A stretch of 64,000 nt of DNA, from contig PNAE01000007.1 of assembly GCA_003169895.1 (NCBI GenBank), positions 1,004,314 to 1,068,313 on the forward strand, in the 5' to 3' direction. The translations under genes were made by a program, and so were the position numbers. The notes under the pieces are model-generated. The model saw only the letters and a list, made by a program, of their open reading frames with translations. It was not told the origin of the DNA and did no database searches. This stretch comes from Gemmatimonadota bacterium (lineage in GTDB: Bacteria; Gemmatimonadota; Gemmatimonadetes; Gemmatimonadales; GWC2-71-9). This document shows, in pieces, positions 1 to 64,000 of this stretch. Within the stretch, counting starts at the first letter, position 1, and every line of letters starts with the position of its first letter.

Positions 1-2
1 AT

Positions 3-527
3 CGCATCGATCCGCAATTATTGGGCATTTCCGCGTACGTGAAACCCAGCGTGGGACTGCAGCTCCTCCGCCAGGAGATCCTCGGGCCCGACGCGTTCGA
101 CGACGCGTTCCGCACGTACATCCGGCGCTGGGCCTTCAGGCACCCGACCCCGGCGGACTTCTTCCGCACCATGGAGGACGCCAGCGGCCGCCGCCTGGAC
201 TGGTTCTGGCGAGAATGGTTCATCGAAAATGATCGCTTTGACCAGGCGATCGACACCGTGGCCACCAGGCAGGCCGGCGATACGCTGCACGTGGCGGTGA
301 TGTATGGCAACCGGATGCGGGGCGTCCTCCCTATTCGCGCCCGGTTCACCTTTGCTGACGGGTCAACCGAGGACTTCAATTACCCGGCCGAGGTCTGGAG
401 CACCAACTCGTCGCGTTACATGCGACGGTATGCGTTCGTGGGCAAGAAACTCGCGAAGATCGAGCTTGACCCGGACCATCGGCTGGTCGACGTGGAGCGG
501 AGCAACAATACGTGGACGGCGAAGTAA
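3..527 (+). CDS. M1-family metallopeptidase, C-terminal part only (5' end outside window)
   Basis: The frame is open from the left edge to TAA at 525-527. The tail ..[30 protein letters not shown].. matches by eye the C-terminal region (..DRHPMPYDFFNTVAQVSGRDLSWFWSSWF..) of the complete HExxH peptidase at 57591-59669. Confidence 0.8.
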
Positions 528-531
528 GAAT

Positions 532-626
532 AGAGCGACAAGAGAGACGAGAGATGAGAGAAATCGATTGGCCGCGCTATCGTTGCTGATCGACGTCTCT
601 CGTCTCTCGTCTCTCGTCTCTCTCCC
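532..626. repeat. Heptad-phased inverted repeat (GAGACGA-type); right arm is 4 perfect CGTCTCT units at 594-621
   Basis: The left arm agagcgacaagagagacgagagatgagaga (532-561) and the cgtctct x4 right arm are separated by a spacer of about 30 nt. The element lies between convergent genes and starts 5 nt after the TAA at 525-527. Confidence 0.75.
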
Positions 627-2004
627 ATTCCCGCCATCCCCCGCCGAGATCGATCACGTCGCTGAATCCAATCCACTCCAGCACCGACGCGCCGATCGCG
701 GAACGGGTGCCGCCCTCGCAATGAACGGCGAGCGGCGTGGTGTGATCCATTGCCGCGAGCGTGCTGGCCAGCGTGCCGAGCGGGTGGTGGGCTGCACCGT
801 TGAGATGGCCGGCGCGCCATTCGCTCAGGTCGCGAACGTCGACGATGAGTCTGCCGTCTCGCTGCAGTCGTGACGCCTCCGCCATCGGAACGCACCGCGT
901 GGCGCGAGCCTCGGGGACGCCCTGTGCCGCGGCAATCACCGCCGGACTGAATGCACCGGCGACGCGATCCAGACCGATCGACGCCAACGCCAGTTGTGCC
1001 TCGAGCGCCGCGCCCGGGTCCGCCGCGATCAGGTAGAGTGCCCGGTCAGCGGGCAGCAGCCAGCCCGCCCAGGTGGTGAAGGTCTTGATGAGCGGCAGGT
1101 TGAGCGTACCGGGTATATGGGCTTCGGCATACGCCTGAAGCGGGCGGATGTCGAGCACCAACCCGTCGCGCAGGGCGCGCGGCAGAGCCGACGCCGCAAG
1201 CTCAGCCGGTGCCGCGCGTACCCCGAGAATGGGTGGACCGTCGCGGTTGATGCGCTTCATGCGCGCGAAGTATGTGGGTGGTGGCGGCTGGCCCTCGAGC
1301 ACGGCGGCGACGAACGCGTCTTCATCGGCAATCTGGAAGGCCCAGTTGGTACGCCGTTCATAGCCAAGCGTGCTGGTGGGAAGCGAGCCCAGTGCCTTGC
1401 CGCAGGCGGAACCGGCACCGTGGCCGGGCCAGATCTGCAGGTAGTCCGGCAGCGGAGCCAGGCGCTGCAACGACCGGAAGAGCGCTCGGGCACTGGGTTC
1501 CTTGCTCTCCGCGATGCCCGCGGCTACTTCCAGCAGGTCGGGGCGGCCGACGTCCCCCACGAAGACAAAGTCGCCGGACAGCAGCGCGACCGGGTCATCG
1601 CTCCGTACCGTGTCCGTGACGATGAACGCCAGATGCTCGGGTGTATGTCCGGGCGTGTGCCTGACGGTGAATCGGACCCGGCCGAGCTCGATGAGATTGC
1701 CGTCCCGGAGTGGCGTCGTGACGTCGTCGGCTGGGTAGCGGTACTGCCAGTCGGCGCCGCCTTCCGCCGACAAGAGCACCGCCGCGCCGGTTGCCGCCGC
1801 GAGTTCGCGCGTGCCCGAGACGAAGTCCGCGTGGATATGGGTTTCGGTCACGCGGGTGATGCGGACGCCCTCCTGTCGTGCAGCATCGACATACGGCGCG
1901 ATGTTGCGACTCGGGTCGACAACGATCGCCTCGCCGGTCGCCTGGCAGGCAATGAGGTAGCCCGCTTGCGCCAGGCGTTCGTCGTAGCAACGGCGAACCA
2001 GCAT
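577..2004 (-). CDS. MBL-fold metallo-hydrolase fused to two rhodanese-like domains (persulfide-dioxygenase/rhodanese-type architecture)
   Basis: 475-aa ORF with an HxHxDH-type motif (THIHADFVSG) in the N-terminal half. Two rhodanese-like modules follow, the last carrying the active-site loop VHCEGGTRS. The final ~15 codons are read from the heptad repeat. Confidence 0.85.
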   Translation of the reverse strand: MLVRRCYDERLAQAGYLIACQATGEAIVVDPSRNIAPYVDAARQEGVRITRVTETHIHADFVSGTRELAAATGAAVLLSAEGGADWQYRYPADDVTTPLRDGNLIELGRVRFTVRHTPGHTPEHLAFIVTDTVRSDDPVALLSGDFVFVGDVGRPDLLEVAAGIAESKEPSARALFRSLQRLAPLPDYLQIWPGHGAGSACGKALGSLPTSTLGYERRTNWAFQIADEDAFVAAVLEGQPPPPTYFARMKRINRDGPPILGVRAAPAELAASALPRALRDGLVLDIRPLQAYAEAHIPGTLNLPLIKTFTTWAGWLLPADRALYLIAADPGAALEAQLALASIGLDRVAGAFSPAVIAAAQGVPEARATRCVPMAEASRLQRDGRLIVDVRDLSEWRAGHLNGAAHHPLGTLASTLAAMDHTTPLAVHCEGGTRSAIGASVLEWIGFSDVIDLGGGWREWERDERRETRDVDQQR

Positions 2005-2006
2005 GC

Positions 2007-2819
2007 TCAGCGCTTCAGCGCGCGTTCAAGGACGGCCGCCAGCCGCACTCCGGCGCGCAGCAGGCGCTCGCGGATTACCGGACGCGCCGCTTCGGCGTAT
2101 CCGGGCGTGATATCCAGCGACGACGGCAGGTTACGGTAAACCATGTCGCGGGCGACGTCGTGCGACTCCATGGCCCATTGCGCCGGCGTGGTGGCGGTCA
2201 GGGCGGCGATGTCGGACCGCTGGCCGATCTGGTCCTCGATCTGGTGAGCGATTTCGCCATCGGTCTGGCCGTACGACAACAACAGCCCGCTGTCCCACAG
2301 CGAATGCAGGTTGGTACGCTTGCCGTCGAACGTGATCTTCAGGTCGTTGCCACCTCGATCGCCCCGTTCGCCCGCATGCAGCGGTTGATGGATGTCGCCG
2401 ACCAGATGCACCACCCACTTCAGCGCCGTCGCACGATCCGCATCGGAGCGGCTGTGGTCGGACAGGATCGCGATCTGCACGTTCAGCGCGGCAACGATGC
2501 ACGCGTCCTCCTTGCAATCGCGCGCCGGCACGTAGCTCGAGGCGGTGGTCTCGATGTCGACATAGTGCCATGGCGCGGTGCCGGGGAGATCGCGGCGCAC
2601 CTCGTCGGCCCAGTTCGCCACATCGGCGAGGGTCTGTCCGCCCAGGAGCCGCCGCGTCTCGTCGGCAGCGGCCGGTGAGAGGCGGTTCATTGCGATCTCC
2701 GCCACGACCCGGTGGCCCAGCGGCCCCCAGCGGAGCGCCGAACTGGCATCGGACACCGCTGGGGTGAGGACGATGGCGGCGGTGACGGCGAGACAGATGG
2801 CACGCGGAAACTGGCGCAT
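2007..2819 (-). CDS. S1/P1-family zinc nuclease, secreted
   Basis: Motifs WGPLGHRVVAEIA, NWADEVR, WHYVDI, HLVGDIHQPLH and GGN. Start chosen at ATG 2819 (MRQFPRAICLAVTAAIVL, signal-like); the ORF is open up to 2873. Confidence 0.85.
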   Translation of the reverse strand: MRQFPRAICLAVTAAIVLTPAVSDASSALRWGPLGHRVVAEIAMNRLSPAAADETRRLLGGQTLADVANWADEVRRDLPGTAPWHYVDIETTASSYVPARDCKEDACIVAALNVQIAILSDHSRSDADRATALKWVVHLVGDIHQPLHAGERGDRGGNDLKITFDGKRTNLHSLWDSGLLLSYGQTDGEIAHQIEDQIGQRSDIAALTATTPAQWAMESHDVARDMVYRNLPSSLDITPGYAEAARPVIRERLLRAGVRLAAVLERALKR

Positions 2820-2918
2820 TCGATGTCCCATTGAGTACGGGTATGGCGAGTGGTGCGATGCCCGCCCGCTCACATGGTATTATGGTCGGGCGGCGGCTGC
2901 GCCGGCAACGGAGACCCA

Positions 2919-3518
2919 ATGACGGCTCGACCAATCCTGACCATCATACTCCTCGCGGCTGCGGCCGGTTCCGCGGCGGGGCAGGATACCCTCCCCGGGT
3001 CGCGGATCACCAACGCCGGCGTCGTTCGCGCCACGGCCGCCACGGATTCGGTCTTCCTTGCCCGGACTCGAATGCGCGATACCGTCGACATTGGTGACTT
3101 CGCGAGCCTCATGCTCGCCAAGATCGGTGCGCCACCGTTCAGTGATTCGCTGGCCTTCAAGGTGACTGCGGATTCCCAGCGCGTCCGGGTTTCCGGCCGC
3201 CTGATGGACTTTCCCGCCGATTCGCGCGCCGAGCTCAGCCCGATCTTTTCGTTCCTCGATTCCACGTCAGTGTTCGTCGCGGAAATCTCGATGCCGCAGG
3301 CCGAGGACGGCATCATGGTCTTCCGGCTCGAACGGCTGACGGTGCGTGGCTTCCCGATCCCGGACCTGCTGGTACTCGCAGCGCTGGAACAATACCGCAA
3401 GCAGTACCCGAAGATGCTCGCCGCCGGCGGCAAGGAATTCCATGTCGAGATCCCGCGCGAGGCCCGGGCCGCCCTGGTCACGAACGGACTGGTACTGGTG
3501 ATGCCGCCGAAGCCTTAG
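2919..3518 (+). CDS. Hypothetical secreted protein
   Basis: Internal ATG at 2919 gives a signal-peptide-like N-terminus, MTARPILTIILLAAAAGSAAGQ. I recognise no family motif. Confidence 0.6.
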   Translation: MTARPILTIILLAAAAGSAAGQDTLPGSRITNAGVVRATAATDSVFLARTRMRDTVDIGDFASLMLAKIGAPPFSDSLAFKVTADSQRVRVSGRLMDFPADSRAELSPIFSFLDSTSVFVAEISMPQAEDGIMVFRLERLTVRGFPIPDLLVLAALEQYRKQYPKMLAAGGKEFHVEIPREARAALVTNGLVLVMPPKP

Positions 3519-3525
3519 CTTTCGT

Positions 3526-4767
3526 GTGATGCACGACCCCTGGGCCGCGCTCCGGCACCGCGACTACCGCCGCTTTCTCACCACCCATTTCGCCACCACG
3601 CTTGGCGTCCAGATCCAGGACGTCATCGTTGCCTGGCAGATGTACCTCGATACCCATGACCCGCTGTCACTCGGCCTGGTGGGACTCGCCGAGGCGCTTC
3701 CCAACATCCTGACGTCGCTGCTCGGCGGGCATGTAGCGGATCGGATGGACCGTCGCAAGCTGGCGCTGATTGCCACCTGGGTTCTGCTCGGCTGTGCGTT
3801 GGTATTGGCCGTGCTGGCGGGGTTCCACGGCCAAGCGAGTCACTGGCGCGTCGTCGGTGTGTACGGCGTGGTCGCGGTCAGCGGCGTAGCGCGCGCCTTC
3901 CTGCAGCCGGCCCGCACGGCACTCGCCGCGTCGATGGTACCCCGGGCAATGCAGCCCAACGCGATCACCTGGCGAAGCACCACCTGGCAGCTGGGTGCGG
4001 TGATCGGGCCGGCGCTCGGTGGTCTGCTCAACGCGGCGGTCGGGTTCCGCGGCAGCTACCTCGCCGATGCCGCCCTCATCGTCGTCGCGTTGTTCGCGCT
4101 CGCCGCGATCGAGTATCGCGGTGCACCGGTGGCGCCCGGTCCTTCCGAGCCGATCCTGCGCTCGTTGACCACCGGGATCCGCTACCTGCGGGGCCAGCAG
4201 GTCCTTCTCGGTGCCATGACGCTGGACCTGTTCTCGGTGCTGTTCGGCGGGGCGGTCGCGCTGCTGCCGATCTTCGTCGCCGACATCCTGCACACCGGCG
4301 TATGGGGCCTCGGGCTCCTGCGGGCGGCGCCCGCCGCTGGCGCACTCGCGATGTCGGTCTACCTGGCATGGCGGCCGCCGATGCAGCATGCCGGTCGGTC
4401 GCTGCTGATCGCGGTCGCCGCATTCGGCGCGTTCACGATCGGCTTCGGCCTCGCGCGCACCGTCTGGCTGTCGTTCGCGTGCCTGGCGGTGAGCGGCGCG
4501 GCCGATATGGTCAGCGTCGTCGTCCGTTCGACGCTGATGCAGCTGCTGGTGCCCAATCACCTGATGGGACGAGTCGCCAGCGTAAACTCGATCTTCATCG
4601 GCTCGAGCAACGAGATCGGTTCGTTCGAGTCCGGCCTCACGGCGCGATTGCTTGGCGCAGTGCCGGCGGTGCTGCTGGGCGGCGGGCTGACGCTCGCCGT
4701 GGTCGGCGGGACGGCGATCTGGGCACCGAAGCTGGGCCGAGTGCGAAGATTGGATGAGGTAAGATAG
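3526..4767 (+). CDS. MFS transporter
   Basis: 413 aa with about 12 hydrophobic segments and an MFS-like loop motif (GGHVADRMDRRK) between TM2 and TM3. Confidence 0.85.
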   Translation: MMHDPWAALRHRDYRRFLTTHFATTLGVQIQDVIVAWQMYLDTHDPLSLGLVGLAEALPNILTSLLGGHVADRMDRRKLALIATWVLLGCALVLAVLAGFHGQASHWRVVGVYGVVAVSGVARAFLQPARTALAASMVPRAMQPNAITWRSTTWQLGAVIGPALGGLLNAAVGFRGSYLADAALIVVALFALAAIEYRGAPVAPGPSEPILRSLTTGIRYLRGQQVLLGAMTLDLFSVLFGGAVALLPIFVADILHTGVWGLGLLRAAPAAGALAMSVYLAWRPPMQHAGRSLLIAVAAFGAFTIGFGLARTVWLSFACLAVSGAADMVSVVVRSTLMQLLVPNHLMGRVASVNSIFIGSSNEIGSFESGLTARLLGAVPAVLLGGGLTLAVVGGTAIWAPKLGRVRRLDEVR

Positions 4768-4976
4768 GGAAGAGAGACGAGAGACGAGAGACGTGAGACG
4801 TGAAACGAGAGACGAGAGACGAGAGACGAGAGACGAGAGAAGAGCCCCCGTCCGTGTCATCCCTCGCGTTGGCTCGGGATGCCAGCACGGCCATGCCGGT
4901 CACGTCTCACGTCTCACGTCTCTCGTCTCTCGTCAATAGTCTCTCGTCTCTCGTCAATAGTCTCTCGTCTCTCGTT
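4768..4976. repeat. Largest heptad-phased inverted repeat (GAGACGA/GAGACGT arrays, ~75-nt arms)
   Basis: The left arm (4768-4844) has about 10 GAGACGA/GAGACGT units. The right arm (4899-4976) has ACGTCTC/TCGTCTC units, including a 21-nt direct duplication tctctcgtctctcgtcaatag x2. The loop carries an ATCCCTCGC..GCTCGGGATG unit. The element starts directly after the TAG at 4765-4767. Confidence 0.85.
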
Positions 4977-5418
4977 GCACCCGCTTCCAATCCATCACGA
5001 CGGCGATCAGGTGCGTCGTGATCGTCACCGCGCTGATCGCGCACCACGGGCAGAACGTCTTCAGGATGATGAATTCGGCATACTTGAGGCGGAGCGTGAA
5101 GATGAACGCCGGAATGACCAGCGCCATCAGGGCCACCGTGATGCGCGGGTCGTCGATCCAGCGTGAGCGCAGGCCGACGAGCGCGGTGATCACGATCAGC
5201 GTATAGCCGACCGTGCCGATGAGCGCGACGTCGACACCGAGGAACCGACCCCATCGGGAGGTCATGGCATATTCGCAGCCGTGGTTCGCGGTGCAGGCGA
5301 GCGCGCCCATGTACCCCAGCTTCCAGAGGTGGAGGTACAGGGCGACCAGACCGGCGATGACAGCCGTCATCGCGATCCAGTGGCGGGGCGTGAAGCCGGT
5401 CGAGGTGGATTGGGTCAC
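4954..5418 (-). CDS. Vitamin K epoxide reductase (VKOR) family membrane protein
   Basis: 154 aa with four hydrophobic segments, a loop Cys pair (CTANHGC) and a CPWC redox motif. The C-terminal ..QRETRDY is read from the repeat arm. Confidence 0.8.
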   Translation of the reverse strand: MTQSTSTGFTPRHWIAMTAVIAGLVALYLHLWKLGYMGALACTANHGCEYAMTSRWGRFLGVDVALIGTVGYTLIVITALVGLRSRWIDDPRITVALMALVIPAFIFTLRLKYAEFIILKTFCPWCAISAVTITTHLIAVVMDWKRVQRETRDY

Positions 5419-5483
5419 AGCACCATTCTACCAGCGGCCGGCACGATCCGGAATCGCCGGCGGTGTAGGTTTCGCCCCCGATC

Positions 5484-7082
5484 ATGCCCGAATCCACTGA
5501 TGGTCTCGCCCGAGCGGCCGTCCCGCGCCGAACCTTTGCCATCATCTCGCATCCCGATGCCGGGAAGACCACCCTGACCGAAAAGCTGCTGCTCTACGGC
5601 GGCGCCATCCACCTCGCCGGGTCGGTCAAGGCGCGCCGCGCCGCTCGGCACGCGATCTCGGACTGGATGGCGCTTGAGCGCCAGCGGGGCATTTCCGTCA
5701 CGTCGAGCGTGCTCCAGTTCCAGTACTCCGGGTACCAGATCAACCTGCTCGATACCCCCGGACACGCCGACTTCTCGGAGGATACCTATCGCACGCTGAT
5801 CGCCGCCGACAGCGCCGTGATGCTCCTCGACAACCGTCGCGGGGTCGAGGAGCGGACCCGCCAGTTGTTCGACGTCTGTCGATTGCGTCGCATGCCGATC
5901 TTCACCTTCGTGAACAAGTGCGACCGGCCGGGCGGCAATCCGCTGGCGCTGGTGAGCGACGTCGAGGCCGACCTCGGTCTCGGCATCTACCCCGTGACCT
6001 GGCCGATCAACACCGGGTCCGGCTTTGTGGGGGTGGCGGATCGCCGCCGGCGCGAAGTGCTGCTGTTCGGCAGGACGGCCGACCATGGCGCCACGCTGGT
6101 CGAGACCCGCCGCATGGCAGTCGATGATGCCGCGCTGGGACTGGTGCTCGGCGAACAGGGCGTTGCCACGTTGCGCGACGAGCTCGACCTGCTCGATCAT
6201 GCGGGACACGCATGGGACGAGGCGGCCGTGCTCGCCGGGACGCTGTCGCCGATGTTCTTCGGTTCGGCGCTATCCAACTTTGGCGTCGAGCCGTTCCTGC
6301 ACGACTTCCTCGATCACGCGCCCGGCCCATTGCCGCGCCCAGCCGTGCCGTGCGAGGTCCTGCCGGATGGCGCCGAGTTCACCGGATTCGTGTTCAAGAT
6401 CCAGGCGAACATGGACCCCAAGCACCGGGACCGCATCGCGTTCGTCCGCGTCTGCTCGGGGCACTTCACCGCCGGCATGACCGTCACGCTGGCGCGCACC
6501 GGGAAGACGCTGCGCCTCGCGCAGCCGCAGCAATTCCTTGCCCGCGAGCGCATCGAAGTGGACGAGGCGTGGCCCGGCGACGTGATCGGCATTCACGACC
6601 GTGGCACGCTCCGCGTGTCGGATTCGCTGTCGATCCGGGGCGACGTCGTGTTCAGCGGGATCCCGCGCTTCGCGCCGCAATACTTCGCGCGGGTCATGGT
6701 GTCCGACCCGTTGCGCCGCAAGCACCTGGACACCGGCCTGCGGCAGCTGGCCGAAGAAGGAGCGGTGCAGGTGTTCTACCAGGAATCGATGGCCGGGCCG
6801 GTGCCGATCGTCGGCGCCGTCGGCCTGCTGCAGTTCGACGTGTTGCTCTTCCGGCTCGACGCCGAGTACGGTGTTCCCTGCAAGCTCGAGCCGTTGCCCT
6901 TCAAGCTCGCCCGCTGGGTGCGCGGCAGCGATACCGCGATCGATGCCGTCGTCGAAGGCCGCTCGCGCATGCGGCTGTACGATGCCCGGGGGAATTCGAT
7001 CCTGCTGTTCGAGGACGAATGGGCACTGCGGCACAGTCTCGAGAAGAGCCAGGGCCTCGAGTTTCTCGAAGTCGCGCCGTGA
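5484..7082 (+). CDS. prfC: Peptide chain release factor 3
   Basis: GTPase motifs ISHPDAGKTTLTEKLL, DTPGHADF and NKCD; length 532 aa; the sequence is RF3-like throughout. Confidence 0.95.
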   Translation: MPESTDGLARAAVPRRTFAIISHPDAGKTTLTEKLLLYGGAIHLAGSVKARRAARHAISDWMALERQRGISVTSSVLQFQYSGYQINLLDTPGHADFSEDTYRTLIAADSAVMLLDNRRGVEERTRQLFDVCRLRRMPIFTFVNKCDRPGGNPLALVSDVEADLGLGIYPVTWPINTGSGFVGVADRRRREVLLFGRTADHGATLVETRRMAVDDAALGLVLGEQGVATLRDELDLLDHAGHAWDEAAVLAGTLSPMFFGSALSNFGVEPFLHDFLDHAPGPLPRPAVPCEVLPDGAEFTGFVFKIQANMDPKHRDRIAFVRVCSGHFTAGMTVTLARTGKTLRLAQPQQFLARERIEVDEAWPGDVIGIHDRGTLRVSDSLSIRGDVVFSGIPRFAPQYFARVMVSDPLRRKHLDTGLRQLAEEGAVQVFYQESMAGPVPIVGAVGLLQFDVLLFRLDAEYGVPCKLEPLPFKLARWVRGSDTAIDAVVEGRSRMRLYDARGNSILLFEDEWALRHSLEKSQGLEFLEVAP

Positions 7083-7087
7083 CCAAG

Positions 7088-7245
7088 GAGAGACGAGAGA
7101 CGTGAGACGTGAGACGTGAGACGTGAACAACGTGGCGGTAGCGTCGTCCTGAGCGAAGGGACCCGTCGCTATGTTCGGGATGATAGCCCTGCAGGCCGTT
7201 CCTTCTCACGTCTCACGTCTCACGTTTCTCGTCTCTCGTCTCTCG
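7088..7245. repeat. Heptad-phased inverted repeat (GAGACGT/GTGAGAC arrays) with a GTCGTCCTGAGCGAAGGGAC unit in the loop
   Basis: Left arm 7088-7127 and right arm 7204-7245, between convergent prfC (stop 7080-7082) and selO (stop 7248-7250). TGA occurs at 7103, 7110, 7117 and 7124, which covers all three frames. Confidence 0.85.
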
Positions 7246-7247
7246 CC

Positions 7248-8759
7248 TTACGAACTGCAGCTGACGGCGATCTCTCGCGCCCATTCAGGCGGCCGCTCCG
7301 CGTACCGCTCCGCCGCCGGGTGTTCGTCGAACGGTGTCTGCAACAGGCGGCGAAGCTCCTCGATCGGCGCATAGTTACCCGCCTGGGCGCCGGCAATCGC
7401 TTCCTGCGCCATCCAGTTACGCAACACGAACTTGGGGTTGGTGCCGAGCATCCGGCCGTGTCGCGCGGTGACGTCGATGCTCTCCCGCAGCACGCGTTGC
7501 GTGTAGCGGGCCAGCCACGCAGTGAGGCGCTCCAGTGCGGGCACCTCGGCGCGCAACGCATCGTTGCGCTGGACATCGCGTGTGCTGTCACCGGCGGCAT
7601 GGTGTGACAGCGCGCGAAAAAAGCGGGTGTAGTCGGCGCGCGTGTCGTGCAGCAGCGCCAGCAGATCGGCCACCAGTACCACGTCACCGGCTTCGGTGCC
7701 CACGAGGCCGAGCTTCGCTCGCATCAGCTGGTCCATCTCGGCCTCGAACGTCCCACGATACTCTTCGAGTGCCGCGACAACCGCAGTTCCGCGCGACGCC
7801 GCCGGGACATCCTGGTCGAGCAGCGGCAGCAGTGCTTCGCCGAGTCGGGCGCAGTTCCACAGTCCGACGCGCGGCTGCTGATCGAACGCGTAGCGCCCGG
7901 CTGGATCGGAATGATTGGGGATGAAGCCGCGGTCGTAGGCGTCCATCCAGGCGTAGGGGCCGTAGTCGAGGGAGATGCCGAGAATTGACATGTTGTCGGT
8001 GTTCAGCACGCCGTGGGCGAAGCCGACCGCAGTCCAAGCCGCCATCAGCCGCGCGGTGCGAGCGACGACTTCGCGGTACCACGCCACGTATCGAGCCGGC
8101 GCGGGCAGCGTGAGCAGGTGGGCAAAGTGCATGTCGATCACGTAGTCGGCGAGTTGCCGCAACGCGGCGTCCTGACCGCGCGACGCGAACAGTTCAAAGG
8201 TGCCGAAGCGCACGTGGGTCGGCGCCACGCGCACGAGCACCGCGCCGGTCTCGACCTGCTCCCGGAATACCGGCGCGTCGCTTCCGATGATCGCCAGCGA
8301 ACGCGTGGTCGAAATGCCCAGGCCGTGCATCGCTTCGCCGGCGAGATACTCGCGTACCGTGGAGCGGAGCACCGCCCGCCCGTCGCCCATCCGCGAAAAG
8401 CGCGTCAAGCCGGCACCCTTGAGCTGCACGTCCCAGCGCTGGTGCCGCGAATTGACGATCTCGCCGAGCAGGATCGCCCGCCCGTCGCCCAACTCCGGCA
8501 CCCACACCCCGAACTGGTGCCCGGCGTAGATTGCGGCAATCGGCTGGGTGCCCGCCAGCGCGAGTTCGCCATTCAATGCCGCGACGAACTCGCGCCGCCC
8601 TCCCTCGCCCGGGTCGAGGTCCAACAGGGCGGCGACGTCGGGGTTGAAGGCCACCAGGGTGGGGTCGGGCAGCGGCGTTGGCCTGACCTGCTGGTAGAAC
8701 GCCTCCGGCAGGCGGGCGAACGAATTGTCCCAGCGCAGGTCTTCCAAGGGTCGGAGCAC
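7248..8759 (-). CDS. selO: Protein adenylyltransferase SelO (YdiU/UPF0061 family)
   Basis: 503 aa with characteristic segments ..FARLPEAFY.., ..GDGRAVLRS..REYL.. and ..HGVLNTDNMSILG..DYGPY. Confidence 0.9.
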   Translation of the reverse strand: MLRPLEDLRWDNSFARLPEAFYQQVRPTPLPDPTLVAFNPDVAALLDLDPGEGGRREFVAALNGELALAGTQPIAAIYAGHQFGVWVPELGDGRAILLGEIVNSRHQRWDVQLKGAGLTRFSRMGDGRAVLRSTVREYLAGEAMHGLGISTTRSLAIIGSDAPVFREQVETGAVLVRVAPTHVRFGTFELFASRGQDAALRQLADYVIDMHFAHLLTLPAPARYVAWYREVVARTARLMAAWTAVGFAHGVLNTDNMSILGISLDYGPYAWMDAYDRGFIPNHSDPAGRYAFDQQPRVGLWNCARLGEALLPLLDQDVPAASRGTAVVAALEEYRGTFEAEMDQLMRAKLGLVGTEAGDVVLVADLLALLHDTRADYTRFFRALSHHAAGDSTRDVQRNDALRAEVPALERLTAWLARYTQRVLRESIDVTARHGRMLGTNPKFVLRNWMAQEAIAGAQAGNYAPIEELRRLLQTPFDEHPAAERYAERPPEWAREIAVSCSS

Positions 8760-8855
8760 GGCGGAAACCTATCCAGCCGTGAAACCAACCTGGGCTCGGC
8801 AACGTTTATATCTGGAACGGGCTCCAACCCGTCTTTCCCCGGCAGGAGCAAGTCG

Positions 8856-9572
8856 ATGACGCCGAAATACTGGGCACGAATCGTCGCGGGCATGCTGGTT
8901 GTCTTCGCCATCGGCATGCTGGCCGCGCGCGGGATTCACAAAGGCAAGGATTTCGTGATGGACAACTTTCCCGCGTCACTCGGGCTGCTCAATGCGCAGT
9001 TCCGTGTCGACGGCGGCCGATTGGGGGATATCCAGCGGCTGCAGTTCATGCGGTCGCATCCGGGGCGGGTCGATTCCGCGGTCATGACGGTGAAGCTGGC
9101 AAGTTCCACGGACGCCAAGCGGCTCGATGGCTGCGCGTTGCGTGTCACGAACGGCCAGCCGTTCGGTAGTCATACCCGATTCCTCTGCGCCTCCAGCGCT
9201 GATTCCGCACGGCTCGGGCTGGTGCCCTTCGGGCACGTCGTGCTGCTGCCCGACGGCAAGCAGGTCACGTTGTTCGTCGCGCGCGACGTGCAAGACGACA
9301 TGCAGCAGCACGCGTATCGCGGCACGGGTGGTAACGACTCCGGCGACGTCGATATCCAGGCGGCTGATGGTCGTTTCCAGATCAGCGTCAATGGCAAGGT
9401 GATCGTGCAGGCGTCAGGGGACTCGAACGGCGGCAGTCTGGTCATCCGCGGCGCCAATGGCCGGCCGATCGTTGAAATCAACGGTGACAGTGCCGGTGGA
9501 TCCGTGAAGGTTACCGATGCGAACGGGAAGACCCGGGTGAACATCAACGGGAAGCAGGACAGCGGAAAGTAG
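8856..9572 (+). CDS. Hypothetical membrane-anchored protein
   Basis: ATG 8856 is preceded by AGGAG (8844-8848). One N-terminal TM segment (IVAGMLVVFAIGMLAA) and a Gly/Asn-rich repetitive C-terminus. The 5' part of ORF 8013-9572 is antisense to selO and was discarded. Confidence 0.6.
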   Translation: MTPKYWARIVAGMLVVFAIGMLAARGIHKGKDFVMDNFPASLGLLNAQFRVDGGRLGDIQRLQFMRSHPGRVDSAVMTVKLASSTDAKRLDGCALRVTNGQPFGSHTRFLCASSADSARLGLVPFGHVVLLPDGKQVTLFVARDVQDDMQQHAYRGTGGNDSGDVDIQAADGRFQISVNGKVIVQASGDSNGGSLVIRGANGRPIVEINGDSAGGSVKVTDANGKTRVNINGKQDSGK

Positions 9573-9585
9573 GGCCACGACGCTC

Positions 9586-11487
<1,902 letters not shown>

Positions 11488-11514
11488 CAGCAGGAGGCGA
11501 TAGATTTCACGGGG

Positions 11515-12240
11515 ATGACCACGTCTATCGACCGACCGCCGGAACCGCAGACCTCAGGCCCCAGGCCTCATGCCCCGCTGTTGCGACACCGCGGACTGGT
11601 GCGGCTGACCCATTGGCTCCATGCCGTGTTTCTTGCCGGCATGATCGGTAGCGGGCTGCAGATCTACACCGCATACGCGCACATCGGCTATCACGGCGAC
11701 ACCTTCGGCGTCCCGAATCCATTCGACGGCACCCGCATGGCGCTCCCGCGGCAGGTGCTGCTGGGGGGGTGGCTCGCCGGTGGTCTACGCTGGCACTTCG
11801 TGCTGGCGTGGCCCTTCGTGCTGACCGGCCTGGCGTACGTGCTGTTCCTGGCGTTTTCGGGCGAATGGCGTGCGCTGCTGTTCCGGCCGCGTGATGTTCC
11901 GGGCGCCGTGCAAATGGGCCGGTACTACCTGCGTGTTCGGCGCGATCATCCGCCGCAAGGCAAGCACAACGCGTTGCAGAAGAGCGCCTACAGCTTCGTG
12001 CTGGTGCTGGCGGTCGTCTCGGTTCTCAGCGGATTTGCGCTTGCCAAGCCGATCCAGCTGTCCTGGCTCACCGCGCTGTTCGGTGGCTACGAGTGGGCTC
12101 GATACTGGCATTTCGTCGCCGTCTGGGCCTTCACCGCATTCATCGTCGTGCACGTGATCGCCGTACTAGCTTCCGACCCGGCGTCGTTGCGTGCAATCAT
12201 CACCGGCCGCTATCGCGGCAGGCATACCGCCGGTGGGTGA
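11515..12240 (+). CDS. Cytochrome b (b561/PhsC-like) membrane subunit
   Basis: 241 aa with 4-5 TM segments and conserved His positions (THWLHA, RWHF, YWHF, VVHV). It is paired with the downstream Moco oxidoreductase. Confidence 0.75.
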   Translation: MTTSIDRPPEPQTSGPRPHAPLLRHRGLVRLTHWLHAVFLAGMIGSGLQIYTAYAHIGYHGDTFGVPNPFDGTRMALPRQVLLGGWLAGGLRWHFVLAWPFVLTGLAYVLFLAFSGEWRALLFRPRDVPGAVQMGRYYLRVRRDHPPQGKHNALQKSAYSFVLVLAVVSVLSGFALAKPIQLSWLTALFGGYEWARYWHFVAVWAFTAFIVVHVIAVLASDPASLRAIITGRYRGRHTAGG

Positions 12241-12946
12241 ATCGCGCCGCATCATTGCCCGCCGGGACTTCCTGCGCGTCGCCGTGCCCGCGCTGCCCGC
12301 GGCCCTGGTCGCGTGCGGCTGGAACGGCGGCAAGCAACTGCAGCCGCTGTTCAATCGCATCATCGCGGCGAACAATCGCCTTGGCGAAGGACTGCAGGCA
12401 GTCACCCACCGCACGGCCGATCCGCGCCAGGTCGACCGGGGGCAGATGCCGGCGTATTTCATCTCCGACACGATGCCAATGCTCGTCGATCCTTCAGGCT
12501 GGCGGCTCCGCGTCGGCGGGTTGGTGCGACAGCCCACCAGCTTCACGCTGCCAATGCTCGCCCAGCTGCCGCATATCGGCTATACCGTTACCCACCACTG
12601 CGTCGAAGGCTGGTCGGTGGTGAAGGCATGGAACGGCGTCCCGTTCACGACCATTGCCGCGTTGGTCGAGCCGCTACCGGCGGCCAGATATGTCCGATTT
12701 GATTCCTTCGACTCGGACTACATGAACGGTTGGGACATTGCCAGCGCGATGCATCCGCAAACGATCCTTGCCGATGCCTTCGAGGGCCGGCCGCTGGCGC
12801 CAATGCACGGTGCGCCGCTCAGGCTGTACTCGCCGATCAAGCTGGGATACAAGCTCACCAAGTACCTGACGACGGTGACGTTCACCGCAGAAAAGCCGGG
12901 CGGGTACTGGGAAGATCAGGGGTATCCGTGGTTCGGTGGGCTTTGA
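12191..12946 (+). CDS. Molybdopterin-dependent oxidoreductase (sulfite-oxidase/MsrP-like catalytic subunit)
   Basis: Tat-like RRDFLR signal and motifs ..VTHHCVEGWS.. and ..HGAPLRLY.P...GYK..K.L. An alternative GTG start at 12233 would overlap the upstream stop (GTGGGTGA). Confidence 0.8.
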   Translation: MQSSPAAIAAGIPPVGESRRIIARRDFLRVAVPALPAALVACGWNGGKQLQPLFNRIIAANNRLGEGLQAVTHRTADPRQVDRGQMPAYFISDTMPMLVDPSGWRLRVGGLVRQPTSFTLPMLAQLPHIGYTVTHHCVEGWSVVKAWNGVPFTTIAALVEPLPAARYVRFDSFDSDYMNGWDIASAMHPQTILADAFEGRPLAPMHGAPLRLYSPIKLGYKLTKYLTTVTFTAEKPGGYWEDQGYPWFGGL

Positions 12947-12947
12947 C

Positions 12948-13319
12948 TCACTTCTTCCCTCTCACCTTTTCAAACGCCCGCCGTTCCTTCTTGCTCGGTT
13001 TCCCGCCGTCGAACTCGAATCCCGGCGCTCGGCGCAGCTGTTCGCGCAGCCGCTCGCGCAGACTGCGTGAGGCCTCGGTTTCCGCATAGAGCGTCGCTGC
13101 CAGTGCCGCCGACCCGCGGTGCTCCGCCGTTTCCGCCACGACGACCGTGTGTTCGAAGGGTGCCAGCCGCACCCGGACTGTGTCGCCGGGTTGCACCGGG
13201 TGTGCCGGCTTGGTGCGCCCACCGTTGAGTTCGACCTTGCCGCCATTGACGGCTTCGGTCGCGGCGGAGCGCGTTTTGAAGAAGCGCGCCGCCCAGAGCC
13301 ATTTGTCGAGACGTGTCAT
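12948..13319 (-). CDS. S4-domain RNA-binding protein (Hsp15/HslR-like)
   Basis: MTRLDKWLWAARFFKTRSAATEAVNGGKVELNG.. is a typical S4 domain, followed by a basic C-terminal tail. The upstream 170 codons of ORF 12948-13835 were discarded as a GC-rich extension. Confidence 0.8.
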   Translation of the reverse strand: MTRLDKWLWAARFFKTRSAATEAVNGGKVELNGGRTKPAHPVQPGDTVRVRLAPFEHTVVVAETAEHRGSAALAATLYAETEASRSLRERLREQLRRAPGFEFDGGKPSKKERRAFEKVRGKK

Positions 13320-13340
13320 GGGTCCGCATATTACTACATC

Positions 13341-15059
13341 TTGACTTCCAATCCGTCGCCTGCCGACGCCGCTGATCCGCGCACCGGCGAGTTCCCGATC
13401 GATCCGGGGCTGACCGCGCCGTCGGCCGAAGGGCTCGGCCGGCTTGCCGTCCCCGGGCCGCGCGTGCTGCTCGCCGGCATCCTGGTCACGCGCCTGATCC
13501 TCGTCGCGCTGGTACTCGGACGCGAGCTGGGACGCGTGGACCCAAAGGTGGGATCGATCGCCCTGGTTGCGGCGGCGGCGGTCGCCGCCTCCGTGTGGCT
13601 CGGCTGGAGAATGCGCCGGCCAACCGATGTCCCGGGCCCGAGCGCCTTGTTGCTGCAGGCTGCCGTTGATGTGGTCGTGATCACGTCGCTGATCTCGTTC
13701 ACGCCGGCCGCGGCCACGTCGGTCGCCGCGCTCTATGTCGCTGCAGTCACGGTCTATGCGCTGCTGCTCCCGGTGGGCCGCGGGCTGCTCGCGGTGGGGT
13801 TCGCCGTCACGTGCTATGTGTGGGTCAGCCTGCACGCTGCCGAGCCCCCGGATGCCCGGTTCTGGACGCAGGTCGCGGTGATTGGCTTCGTCGGCGCGTT
13901 GATCGCCGTCCTCGGCAACCGGCTCACCGATGCATCGCGCGGGCAGCGCGCGCTCGCCGCCGCCTTATTGCAGGCGCGGTTCGAGGCAGATGAGATTCTC
14001 GGTAGCATCCAGTCCGGGGTGATCAGCATTGACGGTGATGGTCGCCTCGGGTATCTCAATCCCCGCGGCCGCAAGATCCTCGGTGGCGGCGCCGGGACGT
14101 TCGTCCCGGGCCAGCCCGCGCTGGACACGCTGCGGGCGCGCTCGCGCGAGCTGTACGACGCCATCACCCGCGGCATTTCGGGCGGCGGCCGCGTGGCGCG
14201 CGCGGAGGCACAGGTCCGGCGCGACGACGGCTCGCTGTTTCCCGTCGGCCTGAGTACCACCACATTCAATCGGCCCGGCAGCAACAGTCGGGTCGTCACG
14301 GCGATCTTTACCGACATCTCCGACCTCAAGCGCCTGCAGGAGTTCCGGCTGCGGGCCGAGCGGTTGGAAGCGGTCGCGGCGCTGAGCGCGTCGTTGGCCC
14401 ATGAGATCCGCAACCCGCTTGCCGCGATCCGCAGCGCCGTCGAACAGCTCGCTCGGTCGGTCGGGCCGGACGAGGATGATCAAACGCTGGCGCGCCTGGT
14501 GCTGCGTGAAAGCGAGCGGCTCAACCGGCTGCTGAGCGAGTTCCTGGACTTCTCGCGGGTGCGCGCCAGCAAGTTCGAGCGCCTCGACCTCACCGAACTG
14601 GTGCGCGACGTGGTGCGAATCACCGGCGAGCATCCCGCGGCAAAGGGCGTGGAGATCGCCGTCGATGGCGGCCCGGTGGAACTGGAGGCCGATGCCGATC
14701 TGATCATCCGCCTCGTGAGCAACCTGCTGCTCAACGCGGCGCAGGCACTCGATGGTCGCGGGCGCATCAGCGTGTCGATTGGTCTCGCGCGCGCGGGTGA
14801 GGGACCCGGCGGCGCCGTCGAGCGGCCGGTGAAGCTGGTGGTGCGGGACAACGGCCCCGGGATTCCGGACTCGGTGCGTGAGCGGCTGTTCGAGCCATTC
14901 GTCACCGGGCGTCACGGCGGGACTGGATTGGGTCTCGCCATCGTGCAGCGAGCGGTGGCGGCGCACCGCGGCGTGATTCTGGTGGATACCGCACCGGGGG
15001 CGGGAACCACCTGGTCGATCTTTCTTCCGGCCACATGGAACAGGGAGGACAGGGGATGA
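13341..15059 (+). CDS. pilS: PilS-like sensor histidine kinase (six TM segments, PAS-like region, HisKA, HATPase)
   Basis: Six hydrophobic segments in the first ~220 aa. H-box SLAHEIRNPL and ATPase boxes NLLLNAAQA, RDNGPGIP and GGTGLGLAIV. The start is uncertain (TTG 13341 chosen, GTG 13464 possible). The gene symbol is inferred from architecture and context only. Confidence 0.75.
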   Translation: MTSNPSPADAADPRTGEFPIDPGLTAPSAEGLGRLAVPGPRVLLAGILVTRLILVALVLGRELGRVDPKVGSIALVAAAAVAASVWLGWRMRRPTDVPGPSALLLQAAVDVVVITSLISFTPAAATSVAALYVAAVTVYALLLPVGRGLLAVGFAVTCYVWVSLHAAEPPDARFWTQVAVIGFVGALIAVLGNRLTDASRGQRALAAALLQARFEADEILGSIQSGVISIDGDGRLGYLNPRGRKILGGGAGTFVPGQPALDTLRARSRELYDAITRGISGGGRVARAEAQVRRDDGSLFPVGLSTTTFNRPGSNSRVVTAIFTDISDLKRLQEFRLRAERLEAVAALSASLAHEIRNPLAAIRSAVEQLARSVGPDEDDQTLARLVLRESERLNRLLSEFLDFSRVRASKFERLDLTELVRDVVRITGEHPAAKGVEIAVDGGPVELEADADLIIRLVSNLLLNAAQALDGRGRISVSIGLARAGEGPGGAVERPVKLVVRDNGPGIPDSVRERLFEPFVTGRHGGTGLGLAIVQRAVAAHRGVILVDTAPGAGTTWSIFLPATWNREDRG

Positions 15060-16438
15060 GCCAGCAGGCATCGGTACTGGTGATCGACGACGAATCGGGA
15101 ATCCTCGATACGCTGCGTATTCTGCTGAAGAAGGAAGGCTTCGAAGTCACCACGGCGCAGGGCGGCAAGGCTGGACTGGACGCGATTCGCGCCAATGCCC
15201 CCGACATCGTGCTCACCGACGTGCGTATGCCGCAGGTGACCGGCCTCGACATCCTGCAGGCGGTGAAGGAGGCCGACCCGATCACGCCGGTATTGCTGAT
15301 GACCGCACAGGCGTCCTTGCAGAGCGCCATCCAGGCGGTCAACGCCGGCGCGTTCTACTATCTGCAGAAGCCGTTCGCCAACGACGAGCTGCTGGCGATC
15401 CTCCGGCGGGCGTGCGAGTTCCGGCAGATCCGGGTCGAGAACAAGCAGCTCAAGCAGGAGATCCGTCGCACGGGCGGCGGGCCCCGCCCGGTGGTGACGC
15501 GGCCCGTCGGCAAGTCGCGGCGCTTCCTCGACGTCCTGCGCTTCGCCGACGTGGTGGCGCCAACCGATTCCACCGTATTGATCGGCGGAGAGAGCGGCAC
15601 CGGCAAGGAAGTGCTGGCCCGCTACATCCACGACGCATCACTGCGAGCCGAAGGGCCGTTCCTGTCGATCAACTGCGGTGCATTGCCGGAGACACTGCTC
15701 GAAAGCGAGCTGTTCGGTCACGTCAAGGGGTCGTTCACCGGCGCCGTGCGTGACAAGCAGGGACTCTTCGCCGCCGCGCGGGGCGGGACGTTCTTCCTCG
15801 ATGAGGTCGGCGAGATGCCGCCCTCCCTGCAGGTGAAGCTGCTGCGGGTGCTGCAGCAGCGGGAAGTGATCCCGGTGGGCGCCACCGAGGCGTTGCCGGT
15901 CGACGTGCGCATCATCGCCGCGACCAACCGCGAACTCGAAGAGGAAGTGCGCCGCGGCAACTTCCGCTCGGACCTGTTCTACCGGCTCAACGTCCTGGCG
16001 ATGGATCTGCCCCCGCTGCGCGACCGGCGCGACGATCTGCTGCTGCTGATCGATCGCTTCCTGCAGGACCTGGCGAGCGATCGTGGCATGGAGGTCAAGG
16101 CGCTGACCGCCGAGGCGCTCGATGCGGTGATGGTATACGAGTGGCCCGGTAACGTCCGGGAACTGCAGAACGCACTCGAGCACGCGACTGTGCTGACCAA
16201 GGGCAGCCTGATCGAGCCGCAGCACCTGCCCGAGCGGATCACGCGCCAGAAGAAGGAACCGCTGGTGGCCGACCGCGCCCAGCCCAATCCGACCCTGGAC
16301 CTGATCGAGCGCGCGTACATCATGTTCGTGCTCCAGGCTGAAGGCGGCAACAAGACGCGCGCCGCCGAGGCGCTGGGCATCGACCCCAGCACGTTGTACC
16401 GCAAGCTTTCGCGCTACGAAGAGGTCGAGGCCACCTAG
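15056..16438 (+). CDS. pilR: PilR-like sigma-54-dependent response regulator (REC-AAA+-Fis HTH)
   Basis: REC domain (VLVIDDE.., DIVLTDVRMP) and AAA+ motifs GESGTGKEV, ESELFGHVKGSFTGA, with a C-terminal HTH. ATG 15056 overlaps the kinase stop (ATGA), and a GGGAGG RBS lies upstream. Confidence 0.85.
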   Translation: MSQQASVLVIDDESGILDTLRILLKKEGFEVTTAQGGKAGLDAIRANAPDIVLTDVRMPQVTGLDILQAVKEADPITPVLLMTAQASLQSAIQAVNAGAFYYLQKPFANDELLAILRRACEFRQIRVENKQLKQEIRRTGGGPRPVVTRPVGKSRRFLDVLRFADVVAPTDSTVLIGGESGTGKEVLARYIHDASLRAEGPFLSINCGALPETLLESELFGHVKGSFTGAVRDKQGLFAAARGGTFFLDEVGEMPPSLQVKLLRVLQQREVIPVGATEALPVDVRIIAATNRELEEEVRRGNFRSDLFYRLNVLAMDLPPLRDRRDDLLLLIDRFLQDLASDRGMEVKALTAEALDAVMVYEWPGNVRELQNALEHATVLTKGSLIEPQHLPERITRQKKEPLVADRAQPNPTLDLIERAYIMFVLQAEGGNKTRAAEALGIDPSTLYRKLSRYEEVEAT

Positions 16439-18430
16439 GTGACCCAGGTCGCCGCGCTCGTCCTGCTGGTGTTCGGCCTGCTGCCGATCGCCAACTGGAT
16501 ACCCGGCGGCCACGATGCGCCATGGTACAGCGAGCGCCTGGCCGGGTGGCTCAGCGGCGGCGGCATCGTGCTCGGCGTCGGCATCATCGCCGCGATCACG
16601 CTACGCCGGCGCCCCGGCTGGTGGCGACCGGGGCTCTGGGCTGGCATCGCTGCCCGCTGGCGCACCGGCAACCGTCGCGCCGATGCCGGCATCGCCCTGG
16701 CGGTGTTCGCCGTGTGCGCGCTGGTCGCGCGGTTCATCCTGTCGGCCAGGCCGCTGCTGATTGATGAGATCATCTCGCTGTACCAGGCACGCATTTTCGC
16801 CTCCGGCCGACTCTGGCTCCCCGCACCGGCATTCACCGAGTTCACCAGTGCGCTGCTCCTGCTCGACGGCCACGGCAAGGTCTACGGCCAGTTTCCCGCG
16901 GGGGGGCCGGCGATGCTCGCCATCGGCACATTGCTGCACGCCGAATGGCTGGTGGGCCCCACCGCAACGGCGATCGGCGCCTACCTGTTCGCGCGGTTGC
17001 TGCGCCGTCTCGACCTGCGGGACGGAACCGCGCTGGCGGCGCTCCTGTTGTATGCCTTCGCACCGTTCACCGTGTTTCTCGGCGGCTCGATGATGAACCA
17101 CGTCACCGAGACCACGTGGCTGCTCGGTGCGGCCCTCGGGCTATCGATTGCAACTGGCAGCGAACGCGCCAATCCCCGCGCTGCGTTCGTCATGGGGTTG
17201 GCATTCGGAATCGCCGCAGCCATTCGCCCGACCGATGCCGCGGCATTCGCGTTACCTGCGGGCGCATGGCTGCTCTGGCGGGCGCGTCGCGGCGTGTCCC
17301 ACGCGCGAGCCATGCTCCTGAGCGGTCTTGGCATCGCGATCCCGCTCACACTGCTGTTCGTCGTGAACGCCCACCAGACCGGCAATCCGTTCCGGTTCGG
17401 CTACGTCGAGCTGTGGGGGAAGTCGCACGAAATCGGATTCCATGCCGCACCGTGGGGAGAGGCGCACACGCCCGTGCGCGGCCTGGAGTTGATCAACCTG
17501 TATTTCCTCCGCCTGCAGGACTACTTCCTCGAGACCGCCGGGCCATCCCTGGTGTTCGCGACAGCCGCGCTCGGTCTGGCGCCGCGGCAGGCCGGAATGG
17601 ACCGCTGGGCGCTCGCTGGCGCAGCGTTCGTTGTGCTGGCGTATTGGGCCTACTGGCACGACGGATTCTACCTCGGACCCCGGTTCATGCTGCCTTTGGC
17701 GCCTTGGCTCGCACTGTGGACGGCGCGCTTGCCGGCGGTGATGGAGTGGCGGCGGATCTCGCCCGCAGTGATCCGAGGGGCCGTGATCGCGGGAAGCCTG
17801 GCGCTGCTGATCGGTGCCGTGACATCGGTCCCGCTCCGAGCAGCGCAGTATCGCCGCAGCAACCTGTCGAAGCGCTTCGACGTCGATTCGGCGGCCGCTG
17901 CCAACGGTGTTCACGACGCGCTGGTCCTGGTTCGCGAGTGGTGGGGCGGTCAGATGGTTGCGCGGATGTGGAGCCTCGGCGTGAGTCGAACGGACGCCGA
18001 GCACTACTACCGGTGGAATGATGCCTGCCGGCTGCAATCCGCGATCACCGCGACGGACCGTGATGCGAGCGGCGCCACTGGGCTCCAGCGTCGTCTCGCT
18101 CCGTTTCGGGCTGACTCAGCCCGCCTCGTCACCAATCGCGTGAATGGGGACAGCGCCGTGCGGGTTGTGCCGGGCGGACCGATCACGGGCGTCTGCCTGC
18201 GCCGGATGGCGGAGGACAGCGCCGGTTTCACAACGTATCCCAGTCTGCTGCTCGCTCGCGGCTATGGCAACGTTTACCTGCGCGATCTGCACGCGCGCGA
18301 CAGCGTGCTCCACCCGTTGGAGTCGCACCGCCCGATCTGGCTGCTGACGCAAGCGCCGGAGATTGGCGCACCGCTGCGCTTCGAGCGCATCCCGGTGGAT
18401 TCGATGCTGCGCGAGTGGCAGAATCAATGA
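16439..18430 (+). CDS. GT-C-fold-like polytopic membrane glycosyltransferase (ArnT/PMT_2-like), paralogue 1
   Basis: 663 aa with about 10-12 TM segments, an acidic first-loop motif LLIDEIISLYQARIF and a large C-terminal soluble domain. GTG 16439 abuts the TAG of the regulator gene. Confidence 0.75.
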   Translation: MTQVAALVLLVFGLLPIANWIPGGHDAPWYSERLAGWLSGGGIVLGVGIIAAITLRRRPGWWRPGLWAGIAARWRTGNRRADAGIALAVFAVCALVARFILSARPLLIDEIISLYQARIFASGRLWLPAPAFTEFTSALLLLDGHGKVYGQFPAGGPAMLAIGTLLHAEWLVGPTATAIGAYLFARLLRRLDLRDGTALAALLLYAFAPFTVFLGGSMMNHVTETTWLLGAALGLSIATGSERANPRAAFVMGLAFGIAAAIRPTDAAAFALPAGAWLLWRARRGVSHARAMLLSGLGIAIPLTLLFVVNAHQTGNPFRFGYVELWGKSHEIGFHAAPWGEAHTPVRGLELINLYFLRLQDYFLETAGPSLVFATAALGLAPRQAGMDRWALAGAAFVVLAYWAYWHDGFYLGPRFMLPLAPWLALWTARLPAVMEWRRISPAVIRGAVIAGSLALLIGAVTSVPLRAAQYRRSNLSKRFDVDSAAAANGVHDALVLVREWWGGQMVARMWSLGVSRTDAEHYYRWNDACRLQSAITATDRDASGATGLQRRLAPFRADSARLVTNRVNGDSAVRVVPGGPITGVCLRRMAEDSAGFTTYPSLLLARGYGNVYLRDLHARDSVLHPLESHRPIWLLTQAPEIGAPLRFERIPVDSMLREWQNQ

Positions 18431-20418
18431 CCCAGGTCGCCGCGCTCATCCTGCTGGTATTTGGTCTGCTGCCGATCGCCAACTGGATTCCCGGCGGCCA
18501 CGATGCGCCATGGTACGGCGAGCGCCTGGCCGGTTGGCTCAGCGGCGGCGGGATAGTGCTTGGCGTGGGCATCATTGCCGCGATCACGTTGCGCCGGAAT
18601 CCCGGGTTGTGGCGATCGGGGGTCTGGGCTGGCGTCGCCGCCCGATGGCGGACCGGCAACCGTCGCGCCGATGCTGGCATCGCCCTGGCCGTGTTCGCCG
18701 TGTGCGCCGTGGTGGCGCGACTGGTGTTTTCCGGCCGGCCGCTGCTGATCGACGAGATCATCTCGCTGTACCAGGCGCGCATCTTCGCCGCCGGCCGACT
18801 GTGGCTCCCCGCGCCGGCGTTCACCGAGTTCACCAGTGCGATGCACCTGCTCGACTGGAACGGCAAGGTCTACGGCCAGTTTCCCGCCGGCGGGCCGGCC
18901 ATGCTCGCCATCGGGACCTTGCTGCACGCCGAATGGCTGGTGGGTCCGGCTGCAACGGCGATTGGAGCGTACCTGTTCGCGCGATTGCTGCGCCATCTCG
19001 ACCTGCGGGACGGAACCGCGCTCGCCGCACTGCTGCTCTATGCATTCGCGCCGTTCACGGTGTTTCTCGGCGGTTCGATGATGAACCACGTCACCGCGAC
19101 TACATGGCTGCTCGGAGCCGCGCTGGGATTGGTGATCGCGACGTCGGACGCGCGGGCACGTCCACGGGCCGCGCTGGCGATGGGATTCGCGTTTGGCGTG
19201 GCGGCGACGATCCGTCCGACCGACGCCGCCGCGTTCGCGATCCCGGCGGCAATCTGGCTGATCTGGCGCGCCCGTGGCGGGTCGGCGCATGTCCGGGCGT
19301 TGCTGCTGAGCGGCGCGGGCGTGGCCATACCGATCGCGCTGCTGCTCTGGGTCAACCTGCATCAGACCGGCAGCCCCTTCCGCTTCGGCTACATCGAGAT
19401 GTGGGGGAAGTCGCACGAAATCGGATTCCACGCCGCACCATGGGGCGAGGCCCACACGCCGGCGCGCGGCATCGAGCTGATCAACCTTTACCTGCTGCGC
19501 TTGCAGGACTACTTCTTCGAGTCCGCCGGCCCCTCGCTGGTGTTCGCGACGCTGGCACTGGGCCTCACCATTCGCCGGCGCGCCTTCGATCGCTGGGCGC
19601 TGGCGGGGTCGGGCCTCCTGCTGGTGGCGTACTTCGCCTATTGGCACGACGGCTTCTACCTGGGTCCGCGTTTCATGCTGCCGCTGGCGCCGTGGCTCGC
19701 GTTGTGGACCGCGCGGCTGCCGGCGGTCCTGGAGGAGCGGCACGTCGCGCCGGCGATCGTGCGCGCAACGGTAGTGGCCGGCGTCACGGCGCTGCTCCTC
19801 GGCGCGGTGGTGGCGGTGCCATTGCGGGCGCGGCAGTATACGAACGGCATGTTGTCGATGCGCTTCGACGTCGATCGCCTTGCCGCCGCGAACGGGGTGC
19901 ACGACGCGGTGGTACTGGTGCGCGAAAGCTGGGGCGGGCAGCTGATGGCCCGGCTCTGGGGTCTGGGTGTCAGTCGGACCGATGCCGAGCATCTCTATCG
20001 AACCAACGATGCGTGTCGCCTGGAACTGACGATCAGTGCCACCGAACGTGACGGCGGCGGGTCCGATGAGCTGCAGCGGCGACTCGCACCCTTCCATGCC
20101 GATTCTGCCCGGGTGAGGGCGGATCGTACGCTGCCCGACACCACGGTGCGGTTCGCGCCCGATGGTCCGCGGGCAGAGCTGTGCCAGCGGCGACTCATCG
20201 AGGACCGCTCCGGCTTCACGCTGTATCCGCCGTTGCTGCTCGCTCGCGGCGCCAACAACATCTTTCTCCGCGACCTGCACGCCCGCGACTCGCTGGTGCT
20301 CGTCCGGTATCCGCAGCGTTCCATCTGGTTGCTGATGAAGGATCCCGCGGTCGGGAGTCCGCTGCGATTCGAGCGGGTTTCACCGGATTCGATGTTGCGC
20401 GAGTGGCAGAGGGATTGA
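18427..20418 (+). CDS. GT-C-fold-like polytopic membrane glycosyltransferase, paralogue 2 (tandem duplicate)
   Basis: About 75-80% identical by eye to 16439-18430, and nearly identical over the first ~230 aa. ATG 18427 overlaps the upstream stop (ATGA). Confidence 0.75.
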   Translation: MTQVAALILLVFGLLPIANWIPGGHDAPWYGERLAGWLSGGGIVLGVGIIAAITLRRNPGLWRSGVWAGVAARWRTGNRRADAGIALAVFAVCAVVARLVFSGRPLLIDEIISLYQARIFAAGRLWLPAPAFTEFTSAMHLLDWNGKVYGQFPAGGPAMLAIGTLLHAEWLVGPAATAIGAYLFARLLRHLDLRDGTALAALLLYAFAPFTVFLGGSMMNHVTATTWLLGAALGLVIATSDARARPRAALAMGFAFGVAATIRPTDAAAFAIPAAIWLIWRARGGSAHVRALLLSGAGVAIPIALLLWVNLHQTGSPFRFGYIEMWGKSHEIGFHAAPWGEAHTPARGIELINLYLLRLQDYFFESAGPSLVFATLALGLTIRRRAFDRWALAGSGLLLVAYFAYWHDGFYLGPRFMLPLAPWLALWTARLPAVLEERHVAPAIVRATVVAGVTALLLGAVVAVPLRARQYTNGMLSMRFDVDRLAAANGVHDAVVLVRESWGGQLMARLWGLGVSRTDAEHLYRTNDACRLELTISATERDGGGSDELQRRLAPFHADSARVRADRTLPDTTVRFAPDGPRAELCQRRLIEDRSGFTLYPPLLLARGANNIFLRDLHARDSLVLVRYPQRSIWLLMKDPAVGSPLRFERVSPDSMLREWQRD

Positions 20419-20421
20419 GGC

Positions 20422-21162
20422 ATGCAGCATGAACAGTTTGTTGCCCATGCTCGGCTCGAAGACCGGCACTGGTGGTTCACCGGCCGGCGCGCGATCCTCA
20501 CTGCGCTGATCCATGCGGTCGCGCCGCCCGGGGCGGGGGTAGCGCTGGTGGATGTGGGCTGCGGCACGGGTGGCAACGCCGCCGCGCTGGCGCGCGAGTA
20601 TCGGGTGCTGGGGCTCGATCCGTCGGCCGATGCCGTTGCGCTGGCGCGGTCGCGCTTTCCTGCCGTGCAGTTCATCCAGACCGACGATCCGGAAGCAGGT
20701 CGCGCCCATCTCGCCCATGGCGGCGTGGTGATCATGACCGACGTGCTGGAGCACGTGGCCGATGATCGCGACCTGCTCGCCCGCGTGATTGCCGTGCTGC
20801 CGGCGGGTGGCCACCTGATCCTCACCGTCCCCGCTGATCCCGGGCTCTGGAGCCGCCACGACACCCAGTTCGGCCACCATCGCCGGTATCGCACCGAGGA
20901 CTTTCGGGCGCTCTGGCATGACGCACCGGTCGAGGAGCGGTTGCTGACGCCATTCAACTCCCGCCTCTGGCCGGTGATCGCCACAATCCGGCGCTTCACG
21001 CACGACAACGGGAGCGATCTGCAGATACCCACGGGCCCCTTGAATGCGGTGCTCCACCGGATCTTCGCCGGCGAAGCGAAGGCGCTCGTCCGGGCGATCG
21101 ATCGTAACACGCCGGTATTTTCGCGCGGCGTGAGTCTCGCCGCGGTGCTGCGCAAGCTGTGA
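20422..21162 (+). CDS. Class I SAM-dependent methyltransferase
   Basis: SAM motif I VDVGCGTGGNA and a Methyltransf_11/23-like layout; 246 aa. Confidence 0.85.
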   Translation: MQHEQFVAHARLEDRHWWFTGRRAILTALIHAVAPPGAGVALVDVGCGTGGNAAALAREYRVLGLDPSADAVALARSRFPAVQFIQTDDPEAGRAHLAHGGVVIMTDVLEHVADDRDLLARVIAVLPAGGHLILTVPADPGLWSRHDTQFGHHRRYRTEDFRALWHDAPVEERLLTPFNSRLWPVIATIRRFTHDNGSDLQIPTGPLNAVLHRIFAGEAKALVRAIDRNTPVFSRGVSLAAVLRKL

Positions 21163-21902
21163 GCGACCTCATCCTGGTTGTGCCGGTGTACAACGAGGCG
21201 TCGCGCCTCGATCCGGCGCCGTGGCTTGAGTTCCTTGCCGCCGATCGATCCCGGGCGCTCATTTTCGTGGACGACGGCAGCGGGGATGGCACGCTCGCTG
21301 TGCTCGAAACCATCCGGGCGGCCGCACCGGCGCAGACCAGCATTCTCGGGCTGCCCGAGAACCGTGGCAAGGCGGAGGCAGTGCGGCACGGGATGCTGCA
21401 GGCGCTGGCTGCGACGGTTCGTTACGCCGGCTTCATCGACGCCGACCTGTCGGCGCCGCTCAGCGAGGTATCGCTGTTGCAGGTGGAGCTTGACGCTCGT
21501 CCGGCGGCGTCAGCGGCGTTCGGCTCGCGAGTCAAGCTACTGGGCCGCCAGATCGTGCGATCGGAGCGGCGCCACTACCTCGGCCGGATCTTCGCCACCT
21601 GCGCGTCGTTCGCATTGTCGCTGCCGGTCTACGATACCCAGTGCGGTCTGAAGTTGTTCCGCAACACGCCGGACGTTCGGGCCGCTTTTGCGACGGCCTT
21701 CCGCAGCAAGTGGATCTTCGACGTGGAATTGCTGGCCCGCCTCGCCGACTCGGCTGGCGCCGATGTGGCGTCGCGCATCCGCGAGGTTCCGCTGCAGCAC
21801 TGGGAAGAGAGAGGCTCCAGCCGGCTGCGCATGCGGGATTTCCTCTTGGCACCGTTTGAGCTGGCACGGATTCGACGACTGTACCCGTACCGCCGGCGGT
21901 AA
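21159..21902 (+). CDS. GT2 glycosyltransferase, polyprenol-phosphate sugar synthase-like (ALG5/DPM1-like)
   Basis: VVPVYNE..FVDDGSGDGT..IDADL..CGLKLF motifs. The start overlaps the upstream stop (GTGA). Confidence 0.85.
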   Translation: MSDLILVVPVYNEASRLDPAPWLEFLAADRSRALIFVDDGSGDGTLAVLETIRAAAPAQTSILGLPENRGKAEAVRHGMLQALAATVRYAGFIDADLSAPLSEVSLLQVELDARPAASAAFGSRVKLLGRQIVRSERRHYLGRIFATCASFALSLPVYDTQCGLKLFRNTPDVRAAFATAFRSKWIFDVELLARLADSAGADVASRIREVPLQHWEERGSSRLRMRDFLLAPFELARIRRLYPYRRR

Positions 21903-21905
21903 CCG

Positions 21906-22241
21906 TCAGCCATTCTTCGGGCTTGGGGTGCGGGGAGTGGCCAGCGCCAATGCCTGGGCCAAGCGCGTCAGGTCGCGTTGCATGCGCCGGATGGTGGCTG
22001 CGGTCGTCGCGAAGTGGAAGAGCGCAAAGATGATAAAAAAATAGAACATCAGGTCGGCGCCGCGTCCAACACCGAGGCGAGCAGCGACACGGTTGGTGAA
22101 CTCGGGATTGAGAATCAGCGCGACGCCGATCGCGGCGAGGCCGAGGTAGGTCACCCGATCGCCGCTGGTACTGCGCAGGCGGAAGATATAAATCGCGAAC
22201 AGTGCCAACAGGACGAGAAGAACAATCTGGGACGGACGCAT
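21906..22241 (-). CDS. Small 4-TM membrane protein (DUF2304-like GT2 partner)
   Basis: 111 aa, hydrophobic, located immediately downstream of a GT2 gene on the same strand. The family assignment is from memory of DUF2304 and is not computed. Confidence 0.65.
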   Translation of the reverse strand: MRPSQIVLLVLLALFAIYIFRLRSTSGDRVTYLGLAAIGVALILNPEFTNRVAARLGVGRGADLMFYFFIIFALFHFATTAATIRRMQRDLTRLAQALALATPRTPSPKNG

Positions 22242-22245
22242 TCGG

Positions 22246-22962
22246 CTACCTCGTTTTGGCGATCAGTAAGTCCCACAGCACGCTGACGGCGTCAATCAGC
22301 CCCTGACCTTTGGAGAGCGAATAGGGCGTGTAGGAGACGCGAACCGGAACCTCCTGGTAGCGTAGTCGCAGCCGCGCCACTTCGGCCTGAATCTCCGAGG
22401 CATGAGCCATGCGATCCTGCTGCAGGACGAGTCGGCTCAACACATCGCAACGAAAGCCGCGCATGCCATTGTGGGTGTCAGTGAGCTTCAGTCCTGTCGT
22501 CCACCGTGCCAGACGGGTGGCAAGGCGCAGCAACACCTTGCGACTTGCGGGGATGCTGCCGAGACCGTCCGGTTCAAGGAACCGGGATCCCAACGTGACA
22601 TCGGCGGTATCGCTCGCTAGCGGCGCGATTAGTCGAGGCACCGCGCTGGGGTCGTGCTGTCCGTCGGCATCGAACGTGACGACGAAGCGCATCGCGGGAT
22701 CGCGACTGGCGTATACAAATCCCGTCGCCAGTGCGGCGCCTTGCCCAACATTCACCGCGTGGCGCAGCACCCACGCACCGGCGGCCAGCGCACAGGCAGC
22801 CGTATCGTCTTCCGATCCGTCGTCGACAACCACAACGTGCCAGTGATCGTCGACCAGGCGGGCCACCACCGTGCCGATGGTCCGTGCTTCCTGATAGGCT
22901 GCAATGACGATCCAGGTCGCCCGCCGGACGAGCTGGTCTGCCGGATTCACGGATGAGGCCAT
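22246..22962 (-). CDS. GT2 glycosyltransferase (polyprenol-phosphate glycosyltransferase-like)
   Basis: Motifs VIAAYQE..VVVDDGSEDDT..FDADGQH. Start set at ATG 22962 (MASSVNP..); the upstream 124 codons of the ORF are an Arg/Gln/His-rich extension. Confidence 0.85.
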   Translation of the reverse strand: MASSVNPADQLVRRATWIVIAAYQEARTIGTVVARLVDDHWHVVVVDDGSEDDTAACALAAGAWVLRHAVNVGQGAALATGFVYASRDPAMRFVVTFDADGQHDPSAVPRLIAPLASDTADVTLGSRFLEPDGLGSIPASRKVLLRLATRLARWTTGLKLTDTHNGMRGFRCDVLSRLVLQQDRMAHASEIQAEVARLRLRYQEVPVRVSYTPYSLSKGQGLIDAVSVLWDLLIAKTR

Positions 22963-22995
22963 CAGTCCAGGGCCCGAAGGGGTGGTGTTGAACTC

Positions 22996-24609
22996 ATGCG
23001 AGATCCACGCCCGCTGGTTGTCCTCGTCCTGCTGCTGCTCGTGGTGCTCGTTGCGCGCAGATGGATCCGCGCCGTACCTGCTCTGCCGCCGTCGATGCGA
23101 CTGCGAGGGGCGGTTGCGGTCGCGGCAGCAGCGTTCACGATGGCTCTCACTGTTTGGGTTTGGGGTGGGCTGAGGGCTCCAGCGGTCGTCGATGACGAGG
23201 CAGCGTACGTGCTGCAGGCCGACCTCTTTGCTCACGGCCGCTGGACCCGCCCGAGTCCGTTGCCATCCTTGTCGTTCACGCAACCAGCTGTGCTGGTGAC
23301 GCCGGTTCTGGCGCCCAAGATGCCACCAGGTCACGCGCTGTTGCTTGCCCCAGGAGCCCTCATCGGCCTGCCGGGACTCATCCCGGTCCTGCTCAGCGGC
23401 GCAACGGCAGCGCTGCTCGTGCTGCTGGTGTGCGAAGTCCAGTCGCCGGCCGTCGCCGTGCTGACGGTGATTGTGTGGCTCACGTTCGCCGGCCAGATGC
23501 GTTGGCGTGCCTCATACTTCTCGGAAATTACTACCGGCATGCTTTGGCTGCTGGGGTGGTGGGCCCTGCTGCGCTGGCGACAGACGCGACGCACCGGGTG
23601 GTTGCTGCTCCTTGCTACGGCCATCGGCTGGGGTGCCATCACCCGACCACTCACCATGCTCGCTTTCGCGCTTCCAATTGGTATTGTCGTTCTGCGCGAC
23701 GTGATCCGCGGGAAGCACTGGCGACAGTTGGCCGGTGCGATGGCCGTAGGTGTTGCCTGCCTCGCGTTGCTACCAATCCAGAACTACGAAGTGCTCGGAA
23801 ACTGGCGGGAGAGTCCGCTGGCGCTGTACACGAGCGAATACATGCCGTTTGACCGAATTGGATTCGGGTTTGACTCTACACCGCCGTCGCTTGGGCTGCC
23901 GGACGACCTGCAAGCAGCGCAGTTGCCGATCATGGCCCGCCATCGGGAGCATCAACCGAGTGCGTTACCACGGGTCCTTGCCACCCGGCTCTGGGAACTT
24001 CGCATGTCGACGTTCGGTGGGTGGCGGGTACTCTGGATTCCCGCGGCGATGGTCGGCGCCGCAATCATCGGTGCATCCGGATGGTTCGCGATCGCGTCGG
24101 GCTTGACGCTTTATTTGGCCTATCTGCTGTACGCCCACGAGCCACACTGGACCGTGTACTATCTCGAGGCGGCGCCGGCGGCCGCCTTCGTCTGCGCGAC
24201 AGGCCTGGCTTGGCTGCTGGCACGTGCTACGGCGGCTCGGCGTGAGCTGCCACTTGCTACCGCCGCAATGGCGGCGCTTGCGATCCTGGCGGCCGGCTGG
24301 CGGGAATTGCACACGGCCCGAACGTTCCGTGCCGGGGCGCAGAAGCCGTTTCGCGCGTTGGAACATGACGTGGCCGCGACAGGCATTCCACACGCCCTCG
24401 TCTTCATTCGTAACTCTGTCGGCCACGACCCGAGCGTCAATTTCGTGCGCAACGTGGCCGACGCTGCGCGCGCGCCAATACTGACCGCATATGATCGAGG
24501 TCCAGCGGACAAGGCCCGCACGATGGCTCATTATCCCGACCGTGCGGTGTTGTACTGGGATGGCGACCTTACGCATCTCGTCGGCCCGACGCGCGACACG
24601 CTTCCATGA
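22996..24609 (+). CDS. GT-C-fold-like polytopic membrane glycosyltransferase
   Basis: 537 aa with more than 10 TM segments, an acidic first-loop motif VVDDEAAYVLQADLF and a KMPPGH loop. Confidence 0.7.
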   Translation: MRDPRPLVVLVLLLLVVLVARRWIRAVPALPPSMRLRGAVAVAAAAFTMALTVWVWGGLRAPAVVDDEAAYVLQADLFAHGRWTRPSPLPSLSFTQPAVLVTPVLAPKMPPGHALLLAPGALIGLPGLIPVLLSGATAALLVLLVCEVQSPAVAVLTVIVWLTFAGQMRWRASYFSEITTGMLWLLGWWALLRWRQTRRTGWLLLLATAIGWGAITRPLTMLAFALPIGIVVLRDVIRGKHWRQLAGAMAVGVACLALLPIQNYEVLGNWRESPLALYTSEYMPFDRIGFGFDSTPPSLGLPDDLQAAQLPIMARHREHQPSALPRVLATRLWELRMSTFGGWRVLWIPAAMVGAAIIGASGWFAIASGLTLYLAYLLYAHEPHWTVYYLEAAPAAAFVCATGLAWLLARATAARRELPLATAAMAALAILAAGWRELHTARTFRAGAQKPFRALEHDVAATGIPHALVFIRNSVGHDPSVNFVRNVADAARAPILTAYDRGPADKARTMAHYPDRAVLYWDGDLTHLVGPTRDTLP

Positions 24610-25298
24610 GCGGTGCCCTGACCGAAAGACCCGCGCCGGCTCCGAAGGCTCTCATCTTCGATGTCGACGGCACGCTGTATCATCACACTCCCGTGCGATT
24701 GCGTCTGGCCGGGCAGCTGCTCGCTCAGCTGATTCGCCGGCCACGCTCCGGCACACGCACCATTCGGGCGCTCCGGGCATATCGCCGTGCGCTGGAAGAT
24801 CTGCGCAACACGCAGGAGAGTGACAGCGTACTCGACGTGTCGGTCGAACTACGCCGACTCGCATCGCGAGCGACCGGAATTCCAGTCGATGAGATCGAGC
24901 GTTACGTGAATGCGTGGATGTTGCGGGCGCCGCTGCCATTGCTGGCGCGCGCGCGCCGTGCCCACGTCGTCGAGGTGTGTGCTGCGGCCCGTTCGCGCCG
25001 GATCCAGCTCGCCGCCTGTTCCGACTATCCCGCCGCCGCGAAGCTCGATGGCCTCGGCCTGAGCGGATTCTTTGATGTCGTGGTCACCGCGCAGGATGCC
25101 GATGTCGGCCGTGTCAAGCCGCATCCGCGCGGCCTGCACATTGTCCTCGCGAGGCTTGGGGTCGCTGCACATGATGCCTGGTATGTCGGCGACCGGGCGG
25201 ATGTGGATGACGGAGCGGCACGCGCGGCGGGTGTCACCTCGGTCATCCTGTCGCGGCGCTATACCATGGCCCATCTCCTGCAGGACATCAGCCGTTGA
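24606..25298 (+). CDS. HAD-superfamily hydrolase (phosphatase-like)
   Basis: Motif I FDVDGTL, motif II ACSD, and motifs III/IV K..GDRADVD. ATGA overlap with the upstream gene. Confidence 0.8.
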   Translation: MSGALTERPAPAPKALIFDVDGTLYHHTPVRLRLAGQLLAQLIRRPRSGTRTIRALRAYRRALEDLRNTQESDSVLDVSVELRRLASRATGIPVDEIERYVNAWMLRAPLPLLARARRAHVVEVCAAARSRRIQLAACSDYPAAAKLDGLGLSGFFDVVVTAQDADVGRVKPHPRGLHIVLARLGVAAHDAWYVGDRADVDDGAARAAGVTSVILSRRYTMAHLLQDISR

Positions 25299-26275
25299 TG
25301 ACCAATGCCACCATATCGACGCCTGCGCGGGGCACGCTCGCTGGTCACCTGGCGATCGCCCGGCTGGATCACTGGTCGAAGAATGTGTTCGTGCTTCCCG
25401 GCGTTGTTGCCGCCCTCGCACTGAACCCCACCGCAAATACTAGCGGTCTTGCCTCACGCTTCGTTCTGGGCGTGCTGTCGGTGTGCCTGATCTCCTCGAG
25501 CAACTACACTCTCAACGAAATCGTCGATGCGCCGTTCGATCTTTATCACCCCGACAAGCGCCATCGCCCGGTGCCGAGCGGCCGGGTCAATCTTCCACTC
25601 GGCTACTTGCAGTGGTTAGTACTTGCGGCCGCCGGTGCGGCACTCGGACTCAAGATCGGTGCGGCCTTCTCGGCCTCGGTCGCGGCGCTCTGGGTGATGG
25701 GATGCGGGTATAACCTGCGGCCATTGCGGACCAAGGATGTACCGTACCTGGATGTACTCACCGAAGCCATCAACAATCCGCTCCGGCTGCTGGCGGGTTG
25801 GTACATTGTCGATGCGCGGGTGTTTCCGCCGGCGACGCTGCTCCTGAGCTACTGGATGGTGGGCTGCTACTTCATGGCGATCAAGCGATTCGCCGAATGC
25901 CGGCAGCTCGGCAACGGGCCGCAGCGGTCGGCGTACCGCCGGTCACTGGCGTTTTTCACGCCCGAACGACTGCTGACCACGGTAATGTTCTACGGAGCAG
26001 CGGCGATGCTGTTCTTTGGCGCGTTCATCATGCGCTATCGCCTCGACCTGATTATTTCGTTCCCACTGGTGGCGCTCGTGATGGCGATGTATCTGCGGCT
26101 GGGGTTCAGGCCGGGAAGTGCCGCGCAACATCCCGAGAAGCTCTATCGCGAACCGGCACTGATGGTCGCGGTATGCGTCTGCGCGCTGGTTATGGGCCTG
26201 CTCTTGTTCGTGCACGTGCCATTGCTCGATACCGTGTTCCCGCCGACTGTTCCGACCGCAGACTGGACTCGTTGA
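25295..26275 (+). CDS. UbiA-family prenyltransferase, decaprenyl-phosphate phosphoribosyltransferase-like
   Basis: About 8-9 TM segments. The Asp-rich motif NYTLNEIVDAPFD followed by HPDKRHRPVPSGRV resembles the DPPR-synthase subfamily pattern (NDxxDxxxD..HP.KR.RP.A.G). Confidence 0.8.
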   Translation: MMTNATISTPARGTLAGHLAIARLDHWSKNVFVLPGVVAALALNPTANTSGLASRFVLGVLSVCLISSSNYTLNEIVDAPFDLYHPDKRHRPVPSGRVNLPLGYLQWLVLAAAGAALGLKIGAAFSASVAALWVMGCGYNLRPLRTKDVPYLDVLTEAINNPLRLLAGWYIVDARVFPPATLLLSYWMVGCYFMAIKRFAECRQLGNGPQRSAYRRSLAFFTPERLLTTVMFYGAAAMLFFGAFIMRYRLDLIISFPLVALVMAMYLRLGFRPGSAAQHPEKLYREPALMVAVCVCALVMGLLLFVHVPLLDTVFPPTVPTADWTR

Positions 26276-26277
26276 CG

Positions 26278-28005
26278 CTATTGCCGGGCGGCCGCGCGCG
26301 TCGCCGGTCGAACCACTTCGAGAACGCCCGCGCAACCGGGAACGCTCTGCAGGCGGTTCGGCGGAATCGTGGTGTCGGCCGGTACTGCGACAACGTACGT
26401 AACGCTCAAGGCGTCCAGAAACTTCGAGCGCTCATCACCGGATAGCTGGGGCCAGTTGTGCGGCAGCTCAAGGCCGATGCGGTCGAGATAGTAGCCCACG
26501 GCATACGCCGCCACGTCGTCGGTGGCCATCAATACCCGTGCGGTGCGCGGTAGGCAGCGGTCAAGATCTCTGATCGGGACACCTGAGATCAGCCCATCAC
26601 GTCCGCCGCGGGAAATGTGTTGCAAGTCCATGAAGTCGGGATGCTGGTGGACAACCTGTTCGGCGTAGAGAGACTTCTTCCACCCCAGTGCGGCGCCGAT
26701 CAGCAGCGGCACCATGGCCATCCTCCGGAATCGGTGCACTGGCGATGTCACCAGCAGTACCAGGCTCCAGAAGGATATGGCGAGGAAAATGGGGGCGAAG
26801 TACCGCAGTTCGAAAAATCCGGTAGTCAATGGACCGGCGAGCTGTGCAATGAACGCCGCGACGATGACGAGCGTCACGCCAACCTGTCGGCTGGTCCATC
26901 GAGCCAAGTTCCCCGGTTGCGTGCGAGTCCACAGGGCAAAGACAGCAAGCAGGGCGGGAGCGAATGCATAGCGCGTGGTGCCGCGCCAGAGCGAACTGGT
27001 GATGCCGGGCAGGTTGTGCGTCACACGCGCCAGCCATTCCGCACCTGCTTCGCGCAAGGTCGGCGGAAACACCGGGTACCAGTTATTCACGAAATTGATG
27101 GCGGCACTCTTCGCGACCATCGCGTTGTCGCTGGCGAACGCAACTCCGAAGGCCACCCGAGAATAGAGCATCCACGGCAGGAGCATCAACGCGACGGCGA
27201 TACCGTAACCTGTCAGCCAGCGAAGCACCCCGCCGCGCTGCCAGGCGAACGGAAGGCCCAACCCGAGGACCACGACGATCGGCGCGCTGTCGAAACGCGT
27301 CATCCAGAGCAATCCAGCCAGCCCACCGACGATCAGCCCGGTTCGAAAACCTGTCTCGCGCAGCCGGGTCAGTGCGATGCCGATGGCGACATAGCAGAGC
27401 AGTGCCGCCGCCATGGACCTCCCGCCGAGTATGTCGTCGAGGAATGGTCCGTAACTGAGGAGTGCAGCCCATATCGCAACCGCCGCGAAGTGCCTGCGTC
27501 CGCGTGCGTGAACGAGCGGACGCAACATGATTGCGATGCAGGGCAGGAGCCCAACGGTGAACACCGCCGCGGTGATGATACCCAGCCACGGACCCAAGCG
27601 AAGCAGGCGTGAGACCAGGAAGAGAATCAGTGGCCACACCGGCGGGAAACTGTCGGCGGCATCGGTGAGGTACTGGTACTGTCGGACCAATGGAATATGG
27701 TATGGTATCGATCCGAACGACCGCGCCAGCAGCAGATAGGCCCAGCTGTCAGGGGTGAGCGGCGGGCGTACGCGAGTGGAGATCAGACCGAGCAAGAGCA
27801 GCAGCCCTGTAGCCAACATGATGATGGCCGCAATGCTCGACCAGCCATAGAGCCGTAAGGTGCTCACCATGCGTAGCAGGCGGCGCACGCGGGAAGTTCG
27901 CGTCACGGAGTCAGCGACAAATCGCCCTCGCGCCGAAGATGACAGGAATGTCAATCGCCCGACGGGAAGTATCGTGCGCACCGTCCGGCGTGTCGAGGGC
28001 CGCAA
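26278..28005 (-). CDS. GT-C-fold-like polytopic membrane protein
   Basis: 575 aa with more than 10 TM segments, a first-loop motif TPDSWAYLLLARSF and SFPPVWPL. An alternative start at ATG 27870 (MVSTLRLYGW..) is possible. Confidence 0.65.
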   Translation of the reverse strand: MRPSTRRTVRTILPVGRLTFLSSSARGRFVADSVTRTSRVRRLLRMVSTLRLYGWSSIAAIIMLATGLLLLLGLISTRVRPPLTPDSWAYLLLARSFGSIPYHIPLVRQYQYLTDAADSFPPVWPLILFLVSRLLRLGPWLGIITAAVFTVGLLPCIAIMLRPLVHARGRRHFAAVAIWAALLSYGPFLDDILGGRSMAAALLCYVAIGIALTRLRETGFRTGLIVGGLAGLLWMTRFDSAPIVVVLGLGLPFAWQRGGVLRWLTGYGIAVALMLLPWMLYSRVAFGVAFASDNAMVAKSAAINFVNNWYPVFPPTLREAGAEWLARVTHNLPGITSSLWRGTTRYAFAPALLAVFALWTRTQPGNLARWTSRQVGVTLVIVAAFIAQLAGPLTTGFFELRYFAPIFLAISFWSLVLLVTSPVHRFRRMAMVPLLIGAALGWKKSLYAEQVVHQHPDFMDLQHISRGGRDGLISGVPIRDLDRCLPRTARVLMATDDVAAYAVGYYLDRIGLELPHNWPQLSGDERSKFLDALSVTYVVAVPADTTIPPNRLQSVPGCAGVLEVVRPATRAAARQ

Positions 28006-28220
28006 GCGAGCGAAACCAGTTGCCGGAGCACGTCGGGCGACGGCGCTCTTTCATCGTCGGCAGCGTCGTACTTCTCTCGTCGAAGGTCATCGTTTAGGTC
28101 CTCTGAGATAGCGGGGCTGTCACCCCGCGGTTCGGATCCTTCTCCCCAGAGAAGTTAGACAACGGGCTTTTTCCTGGAACCAACGGCGATTGAGCGACAC
28201 AGGTATCTGCACAGTATACG

Positions 28221-28325
28221 TCGACCCTGCAAACGTAAACCTCGACCCGGTCGACTCGAACCTCGACGCTGAAAACACGACCCTCGACCCTCTCGACTCA
28301 AACCTCGATCCTGCCGACTTTATTT
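28221..28325. repeat. Five phased 21-nt direct repeats built from TCGAnCC heptads
   Basis: Units tcgaccctgcaaacgtaaacc / tcgacccggtcgactcgaacc / tcgacgctgaaaacacgaccc / tcgaccctctcgactcaaacc / tcgatcctgccgactttattt. They lie directly 3' of the minus-strand stop at 28320-28322, with no inverted partner. Confidence 0.7.
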
Positions 28326-30251
28326 CCGATCCGGCCCACCGTGTGGCGGTGGCGGCGGCGGCGGCGGCGCGAACAGCGCGATCCCCGGTTGTCCCGGTCC
28401 GACGTCCCATTGCACCACTGTACGCCAGTCCGCCGCCCACGCCGGCGGCGTTCCTGCGTGGGGCCAGATCTGCAGCAGCAGGCAAGGGGGGCCGCGGCGC
28501 TCCATGAATCGCGCCGATGCATTGGTGACGCCAACAGCCCGAAAGCGCGCGTCACTTCCCGCATGGCGCACCAGTACCATCGCGCCGTATTCCCAGGCAT
28601 CCGGCCAGGTGTGCATGCCGACGTCGGCGCAGCCGCTGCTGGCGATCCTCTTCGCGACATCCACGTACGGTCGGGCGAGCACCGGGTCGTACATGAAGTA
28701 GCCGAGGTTTCGCGGGGTCGCCAGAATGCTGGGTCGCGGGGTGATCGCCCTGCCAGGGAGCGTCACCAGTGGGCGGGTGTAGTTGAAGAGCGCCTCCGGA
28801 AGCGCGGCCAGCGTGAGCACAACCAGCACGCCGCGCCGTGCCGCCAGCGGAAGGCGCTCAAGCCACAGCGCAACCCACGCCAGCGCCAGTACGAACAGCG
28901 GCGTGTGCAATCGGCTGTGGTAGCTCTGCCACTTCAACTGGGCGCAGAAGATCACGAAGCCCGTGACGACCGCGACGGGGAACCAGAGCCGGACGCCTGT
29001 TGATCTCGCCACGACCAATCCGATCAGGCAGCCGAACACCAGAAGTAGATGGAGCGGATTCGGAGCGGATTCCTCATGAGTGTTCCACGGCGTCGGAATG
29101 AAGTGCGGGTTCCATGTGGTGCGCTGATCATCCGGATTGGCCCCGATCGCACGCGAAACCGTTGCCACGCCATTCGCGACCGCTGCATTGATCCTATCTG
29201 ACGGCGTACCGAAATGGAGCGACAGGTTTCGCAGCACGTTCCCGATTACCTGATTCGGAGCCTTCGTGGTCATGGGAATGTTCCAGACCGGGTCACCACG
29301 AACGTCGCCGAAAACAGCCTGGTTGCGGGCCAGCTGCGGCCCAGCGATCAGCAGGCTAGCCGCCAGCAAAGCCGCGACCAACGAACCAGCCGCGCGACTC
29401 CGTCCTGTCGAAGCAAGCAGCACGATCGCTGGCAACAGCGCCACTCCACCGAACAATACGGCAGTCTGTTTGGTGCCGACTGCCAACCCGAATGACAGCG
29501 CGCAGAGGGTCAGGTCCGTGGAGCGCTGTGGTGTCGAGAGCAAGCGATAGCCGAACGCGCACGCCAGCACCGCCCAGCACGCCGCCGTGACATCAGTCTG
29601 GGTGCCGCTGGCTTGTGCGACCGCCATCGGTAACGTCGCCACGAGCGCCGCCGCCATCGTCGCTGCGGCCCGTCCGCCGCCGAGCGCGCGCGCGAGCAAT
29701 GCCGCGCCGCCACACGCTCCGGCAAACCCGAGCCACTGCACGAAGTTCGCGAAGCGATCCCCGCCGCTGAGTAGTTGGAACTGCAGCACGGCGTATTCCG
29801 ACCACGACGGCATGAACAGTTGCCGGGTGTTCCAGGTCGCGAACGGGTGCAGCGAGCCCTGCTGGATCCACCGTTCCACTCGCACGAGATGGTAGGTGAG
29901 GCCATCGTACGAGTTCGGCGCAGCGATGTACGCAACCAGCCCAGTCAACGCCAACAACAGGACGACTGGCACCAGTTCCTCGATGTGCGACCGCTCGCTG
30001 GCGTGAGGTGCGACACCGATGGAAGCCGTCGATCGCCGCGCGACGACGAGTGCAAGCAGCGTTCCCACGGACCACACGACGGCACTTCCAATCGCGGTGA
30101 GCGCTCCGGCGCCGGACTGGACCTCCGTGCCCACCGCAATCGTAACGCCAAACACGATCAACGCTGCGGCGGCCGACTCGAGCCACTCTCTCCCGGTTCG
30201 CCGGAACGCGAGCGTCCACGCGAGCAGGCTCAGCAACGGAAGAAGGATCAT
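28320..30251 (-). CDS. GT-C-fold-like polytopic membrane protein with poly-Pro C-terminus
   Basis: Start set at ATG 30251 (MILLPLLSLLAW..), overlapping the upstream stop (ATGA). Loop motif NSYDGLTYHLVRVERW and more than 12 TM segments. The C-terminal ..APPPPPPPPHGG is encoded by a (CGG)n tract at ~28346-28370. Confidence 0.7.
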   Translation of the reverse strand: MILLPLLSLLAWTLAFRRTGREWLESAAAALIVFGVTIAVGTEVQSGAGALTAIGSAVVWSVGTLLALVVARRSTASIGVAPHASERSHIEELVPVVLLLALTGLVAYIAAPNSYDGLTYHLVRVERWIQQGSLHPFATWNTRQLFMPSWSEYAVLQFQLLSGGDRFANFVQWLGFAGACGGAALLARALGGGRAAATMAAALVATLPMAVAQASGTQTDVTAACWAVLACAFGYRLLSTPQRSTDLTLCALSFGLAVGTKQTAVLFGGVALLPAIVLLASTGRSRAAGSLVAALLAASLLIAGPQLARNQAVFGDVRGDPVWNIPMTTKAPNQVIGNVLRNLSLHFGTPSDRINAAVANGVATVSRAIGANPDDQRTTWNPHFIPTPWNTHEESAPNPLHLLLVFGCLIGLVVARSTGVRLWFPVAVVTGFVIFCAQLKWQSYHSRLHTPLFVLALAWVALWLERLPLAARRGVLVVLTLAALPEALFNYTRPLVTLPGRAITPRPSILATPRNLGYFMYDPVLARPYVDVAKRIASSGCADVGMHTWPDAWEYGAMVLVRHAGSDARFRAVGVTNASARFMERRGPPCLLLQIWPHAGTPPAWAADWRTVVQWDVGPGQPGIALFAPPPPPPPPHGGPDRK

Positions 30252-31921
30252 GGAACGGAGTCTCGGTGAGTTGTCGTGTGAGTCCCCGACGCGGCAGCGG
30301 CCCGCAACCGCTCCACCCGCTCCCGTTCGGATTGGAACTCGGTCTGGCCCAGGGCCAGCGCCAGAGCGGCATACCGGTCGGCCAGGTCCCACTGGTGCTC
30401 AGTGAGCAGGCACTCGATCAACTTGGCCCGGAGTGACGGAGCCTCCGGCTCCAGCCGCACGCCCGCGGCGAGAACCGGAACCGCGGCCGCACATTGTCCG
30501 TCAGTCCGAAGGAACTGGCCCAAACGTTCGTTGACCTCGTAATCATGCGGCCAGAGTTGCAGGGCATGCCGGAGGTTGGCGATTGCGCGAGGGTGGTCAC
30601 CCGCGCCCTCCCAATACTCGCCGGCGCCCTTCCACGCGCGATATGCCCGCGGCGCATCGTCGGTGAGATCGCTGTAGAAGCGGCGCTGGGTGCTCCAGGT
30701 CGGCACCCGGGTTGCGCTGCGAACACCAAGCACAACCCCCCAGATAACAAGTGCCGCAATCGGGATCCGTACACCCCAGACGTCTCTCGTCTCTCGTCTC
30801 TCGTCTCTCTTGTTGAGCATCGCGCCGAGAGCGATCGCCAGTCCGATGCTTGGCAGGAACAACACCCGCTCCGCCATGACAATCCCGGTTGGCACGAGCA
30901 GGTTGGCGACCGGTGCGAGTGTCACCGCCGCCCACCAAAGCCCGAAGGCGGCGGTTGGTGCGCGGCGTCGCGCAAGCGCAAATAGCGCGATGTATCCGAT
31001 CAGAAGAATCGCGCCGGCGATGTGCCGGGCAGCAACTGGCCCGCCGACCGGAATGCCGGGCGGCCCGTAGTCGGCCTGCAGATGCAGCGGCCAGAACAGC
31101 AGACGCACGTACTCGGGAATGACGCCCAGGAACGTGACGGCGCGCGCTCCGGGCCCAAGTCCGCGGAGCGCCATGGCCGGCGTATCGCCAGCGAAACCGG
31201 TCAGCACGCCGGCACGCACGACGAGCAGCAGCAGCGTAAGCGCCGTCACCGGGACCAGCAGCCGGGCGCGCCTCGCCACTCGGGCGATGCGGATGCCCTT
31301 CTCTCGTCCCTCGTCTCTCGTCTCTCCTGGCGCCAGCAGCCATTCGGCCCCGCCAAGGAGCAGGGGCGCCATGAACCCCTGTTCCTTGGCAGCTATACCA
31401 ATGGCTACTATAGCGAGAAGCGCCAGAACAACACCGGCCGTCACACCGGTACGCCGCGCGTCCAGGTAGATCGATGTGGCAGTCAGCAGTGCCAGTGCAG
31501 TCCACAGCTCCGCCTGACCCACGCCGTTGGCCACCACTTCCACGTGAACGGGGTGCACCAGGAACAGCAGCGTCGCGGCGAGGGCGGGCAGTTCCCGCAC
31601 CGCAAGCCGCCGGAGCAGTGCGTAGAGCGCCAGCCCGCAGCCGAGGTAACCGAGCAGCAGTGTGAGATGAAAAATCCACGGTGCGCCCTGACCCAGGCGC
31701 CATTGCAGCGCAAATCCGGCCACGGTCAGCGGGCGCCACAGCGTGCCGAGCCAGTATGGCGATGCCGCGATGGTATGCCACTGGGTGGGATCGGTGACCC
31801 GCGAATTCTGCACGATGGCCGGCAGGTCGTCATACACGAAGCCGTTGCGAAGGCTCAGCCCCATCGCCAGCGCTACCGCGAGCGCGCAGGCGGCGAACAC
31901 CTCGCGTCGTCGCAACCTCAT
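30248..31921 (-). CDS. TMTC-like membrane protein: GT-C-type TM domain (DUF1736-like) plus C-terminal TPR repeats
   Basis: First-loop motif GFVYDDLPAIVQNSRV, about 9-11 TM segments, and a TPR-like C-terminus (..AYRAWKGAGEYWEGAGDHPRAIANLRHALQLWP..). It contains two in-frame heptad-repeat patches. Confidence 0.8.
   Translation of the reverse strand: MRLRRREVFAACALAVALAMGLSLRNGFVYDDLPAIVQNSRVTDPTQWHTIAASPYWLGTLWRPLTVAGFALQWRLGQGAPWIFHLTLLLGYLGCGLALYALLRRLAVRELPALAATLLFLVHPVHVEVVANGVGQAELWTALALLTATSIYLDARRTGVTAGVVLALLAIVAIGIAAKEQGFMAPLLLGGAEWLLAPGETRDEGREKGIRIARVARRARLLVPVTALTLLLLVVRAGVLTGFAGDTPAMALRGLGPGARAVTFLGVIPEYVRLLFWPLHLQADYGPPGIPVGGPVAARHIAGAILLIGYIALFALARRRAPTAAFGLWWAAVTLAPVANLLVPTGIVMAERVLFLPSIGLAIALGAMLNKRDERRETRDVWGVRIPIAALVIWGVVLGVRSATRVPTWSTQRRFYSDLTDDAPRAYRAWKGAGEYWEGAGDHPRAIANLRHALQLWPHDYEVNERLGQFLRTDGQCAAAVPVLAAGVRLEPEAPSLRAKLIECLLTEHQWDLADRYAALALALGQTEFQSERERVERLRAAAASGTHTTTHRDSVP
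30781..30808. repeat. Four perfect CGTCTCT heptads inside the CDS (encode ..RDERRETRD..)
   Basis: cgtctct x4 at 30781-30808, with no inverted partner nearby. Confidence 0.75.
31298..31326. repeat. Degenerate CGTCTCT heptad patch inside the CDS (encodes ..GETRDEGRE..)
   Basis: cttctct cgtccct cgtctct cgtctct at 31298-31325. Confidence 0.6.
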
Positions 31922-33663
31922 GGCGTCGGTATGCTGTCGACCGGCGGCGGCAGGTTGATCGAGTGCAGCGGTGCGTGCACCCTGTTGGCGCTGTCAGCGA
32001 TCTCGGCGTACAGCGCCAGGGTCTTGTTCTGGACACCGAACGAAGCGCCGAGTCGAGCTTCGGCCGCGGCCTCGCGGTATCGCCCCAGGTACAGCAGGCA
32101 TGCCACTTCCGACGCACGCGCGGTGATATTGCCCGGCACCATCCGCAGGACCTCCTGGTACTCGCGGATGGCGGGATCGCAATGGCCCGCCACGCGATAC
32201 TTGTCGGCGAGGTCGATGTAGACCGGGATTCCCTTCGGAAAGAGGCGGATGGCCCGCCGGTATTCGATCTCGGCGCTGCGCTCCATCTTGACGTCGAACA
32301 GAATCGACCCGTAGGCATGGTGGGCCCGGTAGCTCAGCGGGGCGTCGATGACGCTCTGGAACCAGAGTCCGGCCACATCGTGCCACACGCGCTGGCGCGA
32401 CGCGCTGCGGCTCAACCCCATCGCAAGCAGCACGATCACGCTCGTCGCGACCGCGATCCTGCCCACGGAGCCGCGCCCGTGGATCCAGCTCCCGGCCAGC
32501 CACAGCAGGTCGCCCCCGGCGATCACTACACCCATGCTCGCGAGGAACAGGGTGCGTTCCGCGAGCACGATGCCGGTCGGGACGACGATATTGCTCACCA
32601 GTGACAAGCCGATGGCGGCCCAGAGAATTCCGAAGGTGACTTGTGGGCGGCCTCGCCGGCACACCCACGCGGTCGCGATTGCCAGCAGCAGGAGGGCAGC
32701 GCCGAGTGTCTGCGCGCTGCCCCAATGCGTCGCCGCGACGATTTCCTGCGGTGAGTAGTCGGCGCGCAGATGCGCGGGCCAGACGAACAGCCGGAACCAC
32801 TCCGGCACCACACCAAGCATGGTCAGTGCCCGCCCTCCCATGCCAAGACCGCCCAGCGCTTCAGCGGTAAAGCTGCCCGTGATGTTACCGTGCAGCGCCG
32901 CGCCGCGCACCCCAACGAACGCCACCGCCACGAGCACTAGCGACAGGAACAGCAAGCGCAGCGACGCCAGCCGTTCGCGCCATGGGCGCGGATCCGGAAT
33001 CACCGTGAGCTCGGCGGCTGCCATGAACGCAGGCAGCAGGATCGCATGTTCCTTGAACAGCAAGGCTACGGCAAACCCGCCCGCCATGGCGGCGATCCAG
33101 CGGCCCGTGAGCGGAATTCCGCTGCGGCGCCGATCGATGTACGCCGTCATCAGCAGGGCGAGCAGGAGGCCGACGACGAGTTCCGCCTGGTTGACTGCGA
33201 CCGCCACCGCTTCCACGTGGACGGGGTGAACCGCGAAGAATGCCGCAGCCAGCCATGCGGCACCGGGATTGATCAGGCGCTTGGCCAGCCGGTACACCGC
33301 GAACGTCGTTCCGAGGTAGAGCAGGATGGACACGGTCCAGAACACGACCGGCCGCCCACCGCCGGTGACCCATTCGATCGCGAACATCAGCGACGTGAAC
33401 GGCCGGTACAGGTCTCGCGCGAAAGGCGCCGGCCAATACGCCTGGTTGAAGAACGTCCACGGTCGCGCGAGCGTGTGGACTAGTGGCTGCAGCTTGATAA
33501 TGGGTAGGTCGTCCTGAACCCAGCCGTTGCCCAGGCAGGTCACGGTCGACCCCAGCACCAGCAGGACCAGTGCTGCCGGGGCCGTCCAGTTCGGAAAGCG
33601 CAGGTGGCGCGGATCGGAATTGGTCAGTTGCACGCGCGGCTCCACTGACGAGAAAACTGGCAA
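31918..33663 (-). CDS. TMTC-like membrane protein (GT-C-type TM domain plus TPR repeats), paralogue
   Basis: Motif NGWVQDDLPIIKLQPLV and the same architecture as 30248-31921. TPR-like C-terminus (..YRRAIRLFPKGIPVYIDLADKY..). Its stop overlaps the downstream start (ATGA). Confidence 0.8.
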   Translation of the reverse strand: MPVFSSVEPRVQLTNSDPRHLRFPNWTAPAALVLLVLGSTVTCLGNGWVQDDLPIIKLQPLVHTLARPWTFFNQAYWPAPFARDLYRPFTSLMFAIEWVTGGGRPVVFWTVSILLYLGTTFAVYRLAKRLINPGAAWLAAAFFAVHPVHVEAVAVAVNQAELVVGLLLALLMTAYIDRRRSGIPLTGRWIAAMAGGFAVALLFKEHAILLPAFMAAAELTVIPDPRPWRERLASLRLLFLSLVLVAVAFVGVRGAALHGNITGSFTAEALGGLGMGGRALTMLGVVPEWFRLFVWPAHLRADYSPQEIVAATHWGSAQTLGAALLLLAIATAWVCRRGRPQVTFGILWAAIGLSLVSNIVVPTGIVLAERTLFLASMGVVIAGGDLLWLAGSWIHGRGSVGRIAVATSVIVLLAMGLSRSASRQRVWHDVAGLWFQSVIDAPLSYRAHHAYGSILFDVKMERSAEIEYRRAIRLFPKGIPVYIDLADKYRVAGHCDPAIREYQEVLRMVPGNITARASEVACLLYLGRYREAAAEARLGASFGVQNKTLALYAEIADSANRVHAPLHSINLPPPVDSIPTP

Positions 33664-33779
33664 CGCAGCCCCGACGGGGTGACTCCGGGCTTGCAGAGTT
33701 CAATGCTCGGCACCGGCCAACCGCTGTCGGCTCGGCGCAACAGCGCCCGCCGAACACCTTGTCCGACAACAACTTACTG

Positions 33780-33794
33780 GCAAGCGTTGTGCCG
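33780..33794 (-). promoter_or_regulatory. Candidate sigma-54 promoter for the minus-strand GT-C operon
   Basis: The minus strand reads cGGCAC-AACGC-TTGC, with GG and GC separated by the canonical 10 nt. It lies about 117 nt upstream of ATG 33663. Confidence 0.55.
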
Positions 33795-33810
33795 TGGCAC
33801 CGCTGTTGCA
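33795..33810 (+). promoter_or_regulatory. Sigma-54 promoter motif upstream of the first pilin gene
   Basis: TGGCAC (33795-33800) - cgctg - TTGCA (33806-33810) exactly matches the TGGCAC-N5-TTGCW consensus. It lies 86 nt upstream of ATG 33896. Confidence 0.7.
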
Positions 33811-33895
33811 ATTGGTTTGCCGCGGCAACGCTAGGCTCGGCTCGGACCTGGCGCCAGAGGCCGAGAACCCCAACGCCACCGAACGGAGATCGAAC

Positions 33896-34282
33896 ATGTT
33901 GCGCAATCGCAAGGGCTTTACCCTGATCGAGCTGCTGATCGTAGTCGTGATCATCGGCATCTTGGCGGCCATCGCCATCCCGAAGTTCGCCGCGACGAAG
34001 GACAAGGCGAAGCTCGCTTCGGTCAAGACCGACGTCCGCAACTCGGAGACCGCCGAAGAGGCGTACTTCTCCGACTACGCGACGTACGGCACGTTCACGC
34101 AGCTGCAGACCGCCAGCAACTTCAATCTGTCGAGCGGTAACACGATGACCATCGGGACCAACGTCAGCGGGTATACGACCACCGCAACGAACTCGACGAT
34201 CTCGAGCGGCATCACGACCTGCCACGTGCAGGTTGCGGCGGGCGCGACGTCGGGTGACGACGGCTACATCCGTTGCCCCTGA
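33896..34282 (+). CDS. pilA: Type IV major pilin (type IVa-like)
   Basis: MLRNRKG|FTLIELLIVVVIIGILAAIAIPKF.. is a prepilin leader plus hydrophobic helix with Glu5. C-terminal Cys pair (..TTCHVQ...IRCP). GGAG lies upstream of the ATG. Confidence 0.9.
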   Translation: MLRNRKGFTLIELLIVVVIIGILAAIAIPKFAATKDKAKLASVKTDVRNSETAEEAYFSDYATYGTFTQLQTASNFNLSSGNTMTIGTNVSGYTTTATNSTISSGITTCHVQVAAGATSGDDGYIRCP

Positions 34283-34407
34283 ACTGAAGCACTGCTGAGT
34301 ATCGATCGCGGGGCGTTCGCCGGCCGCTCCAGGCTGACGGGCGCCCCGGGTCGCGAAATGGATCGGAATGTTCAAGACGGATGGAAACTCCGGTGGAGGG
34401 TGACGCC

Positions 34408-34800
34408 ATGGAAGACAACCGCCGGGGTTTCGCGTCCGCCGAAATGCTGGTCGTCCTGTTGCTGATCGGGATACTGGCTGGTGTGGGTCTGCCCTGGTAC
34501 GCGGCAACCAAGGAGAACGTCCGGGTTGCCAGGATGGTCGATGATCTGCGCAATCTGGCGGTCTCCGAGGAAGCCTATTTCGCGGATCACGCGACCTATT
34601 ACCGCGGTGTGCTACCCTCGACCGCGTTGGCATTCCAGCCATCGGCGGGCGTGACCCTGACCATTGACAGCGCCGCCGTGACCGGATGGTCGGCGACCGC
34701 CTCGACCATGGGCACGAGCCAGCATTGCGTGGTATTCTACGGCGACGCCGCGCCGAGTGTTCCCGCGGCGGCCGAGACGCAGGCAGCGTGCACTCGATAG
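34408..34800 (+). CDS. Divergent pilin-like protein
   Basis: MEDNRRG|FASAEMLVVLLLIGILAGVGLP.. keeps Gly-1, Phe+1 and Glu+5 but is otherwise atypical. C-terminal Cys pair. GGAGG lies 10 nt upstream of ATG 34408. Confidence 0.7.
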   Translation: MEDNRRGFASAEMLVVLLLIGILAGVGLPWYAATKENVRVARMVDDLRNLAVSEEAYFADHATYYRGVLPSTALAFQPSAGVTLTIDSAAVTGWSATASTMGTSQHCVVFYGDAAPSVPAAAETQAACTR

Positions 34801-34886
34801 CGAACCATGTCGGTCGGCGAGCGATGCCGGCGGCCAGGAGTGGTCGAAACGGTTTGCATCGCACCACGAAACAGCGAGGCGATGGC

Positions 34887-35273
34887 ATGCGCAACTCACG
34901 TAGCGGCTTCACCCTGATCGAGCTTCTGATTGTGGTCGTGATCATCGGGATCCTGGCAGCCATCGCCATCCCGAAGTTCGCCGCGACCAAGGACAAGGCC
35001 AAGCTGGCGTCAGTCAAGGCGGACGTGCGCAACTCCGAGACCGCCGAAGAGGCCTACTTCTCGGACTTCGCCACCTACGCGGTCTACGCCCAGCTGCAGA
35101 CTGCGACCAACTTGCTCATCTCCCCGGGCAACACCATCAGCATTGCGACGAACGCCAGCGGTTACACGGTTACCGCGACGAACAGTTCGATCTCGACCGG
35201 CATCACCAGCTGTCAGGTTCAGGTGGGCGCCGGGGCGACGACTGGGATTGACGGGCAGATCAAGTGCCCGTGA
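34887..35273 (+). CDS. Type IV major pilin paralogue
   Basis: MRNSRSG|FTLIELLIVVVIIGILAAIAIPKFAATKDKAKLASVK.. is almost identical to the first pilin over ~55 aa, with a divergent C-terminal half and a conserved Cys pair. Confidence 0.9.
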   Translation: MRNSRSGFTLIELLIVVVIIGILAAIAIPKFAATKDKAKLASVKADVRNSETAEEAYFSDFATYAVYAQLQTATNLLISPGNTISIATNASGYTVTATNSSISTGITSCQVQVGAGATTGIDGQIKCP

Positions 35274-35327
35274 CAAGTGAGACGTAAGCGGTGAAAGGTG
35301 AAAGGGGTGTCGTCCCTCTCACTTCCG
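35272..35327. repeat. Heptad-phased array (GTGAGAC/GTAAGCG/GTGAAAG units) directly after the pilin stop
   Basis: tgacaa gtgagac gtaagcg gtgaaag gtgaaag gggtgtcgtccctctcacttcc. The tip motif GGGgTGTCGTCCC is shared with the hslV-hslU element. Self-complementarity is weak. Confidence 0.6.
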
Positions 35328-35413
35328 ACTATTTCGATCCTCTCCGCGTCATTTCCGCCCCTCGATAAGCATCGATTCCCGGCATTGTGCGGCGTCGCCT
35401 GCCGGAGCTGCCC

Positions 35414-35701
35414 ATGCTGGTGTCGTCGCGTCGTGGTGAGACCCTCATTGAATTGATCGTCGCGCTGGTGGTCCTGGAGCTGGTCGGTGCGGCCGCGCTC
35501 GCGGCGGTACTCACCGCCGAGCGCCTCGACCGGCACGCCACGCGCGGCGCCGCGGAGGACGCGGCGCGGTGGCAGCGCTACCGGGAGCTGGAGACGCTCT
35601 CGTCGTGCGTGAATGCGCCGGCGCCGGATACGATCCCGCTGGTATTTCCCCCAACCGTCGATCGGCCTACGCTGCCGACGGCGGGGCGATGCGGACGATG
35701 A
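35414..35701 (+). CDS. Minor-pilin-like protein (prepilin-type N-terminal domain)
   Basis: MLVSSRRG|ETLIELIVALVVLELVGAAAL.. with GGAG 6 nt upstream of ATG 35414. GTG 35387 is an alternative start. Confidence 0.65.
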   Translation: MLVSSRRGETLIELIVALVVLELVGAAALAAVLTAERLDRHATRGAAEDAARWQRYRELETLSSCVNAPAPDTIPLVFPPTVDRPTLPTAGRCGR

Positions 35702-36426
35702 GCCGCCGCGGCGCTCGTCCCGAGTACCGCGAGGGATTCACGCTGGTCGAATTACTCCTTGGCCTCACCGTCCTCGGCATCGTCGCTGGAACGGCGACGG
35801 CGGTGGTACTGGGGATATCGCGCGTGGCGACCCGCGCGACCCGATCGCTGGTCGCCGACCGCGCCCTGCAATCCCTGCAGGTCTTCCTGCGGCAGGAACT
35901 GCGCGATGCGACCAACGCGGACGTCGCGGTGATGGCCCCGACGCGGGTCGCGCTCGCGCGGCCAATCGGTGAGGCGATGGTGTGTGCCGCCAGTGACACG
36001 GCGATCCTGGTCGCTGACTCGGCCTGGACGGGGACCCGCTGGCCCGAACCGGGACGGGATGATGCCTGGTTGCTGGTGGATCCCGTCGCGGCGGTCTGGC
36101 AGGCGGCGGCGATCGTCGCCGTCGCGGCCGATCAGTGTCCTGGCGACCTCGCGCCGGCCATCCGTCTCTCCATATCGGCCCCGCCAACGGGTACAGTGGT
36201 TGTTCGCATCATGGAGCCAGTGGAACTCAGCGCATACCGGTCGGGAATTGCCGACTGGTTCGGGCTGACGCCGGCCAATCACGCCGCCGCGGTACAGCCA
36301 TTCGCCGGACCGCTCACGCCGGGCACTGCCCGGTGGGTGCTGTACGCCGACCGCCTCGAAACCGCTGTGCAGCCCAATGGCGCCGCGGCGACAATCATCC
36401 CGATACCACTGGCGGCCGGGCCATGA
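35689..36426 (+). CDS. Minor-pilin-like protein (prepilin-type N-terminal domain)
   Basis: ..PEYREG|FTLVELLLGLTVLGIVAGTATAVV.. The start is ATG 35689 or 35698; the latter overlaps the upstream stop (ATGA). Confidence 0.7.
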   Translation: MRTMSRRGARPEYREGFTLVELLLGLTVLGIVAGTATAVVLGISRVATRATRSLVADRALQSLQVFLRQELRDATNADVAVMAPTRVALARPIGEAMVCAASDTAILVADSAWTGTRWPEPGRDDAWLLVDPVAAVWQAAAIVAVAADQCPGDLAPAIRLSISAPPTGTVVVRIMEPVELSAYRSGIADWFGLTPANHAAAVQPFAGPLTPGTARWVLYADRLETAVQPNGAAATIIPIPLAAGP

Positions 36427-36860
36427 GGGACCCGGCCAGAAACGCCACTCGCGGCGTCGCGCTGGTGATGGCATTGGTCGTCGCCGTGCTGATCGAATCA
36501 CTTACCCTGCTGGCGCTGCATGCCGCAATCATCCATGTCCGGCTCGTTGCGGACGAACGCCAGCGCATCGAGGGTCAACTTGTCATATCGACCGCGCTGG
36601 CCACGGCGCGAGTTGCCTACCGTGCCGACCTCGACACGATGAGCGACGGTGGCGTGCTCGACCTGCCCACTGTCACGCGCGTGGACGGATGGTCATGGCG
36701 GGCGCAAGCGACGCGTGCCGGGGCGGTCATTCGCCTGGTCGCGGTGGCCGAACGCCGGTCGGCGGATGGCACCGTGTTCGCTGCGCATCGCGCCAGTCTC
36801 CTGCTGGCTCGTGATAGCGCCGATACTGTCCGGGTGTTAGGCCATCGGCCTCGCTTCTGA
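36423..36860 (+). CDS. PilX-like minor pilin / pilus assembly protein
   Basis: MRDPARNATRGVALVMALVVAVLIESLTLLAL.. is a PilX-N-like hydrophobic segment. ATG overlaps the upstream stop (ATGA). Confidence 0.6.
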   Translation: MRDPARNATRGVALVMALVVAVLIESLTLLALHAAIIHVRLVADERQRIEGQLVISTALATARVAYRADLDTMSDGGVLDLPTVTRVDGWSWRAQATRAGAVIRLVAVAERRSADGTVFAAHRASLLLARDSADTVRVLGHRPRF

Positions 36861-36866
36861 ATCGGT

Positions 36867-36882
36867 TGGCACGGGGAGTGCT
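36867..36882 (+). promoter_or_regulatory. Candidate sigma-54 promoter upstream of pilM
   Basis: TGGCACGgggaGTGCT has GG (36868-9) and GC (36880-1) at canonical spacing. The -12 box GTGCT deviates from TTGCW. It lies 160 nt upstream of ATG 37044. Confidence 0.45.
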
Positions 36883-37043
36883 ACCTACCAATTCTGAAAC
36901 TCGCGGCCGCGGCCCGTTCCGGGTCGGCAGGACCAAAGCCAAGTGGTTACTTTGCAAAGGGTTACTCGGTCATACCTGGTTCGAGGTCTGGACTTCGGGC
37001 AGCGTACGTTGCGAGCACCCTCCACCGCACAATCCGGGCTCCT

Positions 37044-38087
37044 ATGGCGCTCTTCCCGCGTTCGCGTTCCACGGTCGGGCTCGACATCGGCAGCGGCTAC
37101 ATCAAGGCGGTGATCATCAATCACGCCTCGGGTCAGCCGGTGCTGGAAAAGGTGGCACTGTCCCGCGTTCCCGACGACGCAATCGTCGAGGGCGAGGTGA
37201 TGGATCCCACCGTTGTCGCCAACGCCGTGCGCACACTGCTGACCGACGCCCAGATCAAGGCGAAGGAAGTTGTCGTCGCCGTGGGCGGGCGCGACGTGAT
37301 CATCAAGAAGATCCAGATGGATCGAATGAAGGAAGCCGAGGCGCGCGAGGTGATTCGCTGGGAAGCGGATCAGCACGTGCCGTTCGATCCCGAGAACGTC
37401 GAACTCGACTTCCAGATCCTCGATCCCGACGGCGACGGCCTGCAGATGCAGGTGCTCCTCGTCGCGGCGAAGCGCGAACTGGTGGAGTCGAAGCTGACGC
37501 TGCTCGCCGAGATCGGGCTGGACGCCAGCATCATCGACGTCGAAGCCTTCGCGTTGCACAACGCATTCGAGCGCAACTACCCTGACGCGATGCGCGGCGT
37601 CGTGGCGCTGGCCAACGTGGGCCACGAGACGACCACCGTCAACCTGCTCGAAGACGGCGTGCCGGTGCTGACGCGTGACCTGCCGATCGGCGTGCGTCGG
37701 CTGCGGGAAGACCTGCAGCGCGAGCGCGGCATGGCAAGCGAGGCCGCCGACCGGGTGGTGCGCGGCAGCGACCTCGATCCCGCGCTGGCGCCACACGTCG
37801 CATCGCGCGGTGGGGAACTGGCGCTCGGGATCGAGCGCGCCGCTGCGTTCCTGCAGACGTCCAATCGCCCGGTCGGCTCATTGGCGCGCGTCTACCTCAC
37901 CGGCGGCGGGTCACGGGTGCCCGGTTTGGCGGGGGTGCTTGCCGACCGGTTGCGCGTGCCGGTAACGCAGGCGCATCCGGTGGAACGGCTCGACGTCGCG
38001 CCCGGCGCGTTCGACGGCATTAACGTCGACGAAGTGTCGCCGCTGCTGATGCTTCCCGTCGGTCTTGCCCTGCGGACGATCGCATGA
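37044..38087 (+). CDS. pilM: Type IV pilus assembly ATPase-like protein PilM
   Basis: Actin-like fold signature VGLDIGSGYIKAV.. and ..IDVEAFAL.N.; 347 aa; first gene of the pilMNOPQ order. Confidence 0.9.
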   Translation: MALFPRSRSTVGLDIGSGYIKAVIINHASGQPVLEKVALSRVPDDAIVEGEVMDPTVVANAVRTLLTDAQIKAKEVVVAVGGRDVIIKKIQMDRMKEAEAREVIRWEADQHVPFDPENVELDFQILDPDGDGLQMQVLLVAAKRELVESKLTLLAEIGLDASIIDVEAFALHNAFERNYPDAMRGVVALANVGHETTTVNLLEDGVPVLTRDLPIGVRRLREDLQRERGMASEAADRVVRGSDLDPALAPHVASRGGELALGIERAAAFLQTSNRPVGSLARVYLTGGGSRVPGLAGVLADRLRVPVTQAHPVERLDVAPGAFDGINVDEVSPLLMLPVGLALRTIA

Positions 38088-38100
38088 GGAACCCCACGTC

Positions 38101-38790
38101 ATGATCAGCATCAATCTCAAGCCCGGCGCGAAGCGACAGCCATCCGGCGGCAGTGGATTTGCCGACCTGGGGGAGCGCCTCCGCGCCCTCGGCCAGAAGG
38201 TCAGGGAGCCAGGACTGGTGGTGGCGGGCGGCACCTGGCTGGTCGCCATCGTGGTGATCGGCGCACTCTTCCTCCACACCCAGTCGCGCCTCAACACGCT
38301 CGAACCGGCGATGCAGCACGCCCAGGATGAATACCAGCGGTATCACGGCTTCGTCATGGCCAAGCGGCGCGAAGAGCGCATCCGCGACTCGATCCTGACG
38401 CAAATCGGGACGATTTCCGCGGTGGACCAGGACCGCTATACCTGGTCGCACCTGCTCGACGAGATCGCCGGCGCGGTTCCAGAATTCACCTGGCTCACCA
38501 ACATCGCGCCGGTGACGGCGGCGGTGAACGTGTCGACCCTGACCGATTCGACGACGGCGGCGCCCGTGATCGTGCTGATCGCCGGCCAGACCAACGACCT
38601 GCAGAACTACACCGCGTTCCTGCGGCGCCTCGGCGAGAGCCACTGGCTCACCGACGTGGTTCCCGTGAAGACCGAGACGATCATCGATCACAACCGACCG
38701 GTCGTGTCATTCACGGTGCAGGCGACGTTTACCCGCGCCGACTCGAGCCGGATCCAGACCGTGCCGATCCTCGAATCGACGGTGAGGTAG
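38101..38790 (+). CDS. pilN: Type IV pilus assembly protein PilN
   Basis: MISINLKPG.. N-terminal motif, a single TM segment, and position after pilM. Confidence 0.85.
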   Translation: MISINLKPGAKRQPSGGSGFADLGERLRALGQKVREPGLVVAGGTWLVAIVVIGALFLHTQSRLNTLEPAMQHAQDEYQRYHGFVMAKRREERIRDSILTQIGTISAVDQDRYTWSHLLDEIAGAVPEFTWLTNIAPVTAAVNVSTLTDSTTAAPVIVLIAGQTNDLQNYTAFLRRLGESHWLTDVVPVKTETIIDHNRPVVSFTVQATFTRADSSRIQTVPILESTVR

Positions 38791-38792
38791 TC

Positions 38793-39416
38793 ATGGGCGA
38801 AAACTCGAAGACCGTCCCGATCGTCCTGACGCTGCTCGCGGTGCTGGTGGCATACGCTGCCTGGTCCGGCGACGGCATCTCGCTCATCGGCATGTCCGGC
38901 ATCAAGCCGAGAATGGTGTATGCCGACTCGATGCGCGATTCGCTCAAGGTGCTGCAGGCGCGGATCGACACCGCCAAGCGGGACATCGCGAAGGAGTCGG
39001 TCGAGGACGTCACGAAGCGGGTAGGCGCGTATCGCGGGTCGCTCGCACTTCTGCGCACGCTGGTGCCCGAGCAGCGCGAAGTGAACAACATGCTCGACGA
39101 CGTGAACATGCGCTCGCGGGTGCGTGGCGTGCGGATGACCGGCTTCAAGCCGGAGGCACCGCTGCCCGGGCCGGCGCCGTTCGATACCTACGGTTACGAT
39201 TTCGTCGTCGTCGGCCGCTACCACCAGGTGGCCGAGTTCCTGACCGACATCGCATCCCTGCGCCGGATCATGGTGCCCGGTGACGTGAAGCTGGTCGCGG
39301 CGAGCCAGGCGCAAGGCCGGGCGTTCGGCGACACGACTGCCATGCTCGAGGCCCACTTCACCGTCCGCACCTATGTCAAGTCGAAGGCGGCGGAGGACTC
39401 GACCCATGCGAAATAG
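38793..39416 (+). CDS. pilO: Type IV pilus assembly protein PilO
   Basis: Single TM segment plus coiled coil plus ferredoxin-like C-terminus (..YDFVVVGRYHQVAEFLTDIASL.RI.). Confidence 0.85.
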   Translation: MGENSKTVPIVLTLLAVLVAYAAWSGDGISLIGMSGIKPRMVYADSMRDSLKVLQARIDTAKRDIAKESVEDVTKRVGAYRGSLALLRTLVPEQREVNNMLDDVNMRSRVRGVRMTGFKPEAPLPGPAPFDTYGYDFVVVGRYHQVAEFLTDIASLRRIMVPGDVKLVAASQAQGRAFGDTTAMLEAHFTVRTYVKSKAAEDSTHAK

Positions 39417-39927
39417 GTCGACTCTGCTGGCGCCTGCCGTGCTGCTGCTGATGGCGTGCAGCGGCGGTGCCGCGTCGAGCACGGCGGCCGCGACGGCCAA
39501 GGCCGATTCCGCAGCCAAGGACTCGGTGGCGAAGGCGGCGCCCGCCAAGAAGGCGGTCGTCGTGCATCACCCGATCGACACCGTTGCGGCCGCGGGCATG
39601 CGCCCGCTGGTGCGCGAGACCTACACCTACGAAGGCAGTGCGCGCGACCCGTTCCAGCCGCTGGTCGCGCCGGTGGAACTGGGCCCCGAACTCGCCGATC
39701 TGCGGCTCGTGGCGATCCTGTACGATGACCGTGATCCGGCCGGCAGCCTCGCGACCTTTCGTGATATCGGCAACGATCGTCGCTTCACTGTGGCACCCGG
39801 TCAGCGCATCGGACGTATCACGGTGGTGAGCGTCGGCCGGAACAATGTGAAGTTGCGCGAGGACGAGTTCGGCACCGCGCGCGATCAGACCTATGCGCTC
39901 CGCAAACCGGAGGACCAGAGACCATGA
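39406..39927 (+). CDS. pilP: PilP-like lipoprotein
   Basis: Lipobox LLLMAC, an Ala/Lys-rich linker, an RDPF motif, and position between pilO and pilQ. Confidence 0.75.
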   Translation: MRNRSTLLAPAVLLLMACSGGAASSTAAATAKADSAAKDSVAKAAPAKKAVVVHHPIDTVAAAGMRPLVRETYTYEGSARDPFQPLVAPVELGPELADLRLVAILYDDRDPAGSLATFRDIGNDRRFTVAPGQRIGRITVVSVGRNNVKLREDEFGTARDQTYALRKPEDQRP

Positions 39928-41702
39928 TGCTTCGATCCCTCTCATGGGCGTTGCTGCCCGTGCTTCTTGGCGTCGGCTCCCATCCCGCCAGTCCAGCGCC
40001 CGAAGGGCAGGTCAGCGCCGTGTCGCTCTCAAGCGCCGGCGGGACTGCGCGGCTCGCCATCGCGGTCGATCGCGGCGTGAGCGTGCACCAGACCCGGATG
40101 CAGAATCCCGATCGGCTGGTGCTCGATTTCGAGCCCGCGCTCAAGGGCGAATTCGCCGCGTATGACGGACAGCATCGCGGCAATGTCGCGGACATCCGGG
40201 TCAACCAGTACAAGGCGAACGTCGTGCGCGTCGTGGTCGAGTTCGACCGGTTGCCCGACTTCAAGGTCGAGCAGGGGATCGACGGCACCGTGACCGTGGC
40301 ATTCGCCGACAAGCCGTTCGATAGCTGGGATGCAAGCGCCCGCCGGTCCACCGCCGCCCGCCGCCCGGCCGACGCGCCGGCCGACGAGCGGCCGGTCATC
40401 CGGAGCGAACCGGAGGCGCTGCTCATCGGCTTCTCGCGACTCAACCAGCAGGACAGCTCGCGGTTCGACGTGACTTGGGACAAGACCCCGATCGAGGATG
40501 CGCTGAACCAGCTTGCCGTTCGCTCCGGCCGCTCGATCGTGCCCGGCAAGAACGTGACCGGCACCGTGTCGATGACCATCAAGAACAAGACCTGGGGCGA
40601 GATCTTCCAGGCCCTGCTGGCGCAGCAGGGCCTCTCCGCCACGGTCATGGCGGGCGACATCATCCGGGTCGATTCGCCGGGTGAACTGTCCAAGCTCGAC
40701 TCGATCGAGGTGCTGACCCAGGCGGTGGTCCGGCTGAACTATGCCAAGGCCGCCGAGATGGCCAACAACGTCACCAAGATGATGACCAAGAACCGCGGGT
40801 CGGTGACGCCAGATACGTCCACCAACTCGCTTATCCTGGTCGATACCCGTACCCGCATCGACGCGATCCGGCAGTTCGTCGAAGCCCTCGACCTCAAGAC
40901 GCCGACCATCGCGATCCAGGCACGGCTGATCTTCGTCGACCGCACCGATCTCCAGCAGCTCGGCGTGAAGTACGACATCGGCACGGCGAACCAGTTCTTC
41001 AATAATATCGTCCAACGCACTGACCCGACTACCGGCCAGCCGTATAACCCCAACACGAACGTCGTCAACCTCGGCGGCAACAGCGTGTCCGCCATTTCAA
41101 ACGCGGACGCGTTGATCTCGGGCTCGGCCCTGGACCTGGTGTTCTCGACCGCGATCGGCGGGTTTTCCATCACCTCGTTCCTCAGTGCGCTCGAGCAGGT
41201 CCAGCTTACCGATGTTGAGGCGCAGCCGATCGTGCACGTGCTGGACAATCGCCAGGCGCAGCTGATCTCGGGCGAGCAGACGCCGGTACGCGTGATCGAC
41301 GCGTCGTCGTTCGGCCAGATCAATCAGGCACCGCGCGCCAACGTGCAGTTCAAGGAGACCGGCATCAAGCTGACCGCCACGCCGCACGTCACGGCCAACC
41401 GGCAGATCCTGATGGACCTCGACGTCGAGCGTTCGTCAATCCAGCTGCTCGCCTCGGTCGATCTTGGCTTCAACATTCCGATTCAGCACGGTATCACCAA
41501 GCTGCTCGTCAATGACGGCGAAACCGCCGTGATTGCCGGCCTCACCGTCACGACGGTGACCAAGAACCGGACCGGGATTCCGCTGCTCGGCCGCCTGCCG
41601 TTCATCGGCAACCTGTTCTCGTTCTCAACGAACTCCGAACACCGGCAGGACCTGATCATCCTCGTGACGCCCCGTATCATGGACGATCCGATAGGAAACT
41701 GA
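39924..41702 (+). CDS. pilQ: Type IV pilus secretin PilQ (AMIN domain plus secretin)
   Basis: N-terminal AMIN-like domain, an STN/secretin_N region, and a secretin C-terminus ..GIPLLGRLPFIGNLFS......L.ILVTPRI. Confidence 0.92.
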   Translation: MMLRSLSWALLPVLLGVGSHPASPAPEGQVSAVSLSSAGGTARLAIAVDRGVSVHQTRMQNPDRLVLDFEPALKGEFAAYDGQHRGNVADIRVNQYKANVVRVVVEFDRLPDFKVEQGIDGTVTVAFADKPFDSWDASARRSTAARRPADAPADERPVIRSEPEALLIGFSRLNQQDSSRFDVTWDKTPIEDALNQLAVRSGRSIVPGKNVTGTVSMTIKNKTWGEIFQALLAQQGLSATVMAGDIIRVDSPGELSKLDSIEVLTQAVVRLNYAKAAEMANNVTKMMTKNRGSVTPDTSTNSLILVDTRTRIDAIRQFVEALDLKTPTIAIQARLIFVDRTDLQQLGVKYDIGTANQFFNNIVQRTDPTTGQPYNPNTNVVNLGGNSVSAISNADALISGSALDLVFSTAIGGFSITSFLSALEQVQLTDVEAQPIVHVLDNRQAQLISGEQTPVRVIDASSFGQINQAPRANVQFKETGIKLTATPHVTANRQILMDLDVERSSIQLLASVDLGFNIPIQHGITKLLVNDGETAVIAGLTVTTVTKNRTGIPLLGRLPFIGNLFSFSTNSEHRQDLIILVTPRIMDDPIGN

Positions 41703-41705
41703 ATG

Positions 41706-41784
41706 ACGTGAGAGGTAAGACGTAAGAGGGGATCTCCACGCACGACGGAGATCCCCTCTTACGTCTCACCTCTCACCTCTTACC
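41706..41784. repeat. Heptad-phased hairpin (GTGAGAG/GTAAGAC/GTAAGAG units) with a perfect 19-bp core stem
   Basis: gacgtaagaggggatctcc (41719-41737) and ggagatcccctcttacgtc (41747-41765) flank a 9-nt loop. The stem extends about 11 bp further with 2 mismatches. The element fills the pilQ-aroC spacer. Confidence 0.85.
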
Positions 41785-41791
41785 TTCCGTC

Positions 41792-43033
41792 ATGCACCTC
41801 CGCTTCACCACCGCCGGCGAATCCCATGGCAAGGCGCTGGTGGTGATCGTCGAAGGCATCCCTGCCGGCCTGCCGATCACCTCCGCCGCGGTTGACCGCG
41901 ACCTCGGCCGCCGCATGCAAGGCTATGGTCGTGGCGCCCGGATGAAAATCGAGGCCGACCGGATTGAATGGCTTTCCGGCGTGCGCGCCGGTGAGACGCT
42001 CGGCTCGCCGATCGCGATGTTGATCCCCAATCGCGACTGGGCCAACTGGCAGGACGTCATGGCCGCGGAAGGAACACCCGGTGAGCCACGGCGCCGGCGC
42101 GTCACCAGGCCCAGGCCGGGGCACGCCGATCTCGTCGGCGTGCTGAAGTACGACCGGGTCGATGCGCGCGACATCCTGGAGCGCGCTTCGGCGCGCGAGA
42201 CGACCGCGCGCGTCGCCGCCGGTGCGGTCGCGCGCCGCCTGCTCGATGCGCTGGGCGTCGAGATCGGCTCGCACCTCGTGTCCCTCGGCGGCATTCGCGC
42301 CAACGCTCCATCGCCCCTGCCGACACCACTCAACGACGCCAGCGACGCATCGCCGGTTCGGACGCTCGATGGCACCGCCGAGGCGGCGATCGTCGCGCGC
42401 ATCGACCAGGCCAAGAAGGACGGCGATACGCTCGGCGGCGAGGTCGAAGTTGTCGCGCGTGGCTTGCCGGTGGGACTCGGCAGTCACGTAAGTTGGGATC
42501 GCAAACTCGACGGGCGGTTGGCGGGCATGCTGATGTCGATTCCCGCGGTGAAGGGCGTCGAGATTGGCCTCGGCTTCGAGGCCGCGCGACGACCGGGATC
42601 GCTGGTACACGATCCAATCGTGTCGGCGTCTCACCACGACCATCCTCGGGCCGTCTCCGATCCACGCGCCGGCTTCCGCCGCCTCGGCAACAACGCGGGC
42701 GGACTCGAAGGCGGCATGACAACCGGCGAGCCGCTGGTGGTGCGGGTCGCGATGAAGCCGATCGCCACCTTGATGTCGCCGCTCAGGACGGTGAACCTCG
42801 CGACCGGCGGCGAGGCAAGCGCCCAAAGCGAACGCTCCGACGTCACCGCGGTGCCTGCGATGGGCGTCATTGCGGAGGCGTTGGTGGCGCTGGTACTTGC
42901 CGATGCGATGCTCGAGAAGTTCGGCGGCGATGCGCTGACCGAAACTCGCCGCAATCTCGAGTCCTACCTTGCCGCCGCCGGCCGGCGCTGGGACGCAATT
43001 CGCGCCCAGGCGGCCGATCCGGAGGCCGACTGA
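41792..43033 (+). CDS. aroC: Chorismate synthase
   Basis: [21 protein letters not shown].., GRSSARET-like ([12 protein letters not shown]) and other AroC signatures; 413 aa. Confidence 0.95.
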
Positions 43034-43050
43034 GCCAGCCGCGCCCGATC

Positions 43051-43554
43051 GTGCTGATCGGGTTGTCCGGGGCAGGCAAGACGAGCGTCGCCCCGCACGC
43101 GGCTCGCCTCCTCAATTCGGCCTGGTGCGACCTCGACCAGCGTGTGGTCGCACAGGCTGGGCTGTCCATTCCCGAGATCTTTGTCGCCCACGGCGAGGCT
43201 CACTTCCGCAAGCTGGAGCGGGCGGCAATGGCGGCAGCTCTCGCCGAGGCACCGCAGGTGATTGCGACCGGCGGGGGATGGGCCGCGGAGCCCGGCAATC
43301 TGGCCGCCATAGCGGGCCGCACGCTGGTGATCTATCTGTCGCTGTCGCCGATTGAAGCGGGCCGCCGGCTCGGGGGCCTTCGTGACCGTCCGCTGCTGGA
43401 GGTTGAATCACCGGAACGGCGCATGACGGAGCTGTTGGCCGTGCGCGAGCGTTGGTACCGGCTCGCGGATATCGAGATTGCCGTCGGCGAGGCATCACCA
43501 GACGTGGTCGCAGCTGGCATCGCGACCGCGGCGCGTCAATACGGGGGCTGGTGA
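43051..43554 (+). CDS. aroK: Shikimate kinase
   Basis: (V)LIGLSGAGKTSV P-loop at the N-terminus and ..IFV.HGEAHFRKLE... GTG 43051 is the only canonical start downstream of the aroC stop in this frame. Confidence 0.8.
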   Translation: MLIGLSGAGKTSVAPHAARLLNSAWCDLDQRVVAQAGLSIPEIFVAHGEAHFRKLERAAMAAALAEAPQVIATGGGWAAEPGNLAAIAGRTLVIYLSLSPIEAGRRLGGLRDRPLLEVESPERRMTELLAVRERWYRLADIEIAVGEASPDVVAAGIATAARQYGGW

Positions 43555-43601
43555 CGCTTTCGGCTTGCCGGGGGAGGGACCGATAGGCTATTAGTGGGGG
43601 A

Positions 43602-43670
43602 CGACAACGGCTCGGCCGTTGTCATCCCGAGCGAAGCGCCGGCACCGCCGGCGCGAAGTTGTGGGATCTC
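43602..43670. repeat. Structured element containing a GTCATCCCGAGCGAAGCG half-unit
   Basis: gacaacggc-tcg-gccgttgtc (9-bp stem), then atcccgagcgaagcGCCGGCaccGCCGGCgcgaagttgtgggat (8-bp GC stem flanked by ATCCC/GGGAT). It lies upstream of topA. Confidence 0.5.
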
Positions 43671-43731
43671 AATCCTGAACCCGCATTGAGGTCCTTCGAC
43701 TCCGCGAGTGCTGACACTTATAAAGGATTCG

Positions 43732-46395
43732 ATGGCCAAGAAGACCGCAGCAGCGAAACCGAAGCGCGCCAAGCGAGTCACCCAGTCCGGTGGCCTCGGC
43801 CGCTCGCTCGTAATCGTCGAGTCGCCGACCAAGGCACGCACGATTCGCGATTTCCTGCCTGACGGGTTCACCGTGGCGGCCTCGATGGGTCACGTCCGCG
43901 ACCTGCCGTCGGACGCCAAGGAGATTCCCGCCAAGTACAAGGGACAGGACTGGGCCCGGTTCGGGGTCGACGTAGCGAATGATTTCCAGCCATTGTACGT
44001 GGTGCCCAGCGACAAGAAGGCGGTCGTCAAGGAGTTGAAGGAAGAGCTGAAGCATGCCGACACGCTCTACCTGGCCACCGACGAAGACCGCGAAGGCGAG
44101 AGCATCTCCTGGCATCTACTCGATGTGCTGCAGCCCCGCATTCCGGTGCGGCGCATGGTGTTCCACGAGATCACCCGCGAGGCGATCCAGGAAGCGCTCG
44201 CACACACGCGCGATGTCGACCAGAACCTGGTGCGTGCGCAGGAAACGCGACGGATCCTCGACCGGCTGGTCGGCTACACGCTGTCACCGCTGCTGTGGAA
44301 GAAGGTGGCGTTCGGCCTGTCCGCCGGGCGGGTGCAGTCGGTCGCCACGCGCCTGATCGTCGACCGCGAACGGGAACGGCTCGCCTTCCGCGCGGGCAGC
44401 TATTGGGATCTGTCGGCGGCGCTCGAGCACGGCACGGCACCATTCGAAGCCGGGATGATCGCGCTCGATGGCAAACGCCTCGCCACCGGCAAGGACTTCG
44501 ACGAGCAGACTGGCCAGCTCAGTCCGGGCGCCGACGTGGTCCTGCTCGACGAGGCGACGGCGAAGGCACTCGTCGGCACCCTTCGCGAGGCGAGCTGGAA
44601 GGTGATCAGCGTCGAGCAGACGCCGCGAACCCTCCGGCCATATGCGCCGTTCACCACGTCAACGCTGCAGCAGGAAGCCAACCGCAAGCTGCGCTACTCC
44701 GCCAAGCAGACGATGCAGATCGCGCAGCGCCTGTACGAGCGCGGCTACATCACCTACATGCGTACCGATTCGGTGGCGCTGTCGGACCAGGCGATCACCG
44801 CCGCCCGTTCGCTGGTGCAGGGGCTCTACGGCATGGAATACCTGCCGGACCAGCCGCGGCGCTATGCCAACAAGGTCGCCAACGCGCAGGAGGCGCACGA
44901 GGCGATCCGTCCCGCCGGCAGTGTGTTCCGTACGCCCGACCAGACCGGACTGGAGGACAATGAACTCGCGTTGTACGACCTCATCTGGAAGCGCACCGTC
45001 GCGTCGCAGATGAAGGATGCGCGCAAGACCTCCACGGCCGTGGAGCTCGCCGTCCTGAACGCGACCTTCAAGGCGAACGGCCTGCGCACGGATTTCCCGG
45101 GGTTTCTGCGCGCGTACGTCGAGGGCTCGGATGATCCGGAAGCGGCGCTCGAGGATCGCGACACGCCGCTGCCGCCGCTGGCAGCGGGCGACACCCCGGT
45201 ATGCACGGGGCTCGAGCCGGTCGGCCACGAGACCAAGCCGCCGGCCCGCTTCACCGAAGCGTCGCTGGTCAAGACACTCGAGGAAAACGGCGTCGGTCGC
45301 CCGTCGACCTACGCGAGCATCATCGGCACCATCGTCGATCGCGGCTACGTGGTGCGCCAGGGGCAGGCGCTCGTACCGACATTTACCGCGTTCGCCGTCA
45401 CCGATCTGCTCAAGCAGCATTTCGGTCACCTTGTCGACGTGGAATTTACGAAGGGCATGGAAGACCGCCTCGACGAGATCGCCGCGGGCGACGCCGAACA
45501 CCTGAGTTACTTGCGTGAGTTCTATCTCGGCGAACAAGGACTGCAGCAGGAAACAGCGCGCGGCGAAAAGGAGATCAAGCCCTCGGAAGCGCGGACCGTG
45601 GCGCTCGCTGGTCTCGGCGCGACCGTGCGCATCGGCCGGTTCGGCCCGTACGTGGAACGCGAGGACGGCGACACGCCGCTGCGGGCATCGTTGCCCAAGG
45701 ACGCGACCCCCGCGGACATCACGGCCGAGCGTGTGGATGCGCTGCTGCGCCAGCGCGCCGAGGGCCCGGCGTCCGTCGGTATCCACCCGGACACGGCCGA
45801 ACCGATCTACCTGCTCGACGGCCAGTACGGTCCGTACGTGCAGCTCGGCGAAGGGGAACCGAAGAAGAAGCCGAAGCGTGCGTCACTGCCCAAGGGTGTC
45901 AAGCCCGACGAAGTGACGCTCGACATGGCGGTCGGCCTGTTGTCGCTGCCGCGCACGCTGGGGCTGCATCCCGAGACGCAGCGCCCCGTCAAGGCCGGCC
46001 TCGGTCGGTTCGGACCGTACGTGTTGCACGATCTCGGCAAGGGTGAAGCCGAATTCCGGTCGCTCAAGGCCGGCGACGATGTTCTGAGCGTGACCCATGA
46101 GCGTGCGCTGCAATTGCTCGCCGAGCCGAAGGCAATCCGCGGGCGCCGTGGAGCCGCGGCCGTGCCGCTGCGCGAACTCGGATCGCATCCGGCGGACCAG
46201 CAACCGATCCAGTTGTTCGAGGGAAAGTACGGACCATACGTCAAGCACGGTGCCTTGAATGCGTCGCTGCCGAAAGGCGCCGACATGCAGGCGTTTTCGC
46301 TCGATCAGGCGGTGGCACTCCTGGCGGAACGCGGCAAGGCGCCTCAGGGAAAGCGTCGTGGCGCTGTTCGGCGGCGGCCCGCGCCGACGTCGTGA
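43732..46395 (+). CDS. topA: DNA topoisomerase I
   Basis: Toprim SLVIVESPTKARTI and DEDREGE, with four C-terminal G(R/Q/K)(F/Y)GPYV repeats. Start set at ATG 43732 (MAKKTAAAKPK). Confidence 0.95.
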   Translation: MAKKTAAAKPKRAKRVTQSGGLGRSLVIVESPTKARTIRDFLPDGFTVAASMGHVRDLPSDAKEIPAKYKGQDWARFGVDVANDFQPLYVVPSDKKAVVKELKEELKHADTLYLATDEDREGESISWHLLDVLQPRIPVRRMVFHEITREAIQEALAHTRDVDQNLVRAQETRRILDRLVGYTLSPLLWKKVAFGLSAGRVQSVATRLIVDRERERLAFRAGSYWDLSAALEHGTAPFEAGMIALDGKRLATGKDFDEQTGQLSPGADVVLLDEATAKALVGTLREASWKVISVEQTPRTLRPYAPFTTSTLQQEANRKLRYSAKQTMQIAQRLYERGYITYMRTDSVALSDQAITAARSLVQGLYGMEYLPDQPRRYANKVANAQEAHEAIRPAGSVFRTPDQTGLEDNELALYDLIWKRTVASQMKDARKTSTAVELAVLNATFKANGLRTDFPGFLRAYVEGSDDPEAALEDRDTPLPPLAAGDTPVCTGLEPVGHETKPPARFTEASLVKTLEENGVGRPSTYASIIGTIVDRGYVVRQGQALVPTFTAFAVTDLLKQHFGHLVDVEFTKGMEDRLDEIAAGDAEHLSYLREFYLGEQGLQQETARGEKEIKPSEARTVALAGLGATVRIGRFGPYVEREDGDTPLRASLPKDATPADITAERVDALLRQRAEGPASVGIHPDTAEPIYLLDGQYGPYVQLGEGEPKKKPKRASLPKGVKPDEVTLDMAVGLLSLPRTLGLHPETQRPVKAGLGRFGPYVLHDLGKGEAEFRSLKAGDDVLSVTHERALQLLAEPKAIRGRRGAAAVPLRELGSHPADQQPIQLFEGKYGPYVKHGALNASLPKGADMQAFSLDQAVALLAERGKAPQGKRRGAVRRRPAPTS

Positions 46396-47738
46396 ACATC
46401 ACCGTGGTCGGCGGTGGCCTCGCCGGCTGCGAGGCCGCCTGGGCGCTGGCGGAGCGTGGCATCAACGTGACGATTTGCGAGATGCGGCCGGTCGTGCGCA
46501 CCGCCGCGCACCAGACCGATCGACTGGGTGAGTTGGTATGCAGCAATTCCTTCAAGTCCATCGAACTCCACAATGCGCACGGCCTGCTCAAGGCCGAACT
46601 CCGCGACCTGGGCTCGTTGCTGCTGCCCCTGGCCGACGAGGCGCGCGTCCCGGGTGGTGCCGCCCTCGCGGTTGATCGCGAGGTGTTTTCGTCGCTCGTG
46701 CACACACGGGTCAGTGCCCATCCGCTCATCCGGATCGAGCGCCAGGAGGCCACGGCGCTGCCCGGGACTGGCATCGTTGCGACTGGGCCGCTGACCTCCG
46801 ACGCGTTCGCAGCGGCGATTGCGGCGCGCCTGGGCCGAAGCGCGCTGGCGTTCTACGATGCAATTGCGCCGATCGTCAGCGCCGACTCGCTGGATCACGG
46901 CGAGCTCTACGCCAAGTCGCGCTGGGGCAAGGGCGACGGCGACGACTACCTCAATGCTCCGCTGACGCGCGAACAATACGAGGCATTCATCGACGCGCTG
47001 ACGGCCGCCGACCAGTTTCACGGACACGAGTTCGACGACGCGGCGTATTTCGAGGGCTGCCTGCCGGTCGAGGAAATGGCACGGCGCGGCCGCGAGACGC
47101 TGCGGTTCGGGCCGATGAAGCCGATCGGTCTGCACGACCCCCGAACCGGCCGCGAACCGTACGCGGCGGTGCAGCTCCGCCGGGAGGACAAGGCGGGCCA
47201 GATGTGGAACCTGGTGGGGTTCCAGACCCGCCTCCGTATCCCGGAGCAGCAGCGCGTCTTCCGGACGATTCCCGGCCTCGCGCAAGCCGAGTTCTTCCGC
47301 TACGGCAGCGTACATCGCAACAGTTACATCAACGCGCCGGCGTCACTCGGCCCGGCGTTGACGCCCAAGGATGGTGCGCCGGTGTTCTTCGCCGGGCAGC
47401 TCACCGGCGTTGAGGGCTACACCGAATCGATCGGCACCGGGTTGCTCGCCGGCATCAACCTGGCGCGCGTGCTGGCCGGTGATGCCCCGGTGGTACCTCC
47501 ACCGACCACCATGCTGGGCGGGTTGTTCCGCTACCTGCATGATGCCGACCCGGCGCACTTTCAGCCGATGAACGCCAACTTCGGCTTGCTCGATCCGATC
47601 CAGGGCATCAGGAAGGCGGATCGCAAGCAGGCGCTGGTTGCCCGGGCCCGCACTGATTTCGCGGCGTGGCTGGACGAATTGCGCCTGCCGCCGGGTTCGT
47701 CGACTGCGCGCAGAATCGGCGCGGCGTCGGCGGTGTAG
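46392..47738 (+). CDS. trmFO: Methylenetetrahydrofolate-tRNA-(uracil-5-)-methyltransferase TrmFO
   Basis: FAD motif VVGGGLAGCEAAW, ..ELVCSNS.. and the Gid/TrmFO-like sequence throughout; 448 aa. Confidence 0.92.
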   Translation: MNITVVGGGLAGCEAAWALAERGINVTICEMRPVVRTAAHQTDRLGELVCSNSFKSIELHNAHGLLKAELRDLGSLLLPLADEARVPGGAALAVDREVFSSLVHTRVSAHPLIRIERQEATALPGTGIVATGPLTSDAFAAAIAARLGRSALAFYDAIAPIVSADSLDHGELYAKSRWGKGDGDDYLNAPLTREQYEAFIDALTAADQFHGHEFDDAAYFEGCLPVEEMARRGRETLRFGPMKPIGLHDPRTGREPYAAVQLRREDKAGQMWNLVGFQTRLRIPEQQRVFRTIPGLAQAEFFRYGSVHRNSYINAPASLGPALTPKDGAPVFFAGQLTGVEGYTESIGTGLLAGINLARVLAGDAPVVPPPTTMLGGLFRYLHDADPAHFQPMNANFGLLDPIQGIRKADRKQALVARARTDFAAWLDELRLPPGSSTARRIGAASAV

Positions 47739-48695
47739 ATGCCGCGCAAGCCAGCCGTTCAGCCACAAGCGCCGACTGCCGGACGCCCCATGGTCGACGA
47801 GTTCCTGACCCATCTCGAGAAGGCGCGCGACCAATCGCCGCATACGGTCAAGGCGTATCGGCGAGACCTCGGTGCGTTCAGCGATTTCCTCGATCGCCGT
47901 CACGGGCGGACCGATTGGACCTTCGCCGGTGTGGACCGGCTGGTACTGCGCGGCTTCCTCGGCGAAATGGAACGCCGCGGCCTGGCCAAGCGTTCAGCCG
48001 CGCGGGCGCTGTCGGCGCTGCGATCGTTCTATCGCTGGATGCACGTGCATTACGACATCGACATCCCGGCGATCCGTTCGATCCGGACGCCACGCCTCGA
48101 GAAGCGGTTACCGGGGTACCTGCTGCGGGAGCAGGTGGACCGCCTGTTCGCGCACGCGGAAGCTCTCGCAGAGTCCGACGACCTGGACGCGGTGCGCGAC
48201 CTTGCGATGCTGGAACTGTTCTATTCATCGGGCCTGCGGCTCTCCGAGCTTCAGATGCTTGACGTGCACCAGCTGGATCTGCTGAGCGATCAGGTCAAGG
48301 TGCTGGGCAAGGGACGCAAGGAGAGGATTATCCCGGTCGGGACGCGCGCGAGTCTGGCGCTCAGGCGCTACCTTGTGATGCGCGAGCCGCTCGTCAAGCT
48401 GGCGGCGGCCGATCGGCACGCGGTGTTCGTCGGGCGGCGCGGCAAGCGGCTGAGTCCGGTGACGGTGCAGCGGCACATGCACCGGCTTTACGACGCGATC
48501 GGCGCGAACGGGATGCATACGCATTCGATGCGGCATTCGTTCGCGACCCATCTGCTCGACGCCGGCGCCGACTTGCGGGCGGTGCAGGAGCTGCTTGGCC
48601 ACGCCTCGCTGGCGACGACGCAGATCTATACGCACACTTCGGTGGAGCGATTGAAGCAGGTGTACCACCAGGCGCATCCGAGGGCGAGGAAGTGA
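47739..48695 (+). CDS. xerC: Tyrosine recombinase XerC/XerD family
   Basis: N-terminal SAM-like domain and catalytic residues in ..GLRLSEL.., [12 protein letters not shown] and ..QIYTHTS... Conserved position upstream of hslVU. Confidence 0.85.
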
Positions 48696-48710
48696 TGAGC
48701 ACAGATCTTG

Positions 48711-48775
48711 TCATCCCGAGCGAAGCGAGGGATCGGCCCGCCGCATAGCGATCCCTCGCTTCGCTCGGGATGACA
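48711..48775. repeat. Perfect 25-bp inverted repeat GTCATCCCGAGCGAAGCGAGGGATC / GATCCCTCGCTTCGCTCGGGATGAC
   Basis: Arms at 48711-48735 and 48751-48775 with a 15-nt loop, between xerC and hslV. Related half-units occur at 43619-43636, 4858-4883 and 7143-7162. Confidence 0.85.
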
Positions 48776-48792
48776 ACGATGAAAGGCGATTC

Positions 48793-49338
48793 ATGACCGA
48801 ATTCCATGGAACAACCATCCTGGCCGTCCGCAAGAACCGCCGCGTCGCCCTCGGCGGCGACGGCCAGGTCTCCATCGACGCGACGATCGTCAAGGCGCAC
48901 GCCAACAAGGTGCGCACCCTCAAGGGCGGCCGTATTCTGGCCGGATTTGCGGGGTCGGTCGCCGACGCGCTCACACTATTCGAGCGCTTCGAGGAGAAGT
49001 TCGACCGCTATCCCGGTAACCTCACCCGCGCCGCGACGGAGCTGGCCAAGGACTGGCGCAGTGACCGCTACTTGCGCCGGCTGGAAGCGTTGCTGGTGGT
49101 CGCCGATCTCGACCACGTGTTTCTGCTGAGCGGAACCGGAGAGCTGATCGAGCCGGACGACGGCATCATGGCCGTGGGATCCGGTGGCACCTACGCTCTG
49201 GCCGCCGCACGCGCCTTGTATCCGGACGAGCAGATGGAGGCGCGCGCCATCGTGGAGCGGAGCTTGCAGATCGCGAGCGAGATCTGCGTGTTTACCAACG
49301 CCAACGTGACGATACTGGAATTGGGTAAAGAGGCGTGA
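48793..49338 (+). CDS. hslV: ATP-dependent protease subunit HslV
   Basis: [13 protein letters not shown].. (catalytic Thr after processing) and ..GGDGQVS...(IV)K..A.K(VR)..; 181 aa. Confidence 0.95.
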
Positions 49339-49410
49339 AGAGTGCAAGGTGAAAGGTGAAAGGGATGTGATGTCGTCCCGTTTTACCTCTTACCTTTCAC
49401 CTTTCACGCC
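49332..49410. repeat. Heptad-phased imperfect hairpin (GTGAAAG units) filling the hslV-hslU spacer
   Basis: The left arm ggcgtgaagagtgcaaggtgaaaggtgaaaggga includes the hslV stop. The reverse complement of the right arm is ggcgtgaaaggtgaaaggtaagaggtaaaacggg. About 26 of 34 positions are complementary by hand count. Confidence 0.8.
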
Positions 49411-49424
49411 TTAGCTTCTCCCGC

Positions 49425-50804
49425 ATGACCGCGACGCCTCCCGTCACACCCGAACCGTTGCCCTGGCTCGAAGAACTCCCTCCTCGCCAGATCGTCGCCG
49501 AGCTGGATCGCTATATCGTCGGGCAGGGCGCGGCGAAGAAGGCGATCGCCATCGCGATCCGCAACCGGTGGCGGCGGTCCCAGGCGCCAGAAGGGATCCG
49601 TGACGAGATCACACCCAGCAACATCATCCTGATCGGCCCCACGGGCGTCGGGAAGACCGAGATCGCGCGCCGACTCGCGCGGCTTGCGGGCGCGCCGTTC
49701 GTCAAGGTCGAGGCGTCCAAGTTCACCGAGGTGGGCTACGTGGGCCGCGACGTGGAATCGATGGTGCGTGACCTGGTGGATGCCGCGATTTCACTGGTTC
49801 GCGCCGAGCGTGAGGACGAGGTATGGCCGCACGCCGAGGAGCGCGCGACCGAACGCCTGCTGGACCTGCTGCTGCCAGCCGCGGCGGCCGAAGACGTGGA
49901 TCCCGCGCTTAAGGAGCGCCGCAAGGCATCGCGCGCGAAGCTCAAGCAGCAGCTGATTGATGGCAAGCTCGACGACCGCGAAGTCGACATCGAAGTCACG
50001 CCGATGAACTATCCCAACCCCGACAGCATGCAGCCGCCGGGTGGGATGGAAGGCCCCGAGTCGGCGTTCACCGATTGGCTGATGGACATGCTGCCCAAGA
50101 AGAAGAAGCGGCGCAGCGCCAAGGTGCCCGAAGCCCGGCGCATTCTGGAAGACGAGGAGTTGCGCAAGCTGGTCGACATGGATGAAACCGTAAATGAGGC
50201 GCTCGACCGGGTCGAGAACCACGGCATCATTTTCATCGATGAAATCGACAAGATCGCCGGCGAGCGGAATACCACCGGGCCCGACGTGTCACGCGAAGGC
50301 GTGCAGCGCGACCTCCTGCCGGTGGTGGAAGGGTCCACGGTGCAGACGCGGTATGGCTATGTGCGCACCGACCACATCCTTTTCGTGGCGGCGGGCGCGT
50401 TCCACGTGTCGAAGCCCTCGGATCTGATCCCGGAGCTGCAAGGCCGGTTTCCCATCAGGGTCGAACTCGAGCCGCTGACGGAAAAGGATTTCGTGCGGAT
50501 TCTCACCGAGCCGGAGAACGCGCTCACCAAGCAGTATTCAGCGCTGGTTGCGGCGGAGAAGTGCAAACTCGACTTCACCGCGGATGCGATCGATGAAATT
50601 GCCCGCACGGCGTGGATCGCCAACGACCGGATGGAGAACATCGGTGCGCGCCGGCTGCACACGGTGATGTCTGCCCTGGTCGAGGACTTGCTCTTCGATC
50701 TGCCCGACGGCTCGGAGCGGACGATCACCATCACTGCCGAGGACGTGAAGCAGCGGTTGGCCAGCGTGGTGCAGAACGACGACTTGCGGAAGTACATCCT
50801 GTAA
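49425..50804 (+). CDS. hslU: ATP-dependent protease ATPase subunit HslU
   Basis: ..IV.ELD.YI.GQ..AK..., Walker A GPTGVGKTEIARRLA, and Walker B IIFIDEIDKI. Confidence 0.95.
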   Translation: MTATPPVTPEPLPWLEELPPRQIVAELDRYIVGQGAAKKAIAIAIRNRWRRSQAPEGIRDEITPSNIILIGPTGVGKTEIARRLARLAGAPFVKVEASKFTEVGYVGRDVESMVRDLVDAAISLVRAEREDEVWPHAEERATERLLDLLLPAAAAEDVDPALKERRKASRAKLKQQLIDGKLDDREVDIEVTPMNYPNPDSMQPPGGMEGPESAFTDWLMDMLPKKKKRRSAKVPEARRILEDEELRKLVDMDETVNEALDRVENHGIIFIDEIDKIAGERNTTGPDVSREGVQRDLLPVVEGSTVQTRYGYVRTDHILFVAAGAFHVSKPSDLIPELQGRFPIRVELEPLTEKDFVRILTEPENALTKQYSALVAAEKCKLDFTADAIDEIARTAWIANDRMENIGARRLHTVMSALVEDLLFDLPDGSERTITITAEDVKQRLASVVQNDDLRKYIL

Positions 50805-50920
50805 CGCCCTCGCGTGCTTGTCTGGCTTCCTGGTTCGTTCTCTACCTATTGAACGCTGCTGATCCATCCATCGAGCCGCTACGCCGGTGGTGAAATTCAA
50901 ACCTTGCAAGAGGAGGGGTC

Positions 50921-51304
50921 ATGCGTGGTCGACAGCTCTGGTACAGTGGCATCGCAACCGGCCTGCTGCTGATTGCAGCGGGTGCGTGCGGCAGCAACAA
51001 CACTGACAACGGGTCTGCGACGTGCCAGACATCACTGGACTACGAAAGCGCTGGCGCCGCCTCCGTCAATAGTCCTGCCACCGGCGTGCTGACCTTCACC
51101 GGCCAGTTCTACACCACGGAATCGATGATTCTTGGCTACACGGACAACGCCGGTGCGCACCATTCAACGCCGATCACCCCGACAAGCGATCGGACCTCGC
51201 TGAGTTTCACCGGACTTCCTTCAGGCGTCCGGACTTATACCGTCACCATATCGTGTGAGGCAGGTCAGGATAGTCGCACCACCGGTAACTTCAGCGTCAA
51301 ATAG
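50921..51304 (+). CDS. Hypothetical lipoprotein
   Basis: Lipobox LLLIAAGAC. AGGAGG lies upstream of the ATG. No family recognised. Confidence 0.6.
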   Translation: MRGRQLWYSGIATGLLLIAAGACGSNNTDNGSATCQTSLDYESAGAASVNSPATGVLTFTGQFYTTESMILGYTDNAGAHHSTPITPTSDRTSLSFTGLPSGVRTYTVTISCEAGQDSRTTGNFSVK

Positions 51305-51319
51305 CCGCCGAAGGCGACG

Positions 51320-51722
51320 TCACTTCATCCGCTGCCCGCCCTTCATCACAAAGACTACCCCGCTCGGTTGCCGTAATATCGGCCAGCGGGTCACCGCGCA
51401 CCGCAATCAGATCGGCCAGTTTGCCGGTCGCGATCTCGCCCCGGTCGCTCCTGCCAAGCAGGTCCGCCGCATTCAGCGTCGCGGTGCGAATGGCGTCGAG
51501 CGGCGACATCCCCGCCGCTGTGTACTTGCTGAATTCCTTCGCGTTCATCCCGTGCGGCAGCACCGCGGCATCGGTGCCGAAGGCGATCTTCACCCCCGCC
51601 GCGACGGCTTTCCGGAACGACGCTTCGGCGAGCGGCATGACCTGATCCATCTTGGCGCGGATGGCCGGCGGCAGGTTGTTGCGGTCGACAGCGGCGTCGT
51701 AAGTGCGGCCGAACTGGCCCAC
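51320..51722 (-). pseudogene. Amidohydrolase-family gene remnant (N-terminally truncated, frameshifted near the 3' end)
   Basis: Only the last ~135 codons of a ~400-aa family are present (..VKIAFGTDAAVLPHG.NA.EF......GMSPLDAIR.AT.NAA.LLG...RG.I..GKLADLIAV.GDPLADI). The expected ending VVFVMKGGQRMK* is readable in the +1 frame after the run cgggg (~51350). Confidence 0.65.
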
Positions 51723-51846
51723 TACCTCGCAGCGACTCGAGATTCGTGCTATGATCCGGGTACGCGTGCTTTTCGAGTGGGGCTACTTCTGTGGAGCGAA
51801 GGGCAAAGTGACAATGACCGATCCAGCGGCGGTCAGGTAGTCACCG

Positions 51847-52257
51847 ATGACCAGGCTATGGGGCATGATCGCATCGGCCGGATTGCTCGTCGGCTGCACA
51901 ATGTTCGAGGATCAACCGTCGTTGCTCATCGGTGCGTGGGGTGGACCGGACATGCTGGTCGTCGGCTCGCCGGGTGGCGCTATCGTGCAGATGGCATGCG
52001 GGCATGTGGCCATTGACCGTCCGCTGCGGCTCGATCAGCCATCCGGATTTGTGGCCGCCGGCACCTACGCGCCGTTGAGCAACAACGGGCTGGGACAATT
52101 CGCCGTGCGCGTCATGGTGAGCGCGACGTCAGCCCGCGATACCGCGCTCGTGAAGGTTCAGACGATTTACCAGGGAGTGTGGCGCGGAGACGAAACGTTT
52201 CGCGTGGTCCGCGGCCAGTCAATCAGCTATCCCGACGGCAGGCTCTGCGCGGACTGA
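51847..52257 (+). CDS. Hypothetical lipoprotein
   Basis: Lipobox LLVGC (MTRLWGMIASAGLLVGCTMF..). No family recognised. Confidence 0.55.
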   Translation: MTRLWGMIASAGLLVGCTMFEDQPSLLIGAWGGPDMLVVGSPGGAIVQMACGHVAIDRPLRLDQPSGFVAAGTYAPLSNNGLGQFAVRVMVSATSARDTALVKVQTIYQGVWRGDETFRVVRGQSISYPDGRLCAD

Positions 52258-52615
52258 GGTTCGCGCCGTCCGCTCGCCCGCGTCCGTCCGCTCCACCTAT
52301 CCCTCCCAGTTCGCATGCCTGAGCATGCCGCGTGCCGTGCTGCGAAGCCGCGCATCGGTATAGCTGCGGCCCGGCAGTTGGCGCCGGGGTTGCTGCCGCC
52401 GGGCTGAACACGACGACATTTCGGGCGCTGTCCCAGGCCGCGAGCAATTCAGGATCATCCGGGAACCGCGAGCGGATCAGGCCGTCGCTGCAATCGCAAC
52501 CGGGCGTCAGAATGCCTCGCTCTCGCGTTTTCCAGCTCATTCCCGTTGCACCGTCCGCAGTAGATTGCTACTGTTCGATTCGTCGTCCCGGACCGTTCAC
52601 AGAGGCGAGCCACAC

Positions 52616-52837
52616 GTGGCACCAAGACGGACAACCCGCACATCGGCGAAGACTGGCAAAACGGTAGTCCGCTCAACGGTCTCCGGGAAGTTCCTGACGA
52701 AGGCCGATGCCACACGGGCGGCCAAAGCCGCGAAAGAGGCCTTCGCCGGCAAGTCCGGCAAACGGTCCTCGACATGGAAGCCCGGCGGTCGTCAGTGGGA
52801 CCGGTTCCTCGGTCACTTCGGCATCGCAGCCAAATAG
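52616..52837 (+). CDS. Small basic hypothetical protein
   Basis: GTG 52616 is preceded by AGAGG. The protein is Lys/Arg/Ala/Thr-rich (..RTSAKTGKTVVRSTVSGKFLTKADATRAAKAAKEAF..). Coding status is uncertain; TTG 52565 is an alternative start. Confidence 0.35.
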   Translation: MAPRRTTRTSAKTGKTVVRSTVSGKFLTKADATRAAKAAKEAFAGKSGKRSSTWKPGGRQWDRFLGHFGIAAK

Positions 52838-52889
52838 CCCGTTCGCCAAGACGATTTTCCACTAGTGACCCGGGCACACCGGAGGCCCT

Positions 52890-53507
52890 TTGCCGGCGTA
52901 CGCTCGCTCGGTTTTCCTCAACGTTCCATTTGACGCTCGCTATCGAAAGCTCCTCAACGCGCTGATCTTCGGCGTACAGGACTGCGGTCTTGTTGCTCGC
53001 TGTGCACTGGAAACGGATGACGGCGGCGAAGTGAGGATCGACAAGCTCTACCGCATCATCGAGAAGTGCCGGCTCGGCATCCACGATCTTTCGCGCACGA
53101 CTCTCGACCGCAAGAACCGCCTTCCTCGTTTCAACATGCCGTTCGAGTTGGGCCTCTTTCTCGGCGCAAAGCGCTACGGCGAAGGAAGCCAGAAGCGGAA
53201 GTCCTGCCTGATTCTTGACCGCGAACGCTACCGGGTCCAGGCCTTCTGTTCAGACATCGCCGGACAGGACATCCGTGCGCACAATAACGACGTAGCCGAT
53301 GCGCTCGCGGCAGTGCGCACATGGTTGCAGGCTGCGCTCCCCGGGAGTCCGTCACTTCCTGGATCAAGCGGATTGTTCAACCGCTACCTCGATTTCGTTC
53401 AACAACTGCCGTTCATGTGCCGCACAAACAAATTGACATCTCACGCACTGACATTCCTGGATTTTCGGGAATTGGTCGACGCCTGGATTCTCGAGAATCC
53501 GCGATAG
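52890..53507 (+). CDS. Orphan protein with a TIR-like / nucleoside-2-deoxyribosyltransferase-like (flavodoxin-fold) N-terminal pattern
   Basis: 205 aa. The pattern SVFLNVPFD..Y..L..........G......LE.DDGG.VRIDKLYRIIEKCRLGIHDLS........RFNMPFELGLFLG resembles the strand-helix layout and conserved Glu of TIR/NDT-type domains. This was assigned by eye only. Local GC is visibly lower. Confidence 0.55.
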   Translation: MPAYARSVFLNVPFDARYRKLLNALIFGVQDCGLVARCALETDDGGEVRIDKLYRIIEKCRLGIHDLSRTTLDRKNRLPRFNMPFELGLFLGAKRYGEGSQKRKSCLILDRERYRVQAFCSDIAGQDIRAHNNDVADALAAVRTWLQAALPGSPSLPGSSGLFNRYLDFVQQLPFMCRTNKLTSHALTFLDFRELVDAWILENPR

Positions 53508-53641
53508 CGAACAAGGCGGAGCTGGGCAACGGAGGTTCTGCGACTCAGGTCCGCCGCTAACCCTCCGGACAGACTTCTCCCTTCTTAGTCGACGGTGTAT
53601 CCTCCACCTGCCATTCTGGCCGATCCCCAACCGGGTGGAGC

Positions 53642-54544
53642 ATGGGCAAGCGCGACTTTCTTTCCTTTAGTGATGTTTCGCGCGCGGAGTGCCAGGCGAT
53701 CCTCGACCTCGCTCTCCGCATGAAATCGGGCGGATACACCGACCGCCCGCTCACCGGACAGACGCTCGCTCTGATCTTCGCCAAGAGCAGCACCCGAACC
53801 CGGGTTTCCTTCGAAGTCGGTGCCCGCCAACTCGGCGCCGACGCTCTCTTTCTATCGACCAACGACATGCAGCTCGGCCGCGGCGAGCCGATCCGGGACA
53901 CGGCGCGCGTGCTGTCGCGCTATGTCAACGGCATCATGATCCGCACCTTCGCCCAGAGTGACGTCGAGGAATTGGCGCGCTTCGCCAGCATCCCGATCAT
54001 CAACGGCCTCACCGACCTGCTCCACCCCTGCCAGCTGCTGGCCGACCTGCTCACGGTGCTGGAAGAGTTCGGCTCGCTCGACCGCCGGATCGTTGCCTGG
54101 ATCGGCGATGGCAACAACATGGCGAATTCCTGGATTGAAGCGGCCGGCCTGTTCGGCTTCGAGTTGCGGCTCGCGTGTCCCGAAGGCTATGAGCCCAACC
54201 GTGACATCTTCGAGGCGAACGCCAAGCGTACCAGGCTCGTGATGACGGAGGATCCGGTCGAGGCCGTCGCCGGTGCGCACGTCGTGAACACCGATGTCTG
54301 GGCGTCGATGGGGCAGGAATCGGAGGCGGAGGCGCGGCGACAGGCGTTCATGGGATACTGCGTTGACGACCAGTTGCTGGCCGCGGCCTCGCCCGACGCC
54401 ATCGTCCTCCATTGCCTGCCGGCACATCGCGGCGAAGAGATCAGCGAAGCCGTGCTTGAAGGCCCGCGCTCACGCGTGTGGAACGAGGCCGAGAATCGCT
54501 TGCACGCGCAGAAGGCGCTGCTCGCCACGCTGATGGGTGCATGA
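53642..54544 (+). CDS. argF: Ornithine carbamoyltransferase
   Basis: Motifs SSTRTRVSFE, HPCQLLADL and HCLPAHRGEE; 300 aa. Confidence 0.92.
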   Translation: MGKRDFLSFSDVSRAECQAILDLALRMKSGGYTDRPLTGQTLALIFAKSSTRTRVSFEVGARQLGADALFLSTNDMQLGRGEPIRDTARVLSRYVNGIMIRTFAQSDVEELARFASIPIINGLTDLLHPCQLLADLLTVLEEFGSLDRRIVAWIGDGNNMANSWIEAAGLFGFELRLACPEGYEPNRDIFEANAKRTRLVMTEDPVEAVAGAHVVNTDVWASMGQESEAEARRQAFMGYCVDDQLLAAASPDAIVLHCLPAHRGEEISEAVLEGPRSRVWNEAENRLHAQKALLATLMGA

Positions 54545-55548
54545 CGCAAGCCATGCCCGATACGTCGCTGAGTCTCGCCGACGGCTATCGCGCGCTGGTC
54601 AGCGGCGCGGGGAGCTGGACCGCCAGCGGCCTGGGGCAATTCGAGGTCGCCGGTGCCGACGCGCGCGCGTTCGTCAACCGGATCGCCACCGCCGACCTGT
54701 CGGTGCTGGAGCCCGGCCGGTTCGTCCATTCACTGCTGATGCGCGACGATGCGTCCATCCTGGATCGCGTCACCATCTACCGGTTTCCGGAACGGGTGAT
54801 GCTGCTGGTCGATGGGGCGCAGCGGGAAGAGGCATGGAAACACATCGTCGCTCGAAAGCGGGGCAACGTGCGCCTGCGCGACATTTCCGCCGATATGGGC
54901 ATCGTCGCGGTACGTGGTCCGGCCACGGTCGCTCGGCTCGCACCGTTGCTTTCGCCGTGTCCCGGTGAACCAGGAGACGTCATTAACGCGCGTCTTGCCG
55001 GCATCGACGTGTTTGCAGCGCGGGCGACGCTCGACGGGCCGGATGGTATCGACCTCTACTGCCGGGTTCGCGACCTCGCGTCGCTGCAGACCACGCTGCT
55101 CAAGGCGGGCGTACTCCCGGTGACCGACGCCGATTGGCGGCTCAACCGCCTCGAGTGGGGCGTCGCCAGTGTGGGCGTCGAAATAGATCCCGGTGATACG
55201 CCGGTGGAAGCCGGACTTGAACACCTCGTCGCCGAAGGCAAGGGTGCGCCATTCCCGGGCGAAACCGCGCTGGAGTCGCGGCGCCGCACCGGGGCGATCA
55301 AACGGCTGGTCGGGTTCCACCTCACCGCTGGCACGATACCGCCGCAGGCGTCGCGAGTGAGCGTGGCCGGGATCATGGTCGATCGCGTCCGGTCGATCGG
55401 TCAGTCGCCGCGCGTCGGTGTGATCGGCATGACAGCGGTTCCGACGACCGCGGACGCTCCAGCGACACTGCTGACGGTGACGTCCGGCGATCAAACCTGG
55501 TCGGCAAAGGTCGTGCGTCGCCCATTCGTCACTCGGGCGGTGACGTGA
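54541..55548 (+). CDS. GcvT/YgfZ-family folate-binding (aminomethyltransferase-like) protein
   Basis: ..G.FEV.G.DA..F.NR..T.D.. opening and the GcvT-like domain order. ATG 54541 overlaps the argF stop (ATGA). Confidence 0.7.
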   Translation: MTQAMPDTSLSLADGYRALVSGAGSWTASGLGQFEVAGADARAFVNRIATADLSVLEPGRFVHSLLMRDDASILDRVTIYRFPERVMLLVDGAQREEAWKHIVARKRGNVRLRDISADMGIVAVRGPATVARLAPLLSPCPGEPGDVINARLAGIDVFAARATLDGPDGIDLYCRVRDLASLQTTLLKAGVLPVTDADWRLNRLEWGVASVGVEIDPGDTPVEAGLEHLVAEGKGAPFPGETALESRRRTGAIKRLVGFHLTAGTIPPQASRVSVAGIMVDRVRSIGQSPRVGVIGMTAVPTTADAPATLLTVTSGDQTWSAKVVRRPFVTRAVT

Positions 55549-56027
55549 GCGTGCGCCTCGCCATACTCACCGTCTCCGACGCATGCGCGGCCGGCACGCG
55601 CGAAGACCGCTCGGGTACTGCGATCGCCGCCTGGGCGCGCGAGCAGGGGCACGAGATCGTCGCGCACGCCACCGTGCCCGATGAAGCCCACCGCATTGCG
55701 ACGCAGTTGATCCGGTGGGCCGACGACGGCGACGTGAGCCTCGTGCTCACCACCGGCGGCACCGGCCTCGGGCCGCGCGACGTGACGCCGGAAGCCACCC
55801 GCGCGGTGATCGAGCGCGAGGCGACCGGGCTGGCGGAAGCCTTGCGCAGTGCGGGTTTGCGCCAGACACCGCGCGCTGCGCTGTCGCGCGGCGTGGCCGG
55901 AACTCGCGCCCGCACGTTGATCGTCAACCTCCCTGGTTCGACCACCGGCGTCCGCGACGGCCTGGCCACGCTTGCACCGCTGGTCGACCACATCGCGGCA
56001 CTCCTCCGCGGCGAAACGGAGCACTGA
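55545..56027 (+). CDS. mog: Molybdenum cofactor biosynthesis protein MogA/MoaB family
   Basis: ..AILTVSD......R.D.SG... and LVLTTGGTG.GPRDVTPEAT; 160 aa. Confidence 0.85.
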   Translation: MSVRLAILTVSDACAAGTREDRSGTAIAAWAREQGHEIVAHATVPDEAHRIATQLIRWADDGDVSLVLTTGGTGLGPRDVTPEATRAVIEREATGLAEALRSAGLRQTPRAALSRGVAGTRARTLIVNLPGSTTGVRDGLATLAPLVDHIAALLRGETEH

Positions 56028-56030
56028 GGG

Positions 56031-57563
56031 ATGCCGGCGCGCGTCGTCATCACGCTCGCAGATCTCGAGACCGCCGTGCCGCTCGACCGTGCCCTCGACG
56101 CGGCCGGCATCGAGTCCGCAGTGGTTGCCTCGGCCGACGAAGGCCGTGACGCAATCCGTCGGCACCATCCTTCGCTGCTGGTGTTGACCGGCGCGGTGCA
56201 CGAGCCGTCGGCGGCGCAACTCGCCACGTACGCCCGCGATCATGAAGTCGCCATTCTGGCGTTGCTCGAACCCACCGACTCCGGGCGGGCCGCATCGTTC
56301 GCCGTCACGGAAGTGCAGACCAAGCCGGTCGCGACGGATGAGCTGGTCGCCACGGCACGCCGCATGGTGGATCGCCGGGAACTGCAGCGGCGCACCGGCA
56401 TCTTTGGCGAAAGCGCGGCGATCCAGGAAGTGCTCGTCAAGATCGAGCAGATGGCGCCGGTGTCGAGCACGGTGCTGATCCAGGGCGAGTCCGGCACCGG
56501 CAAGGAATTGGTCGCGAAGGGCATTCACGATCTTTCGCCTCGGCGCGGCCGCCCGTTCATCGCGGTGAACTGTGCCGCGTTGCCCGAGACGCTGCTCGAA
56601 AGCGAGCTGTTTGGCCACGAGAAGGGCGCCTTTACCGGGGCGGCCGAGCGTCGTCTGGGCCGGTTCGAACTGGCCGACACGGGAACGATCTTTCTCGACG
56701 AGATCGGCGAGATTCCGTCGTCGGTGCAGGTGAAGTTGCTGCGGGTGCTCGAGACGCGGTCGTTCTTCCGCGTCGGCGGCGTGCAGCCGATCAAGGTCGA
56801 CGTGCGAGTGGTCGCCGCGACCAACCGCGCGCTCAAGGATCGCGTCGCGGTGGGCGAGTTCCGCGACGACCTGTTCTACCGCCTCAACGTGCTCTCGATC
56901 TATCTCCCGCCGTTACGCCAGCGCCGTGAGGACATTCCGCTGCTGGTCAAGCGTTTCGTGCGCGAGTTCGCCGCCCAGCATGAACGCACGTTCCCGGGCA
57001 TTTCCGCCGAGGCGATGCAGCGGCTGATGCAGGCGCCGTGGCCCGGCAATGTCCGCCAACTGCGCAACCTGATCGAATCCATGGTGGTCCTCGCGCCGCG
57101 CAACGAGATCCGGGCCAGCGACATTCCGGCCGACGTGATGGAAGGCGGCGGCACGCTCCTGCCGATGCGTATCGCGCCGCCGGAGTTCCGCGGCCGCCCG
57201 ATCGGCGGGCCGGAATTCGAGTTCATCCTGCGGTCACTGATGGAGCTGCGATCCCAGCTGGAGGCGCTGCGCCGCCGGATCGACGAGCCGCGCAACGACG
57301 TGCAGGTGATCGAAGTGAGCAATCCTGCTGCTCCGATCGCCTTGCCGGTCGCACCCCTCGGCCCGACTCCGGCCGAGGAGCTCGAGACGGTGCCGGCGCC
57401 GGTGGTCCTCTACCATTCCGGCATGACGATGGCGGAGATCGAGCGGGCCGCCATCGAGGTCGTCCTCAAGGAGTACGCCGGTAACCGGCGCAAGGCGGCG
57501 CAGGTGCTGGGGATCGGGGAACGGACGCTGTACCGGAAGTTGAAGGAGTACGGGCTAGGGTGA
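56031..57563 (+). CDS. Sigma-54-dependent transcriptional activator with a degenerate receiver-like N-terminal domain
   Basis: AAA+ motifs GESGTGKELV, ESELFGHEKGAFTGA and a C-terminal Fis-type HTH. In the N-terminal domain, ..SLLVLTG.. sits where the phospho-acceptor Asp is expected. Confidence 0.88.
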   Translation: MPARVVITLADLETAVPLDRALDAAGIESAVVASADEGRDAIRRHHPSLLVLTGAVHEPSAAQLATYARDHEVAILALLEPTDSGRAASFAVTEVQTKPVATDELVATARRMVDRRELQRRTGIFGESAAIQEVLVKIEQMAPVSSTVLIQGESGTGKELVAKGIHDLSPRRGRPFIAVNCAALPETLLESELFGHEKGAFTGAAERRLGRFELADTGTIFLDEIGEIPSSVQVKLLRVLETRSFFRVGGVQPIKVDVRVVAATNRALKDRVAVGEFRDDLFYRLNVLSIYLPPLRQRREDIPLLVKRFVREFAAQHERTFPGISAEAMQRLMQAPWPGNVRQLRNLIESMVVLAPRNEIRASDIPADVMEGGGTLLPMRIAPPEFRGRPIGGPEFEFILRSLMELRSQLEALRRRIDEPRNDVQVIEVSNPAAPIALPVAPLGPTPAEELETVPAPVVLYHSGMTMAEIERAAIEVVLKEYAGNRRKAAQVLGIGERTLYRKLKEYGLG

Positions 57564-57590
57564 CGATAGACCTCCCGACGGGCTCAGGCC

Positions 57591-59669
57591 TCAGGGTCCC
57601 CGCCCGACCCACACGTTGTTCGCCCGGTCGACATCAGGATACAATTGGTCCGGATCGATCTCGACGCGCGACACGCCCGCACCCCGGGCGACCACCGCCG
57701 TCAGTTGGCGGCGGCCGGTCAGCCAGCCGTCGACTGGCAGAGTCATGCGCTCGACCTTCCCGCCCGTGCGCGTGACGGCGAGAATCACCGGCATGGGGGC
57801 GAGTCCCCGGTCGACGATCGTGATCGCAACCGAATCGCCGGTCACCGCCACCGAGCCGATCGCCTGGTCGAGTGGCCACGCCTGATAGAACCAGCTGCTC
57901 CAGAACCACGACAGGTCGCGGCCGGACACCTGTGCTACGGTGTTGAAGAAGTCGTATGGCATCGGGTGCCTGTCGATCCAGCGCTTGCCGTACGTGACCA
58001 GCGCCTGGTGCAGGGTATCGGGCCCGAGCATCGCGCTGAGTGCCGCCAGCACCTGCGCCGTCTTGTCGTAGTAGATCACCAGGTAGAGGTCTTCCGGAAA
58101 CTCGTCGCCGTGCAGCATGAGCGGCGCATCATGGCCGGCGCTCGCGGCGGCAAGGTACAGCGCACGCTGACCATGCTCGGAATCGTTGCGCCGGCCACCG
58201 GTCCGATTCTCGCCGTAGAGCGCCCGCATTCCCTGGGCAACGTCGAACTGGGTGAAGCCTTCGTCCATCCACGGGTAGCGCGTTTCGTTCGAACCGACCT
58301 GCATCGGGAACCACATGTGTCCGGTTTCGTGCATGAGGTCGCCGGCGAGCGATAGCGTGTCGGCCCACGGCTGCATCAGGGTCATCATCGGGTATTCCAT
58401 GCCACCACTGTCGAGCACGCCTTCCATGGATGTCATCGCCGGATAGGGATACTCCCAGAGCCAGGTCGACATCTGCGAAATTGCGTCCCGGGTGAACCGG
58501 GCGCCGCCGATTCGCCACGCGGCCGCCGCGGCCGTGAGCCGGAAGCACGAGTTGATGTCGACGGTGTCGGCGGCCGCGCCGCCGGAATCGACTAGGGCGC
58601 GCGTGGCGTCCCAGGCATATTTGTCGCTGGTGCCCCAGGCGAAGTCGCGGACGTCGTGCGCGGTGAAGTGCCACATCGCGGTGTTACCGCCCGGAGCAAA
58701 CGCCGCGGCCGCGGCATCGCCCGGTGTGACGATACGCACCACGCGTCCCGTCCGCCGTGCGGTGGCAAGGCTGTCGCGGCCGCTCTGCGAGAGCACCGCC
58801 GACGCGTTCTGCAGCGTGCCGGTGGCGCCCACCACCCACCGCCTCGGCACGGTGATTTCGACGTCGTAGTCGGCAGGGTCCATGTAGAACTCCGCCTCGA
58901 GCAGGTACGGATCGGTGACCCAGCCGTCGACGTCGTCATAGACGGCGATCTCCGGATACCAGTATCCCATGAAGTAGACGTTGCCCTCGCGTCCCTGGCG
59001 ACCGTCGGCCGGTGACGGGGGCGGCGTATACGACCATTGCACCGCCAGCGAGAGCGAGTGGCCGGGAGCCAGCGGCGCGATCAGCTGGATCGTCATCACC
59101 GTACCGTCCACCGCGTACTGCCCGGGCTCTGGCCGGCGATTCGGCGCGGCGGTGATCGGCATCGCCGCATTGCGGTCGGTGACGGCCGCGACAGCGCGTC
59201 CGTCGATCGCCACGGCACCGAGTGTGATGCCGCCGGTGATCGGAACCGGCTGACGGCGCGGGACGCCGGGCGCGAAGGCGTTCTGCCGCAGGTAGACGGC
59301 GATGCTGCGAAGGGTATCGGGCGACTGGTTGCGGTACGCCGCGGTCTCGCTGCCGGTGACGCGATGGACACTGGGGTCGAGCGACACACGAATGCGGTAT
59401 TGCGGATGCTGGACCCAGTATCCGGGCCCGGGTTCACCGGTGCGCGTCCGGGTGCCGCGAGCCACGGCGCGCGAATACTCCGCCGACTCGAACACGGGAC
59501 CCGGAACCGGTCGCGGCGCGAGCTGCGTCGCCGCCGGGTCGACGGCCGGAGCGGGGCGAGTCTGGGCGCCGAGTGGCGCGTGGAGCAGCAGTGCCAGGGC
59601 AGCGGCTGCGCGCAGGTCCCGCGAAACGACGCGACGCGTCACGAAGCGATTCCTCGGGCTATGGACCAC
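57591..59669 (-). CDS. M1-family zinc metallopeptidase, secreted
   Basis: HETGH-x18-E (HETGHMWFPMQVGSNETRYPWMDEGFTQF), a signal-like N-terminus, 692 aa. Confidence 0.9.
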   Translation of the reverse strand: MVHSPRNRFVTRRVVSRDLRAAAALALLLHAPLGAQTRPAPAVDPAATQLAPRPVPGPVFESAEYSRAVARGTRTRTGEPGPGYWVQHPQYRIRVSLDPSVHRVTGSETAAYRNQSPDTLRSIAVYLRQNAFAPGVPRRQPVPITGGITLGAVAIDGRAVAAVTDRNAAMPITAAPNRRPEPGQYAVDGTVMTIQLIAPLAPGHSLSLAVQWSYTPPPSPADGRQGREGNVYFMGYWYPEIAVYDDVDGWVTDPYLLEAEFYMDPADYDVEITVPRRWVVGATGTLQNASAVLSQSGRDSLATARRTGRVVRIVTPGDAAAAAFAPGGNTAMWHFTAHDVRDFAWGTSDKYAWDATRALVDSGGAAADTVDINSCFRLTAAAAAWRIGGARFTRDAISQMSTWLWEYPYPAMTSMEGVLDSGGMEYPMMTLMQPWADTLSLAGDLMHETGHMWFPMQVGSNETRYPWMDEGFTQFDVAQGMRALYGENRTGGRRNDSEHGQRALYLAAASAGHDAPLMLHGDEFPEDLYLVIYYDKTAQVLAALSAMLGPDTLHQALVTYGKRWIDRHPMPYDFFNTVAQVSGRDLSWFWSSWFYQAWPLDQAIGSVAVTGDSVAITIVDRGLAPMPVILAVTRTGGKVERMTLPVDGWLTGRRQLTAVVARGAGVSRVEIDPDQLYPDVDRANNVWVGRGP

Positions 59670-61046
59670 CAGAACGTAATCGGGTGCGAAATCGAAACCC
59701 CGGCATCGTCGTCATCTCCCGCATCTTGCACCCGCCGGGTGTTCTCGCTGGCGCTCGCGATCGGCACCGGCATCGCGTTCGGGATCGTGCCGGCACTCGA
59801 TGCCGCCCGGAGCGATCTCAATGCGTCACTCCGGGAGGGCGGACGCGGAGCCAGCGGTGGCCGGGGCGGCATGCGCACCCGCCGGACGCTTGTGGTCACT
59901 CAGATCAGTCTCGCCGTGATGCTCCTCATCGGGGCAGGCCTGCTGCTGCGGAGTTTCGCGGAACTCACCCGGGTACGACTTGGTTTCGATCCGTCACACG
60001 TGCTCACGGCGCAGCTGCGTGCCGCCGGCGACGTGTACGACTCGGCCGCCGCCGTCAACCGGCTCTTCGACGGCGTGCTCGATGGCATCCGCGGCACCCC
60101 GGGAATCCTGACCGTCGGCGGTGCGACGCTGCTGCCGACGCAGGGCCGGGTCGGGACATCGGCCCGAGTGGAAGGGGAGCCGGTCGATGAAGCGAATCTC
60201 CCCGACCTGGGATACGTCGCGGTGCGCGGCGACTACTTCCAGGCGATGAAGATTCCGCTCAAGGCGGGGCGCAACTATACCGTGTCGGACGCTGTCGGCG
60301 CGCCGAAGGTCGCGATCCTCAACGAGACGGGGGCGCGGCTGCTCTTTCCCCACGGCGACGCGATCGGACACCGGATCCGGATCGGGCCGAATCCCAACAG
60401 CGAACCGATGCAGATCATCGGCATCGTCGGCGACGTTCGCGACGAACGCCTGGATATTCCGACCGGAGCGATGCTCTATGCCAATCACCGGCAGGAGGCG
60501 TGGGACCAGACGCTCAACATCGTGGTCCGGACGTCGGGGGCGCCGGAGACTGCGATCACGGCGCTCCGCCGGTCGCTGCGCGCCGCCGACCCGTCGCTCG
60601 CGCTGCGCGACATCCAGACCATGGAACAGGTGGTGGGTTCCAGCCTTGCGTCACGCCGATTCGCGCTGGGATTGATCTGGTGTTTCGCCGCGATCGCGCT
60701 GCTCCTCGCGGCGGTTGGCATCCATGGCGTGCTCGCATACACGGTGACCAGCCGCACCCGCGAGTTCGGCGTGCGGCTGGCTCTCGGCGCCACCACGGGA
60801 AGCGTGCTGCGGCTGGTGCTGCGCCAGGGCATCACCTGGTCGCTGGCGGGGCTGGCAGTCGGCATCGCCGGAGCGATTGCCGGCGGCCGGCTGCTGGCGG
60901 GCTCGCTGTACCGGGTGAGCGTGATCGATGGCGCCACGTACGGCGCCGTTGCGGCGGGCCTCCTGCTGATCGTCGTGGCTGCGTGCCTGATACCGGGGGC
61001 ACGGGCCACGCGCGTCGATCCGGCCGCGAGCATGCGCGCGGAGTAG
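59661..61046 (+). CDS. FtsX-like ABC transporter permease, C-terminal half only (5'-truncated relative to the duplicated ADOP/MacB-like family)
   Basis: Recognisable similarity begins at ..VFSLALAIGTGIAFGIVPALDAARSDLNASLREGGRG..RRTLVVTQISLAVMLLIGAGLL.RSF (GTG 59739). This is the mid-protein TM4-linker-TM5 segment of the family. The second periplasmic and FtsX domains follow, ending ..ARATRVDPAASMRAE. No coding space remains for the N-terminal half. Confidence 0.7.
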   Translation: MDHQNVIGCEIETPASSSSPASCTRRVFSLALAIGTGIAFGIVPALDAARSDLNASLREGGRGASGGRGGMRTRRTLVVTQISLAVMLLIGAGLLLRSFAELTRVRLGFDPSHVLTAQLRAAGDVYDSAAAVNRLFDGVLDGIRGTPGILTVGGATLLPTQGRVGTSARVEGEPVDEANLPDLGYVAVRGDYFQAMKIPLKAGRNYTVSDAVGAPKVAILNETGARLLFPHGDAIGHRIRIGPNPNSEPMQIIGIVGDVRDERLDIPTGAMLYANHRQEAWDQTLNIVVRTSGAPETAITALRRSLRAADPSLALRDIQTMEQVVGSSLASRRFALGLIWCFAAIALLLAAVGIHGVLAYTVTSRTREFGVRLALGATTGSVLRLVLRQGITWSLAGLAVGIAGAIAGGRLLAGSLYRVSVIDGATYGAVAAGLLLIVVAACLIPGARATRVDPAASMRAE

Positions 61047-61190
61047 ACCGCCCTCGGCTCCGGGCTCTGGGCTAGCCCGTCTAAGTCTTGTTCTCACAAG
61101 CTCTTGGATCGCCCCACATATTGACACTTCTCAATTGGTTCGCCAACTTGCCAATGCGCCAATTCCGCTCACCATTACCCGAAGGCCGTA

Positions 61191-62879
61191 TTGCGCCTCA
61201 CCGTCGATCCGTCCCGATGCGTCGCATGCCTGGCGTGTGTACGCGTTTGCCCGACTGATGCCATCGCGCTGCCGCCCGAGGCGCGCGTGGTGGAGATCGT
61301 CGAACAGGACTGCATCCGGTGTGGTGAGTGCATCCCGGCCTGTCCTCACGACGCCATCGCGGCGACCGGTGCGGCGGAGCAGGCCCTCGCCATCGCCGAG
61401 GCGGGCGATGGCGCGTTCATCCTGGCGCCGGAGGCCGTAGCTCACTTCCATCCGGCCACGCCGGAACAGCTGGTCAACGCCTGTTATGAAGCCGGCTTCC
61501 GTATCGTTTCACGCGGCGTCATTGGTGACGAGCTTGTGGCGCAGGAATACCTCAGATTGTGGGAGGATCCCGACTGGGGCACCTTGGTGCGCTCGACCGA
61601 TCCGGTGGTCGTTGCCGCCATCACGGCGCACTATCCGGAGCTGGTGCCCTATCTGGCGCCGGTGACGACGCCAAGCGCCGCTGAGGCTCGATTCCTGCGG
61701 AGCTTGCATGGGGATACGCTTCCGGTCGTGTATGCCGGGGTCAGCGCGGTGGCAAGTGTCAAGGAACTTGACGCCACCTTGACCTTCCGGGACTTGGAGC
61801 AGCTCTTTGCATTGCGGGAAGTGCGGCCGGAATCGCTGCCGCTGACCTTCTCCCGCCTCCCCCTCGAAACCCGCCGGCATGCGTCGGTGGCTGGGGGTCT
61901 GGCGCTGGAGATGGTGGTGACTGGCTCGTCGCGGGGGCGGCGGCTGCTCACCGTGCGCGGTCTGGAGACGCTGCCTGCATTGGCTCGTGCCGTGGGGCAC
62001 GACCATATCGATCTGGGCTTTGTGGACCTGTTGTCGCACGCCGGTGCCCTGGGGCATCCGGCGGCGGGACCGAAGCAGGACCTGTATCGCCGCCGGATGC
62101 TGGTGCAGCAGTACGAGCCGGCGCGAAGCCGCACCCCGGTGCTGCCGAGCGATTCGGGAGGAGTATCGGTCACTGCGGTATTTCCTTTCGGGGAACACCG
62201 TACGCCGCCGGACGCCGTGGCGGTGCGCGCGATCCTCGAGGCGATCGGCACCGGGCCGAATGGCAAGCCGTGGGATTGCCGGGCGTGCGGCTATCCATCG
62301 TGTCACCGGTTCGCCCAGGCCGCAGCACTCGGGCGCGCGTCGCTCCGGCAATGCGTGCCGTGGTTGTCGAAGCGGGCCGACGATGCGTCGCGTGACGCGA
62401 GCACCGACGCGCTGACCGGATTGGCGAGCTACCGGTCGTTGCAGCAGCGGTTGTCGCACGAGATGGAGCGGAGCAAGCGCAGCGGTGATTCGTTCGCGGT
62501 GCTGTTCCTCGATCTCGACCGGCTCAAGGAGCTGAACGACCGCTATGGGCACGAGCGCGGCAACCTGGTGTTGCGGGTCGTGGCGGACGAAATGCGGCGG
62601 ACCATCCGTGCCACCGACCTGGCGGCGCGGTACGGGGGTGATGAATTCGTGGCACTGCTGACCCGGACCGATCGCGCCGGTGCGTTGCGCGTCGCCGATG
62701 CGGTGCGTGAAGGGGTGGAAACGGCCGGACGCAAGCTCGGGTTTCTGGCGGGGCAGATCACCGTGAGCATCGGTGTGGCGGAGTATGATCCGTCGAGCCC
62801 GAGTGAAGGGGCCTTGCTGGAGCAGGCGGATCGAGCGCTGTACTTGGCGAAGGCCGCTGGTCGCAACAATATCGCGTAG
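61191..62879 (+). CDS. Fe-S / degenerate [FeFe]-hydrogenase-like sensor domain fused to a GGDEF diguanylate cyclase
   Basis: Two CxxCxxCxxxCP ferredoxin motifs at the N-terminus. A Fe_hyd_lg_C-like region with the H-cluster Cys positions replaced. A C-x2-C-x4-C-x16-C cluster (CRACGYPSCHRF...QC). A GGDEF domain with intact GGDEF and an RxxD I-site (RATDLAARYGGDEF). Confidence 0.85.
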   Translation: MRLTVDPSRCVACLACVRVCPTDAIALPPEARVVEIVEQDCIRCGECIPACPHDAIAATGAAEQALAIAEAGDGAFILAPEAVAHFHPATPEQLVNACYEAGFRIVSRGVIGDELVAQEYLRLWEDPDWGTLVRSTDPVVVAAITAHYPELVPYLAPVTTPSAAEARFLRSLHGDTLPVVYAGVSAVASVKELDATLTFRDLEQLFALREVRPESLPLTFSRLPLETRRHASVAGGLALEMVVTGSSRGRRLLTVRGLETLPALARAVGHDHIDLGFVDLLSHAGALGHPAAGPKQDLYRRRMLVQQYEPARSRTPVLPSDSGGVSVTAVFPFGEHRTPPDAVAVRAILEAIGTGPNGKPWDCRACGYPSCHRFAQAAALGRASLRQCVPWLSKRADDASRDASTDALTGLASYRSLQQRLSHEMERSKRSGDSFAVLFLDLDRLKELNDRYGHERGNLVLRVVADEMRRTIRATDLAARYGGDEFVALLTRTDRAGALRVADAVREGVETAGRKLGFLAGQITVSIGVAEYDPSSPSEGALLEQADRALYLAKAAGRNNIA

Positions 62880-62910
62880 GACTGACGACGTTCTCGGGAA
62901 GGGACACGCC

Positions 62911-63651
62911 GTGACTGCTTCACCGCATTTTTTTGACGCCTCCGCCTCGCGACCAGGTGGCGCACCCGTGGATCCCGCAGCCGACCCTTGGGGGGTGCGG
63001 CGCGCCGAGAACCTGCTCACGTCGCTCGAGGGCATCCTCTCGGCGCGGGTGGTGACGACGCCGCTGGGCGAGGTGAGCGAGATCCACATCCTCGCCAACG
63101 CCGGGCAGCACGCCAAGCAGGTGGTGCGCAACGTGGAGTCGGCGTTGCTGGCGCACCTGGGGCTCAAGGTCGATCACCGCAAGATCTCCGTGGCCGCCAC
63201 GGCCGACGTGAAGCCATTGCAGGCGCTCGATCTTGGCGCGGTGCGCGCCCGGGCGGGCCAGCGGGTGGTGTTGTTCGAGGAGTTGGCGATGGCGACGGTG
63301 CCGCATGCGCGCCGGCTGACGGCGACGGTGACGCTGGCGGCCGAGGGGCGCACCGAGACGGTGACCGAGGAAGGCCCCGACACGCAGCGGAACCGGATGG
63401 AGACGGCGGCTCGCGCGGCGGTGGTGGCGCTGGGCCGGTTGTTCGACGCGCAGTCGCTGGCGCTGGAAGGCGCCCAGGCGATCGAGCTGTTCGACCGGAG
63501 CCTGGCACTGGTGGGTGTGCTGGTGAGCGGTACGCGTGATTCGCGGCTGCTCGTGGGGACGGCCGAGGTGCGGGAGAGCATGGAACACGCGGCGGTGTAT
63601 GCGGTGCTCGACGCCACCAATCGGTGGTCTGTGGCGCATCGCCCGAGGTGA
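62911..63651 (+). CDS. Hypothetical protein
   Basis: GTG 62911 lies 32 nt after the GGDEF gene stop. 246 aa, with high third-position GC. No family recognised. Confidence 0.5.
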   Translation: MTASPHFFDASASRPGGAPVDPAADPWGVRRAENLLTSLEGILSARVVTTPLGEVSEIHILANAGQHAKQVVRNVESALLAHLGLKVDHRKISVAATADVKPLQALDLGAVRARAGQRVVLFEELAMATVPHARRLTATVTLAAEGRTETVTEEGPDTQRNRMETAARAAVVALGRLFDAQSLALEGAQAIELFDRSLALVGVLVSGTRDSRLLVGTAEVRESMEHAAVYAVLDATNRWSVAHRPR

Positions 63652-64000
63652 TCGATGGGCGTTGCGCGAGGAATTCGAGGATAAAGGGAGCTGGGCGCGG
63701 CGCCAAGAGTCCGATAACGAAGCGATGATCGGTGCAAGGGCGCGCCATGCGACGCCCGTACACCAGAGAGCATAAAGCGGTCGACGCCCGCGCGACGATG
63801 CGGGCAGCACGGTTGATGATTGGCGCTCGCGGGGTGATGCGGGCATCACAGCGGAAATGAAAGGAAAAATCGGGGGGAAATCCCAGAGATCCGGCTTTGA
63901 GCGGAGTAGAGCGGCAAAAAATAGCGAAGCGTCCGGTGAACCATAGCGGGGTTCGCCACTCGTCGTAGGACTTTGGCAGTGTGACGGGAGGTGACGCAAA

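Follow-up and report, generated by a model that had tools for sequence, protein, structure and literature searches.

Layout of the operon and its island

The window, the whole 64-kb stretch of DNA analysed here, comes from an uncultured soil Gemmatimonadota bacterium. Translation of 22996-26275 identified three overlapping ORFs on the same strand, encoding a GT-C, a HAD and a UbiA-family protein.

22996-24609, + strand: GT-C fold glycosyltransferase, first gene of the operon, 537 aa, polytopic (AF2 model, PDB fold matches, alignment)
24606-25298, + strand: HAD-IA phosphatase, 230 aa, predicted 5′-phosphatase acting on polyprenyl-P-ribose-5-P (Pfam and NCBIfam HAD matches)
25298 (or 25295)-26275, + strand: UbiA-superfamily phosphoribosyltransferase-like membrane protein, 325 or 326 aa (Pfam, NCBIfam, PDB, Foldseek, ligand residues)

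The GT-C stop and HAD start codons overlap by 4 nt (ATGA), and the HAD stop codon and the UbiA ATG by 1 nt (TGATG). The first-pass annotation had described a GT-C/HAD/UbiA operon in which the UbiA gene overlaps the HAD stop codon, and both the gene order and the overlap are confirmed, as are the two peptides that it quoted from the UbiA protein, NYTLNEIVDAPFD and HPDKRHRPVPSG, which are present in the translation. The operon sits inside a GT-C island of ~17 kb, with a sigma-54 two-component system on one side and type IV pilin genes on the other.

13071-16438, + strand: PAS histidine kinase and NtrC-type sigma-54 response regulator, PilS/PilR-like by position (Pfam, NCBIfam)
16439-18430 and 18427-20418, + strand: two tandem paralogous 663-aa membrane proteins, putative GT-C-like (weak NCBIfam LA_3751/LA_3752 matches)
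20422-21162, + strand: SAM-dependent methyltransferase (Pfam Methyltransf_23/12/25/11)
21159-21902, + strand: second GT2, 247 aa (Pfam Glycos_transf_2)
21906-22241, - strand: DUF2304 small membrane protein (Pfam PF10066, E 2.3e-19)
22246-22962, - strand: GT2, PpgS-like polyprenyl-phosphate sugar synthase (NCBIfam NF058614 PpgS, E 2.6e-61)
26278-27870, - strand: polytopic membrane protein, 530 aa, candidate GT-C for the UbiA product (hydrophobic segments, relatives)
28320-30251, - strand: GT-C (PMT_2) protein, 643 aa (Pfam PMT_2, E 3.9e-7)
30248-31921 and 31918-33633, - strand: two GT-C proteins with C-terminal TPR domains, TfpW-like layout (Pfam PMT_2, DUF6056, TPR)
33795-33809, + strand: sigma-54 -24/-12 promoter consensus, TGGCACCGCTGTTGC, with the pilin start codon ~87 nt downstream
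33896-34282 and 34887-35273, + strand: two paralogous type IV major pilin genes, Ser/Thr-rich (Pfam N_methyl)
36861-41702, + strand: pilM, pilN, pilO and pilQ secretin genes (Pfam PilM_2, PilN, PilO, Secretin)

The island has seven genes of the GT-C-like type, two for GT2 lipid-sugar synthases and one for a methyltransferase, and its gene content is hypervariable among relatives. Neither the island nor its pilin context featured in the earlier reading. The kinase and regulator are arranged in the same way in three related loci (L086, L087 and L091), the kinase of L087 having a weak 6TM_PilS match, and in L086, a second Gemmatimonadota genome, an island again lies between the NtrC-type regulator pair and the pilins. 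The tandem 663-aa proteins carry a DE motif. The PpgS-like GT2 scored 207 bits, under the NF058614 cut-off of 370, and the adjacent DUF2304 protein shares its Pfam family with the partner protein of mycobacterial PpgS. The GT-C/TPR genes and the pilin gene at 33896 are transcribed divergently, and the latter is preceded by the sole exact match to the sigma-54 consensus in the window. Both major pilins, between whose genes lies a further pilin-like gene, gave Myxococcus-type PilA as their best NCBIfam match.

The UbiA protein and its HAD partner

The UbiA protein matches Pfam PF01040 (UbiA; E 3.5e-21), and Pfam, the AF2 model (pLDDT 87.7) and Foldseek together identify the UbiA fold, a nine-helix membrane bundle with a cytoplasmic cap. 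The best NCBIfam model was the HAD-UbiA fusion PRK08238 (4.6e-24). Three models of DPPR synthase (decaprenyl-phosphate phosphoribosyltransferase) gave values of 5e-23 to 3e-16, and other prenyltransferase models gave E values of at least 7e-10, those for ChlG, CyoE and UbiA being 1e-7 or worse; the scores of 59.7-84.9 bits are all far below the equivalog cut-offs of 207-474 bits. M. tuberculosis Rv3806c (8j8j), with which the protein shares ~24-28% identity, was the top PDB match by sequence (3.3e-8, versus 1.4e-3 for chlorophyll synthase) and the top Foldseek match (TM 0.75/0.83, rmsd 3.0). Matches in plasmids, found by tblastn, were all either relatives from the same clade (35-41% identity) or annotated DPPR synthase genes.

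Residues that bind PRPP, Mg2+ or lipid phosphate in Rv3806c were taken from the structure paper (PMC10994848), and 11 of the 13 are kept in the window protein. R22, K28, Y70, N73, D77, K87, R90, Y138 and K191 (Rv3806c numbering) are invariant in the family. They include N73 and D77 of the Mg2+ site N-D-x-x-D-x-x-x-D, in which D81 is also invariant and D74 is conservatively replaced by Glu, the basic cluster that binds the PRPP diphosphate (R22, K87, R90, Y138), and the 5′-phosphate or lipid-phosphate contacts K28, Y70 and K191 (K196 in the window protein). Basic residues also occur in the family at Rv3806c positions 143 (R144/K146) and 208 (R/K215). The family has an invariant Asn in place of the 5′-phosphate contact Y157, which is Phe in some mycobacteria and of moderate importance only (PMC10994848). 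The ribose O3 contact Q135 is not kept, being an invariant Gly in the window clade and in its Rhizobium and Rhodobacter relatives; annotated DPPR synthases carry Q or N at this position.

A role as a quinone, heme or chlorophyll prenyltransferase was ruled out by the NCBIfam, PDB and fold rankings, the plasmid matches and the ligand residues. Sequence and model comparisons support assignment of the protein to the polyprenyl-phosphate phosphoribosyltransferases rather than to the menaquinone, ubiquinone, heme O or chlorophyll prenyltransferases, with which the HMM, PDB and fold rankings do not group it. The DPPR-synthase-like pattern noted at first pass therefore stands, Rv3806c being the closest solved relative and 11 of its 13 ligand residues being kept. 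The reaction predicted from sequence is PRPP + polyprenyl-P to polyprenyl-P-ribose-5-P. The window UbiA clade itself is an uncharacterised sister clade, present in at least 585 species genomes and often paired with a HAD of this type and a polytopic GT-C-like protein.

The HAD protein matches Pfam HAD families (E 8e-20), and 32 orthologues show no variation in its motifs D19xD21, S139, K171 and D196/D201. Its gene and that for UbiA are neighbours in 22 of the 57 related loci, across phyla. Since the HAD was not among the best 25 NCBIfam matches for the PRK08238 fusion model, and the PDB entries nearest to it are generic HAD-IA proteins, it is unlikely to be an orthologue of the phosphoribose phosphatase domain that has been characterised. 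As a conserved partner with intact catalytic motifs it is nevertheless a reasonable candidate for the 5′-phosphatase, in line with the role of plausible 5′-phosphate remover first proposed for it.

Candidate glycosyltransferases

Pfam gave only a weak PMT_2 match for the 537-aa protein encoded by the first gene of the operon, while its AlphaFold model (pLDDT 87) has a GT-C fold, with ArnT, ALG9/12, PglB, AftA, Pmt4 and Emb as its sole significant PDB matches. In the family alignment D67-E68, following TM1, is invariant. Orthologues occur in related genomes without HAD or UbiA, always beside a PpgS-like GT2/DUF2304 pair, and this GT-C may therefore use a donor other than the UbiA product.

Equally good candidate users of that product are the 530-aa protein and the TfpW-like GT-C/TPR proteins. 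The gene for the 530-aa protein is convergent with the UbiA gene, their stop codons being 2 nt apart, and the protein has at least eight hydrophobic segments. A 73%-identical orthologue is found in L088, a locus that also has HAD and UbiA, no homologue was found in L086, and a 45%-identical relative is present in a locus without UbiA. The protein itself has no Pfam or PDB match and its hhalign comparison with the 537-aa family was not significant; distant relatives have weak PMT_2 matches, and some of them carry a fused GT2 domain. Within two genes of UbiA, a polytopic protein (at least 8 TM segments, at least 380 aa) is encoded in 40 of 57 loci.

TfpW, which modifies group IV pilin in P. aeruginosa, has a DDx in periplasmic loop 1, a Y-X6-P-F-X7-P motif, a C-terminal TPR and a gene beside pilA (bioRxiv 10.1101/2020.04.19.049825). 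By layout the two GT-C/TPR proteins resemble it, with DD after TM1 (residues 31-32 and 41-42), C-terminal TPR domains and genes adjoining that of a major pilin. Their proline motifs, Y271-X6-P-L-X7-P and W279-X6-P-A-X7-P, keep the aromatic-X6-P-x-X7-P spacing; F is replaced in both, and one of them has W for Y.

Predicted pathway, alternatives and known systems

Taken together, the Rv3806c-like residues, the pairing with HAD and GT-C genes and the lack of DprE1 in 83 related loci make ribofuranose-donor chemistry likely. Our preferred reading, held with moderate confidence, is that the HAD and UbiA proteins most likely form a two-enzyme cassette for polyprenyl-phosphate-β-D-ribofuranose, that a GT-C of the island uses this donor, and that pilin or a pilin-borne glycan is the likeliest acceptor. 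UbiA would transfer ribose-5-phosphate from PRPP onto polyprenyl phosphate at the cytoplasmic face of the membrane, and HAD would then strip the 5′-phosphate to give polyprenyl-P-ribofuranose. The lipid-linked pentose would be flipped out of the cytoplasm, and a GT-C of the same island would use it extracytoplasmically. For the flipping step, no window ORF had a Pfam match to the MATE, GtrA, SMR or LPG-synthase type families, no unannotated small hydrophobic ORF was seen in 16-34 kb, and GtrA, EamA and LPG-synthase-TM proteins of related loci, used as tblastn queries, had no match in the window.

With the sigma-54 system on one side and type IV pilin genes on the other, the location of the GT-C island suggests pilin glycosylation; this location, and the content and variability of the island, are why we regard pilin, or a pilin-borne glycan, as the likeliest acceptor. 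The same enzymology could instead serve LPS, an exopolysaccharide or an S-layer glycoprotein, with the pilin genes nearby by coincidence, a possibility that we rate clearly lower while taking it seriously. In other phyla the UbiA/HAD cassette lies away from pilins, in polysaccharide-type clusters (Wzx-like, GT4, GT2, acetyltransferase) or with BNR/Ig surface proteins; a prepilin motif is nearby in only one of 83 other UbiA loci, so that the pilin link is lineage-specific, and seven GT-Cs are present where one enzyme suffices in Pseudomonas. The conserved site in L086, the sigma-54 consensus ahead of the pilin gene, the abundance of Ser/Thr in the pilins, and the TfpW-type DD and TPR, with a proline motif of the same spacing, in the two GT-Cs divergent from the pilin gene argue for the pilin.

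The identity of the sugar depends on epimerases. A Pfam scan of the ~45 ORFs covering the window found no FAD_binding_4 and no SDR or epimerase domain, nor is there a GalE-like epimerase in these 64 kb, and the M. tuberculosis DprE1 and DprE2 sequences, as tblastn queries, had no match at E<0.01 in the window; these queries had been validated against their equivalog models in NCBIfam, where they scored 794.6 and 426.7 bits, both above cut-off. The absence of both genes from the 64 kb, as claimed earlier, is thus confirmed, and it does not settle which sugar is made. An ordinary D-arabinofuranose pathway would require DprE1/DprE2 elsewhere in the genome to epimerise polyprenyl-P-ribose to polyprenyl-P-Araf, which the TfpW-like GT-Cs would attach to the pilin in the manner of P. 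aeruginosa group IV strains. Such a split is conceivable, since the D-Araf genes of P. aeruginosa are unlinked to pilA/tfpW, TfpW-like GT-C/TPR proteins adjoin the pilin gene here and the DNA examined is 64 kb of a genome, but we consider it unlikely: known Araf systems cluster DprE1/E2 with the phosphoribosyltransferase (PsPA7_6246-6249 and the Araf loci in the survey by Kelly et al.), and within 10 kb on either side of the 83 UbiA-family loci no DprE1 homologue was found and DprE2 gave two weak generic SDR matches only.

Slightly less probable still is a UbiA protein independent of PRPP, using another donor or prenylating a small molecule while HAD acts on an unrelated phosphate ester; the clade is uncharacterised, falls under every curated cut-off and differs consistently from characterised enzymes at pocket positions 74, 135 and 157, but the residues binding diphosphate, 5′-phosphate and lipid phosphate are invariant (Y157 to Asn apart) and include phosphoribose-binding sites not common to UbiA prenyltransferases (PMC10994848), phosphoribosyltransferases rank first by fold and HMM, and the recurrent neighbours (phosphatases, GtrA-type proteins, GT-Cs) follow the logic of lipid-linked sugar donors.

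The polyprenyl-P-ribofuranose donor that we prefer had been suggested in the first-pass annotation, where it was called unusual. The donor remains likely; the epithet does not hold, since the chemistry has been shown in Citrobacter youngae O1 (PMC11127046). In the three-component system of C. youngae O1/O2, the HAD-UbiA fusion ORF15 (HAD-PRP + UbiA-PPPRS) makes undP-Ribf from PRPP, ORF14 is a MATE flippase, and the donor is used by the GT-C ORF12 (GT136) (Kelly et al., PNAS 2024, PMC11127046). The present locus shares with it a predicted UbiA-type phosphoribosyltransferase that is coupled to a HAD, linked to GT-Cs and without DprE1/E2, and for which the predicted donor is polyprenyl-P-Ribf, and the best NCBIfam model of the window UbiA is that same type of fusion. 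It differs in having a UbiA of a separate clade (E74, G135, N160) and an island of GT-Cs linked to pilins rather than an O-antigen side-chain locus. A lipid-linked ribose donor made without DprE1/E2 has thus been known since 2024, and the locus is a variant rather than a new principle. What is new is the HAD as a separate, translationally coupled HAD-IA gene with no match to the HAD part of the PRK08238 fusion model among those listed, the lack of a MATE or other recognisable flippase, and the setting in a hypervariable seven-GT-C island beside pilin genes.

The M. tuberculosis set comprises the DPPR synthase Rv3806c, the PAP2 protein Rv3807c, DprE1/DprE2, the GtrA-like Rv3789 and the Emb/Aft GT-Cs. 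Rv3806c is closest in structure and sequence, and in both cases several GT-Cs would use polyprenyl-P donors extracytoplasmically; here, a HAD stands in place of the PAP2 phosphatase, DprE1/E2 and GtrA are lacking from the window, and Q135 and Y157 are Gly and Asn. Pilin arabinosylation in P. aeruginosa group IV uses pilA-tfpW plus PsPA7_6246-6249 (bioRxiv 10.1101/2020.04.19.049825), and a PRPP-derived lipid-pentose donor pathway is likewise predicted here. In the window, by comparison, donor genes and GT-Cs share one island without DprE1/E2 or GtrA, and seven GT-C-like proteins with two further lipid-sugar synthases contrast with the single multifunctional TfpW.

The UbiA-HAD-GtrA operon of the Rhizobium plasmid pRL10 and the HAD-UbiA-GtrA genes of Rhodobacter are annotated, uncharacterised relatives. 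They differ in gene order, in including a GtrA-type candidate flippase that the window lacks and, for pRL10, in having no adjacent GT-C. Their UbiA proteins carry the same sub-clade signature, E74, G135 and N160, at 35-37% identity to the window UbiA, and the HAD of pRL10 is an orthologue with 38% identity to the window HAD.

The UbiA-family protein and its operon

Three genes with overlapping start and stop codons lie on the plus strand at 22996-26275, an arrangement that the first-pass annotation had described as a GT-C/HAD/UbiA operon:

22996-24609, +, polytopic protein of 537 aa with a weak Pfam PMT_2 match (GT-C537)
24606-25298, +, HAD-IA hydrolase of 230 aa, HAD family
25298-26275, +, UbiA-superfamily protein of 325 aa, UbiA family

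This description was confirmed, since the genes, their overlaps, both UbiA peptide motifs quoted in that annotation and the GT-C fold of the 537-aa protein were all found in the window. The AlphaFold model of GT-C537 (pLDDT 87) matched exclusively GT-C enzymes in the PDB (ArnT, ALG9/ALG12, PglB, AftA, Pmt4 and EmbA/B/C). The window has a G+C content of about 66%, its proteins have their nearest homologues in Gemmatimonadota MAGs, and the same locus was also found on contigs of MAG GCA_003169745.1 and of a JGI metagenome.

UbiA had been proposed to be of the decaprenyl-phosphate phosphoribosyltransferase (PRTase) type, and family models, predicted fold and PRPP-binding residues agree on this. 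The best NCBIfam model was PRK08238, a HAD-UbiA fusion family of 482 positions whose UbiA part matches (E 4.6e-24), followed by three decaprenyl-phosphate phosphoribosyltransferase models (E 5e-23 to 3e-16); every one of the NCBIfam scores is far below the equivalog cut-off. A PDB sequence search returned only Rv3806c (8j8j, E 3.3e-8) and, marginally, chlorophyll synthase. The AlphaFold model of UbiA, built from 19 family members (pLDDT 87.7), had PRPP-bound Rv3806c as its top Foldseek match (TM 0.75/0.83, rmsd 3.0 Å), ahead of archaeal UbiA homologues (TM 0.66/0.74).

Ligand contacts of Rv3806c have been assigned to Mg2+ (N73, D77), to the diphosphate (R22, K87, R90, K143, Y138, K208), to the 5′-phosphate and lipid phosphate (K28, Y70, Y157, K191) and to ribose (N73, Q135), and UbiA prenyltransferases do not share its phosphoribose-binding sites (PMC10994848). 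As read from the HMMER alignment, the family alignment and a MAFFT alignment that included five further PRTase-type proteins, 11 of 13 ligand positions are kept in the window UbiA family, most of them invariant. The alternative that UbiA is a quinone, heme or chlorophyll prenyltransferase, the grouping named in the first-pass annotation as contrary to its proposal, was rejected: the next prenyltransferase model scored 7e-10, those for chlorophyll synthase, heme O synthase and UbiA 1e-7 to 4e-4, such models and structures scoring 10 or more orders of magnitude worse than the PRTases, and the PRPP-binding residues are retained. Because curated models, solved structures and ligand-binding residues all point the same way, the window UbiA most probably works like a PRPP:polyprenyl-phosphate phosphoribosyltransferase.

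The pocket differs consistently from that of Rv3806c at three positions, with Glu replacing D74, Gly replacing Q135 and Asn replacing Y157. The same substitutions occur in 35-41%-identical proteins on plasmids of Rhizobium, Rhodobacter, Sphingobium and others, and are lacking in the Marivivens, Legionella and Halostagnicola proteins that carry a DPPR synthase annotation. The window UbiA is a member of an uncharacterised clade, sister to the known PRTases. Conceivably, though we regard this as rather unlikely, the changes in the pocket (G135, N160, at the Y157 position, and E74) mean that the donor or product is something other than plain ribose-5-phosphate.

Distribution and gene partners of the clade

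More than 4,000 proteins matched UbiA at E≤1e-5 among 8,000 candidates scored, the best 120 being 57-87% identical to it. With one genome per GTDB species, relatives were encoded in at least 585 stretches, the best 80 of which (54-65% identity) come from Gemmatimonadota, Acidobacteriota, Myxococcota, Armatimonadota, Planctomycetota, Chloroflexota, Actinomycetota, Nitrospirota and other phyla; the closest of these 585 species-representative matches, among which the source species is not included, is 65% identical. Current annotations call members of the clade '4-hydroxybenzoate polyprenyltransferase' or 'UbiA family protein'. A literature search for a characterised member, or for the Rhizobium operon described below, found nothing beyond Kelly et al. 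(PNAS 2024, PMC11127046), and no relatives were present in the phage collection searched.

Neighbouring genes were compared by calling and clustering ORFs in all loci and counting over the 57 loci that have 3 kb or more on each side. An orthologous HAD lies immediately beside UbiA in 22 of these, and a polytopic protein (at least 8 hydrophobic segments and at least 380 aa) lies within two genes of it in 40 and within 10 kb in 52. The order GT-C/HAD/UbiA recurs in several phyla, and many cap residues and all four HAD catalytic motifs are conserved in the HAD family. Plasmid pRL10 of Rhizobium johnstonii carries a UbiA-HAD-GtrA operon whose HAD is 38% identical to that of the window, and a Rhodobacter operon has the order HAD-UbiA-GtrA. 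Such neighbourhoods are as expected for a lipid-linked sugar donor cassette. Longer homologues (ORFs of 416-716 aa) were considered as possible HAD-UbiA fusions, but their N-terminal extensions do not resemble HAD and most likely stem from ORFs called too long.

Canonical PRTase genes on Marivivens, Halostagnicola and Legionella replicons have other phosphoesterases and GT-Cs as neighbours: PAP2 on the Marivivens plasmid, a PHP-domain protein, an LPG-synthase-type membrane protein and a GT-C on the Halostagnicola plasmid, and GT39 in Legionella. DprE1 and DprE2 were absent from the 8 kb on either side of these three genes. UbiA-type PRTase genes stand beside three unrelated types of phosphoesterase, PAP2 (Marivivens), PHP (Halostagnicola) and HAD (Rhizobium), a variety which suggests that a 5′-phosphatase was recruited repeatedly and non-orthologously.

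The predicted sugar donor

The absence of DprE1 and DprE2 genes from the 64 kb, reported in the first-pass annotation, held in both searches made. Pfam domains of the VAO-type FAD, classical SDR and GalE-type epimerase families were found in none of the approximately 45 ORFs covering the whole window, and tblastn with M. tuberculosis DprE1 and DprE2 gave no match there. Among 83 independent related loci (flanks of up to 10 kb), DprE1 matched none and DprE2 gave two weak generic SDR matches. The two query sequences were validated against their NCBIfam equivalog models, scoring 794.6 and 426.7 bits, both over the cut-off.

The annotation had further suggested, as something unusual, that the donor might be polyprenyl-phospho-ribofuranose itself. 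This idea is sound in mechanism but not new, because Kelly et al. had already established the pathway in Citrobacter youngae. There ORF15, a HAD phosphoribose phosphatase fused to a UbiA-type synthase, converts PRPP and prenyl phosphate to prenyl-P-ribofuranose, a MATE protein is the presumed flippase, and a GT-C (GT136) adds α-Ribf in the periplasm; epimerases are optional extras, a GalE-like SDR leading to Xylf and DprE1/E2 to Araf (PMC11127046). The window differs in that its HAD is a separate HAD-IA protein, its UbiA belongs to another clade, its genomic setting is different, and no MATE, GtrA, SMR or LPG-synthase-type flippase was found in it. Only generic HAD-IA proteins were found as relatives of the window HAD in the PDB, and the HAD part of the PRK08238 fusion model was not among its listed NCBIfam matches.

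Taken together, these data make it quite likely that UbiA acts as the phosphoribosyltransferase and HAD as the 5′-phosphatase, yielding a polyprenyl-P-pentofuranose. Unepimerised ribofuranose is the most probable sugar, though not a proven one, since the search covered only these 64 kb of the genome. If the assignment is right, it would tell what a very common family of membrane enzymes does, one that is strongly conserved, with 55-65% identity across Acidobacteriota, Gemmatimonadota, Myxococcota, Armatimonadota, Planctomycetota and Chloroflexota. The lipid-linked pentofuranose pathway, recently described for enterobacterial O antigens, would then also extend to soil phyla that are uncultured. 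No new principle is opened, because the chemistry was shown in 2024 by Kelly et al.

A variable island beside the pilin genes

The operon sits in an island of about 17 kb, which is arranged with its flanks as follows:

13071-16438, PAS histidine kinase and NtrC-type sigma-54 regulator (the latter at 15056-16438), at the island flank
16439-18430 and 18427-20418, +, two tandem paralogous 663-aa membrane proteins with a conserved L-I-D-E motif
then a methyltransferase, a GT2, DUF2304 and a PpgS-like GT2 (NF058614, E 2.6e-61, under cut-off), and the GT-C/HAD/UbiA operon
26278-27870, -, convergent 530-aa polytopic protein, followed by a PMT_2 GT-C
30248-31921 and 31918-33633, -, two GT-C proteins with C-terminal TPR domains, divergent from the pilin genes
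33896-34282 and 34887-35273, +, two paralogous Ser/Thr-rich type IV pilins of 128 aa each
34381-34800, atypical pilin-like ORF between the pilins
then minor pilins and pilMNOQ

The two pilins are nearly identical in their N-terminal halves and Ser/Thr-rich in their C-terminal halves. In both GT-C/TPR proteins TM1 is followed by DD, and the motif [YW]-X6-P-x-X7-P begins at residue 271 in one and 279 in the other. With their TPR domains, they resemble in layout the P. aeruginosa pilin D-Araf transferase TfpW (bioRxiv 10.1101/2020.04.19.049825); the spacing of the proline motif is that of TfpW (Y-X6-P-F-X7-P), with F replaced in both proteins and Y by W in one. The sole exact match in 64 kb to the sigma-54 -24/-12 consensus TGGCAC-N5-TTGC, at 33795-33809 (+), is about 87 nt upstream of the start codon of the first, major pilin, which fits the NtrC-type regulator acting as PilR; a specific PilS/PilR assignment through NCBIfam failed, the matches being to generic NtrB/NtrC-type models only. 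Pilin as the glycan acceptor is a reasonable inference that we favour by a small measure. A general link between the UbiA family and pilins was not upheld, prepilin motifs being nearby only in the window lineage and one other locus.

Gene content varies among related islands. That of another Gemmatimonadota genome (L086) shares with the window the regulator pair, the 663-aa paralogues, GT2/DUF2304/GT2 and a GT-C537 orthologue, and pilins and pilMN come after these; HAD, UbiA and any homologue of the 530-aa protein are lacking. A second locus (L088) is 77% identical to the window in HAD, 87% in UbiA and 73% in the 530-aa protein, and only 52% in the GT-C537 orthologue. In a third (L091), a 45%-identical relative of the 530-aa protein lies beside a GT2 with a C-terminal TM domain, in place of HAD/UbiA. 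GC3 is 0.72-0.76 for genes at about 22-32 kb and 0.79-0.87 for those flanking them, consistent with this part of the island being variable and possibly exchanged. Judged by these differences, the glycosylation island is hypervariable and the HAD/UbiA pair behaves like a donor cassette that can be exchanged within it. The 663-aa paralogues are conserved in all three loci; their only family match is a weak one, to the Leptospira LA_3751/LA_3752 putative glycosyltransferase family. In L086 a PIN/PhD toxin-antitoxin pair (5364-6064) is inserted between them, another sign of an insertion hotspot.

Candidate users of the lipid-linked pentose include GT-C537, which is co-transcribed with HAD/UbiA. 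Its orthologues in L086, L091 and a further related locus (L087) occur without HAD/UbiA and always beside the PpgS-like pair, which weakens the case for GT-C537/HAD/UbiA as a single functional unit. Among close relatives, the 530-aa protein is found together with HAD/UbiA; strict co-occurrence was rejected, as 45-50%-identical relatives were found in loci without UbiA. This protein had no Pfam, NCBIfam or PDB match, was matched by none of the HMMs of six neighbour families from related loci, and did not align significantly with the GT-C537 family by hhalign. Its direct assignment to a GT-C family thus failed, and only distant relatives gave weak PMT_2 matches and GT2 fusions. Some of these (among P0274, P0281, P0283 and P0336) are about 790 aa, with an N-terminal GT2 fused to the polytopic part, which would imply that one polypeptide combines a lipid-sugar synthase with its GT-C.

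A joint reading, which we regard as tentative and rather unlikely, is that the UbiA/HAD pair represents an uncharacterised membrane phosphoribosyltransferase clade, found across soil and sediment phyla in at least 585 species, and that in this Gemmatimonadota lineage it would feed a wholly extracytoplasmic glycan built on type IV pilin by up to seven GT-Cs from three different polyprenyl-phosphate donors. If true, ribofuranosylation of a pilin would be seen here for the first time, and the system would parallel mycobacterial arabinan/mannan assembly in a pilin-anchored form that differs from strain to strain. To our knowledge, type IV pilin glycosylation with PRPP-derived pentoses is known only from Pseudomonas and a few relatives; the assignment, if right, would suggest an earlier origin and a more elaborate form than has been assumed. 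Pilus glycosylation in Pseudomonas blocks pilus-specific phages (bioRxiv 10.1101/150227), so a hypervariable glycosylation island by the pilin genes would be in keeping with an arms race driven by phages.

Elsewhere in the window, two high-GC3 ORFs on opposite strands, 57591-59711 (-) and 59016-61046 (+), overlap by about 700 nt; one encodes a Peptidase_M1 and the other a MacB/FtsX-type permease, and at least one start codon is probably mis-called. The lowest G+C of the window (0.62) is at 50800-53500, where there are short ORFs only, and at 51297-51782 a 161-aa fragment matches the C-terminal part of amidohydrolases; this may be a decayed gene region.

Follow-up and report, generated by a model that had tools for sequence, protein, structure and literature searches.

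A conserved sigma-54-type promoter with a candidate enhancer before a major type IV pilin gene of Gemmatimonadota, and a possible weak site facing the divergent glycosyltransferase genes

Results

Gene order at the pilin locus

In the 64-kb stretch of DNA analysed here (the window), which comes from an uncultured member of the Gemmatimonadales, the gene for a major type IV pilin and the gene for a membrane glycosyltransferase, GT-C1, are transcribed away from each other, and the intergenic region that separates them is our subject (Table 1). The 128-residue pilin has a weak match to Myxococcus-type PilA, and the identical protein is encoded on at least 24 public contigs, including PMSL01000122 (GCA_003167595.1, a Gemmatimonadota metagenome-assembled genome); from the assembly record of the contig, we take Stordalen Mire to be the source site. 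Beyond the 3′ end of the pilin gene, the plus strand continues with a gene for a 130-aa protein, a second pilin 77% identical to the first, minor pilins, and pilMNOPQ. Neither the intergenic region nor the pilin leader has an Rfam match at E <=1.

On the divergent strand, GT-C1 most likely starts at the GTG codon at 33633, 6 nt past a GGAG sequence, and the gene callers agree on the same 571-aa product. GT-C1, GT-C2, and GT-C3 are joined by 4-nt overlaps and are, for that reason, considered translationally coupled. An earlier note, made from the letters of this DNA, had described a four-gene GT-C operon, which holds for the 3 coupled genes but not obviously for the fourth: this large membrane protein, for which no Pfam match was obtained, is set apart by a 449-nt gap, and its gene may have a promoter of its own. 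Further to the left are genes for a UbiA-family enzyme, a HAD hydrolase, a PMT_2-like protein, a GT2 protein, a methyltransferase, and 2 additional large putative glycosyltransferases, and the whole set follows a PAS histidine kinase and an NtrC-family activator. A distance of 17 kb separates the kinase/activator pair from the pilin gene, and both belong to a single glycosylation and pilus island. The activator, which the earlier note had called PilR-like and placed at 15056-16438, is indeed an NtrC-family protein with a receiver, an AAA+ domain, and an HTH_8 domain, and its gene adjoins that of the kinase. It matched no PilR-specific model; the best NCBIfam match was AtoC, which scored 456 bits where the cut-off is 714. 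By domain content and position, then, the two proteins are a candidate PilS/PilR-like pair. In all, 2 sigma-54 activators are encoded in the window, and the RpoN box is absent from all six reading frames of the 64 kb.

For comparison, a profile search with GT-C1 relatives yielded 80 Gemmatimonadota loci, 53 of which have a divergent pilin gene at most 900 nt from GT-C1. Close relatives came from 11 exact-protein look-ups and one metagenome scan (5 loci), and loci L005 and L006 came from a genome scan.

Table 1. Genes and control elements at the pilin locus, by position in the window
Feature	Position	Strand	Remarks
PAS histidine kinase	13119-15059	+	PAS/HisKA/HATPase; candidate PilS-like
NtrC-family sigma-54 activator	15035-16438	+	Response_reg, Sigma54_activat, HTH_8; GSFTGA at 15728; candidate PilR-like
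Fourth large membrane protein	26278-27870	-	From gene calls on an identical contig
GT-C3	28320-30251	-	TPR-bearing glycosyltransferase-like membrane protein
GT-C2	30248-31921	-	TPR-bearing glycosyltransferase-like membrane protein; part of the block 28320-31921
GT-C1	31918-33633	-	Membrane glycosyltransferase, PMT_2 domain and C-terminal TPR repeats; first gene on the divergent strand
Control region		 	262 nt, intergenic, between GT-C1 and the pilin gene; enhancer-dependent control region of the major type IV pilin gene, as proposed
Distal dyad CTTGCAgAgTtCAAt, CTTGCA-N3-TCCAAG	33690-33704		Candidate activator site of the pilin promoter
Inverted repeat TGTCG-N8-CGACA	33725-33742		Half-sites kept and spacer variable, in one subclade
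Middle block TTGTCC-N7-ACTTAC	33759-33778		IHF-like core CAA-N4-TTA; order-wide conservation
Sub-consensus sigma-54-like motif cGGCACaacgcTTGCc	33779-33794	-	Faces the GT-C genes; also a 7-3-7 dyad, 33778-33794
Sigma-54 -24/-12 promoter TGGCACcgctgTTGCA of the major pilin gene	33795-33810	+	Sole perfect consensus match in the window
Palindrome TTGCCGCGGCAA	33817-33828		Only the right half, GGCAACGCT, at the predicted pilin mRNA start, is conserved
Major type IV pilin gene, 128 aa	33896-34282	+	N_methyl match, 1.8e-10

A sigma-54 promoter for the pilin gene

The plus strand of the control region carries TGGCAC (33795-33800) and TTGCA (33806-33810), separated by cgctg, as had been recognized earlier; 85 nt lie between this motif and the pilin ATG at 33896. 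All 11 specified positions of the consensus TGGCACN5TTGCW are matched, with GG and GC 10 nt apart. This is the one occurrence without mismatch in 64 kb, where 0.03 is expected, and 3 of 100 shuffles gave one. A TGGCAC/T-N5-TTGC box is located 68 to 170 nt upstream of the pilin ATG in 47 of the 53 Gemmatimonadales loci with a divergent pilin gene. Moreover, a sigma-54 matrix built from 50 distinct pilin promoters, all from outside the window's own clade, gives the site 22.3 bits, which is rank 1 among the 127,950 positions scored in the window. With order-wide conservation and the top rank under an independent matrix both pointing the same way, the earlier reading of this motif is borne out, and we are highly confident that TGGCAC-N5-TTGCA is a genuine sigma-54 promoter for the pilin gene, widely conserved in the order. 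From its position, pilin transcription is predicted to start at about 33820-33822, which would give a 5′ UTR of about 75 nt.

Of the 18 rows listed for pilM, 17 have a second order-wide box, TGGCACG-N4-GTGC, upstream of the gene; the rows represent 15 distinct loci, since 3 of them are identical copies of this contig. The conservation of the pilM box argues that sigma-54 is used for pilus genes in this lineage.

A candidate enhancer and a second conserved block upstream of the promoter

Among the elements upstream of the pilin promoter, the best enhancer candidate, judged by its conservation and spacing, is the distal dyad. Across 54 distinct loci, its order consensus is C-TTGCA-rAn-TCCAA-gG; the TTGCA half is of the invariant type, with no change at all in its G, C, and A, and the TCCAA half is near-invariant. 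The distance from the dyad to TGGCAC is 103-104 nt in 46 of the 54 loci and 102-105 nt in 53 of them, and the DNA in between cannot be aligned across loci. It is because this spacing is fixed despite wide divergence, as expected for the site of a sigma-54 activator, that the dyad is read as an enhancer. Two other readings were considered and rejected: a general promoter motif, because the dyad is unique in the window at 0-1 mismatches, and a sigma-54 site, because the GG-to-GC spacing is wrong. To our knowledge, no PilR site with the sequence CTTGCA-N3-TCCAAG has been described. The dyad is absent from the earlier note's list of possible activator sites.

Between the dyad and the promoter, the middle block shows order-wide conservation from -43 to -17, counted from the start of TGGCAC, and its motif is found again upstream of pilM. 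A DNA-bending or accessory protein probably binds here, between enhancer and promoter. The block fits only the CAA-N4-TTR core of the IHF consensus WATCAA-N4-TTR, which makes IHF itself a candidate for the site; no gene for IHF or HU was found within the 64-kb window. The position is the one that IHF occupies in classical sigma-54 promoters, including that of pilE in commensal Neisseria (PMC6528607). The earlier note had not listed the block as a conserved partner of the promoter, although one of its palindromes is included in it.

That palindrome, TTGTCcGACAA (33759-33769), is one of 3 that had been put forward as possible activator sites, together with CGCTGT-N12-ACAGCG (33722-33745) and TTGCCGCGGCAA, and the coordinates of all 3 are correct. 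As activator palindromes, 2 of them do not survive the clade alignment: TTGTCcGACAA lies inside conserved sequence, but its symmetry is not kept in the relatives, and the symmetry of TTGCCGCGGCAA is not conserved. For CGCTGT-N12-ACAGCG, the core TGTCG-N8-CGACA is conserved, but not beyond the subclade in which GT-C1 identity is 77% or more; L095, L097, and the outgroups have other sequence in its place. This core is possibly the site of a second regulator.

A sub-consensus motif facing the glycosyltransferase genes

Immediately adjacent to the pilin promoter, the minus strand reads c (33794), GGCAC (33793-33789), aacgc, TTGC (33783-33780), and c (33779), with 10 nt from GG to GC. The earlier note had taken this for a second sigma-54 promoter pointing into the GT-C genes, the -24 boxes of the pair forming the near-palindrome GTGCCgTGGCAC at 33789-33800, and both the motif and the near-palindrome are present as described. 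The motif has 2 mismatches to the consensus, C for T at -26 and C for A/T at -11, and 2-mismatch sites occur in the window at chance frequency (25 seen versus 26.2 expected). With the matrix from other clades, it scores 5.4 bits and ranks 11 of 127,950, which is insignificant from sequence alone. Since the score by itself is insignificant, the support for the motif has to come from its abutting the best site of the window and from its conservation in relatives. Another weak minus-strand match, at 33822-33807, is unconserved in the clade alignment and was rejected.

The same DNA can be written as a 17-bp dyad, (t/c)GGCAAG-N3-CGTGCCG, directly to the left of TGGCAC, or, on the minus strand, as CGGCACG-N3-CTTGCC. 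This 7-3-7 element is carried by 10 distinct sequences (the window, L090-L094, L006, L085, L095, and L097), which are monophyletic in a neighbour-joining tree of GT-C1 and among which GT-C1 identity goes down to 66%. Within these 10 sequences, 13 core positions are invariant or nearly so and the 3 central bases vary, while no alignment is possible for the 50 nt from the enhancer to the middle block, and the unconstrained neighbours are saturated with substitutions. The core has thus been kept while the surrounding DNA diverged, which argues that the element is under selection. As to what is being selected, the substitutions are less helpful: the 4 in-clade changes affect positions of little weight for sigma-54, namely -21 (where the change from C to T gives a common variant), -20, -16, and -10, with none at GG, GC, C-23, A-22, T-15, or T-14, and this pattern fits sigma-54 and dyad models much alike and does not discriminate between them.

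The 7-3-7 dyad is not repeated elsewhere in the window, and it is absent from the sister clade (L096, L098, L099, L100, L087, L088, and L009) and from the rest of the order. The sister clade has the same gene order, and about 5-6 of its 7 loci are without any GG-N10-GC on the GT-C strand. Because the sister clade lacks the minus site, its GT-C genes must have another promoter, and those of the window probably have one too; and because most Gemmatimonadales with the same divergent arrangement lack the motif, it cannot be a general device for co-regulation. From the same perspective, the proposal of a second sigma-54 promoter is strengthened in that the element is under selection, but it is weakened in that the element is confined to one clade, is sub-consensus, and doubles as a 17-bp dyad, for which a transcription-factor operator is about as good an explanation.

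Sigma-54-like motifs on the GT-C strand in other clades

Motifs facing the GT-C genes are also found outside the window's clade. In the sister-clade locus L096, the GT-C strand has TGGCCCggttgTTGCT at a distance of 3 nt from the -24 box; this motif is stronger than that of the window and is not a dyad. Motifs of this quality (score >=14) occur at 7e-5 per position, and L098, the closest relative of L096, is without it. The second singleton, L056, has TGGTATggaccTTGCA, likewise 3 nt from the -24 box; this looks like a duplicated copy of the enhancer and was discounted as an independent back-to-back case.

In the stretch from the enhancer to the GT-C start, a GG-N10-GC scoring >=12 is present on the GT-C strand in 13 of 59 distinct loci, against 4 loci for the other strand; shuffles gave a mean of 2.7 and a maximum of 8. 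Adjusted for kinship, the comparison becomes one of about 8 independent events versus 4. This excess modestly favours sigma-54 control of the GT-C genes and is suggestive only. Over the whole control region, there is no general minus-strand excess (mean best score 9.8, versus 10.2 for the control strand). The clade of L039, L041, L058, and L082 keeps CGGACC-N5-TTGCA about 60 nt before the GT-C start codon, with changes in the spacer and with flanks that cannot be aligned, and L046 and L028 have TGGCAC-N5-(C/G)TGCA at a similar place before GT-C. If these motifs are promoters, the enhancer at these loci would lie between 2 divergent promoters, which is a zraP/zraSR-type layout. The window's clade has no such GT-C-proximal motif and has the abutting one instead. 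The broader idea of the earlier note, that pilin and glycosyltransferase genes share sigma-54 control, is therefore in a mixed position: the enrichment on the GT-C strand modestly favours it, but the minus motif on which it was built is clade-restricted.

Discussion

From these results, a working picture of the control region can be drawn. Sigma-54 RNA polymerase would wait as a closed complex on the pilin promoter. An NtrC-family activator, probably the PilR-like protein encoded in the window, would bind the distal dyad, which begins about 130 nt and ends about 116 nt before the transcription start; the middle block, at about -60, would be occupied by a bending or accessory protein that helps the activator reach the polymerase; and the activator would spend ATP to open the promoter. 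The neighbouring element, CGGCAmG-N3-CkTGCCG, gained and kept by the window's lineage, would most likely be a weak sigma-54 site of opposite orientation. With the activator assembly of the pilin promoter firing this site as well, transcripts would run from about 33768 through the control region into GT-C1-3, and pilin production would be coupled to the presumed glycosylation of the pilin. For this proposal as a whole, a pilin promoter with its enhancer plus a weak divergent sigma-54 site, we consider the chances to be even.

The single claim that the minus element is a working promoter into the GT-C genes falls slightly below that mark. If the motif fires, its start is predicted at about 33767-33769, with a 5′ UTR of about 135 nt. 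Several pilin promoters in the order have TTGCC, the sequence that it would use, as their -12 box, and this usage was counted in favour of the sigma-54 reading. No terminator is predicted between the motif and GT-C1. A consensus scan found no sigma-70-type promoter for GT-C, though such a scan would miss weak -10 boxes like the TACCGT of pilM. The motif has C at -16, versus G in 46 of the 50 pilin promoters of the lineage. Activation poses its own difficulty. The only enhancer candidate would be downstream of the predicted minus start, at about +65 to +80, and the clade alignment has no conserved activator dyad on the pilin side of the motif. A mirror-image enhancer about 104 nt to the pilin side was also considered, and nothing is there; the position is that of the pilin start codon. 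Activation from downstream enhancer positions is known, though atypical. The middle block, for its part, would overlap the -12 to +10 region of the minus promoter. The most ambitious form of the proposal has two back-to-back sigma-54 polymerases on the abutting -24 boxes of GTGCCgTGGCAC, both fired by a one-sided enhancer assembly, in a compact bidirectional promoter that couples pilin and glycosyltransferases and that arose in one Gemmatimonadales lineage by relocation of the GT-C promoter from the far side of the shared enhancer. In this full form, we regard it as rather unlikely.

The minus element could be something else entirely. One such reading is a dimeric transcription-factor operator, in which the 7-3-7 dyad CGGCAAG-N3-CGTGCCG, covering positions -43 to -27 of the pilin promoter, would modulate (probably repress or fine-tune) sigma-54 binding or activator contact in this lineage; the likeness to a -24/-12 motif would then follow from the sigma-54 consensus being itself partly dyad-symmetric (GCA-N7-TGC). 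Sites of helix-turn-helix dimers, those of NtrC type among them, usually have the 7-3-7 layout, and 6 of the 7 position pairs here are symmetric. Moreover, the conserved bases include the C residues at -26, -16, and -11, which are dispensable or disfavoured for sigma-54 and for which a dimer is the simpler explanation. That the element is unique in the window is as expected for a local regulator, and the sister clade does without it. But 9 of 10 sequences keep the lone asymmetric pair, A against G, unchanged, and it is precisely this pair that creates the GGCAC and TTGC halves of a sigma-54 site. In addition, the analysis yielded no candidate gene for such a regulator; the sigma-54-like motif of L096, which agrees with the element in strand and place, is not a dyad; and another clade keeps a non-dyad GG-N10-GC on the GT-C strand. 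We think an operator unlikely, if well short of negligible.

A further reading accepts sigma-54 polymerase at the site but not transcription from it, so that the element is a decoy or competitor limiting occupancy of the pilin promoter, or else tGGCAAgcgttGTGCc, a plus-strand site in tandem with the main one and 17 nt upstream of it. There is precedent in E. coli, where many sigma-54 sites give no transcription and some act as repressors of promoters that they overlap (PMC4591121), but at this locus there is nothing to halt transcripts before they reach GT-C1. In the plus-strand reading, GG-N10-GC is present as well, and GTGC is accepted as a -12 box in this lineage, in the pilM box; yet that reading has more mismatches in most members of the clade (CGGCAA, GTGCC), and L096 is without a plus-strand GG-N10-GC. 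A silent or tandem site is, in our estimation, quite improbable. The least likely reading, by our estimate, is a functionless chance match kept through close kinship, to which we give very little credence. The chance frequency of 2-mismatch matches and the absence of the motif from most of the order would be in keeping with it; however, GT-C1 identity in the clade falls to 66%, and the spacer and the 50 nt from enhancer to middle block have diverged past alignment while the 13 core positions have stayed invariant or nearly so.

Much of the weak-divergent-site proposal has counterparts in known systems. Sigma-54/PilR-type pilin promoters are known for pilA of Pseudomonas aeruginosa, pilA of Myxococcus xanthus, and pilE of Neisseria elongata, the last with Npa, IHF, and RpoN (PMC6528607, PMC6058289), and pilE of commensal Neisseria is known to combine an activator site, an IHF site, and an RpoN promoter in the layout proposed here (PMC6528607). 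The window is like these systems in having a -24/-12 promoter before the gene for the major pilin, a regulator of the NtrC family encoded close to a partner kinase, a conserved site at about -130, and a conserved block before the promoter. It is unlike them in phylum, Gemmatimonadota, and in its activator, which has an AtoC-like best match, below the cut-off, and GSFTGA rather than GAFTGA. Divergent sigma-54 promoters under one activator are also on record: zraP/zraSR with ZraR and, in Azotobacter, Avin_02430/Avin_02450 with VnfA1 (PMC4987338, PMC9542535). Here, too, there are two opposed -24/-12 motifs in one intergenic region and a single candidate activator. In zraP-zraSR, the activator sites lie between the 2 promoters, whereas in the window the -24 boxes abut (4 bp from GG to GG), the predicted starts are about 52 nt apart, and the one conserved enhancer candidate is found not between the two motifs but to one side of them, downstream of the predicted minus start. 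Thus, a sigma-54 pilin promoter with a PilR-like system is of a known kind, and so are divergent sigma-54 pairs. In the literature, we found no description of back-to-back sigma-54 promoters with abutting -24 boxes; abutting boxes with the enhancer outside the pair would, if functional, be a new geometric variant.

For the glycosyltransferases, the obvious comparison is with TfpW-type pilin glycosylation, the arabinosylation of Pseudomonas aeruginosa group IV pilins (bioRxiv 10.1101/2020.04.19.049825). As in that system, the gene beside the pilin gene encodes a membrane glycosyltransferase of the GT-C type with a C-terminal TPR domain, and a phosphatase-type hydrolase is nearby, as is a UbiA-family enzyme that resembles decaprenyl-phosphate phosphoribosyltransferase, though below curated cut-offs. 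Unlike in the TfpW system, there are 4 paralogous GT-C-like genes, divergent from pilA rather than downstream of it, and no DprE1 or DprE2 homologues were identified among the proteins scanned here. The link to TfpW is drawn by analogy only.

What the work offers is, first of all, an extension of the PilR/sigma-54 paradigm to the Gemmatimonadota, in an order that is nearly unstudied and consists mostly of uncultured soil bacteria. It supplies concrete sites for pilus regulation there: the sigma-54 promoter, the candidate enhancer locked 103-104 nt upstream of it, and the pilM box. If the minus element is an operator instead of a promoter, it would be an ordinary lineage-specific refinement. 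If it is a working promoter, it would make this region an unusually compact bidirectional enhancer-dependent promoter, with a geometry undescribed for sigma-54, and it would provide the first regulatory link between a pilin and a cluster of GT-C/TPR glycosyltransferases.

Putative promoter signals around the pilin and GT-C genes

In other clades of the Gemmatimonadales, GG-N10-GC motifs are kept on the GT-C strand between the candidate activator site (the shared enhancer) and the start codon of GT-C1, one of the minus-strand membrane glycosyltransferase genes divergent from the pilin gene. Motifs of this kind, among them CGGACC-N5-TTGCA, GGGCCT-N5-TTGCA and TGGCAC-N5-sTGCA, occur at loci L039, L041, L058 and L082, at L010, L012 and L013, and at L046 and L028; in total, and uncorrected for relatedness, 13 of 59 loci carry one, versus 4 when the opposite strand is scored and 2.7 for shuffled sequence. 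In this arrangement, two divergent promoters would flank the shared enhancer.

Two further elements are conserved both within the window's clade and within its sister. The block (G/C)TGACGAGAAA, which reads TTTCTCGTCA on the GT-C strand and lies 13-24 nt ahead of the GT-C1 start codon, is not a Shine-Dalgarno sequence, nor is it an obvious -10 box; it may mark the basal promoter of the GT-C genes or a signal for translation. For the pilin gene, the predicted 5' UTR (GGCAACGCTaGGCT ... CCTGGCGCTGAAGGCC ... CAACGCC) is strongly conserved, beyond the level usual for a leader; it has no Rfam match, and it may form an RNA structure or serve as a binding site. The pilin itself has a paralog of the same length (128 aa, 77% identical), with a 130-aa gene lacking any domain match between the two; no sigma-54 motif lies ahead of the second pilin.

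Of the 18 rows listed, 17 (15 distinct loci) keep TGGCACG-N4-GTGC at 153-178 nt upstream of pilM. The IHF-like middle-block motif of the pilA promoter recurs on the other strand, some 65 nt downstream of this box, as GTAAGT-N7-GGACAAC-NN-GTTG, which in relatives is followed by a sigma-70-like TTGACT-N18-TACCGT. Elsewhere, the third-best match to the sigma-54 matrix in the window (11.2 bits) is located ~3.6 kb upstream of a second sigma-54 activator gene.

Features of the window discussed here
Feature	Position	Strand	Remark
Glycosylation island	16439-26275	+
Glycosylation island	26278-33633	-
Fifth PMT_2-like protein	22996-24609
Gap after GT-C3	27871-28319
(G/C)TGACGAGAAA block	33646-33656
Pilin 5' UTR (predicted)	33822-33890
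Pilin	33896-34282	+
Second pilin	34887-35273
Second sigma-54-type box TGGCACggggaGTGCT	36867-36882	+	177 nt upstream of pilM (ATG 37044)
Middle-block motif region	36930-37043
Matrix match TGGCGCcggggTTGCT	52379-52394	+
Second sigma-54 activator	56031-57563	+	GAFTGA motif; no receiver domain detected

The glycosylation island

Between GT-C3 and the fourth membrane-protein gene there is a 449-nt gap, in which no sigma-54-like motif was found. The four-gene operon proposed in the earlier note is more likely to consist of three coupled genes plus one. These genes belong to a large glycosylation island with the two-component system on one side and the pilin genes on the other. Its members include two LA_3751/2-like putative glycosyltransferases, a methyltransferase, a GT2, a fifth PMT_2-like protein, a HAD hydrolase and a UbiA-family enzyme whose best matches, which are sub-threshold, include decaprenyl-phosphate phosphoribosyltransferase. 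Among the proteins scanned, no homologues of DprE1/E2 were identified. The island is reminiscent of the system by which TfpW arabinosylates Pseudomonas pilins.
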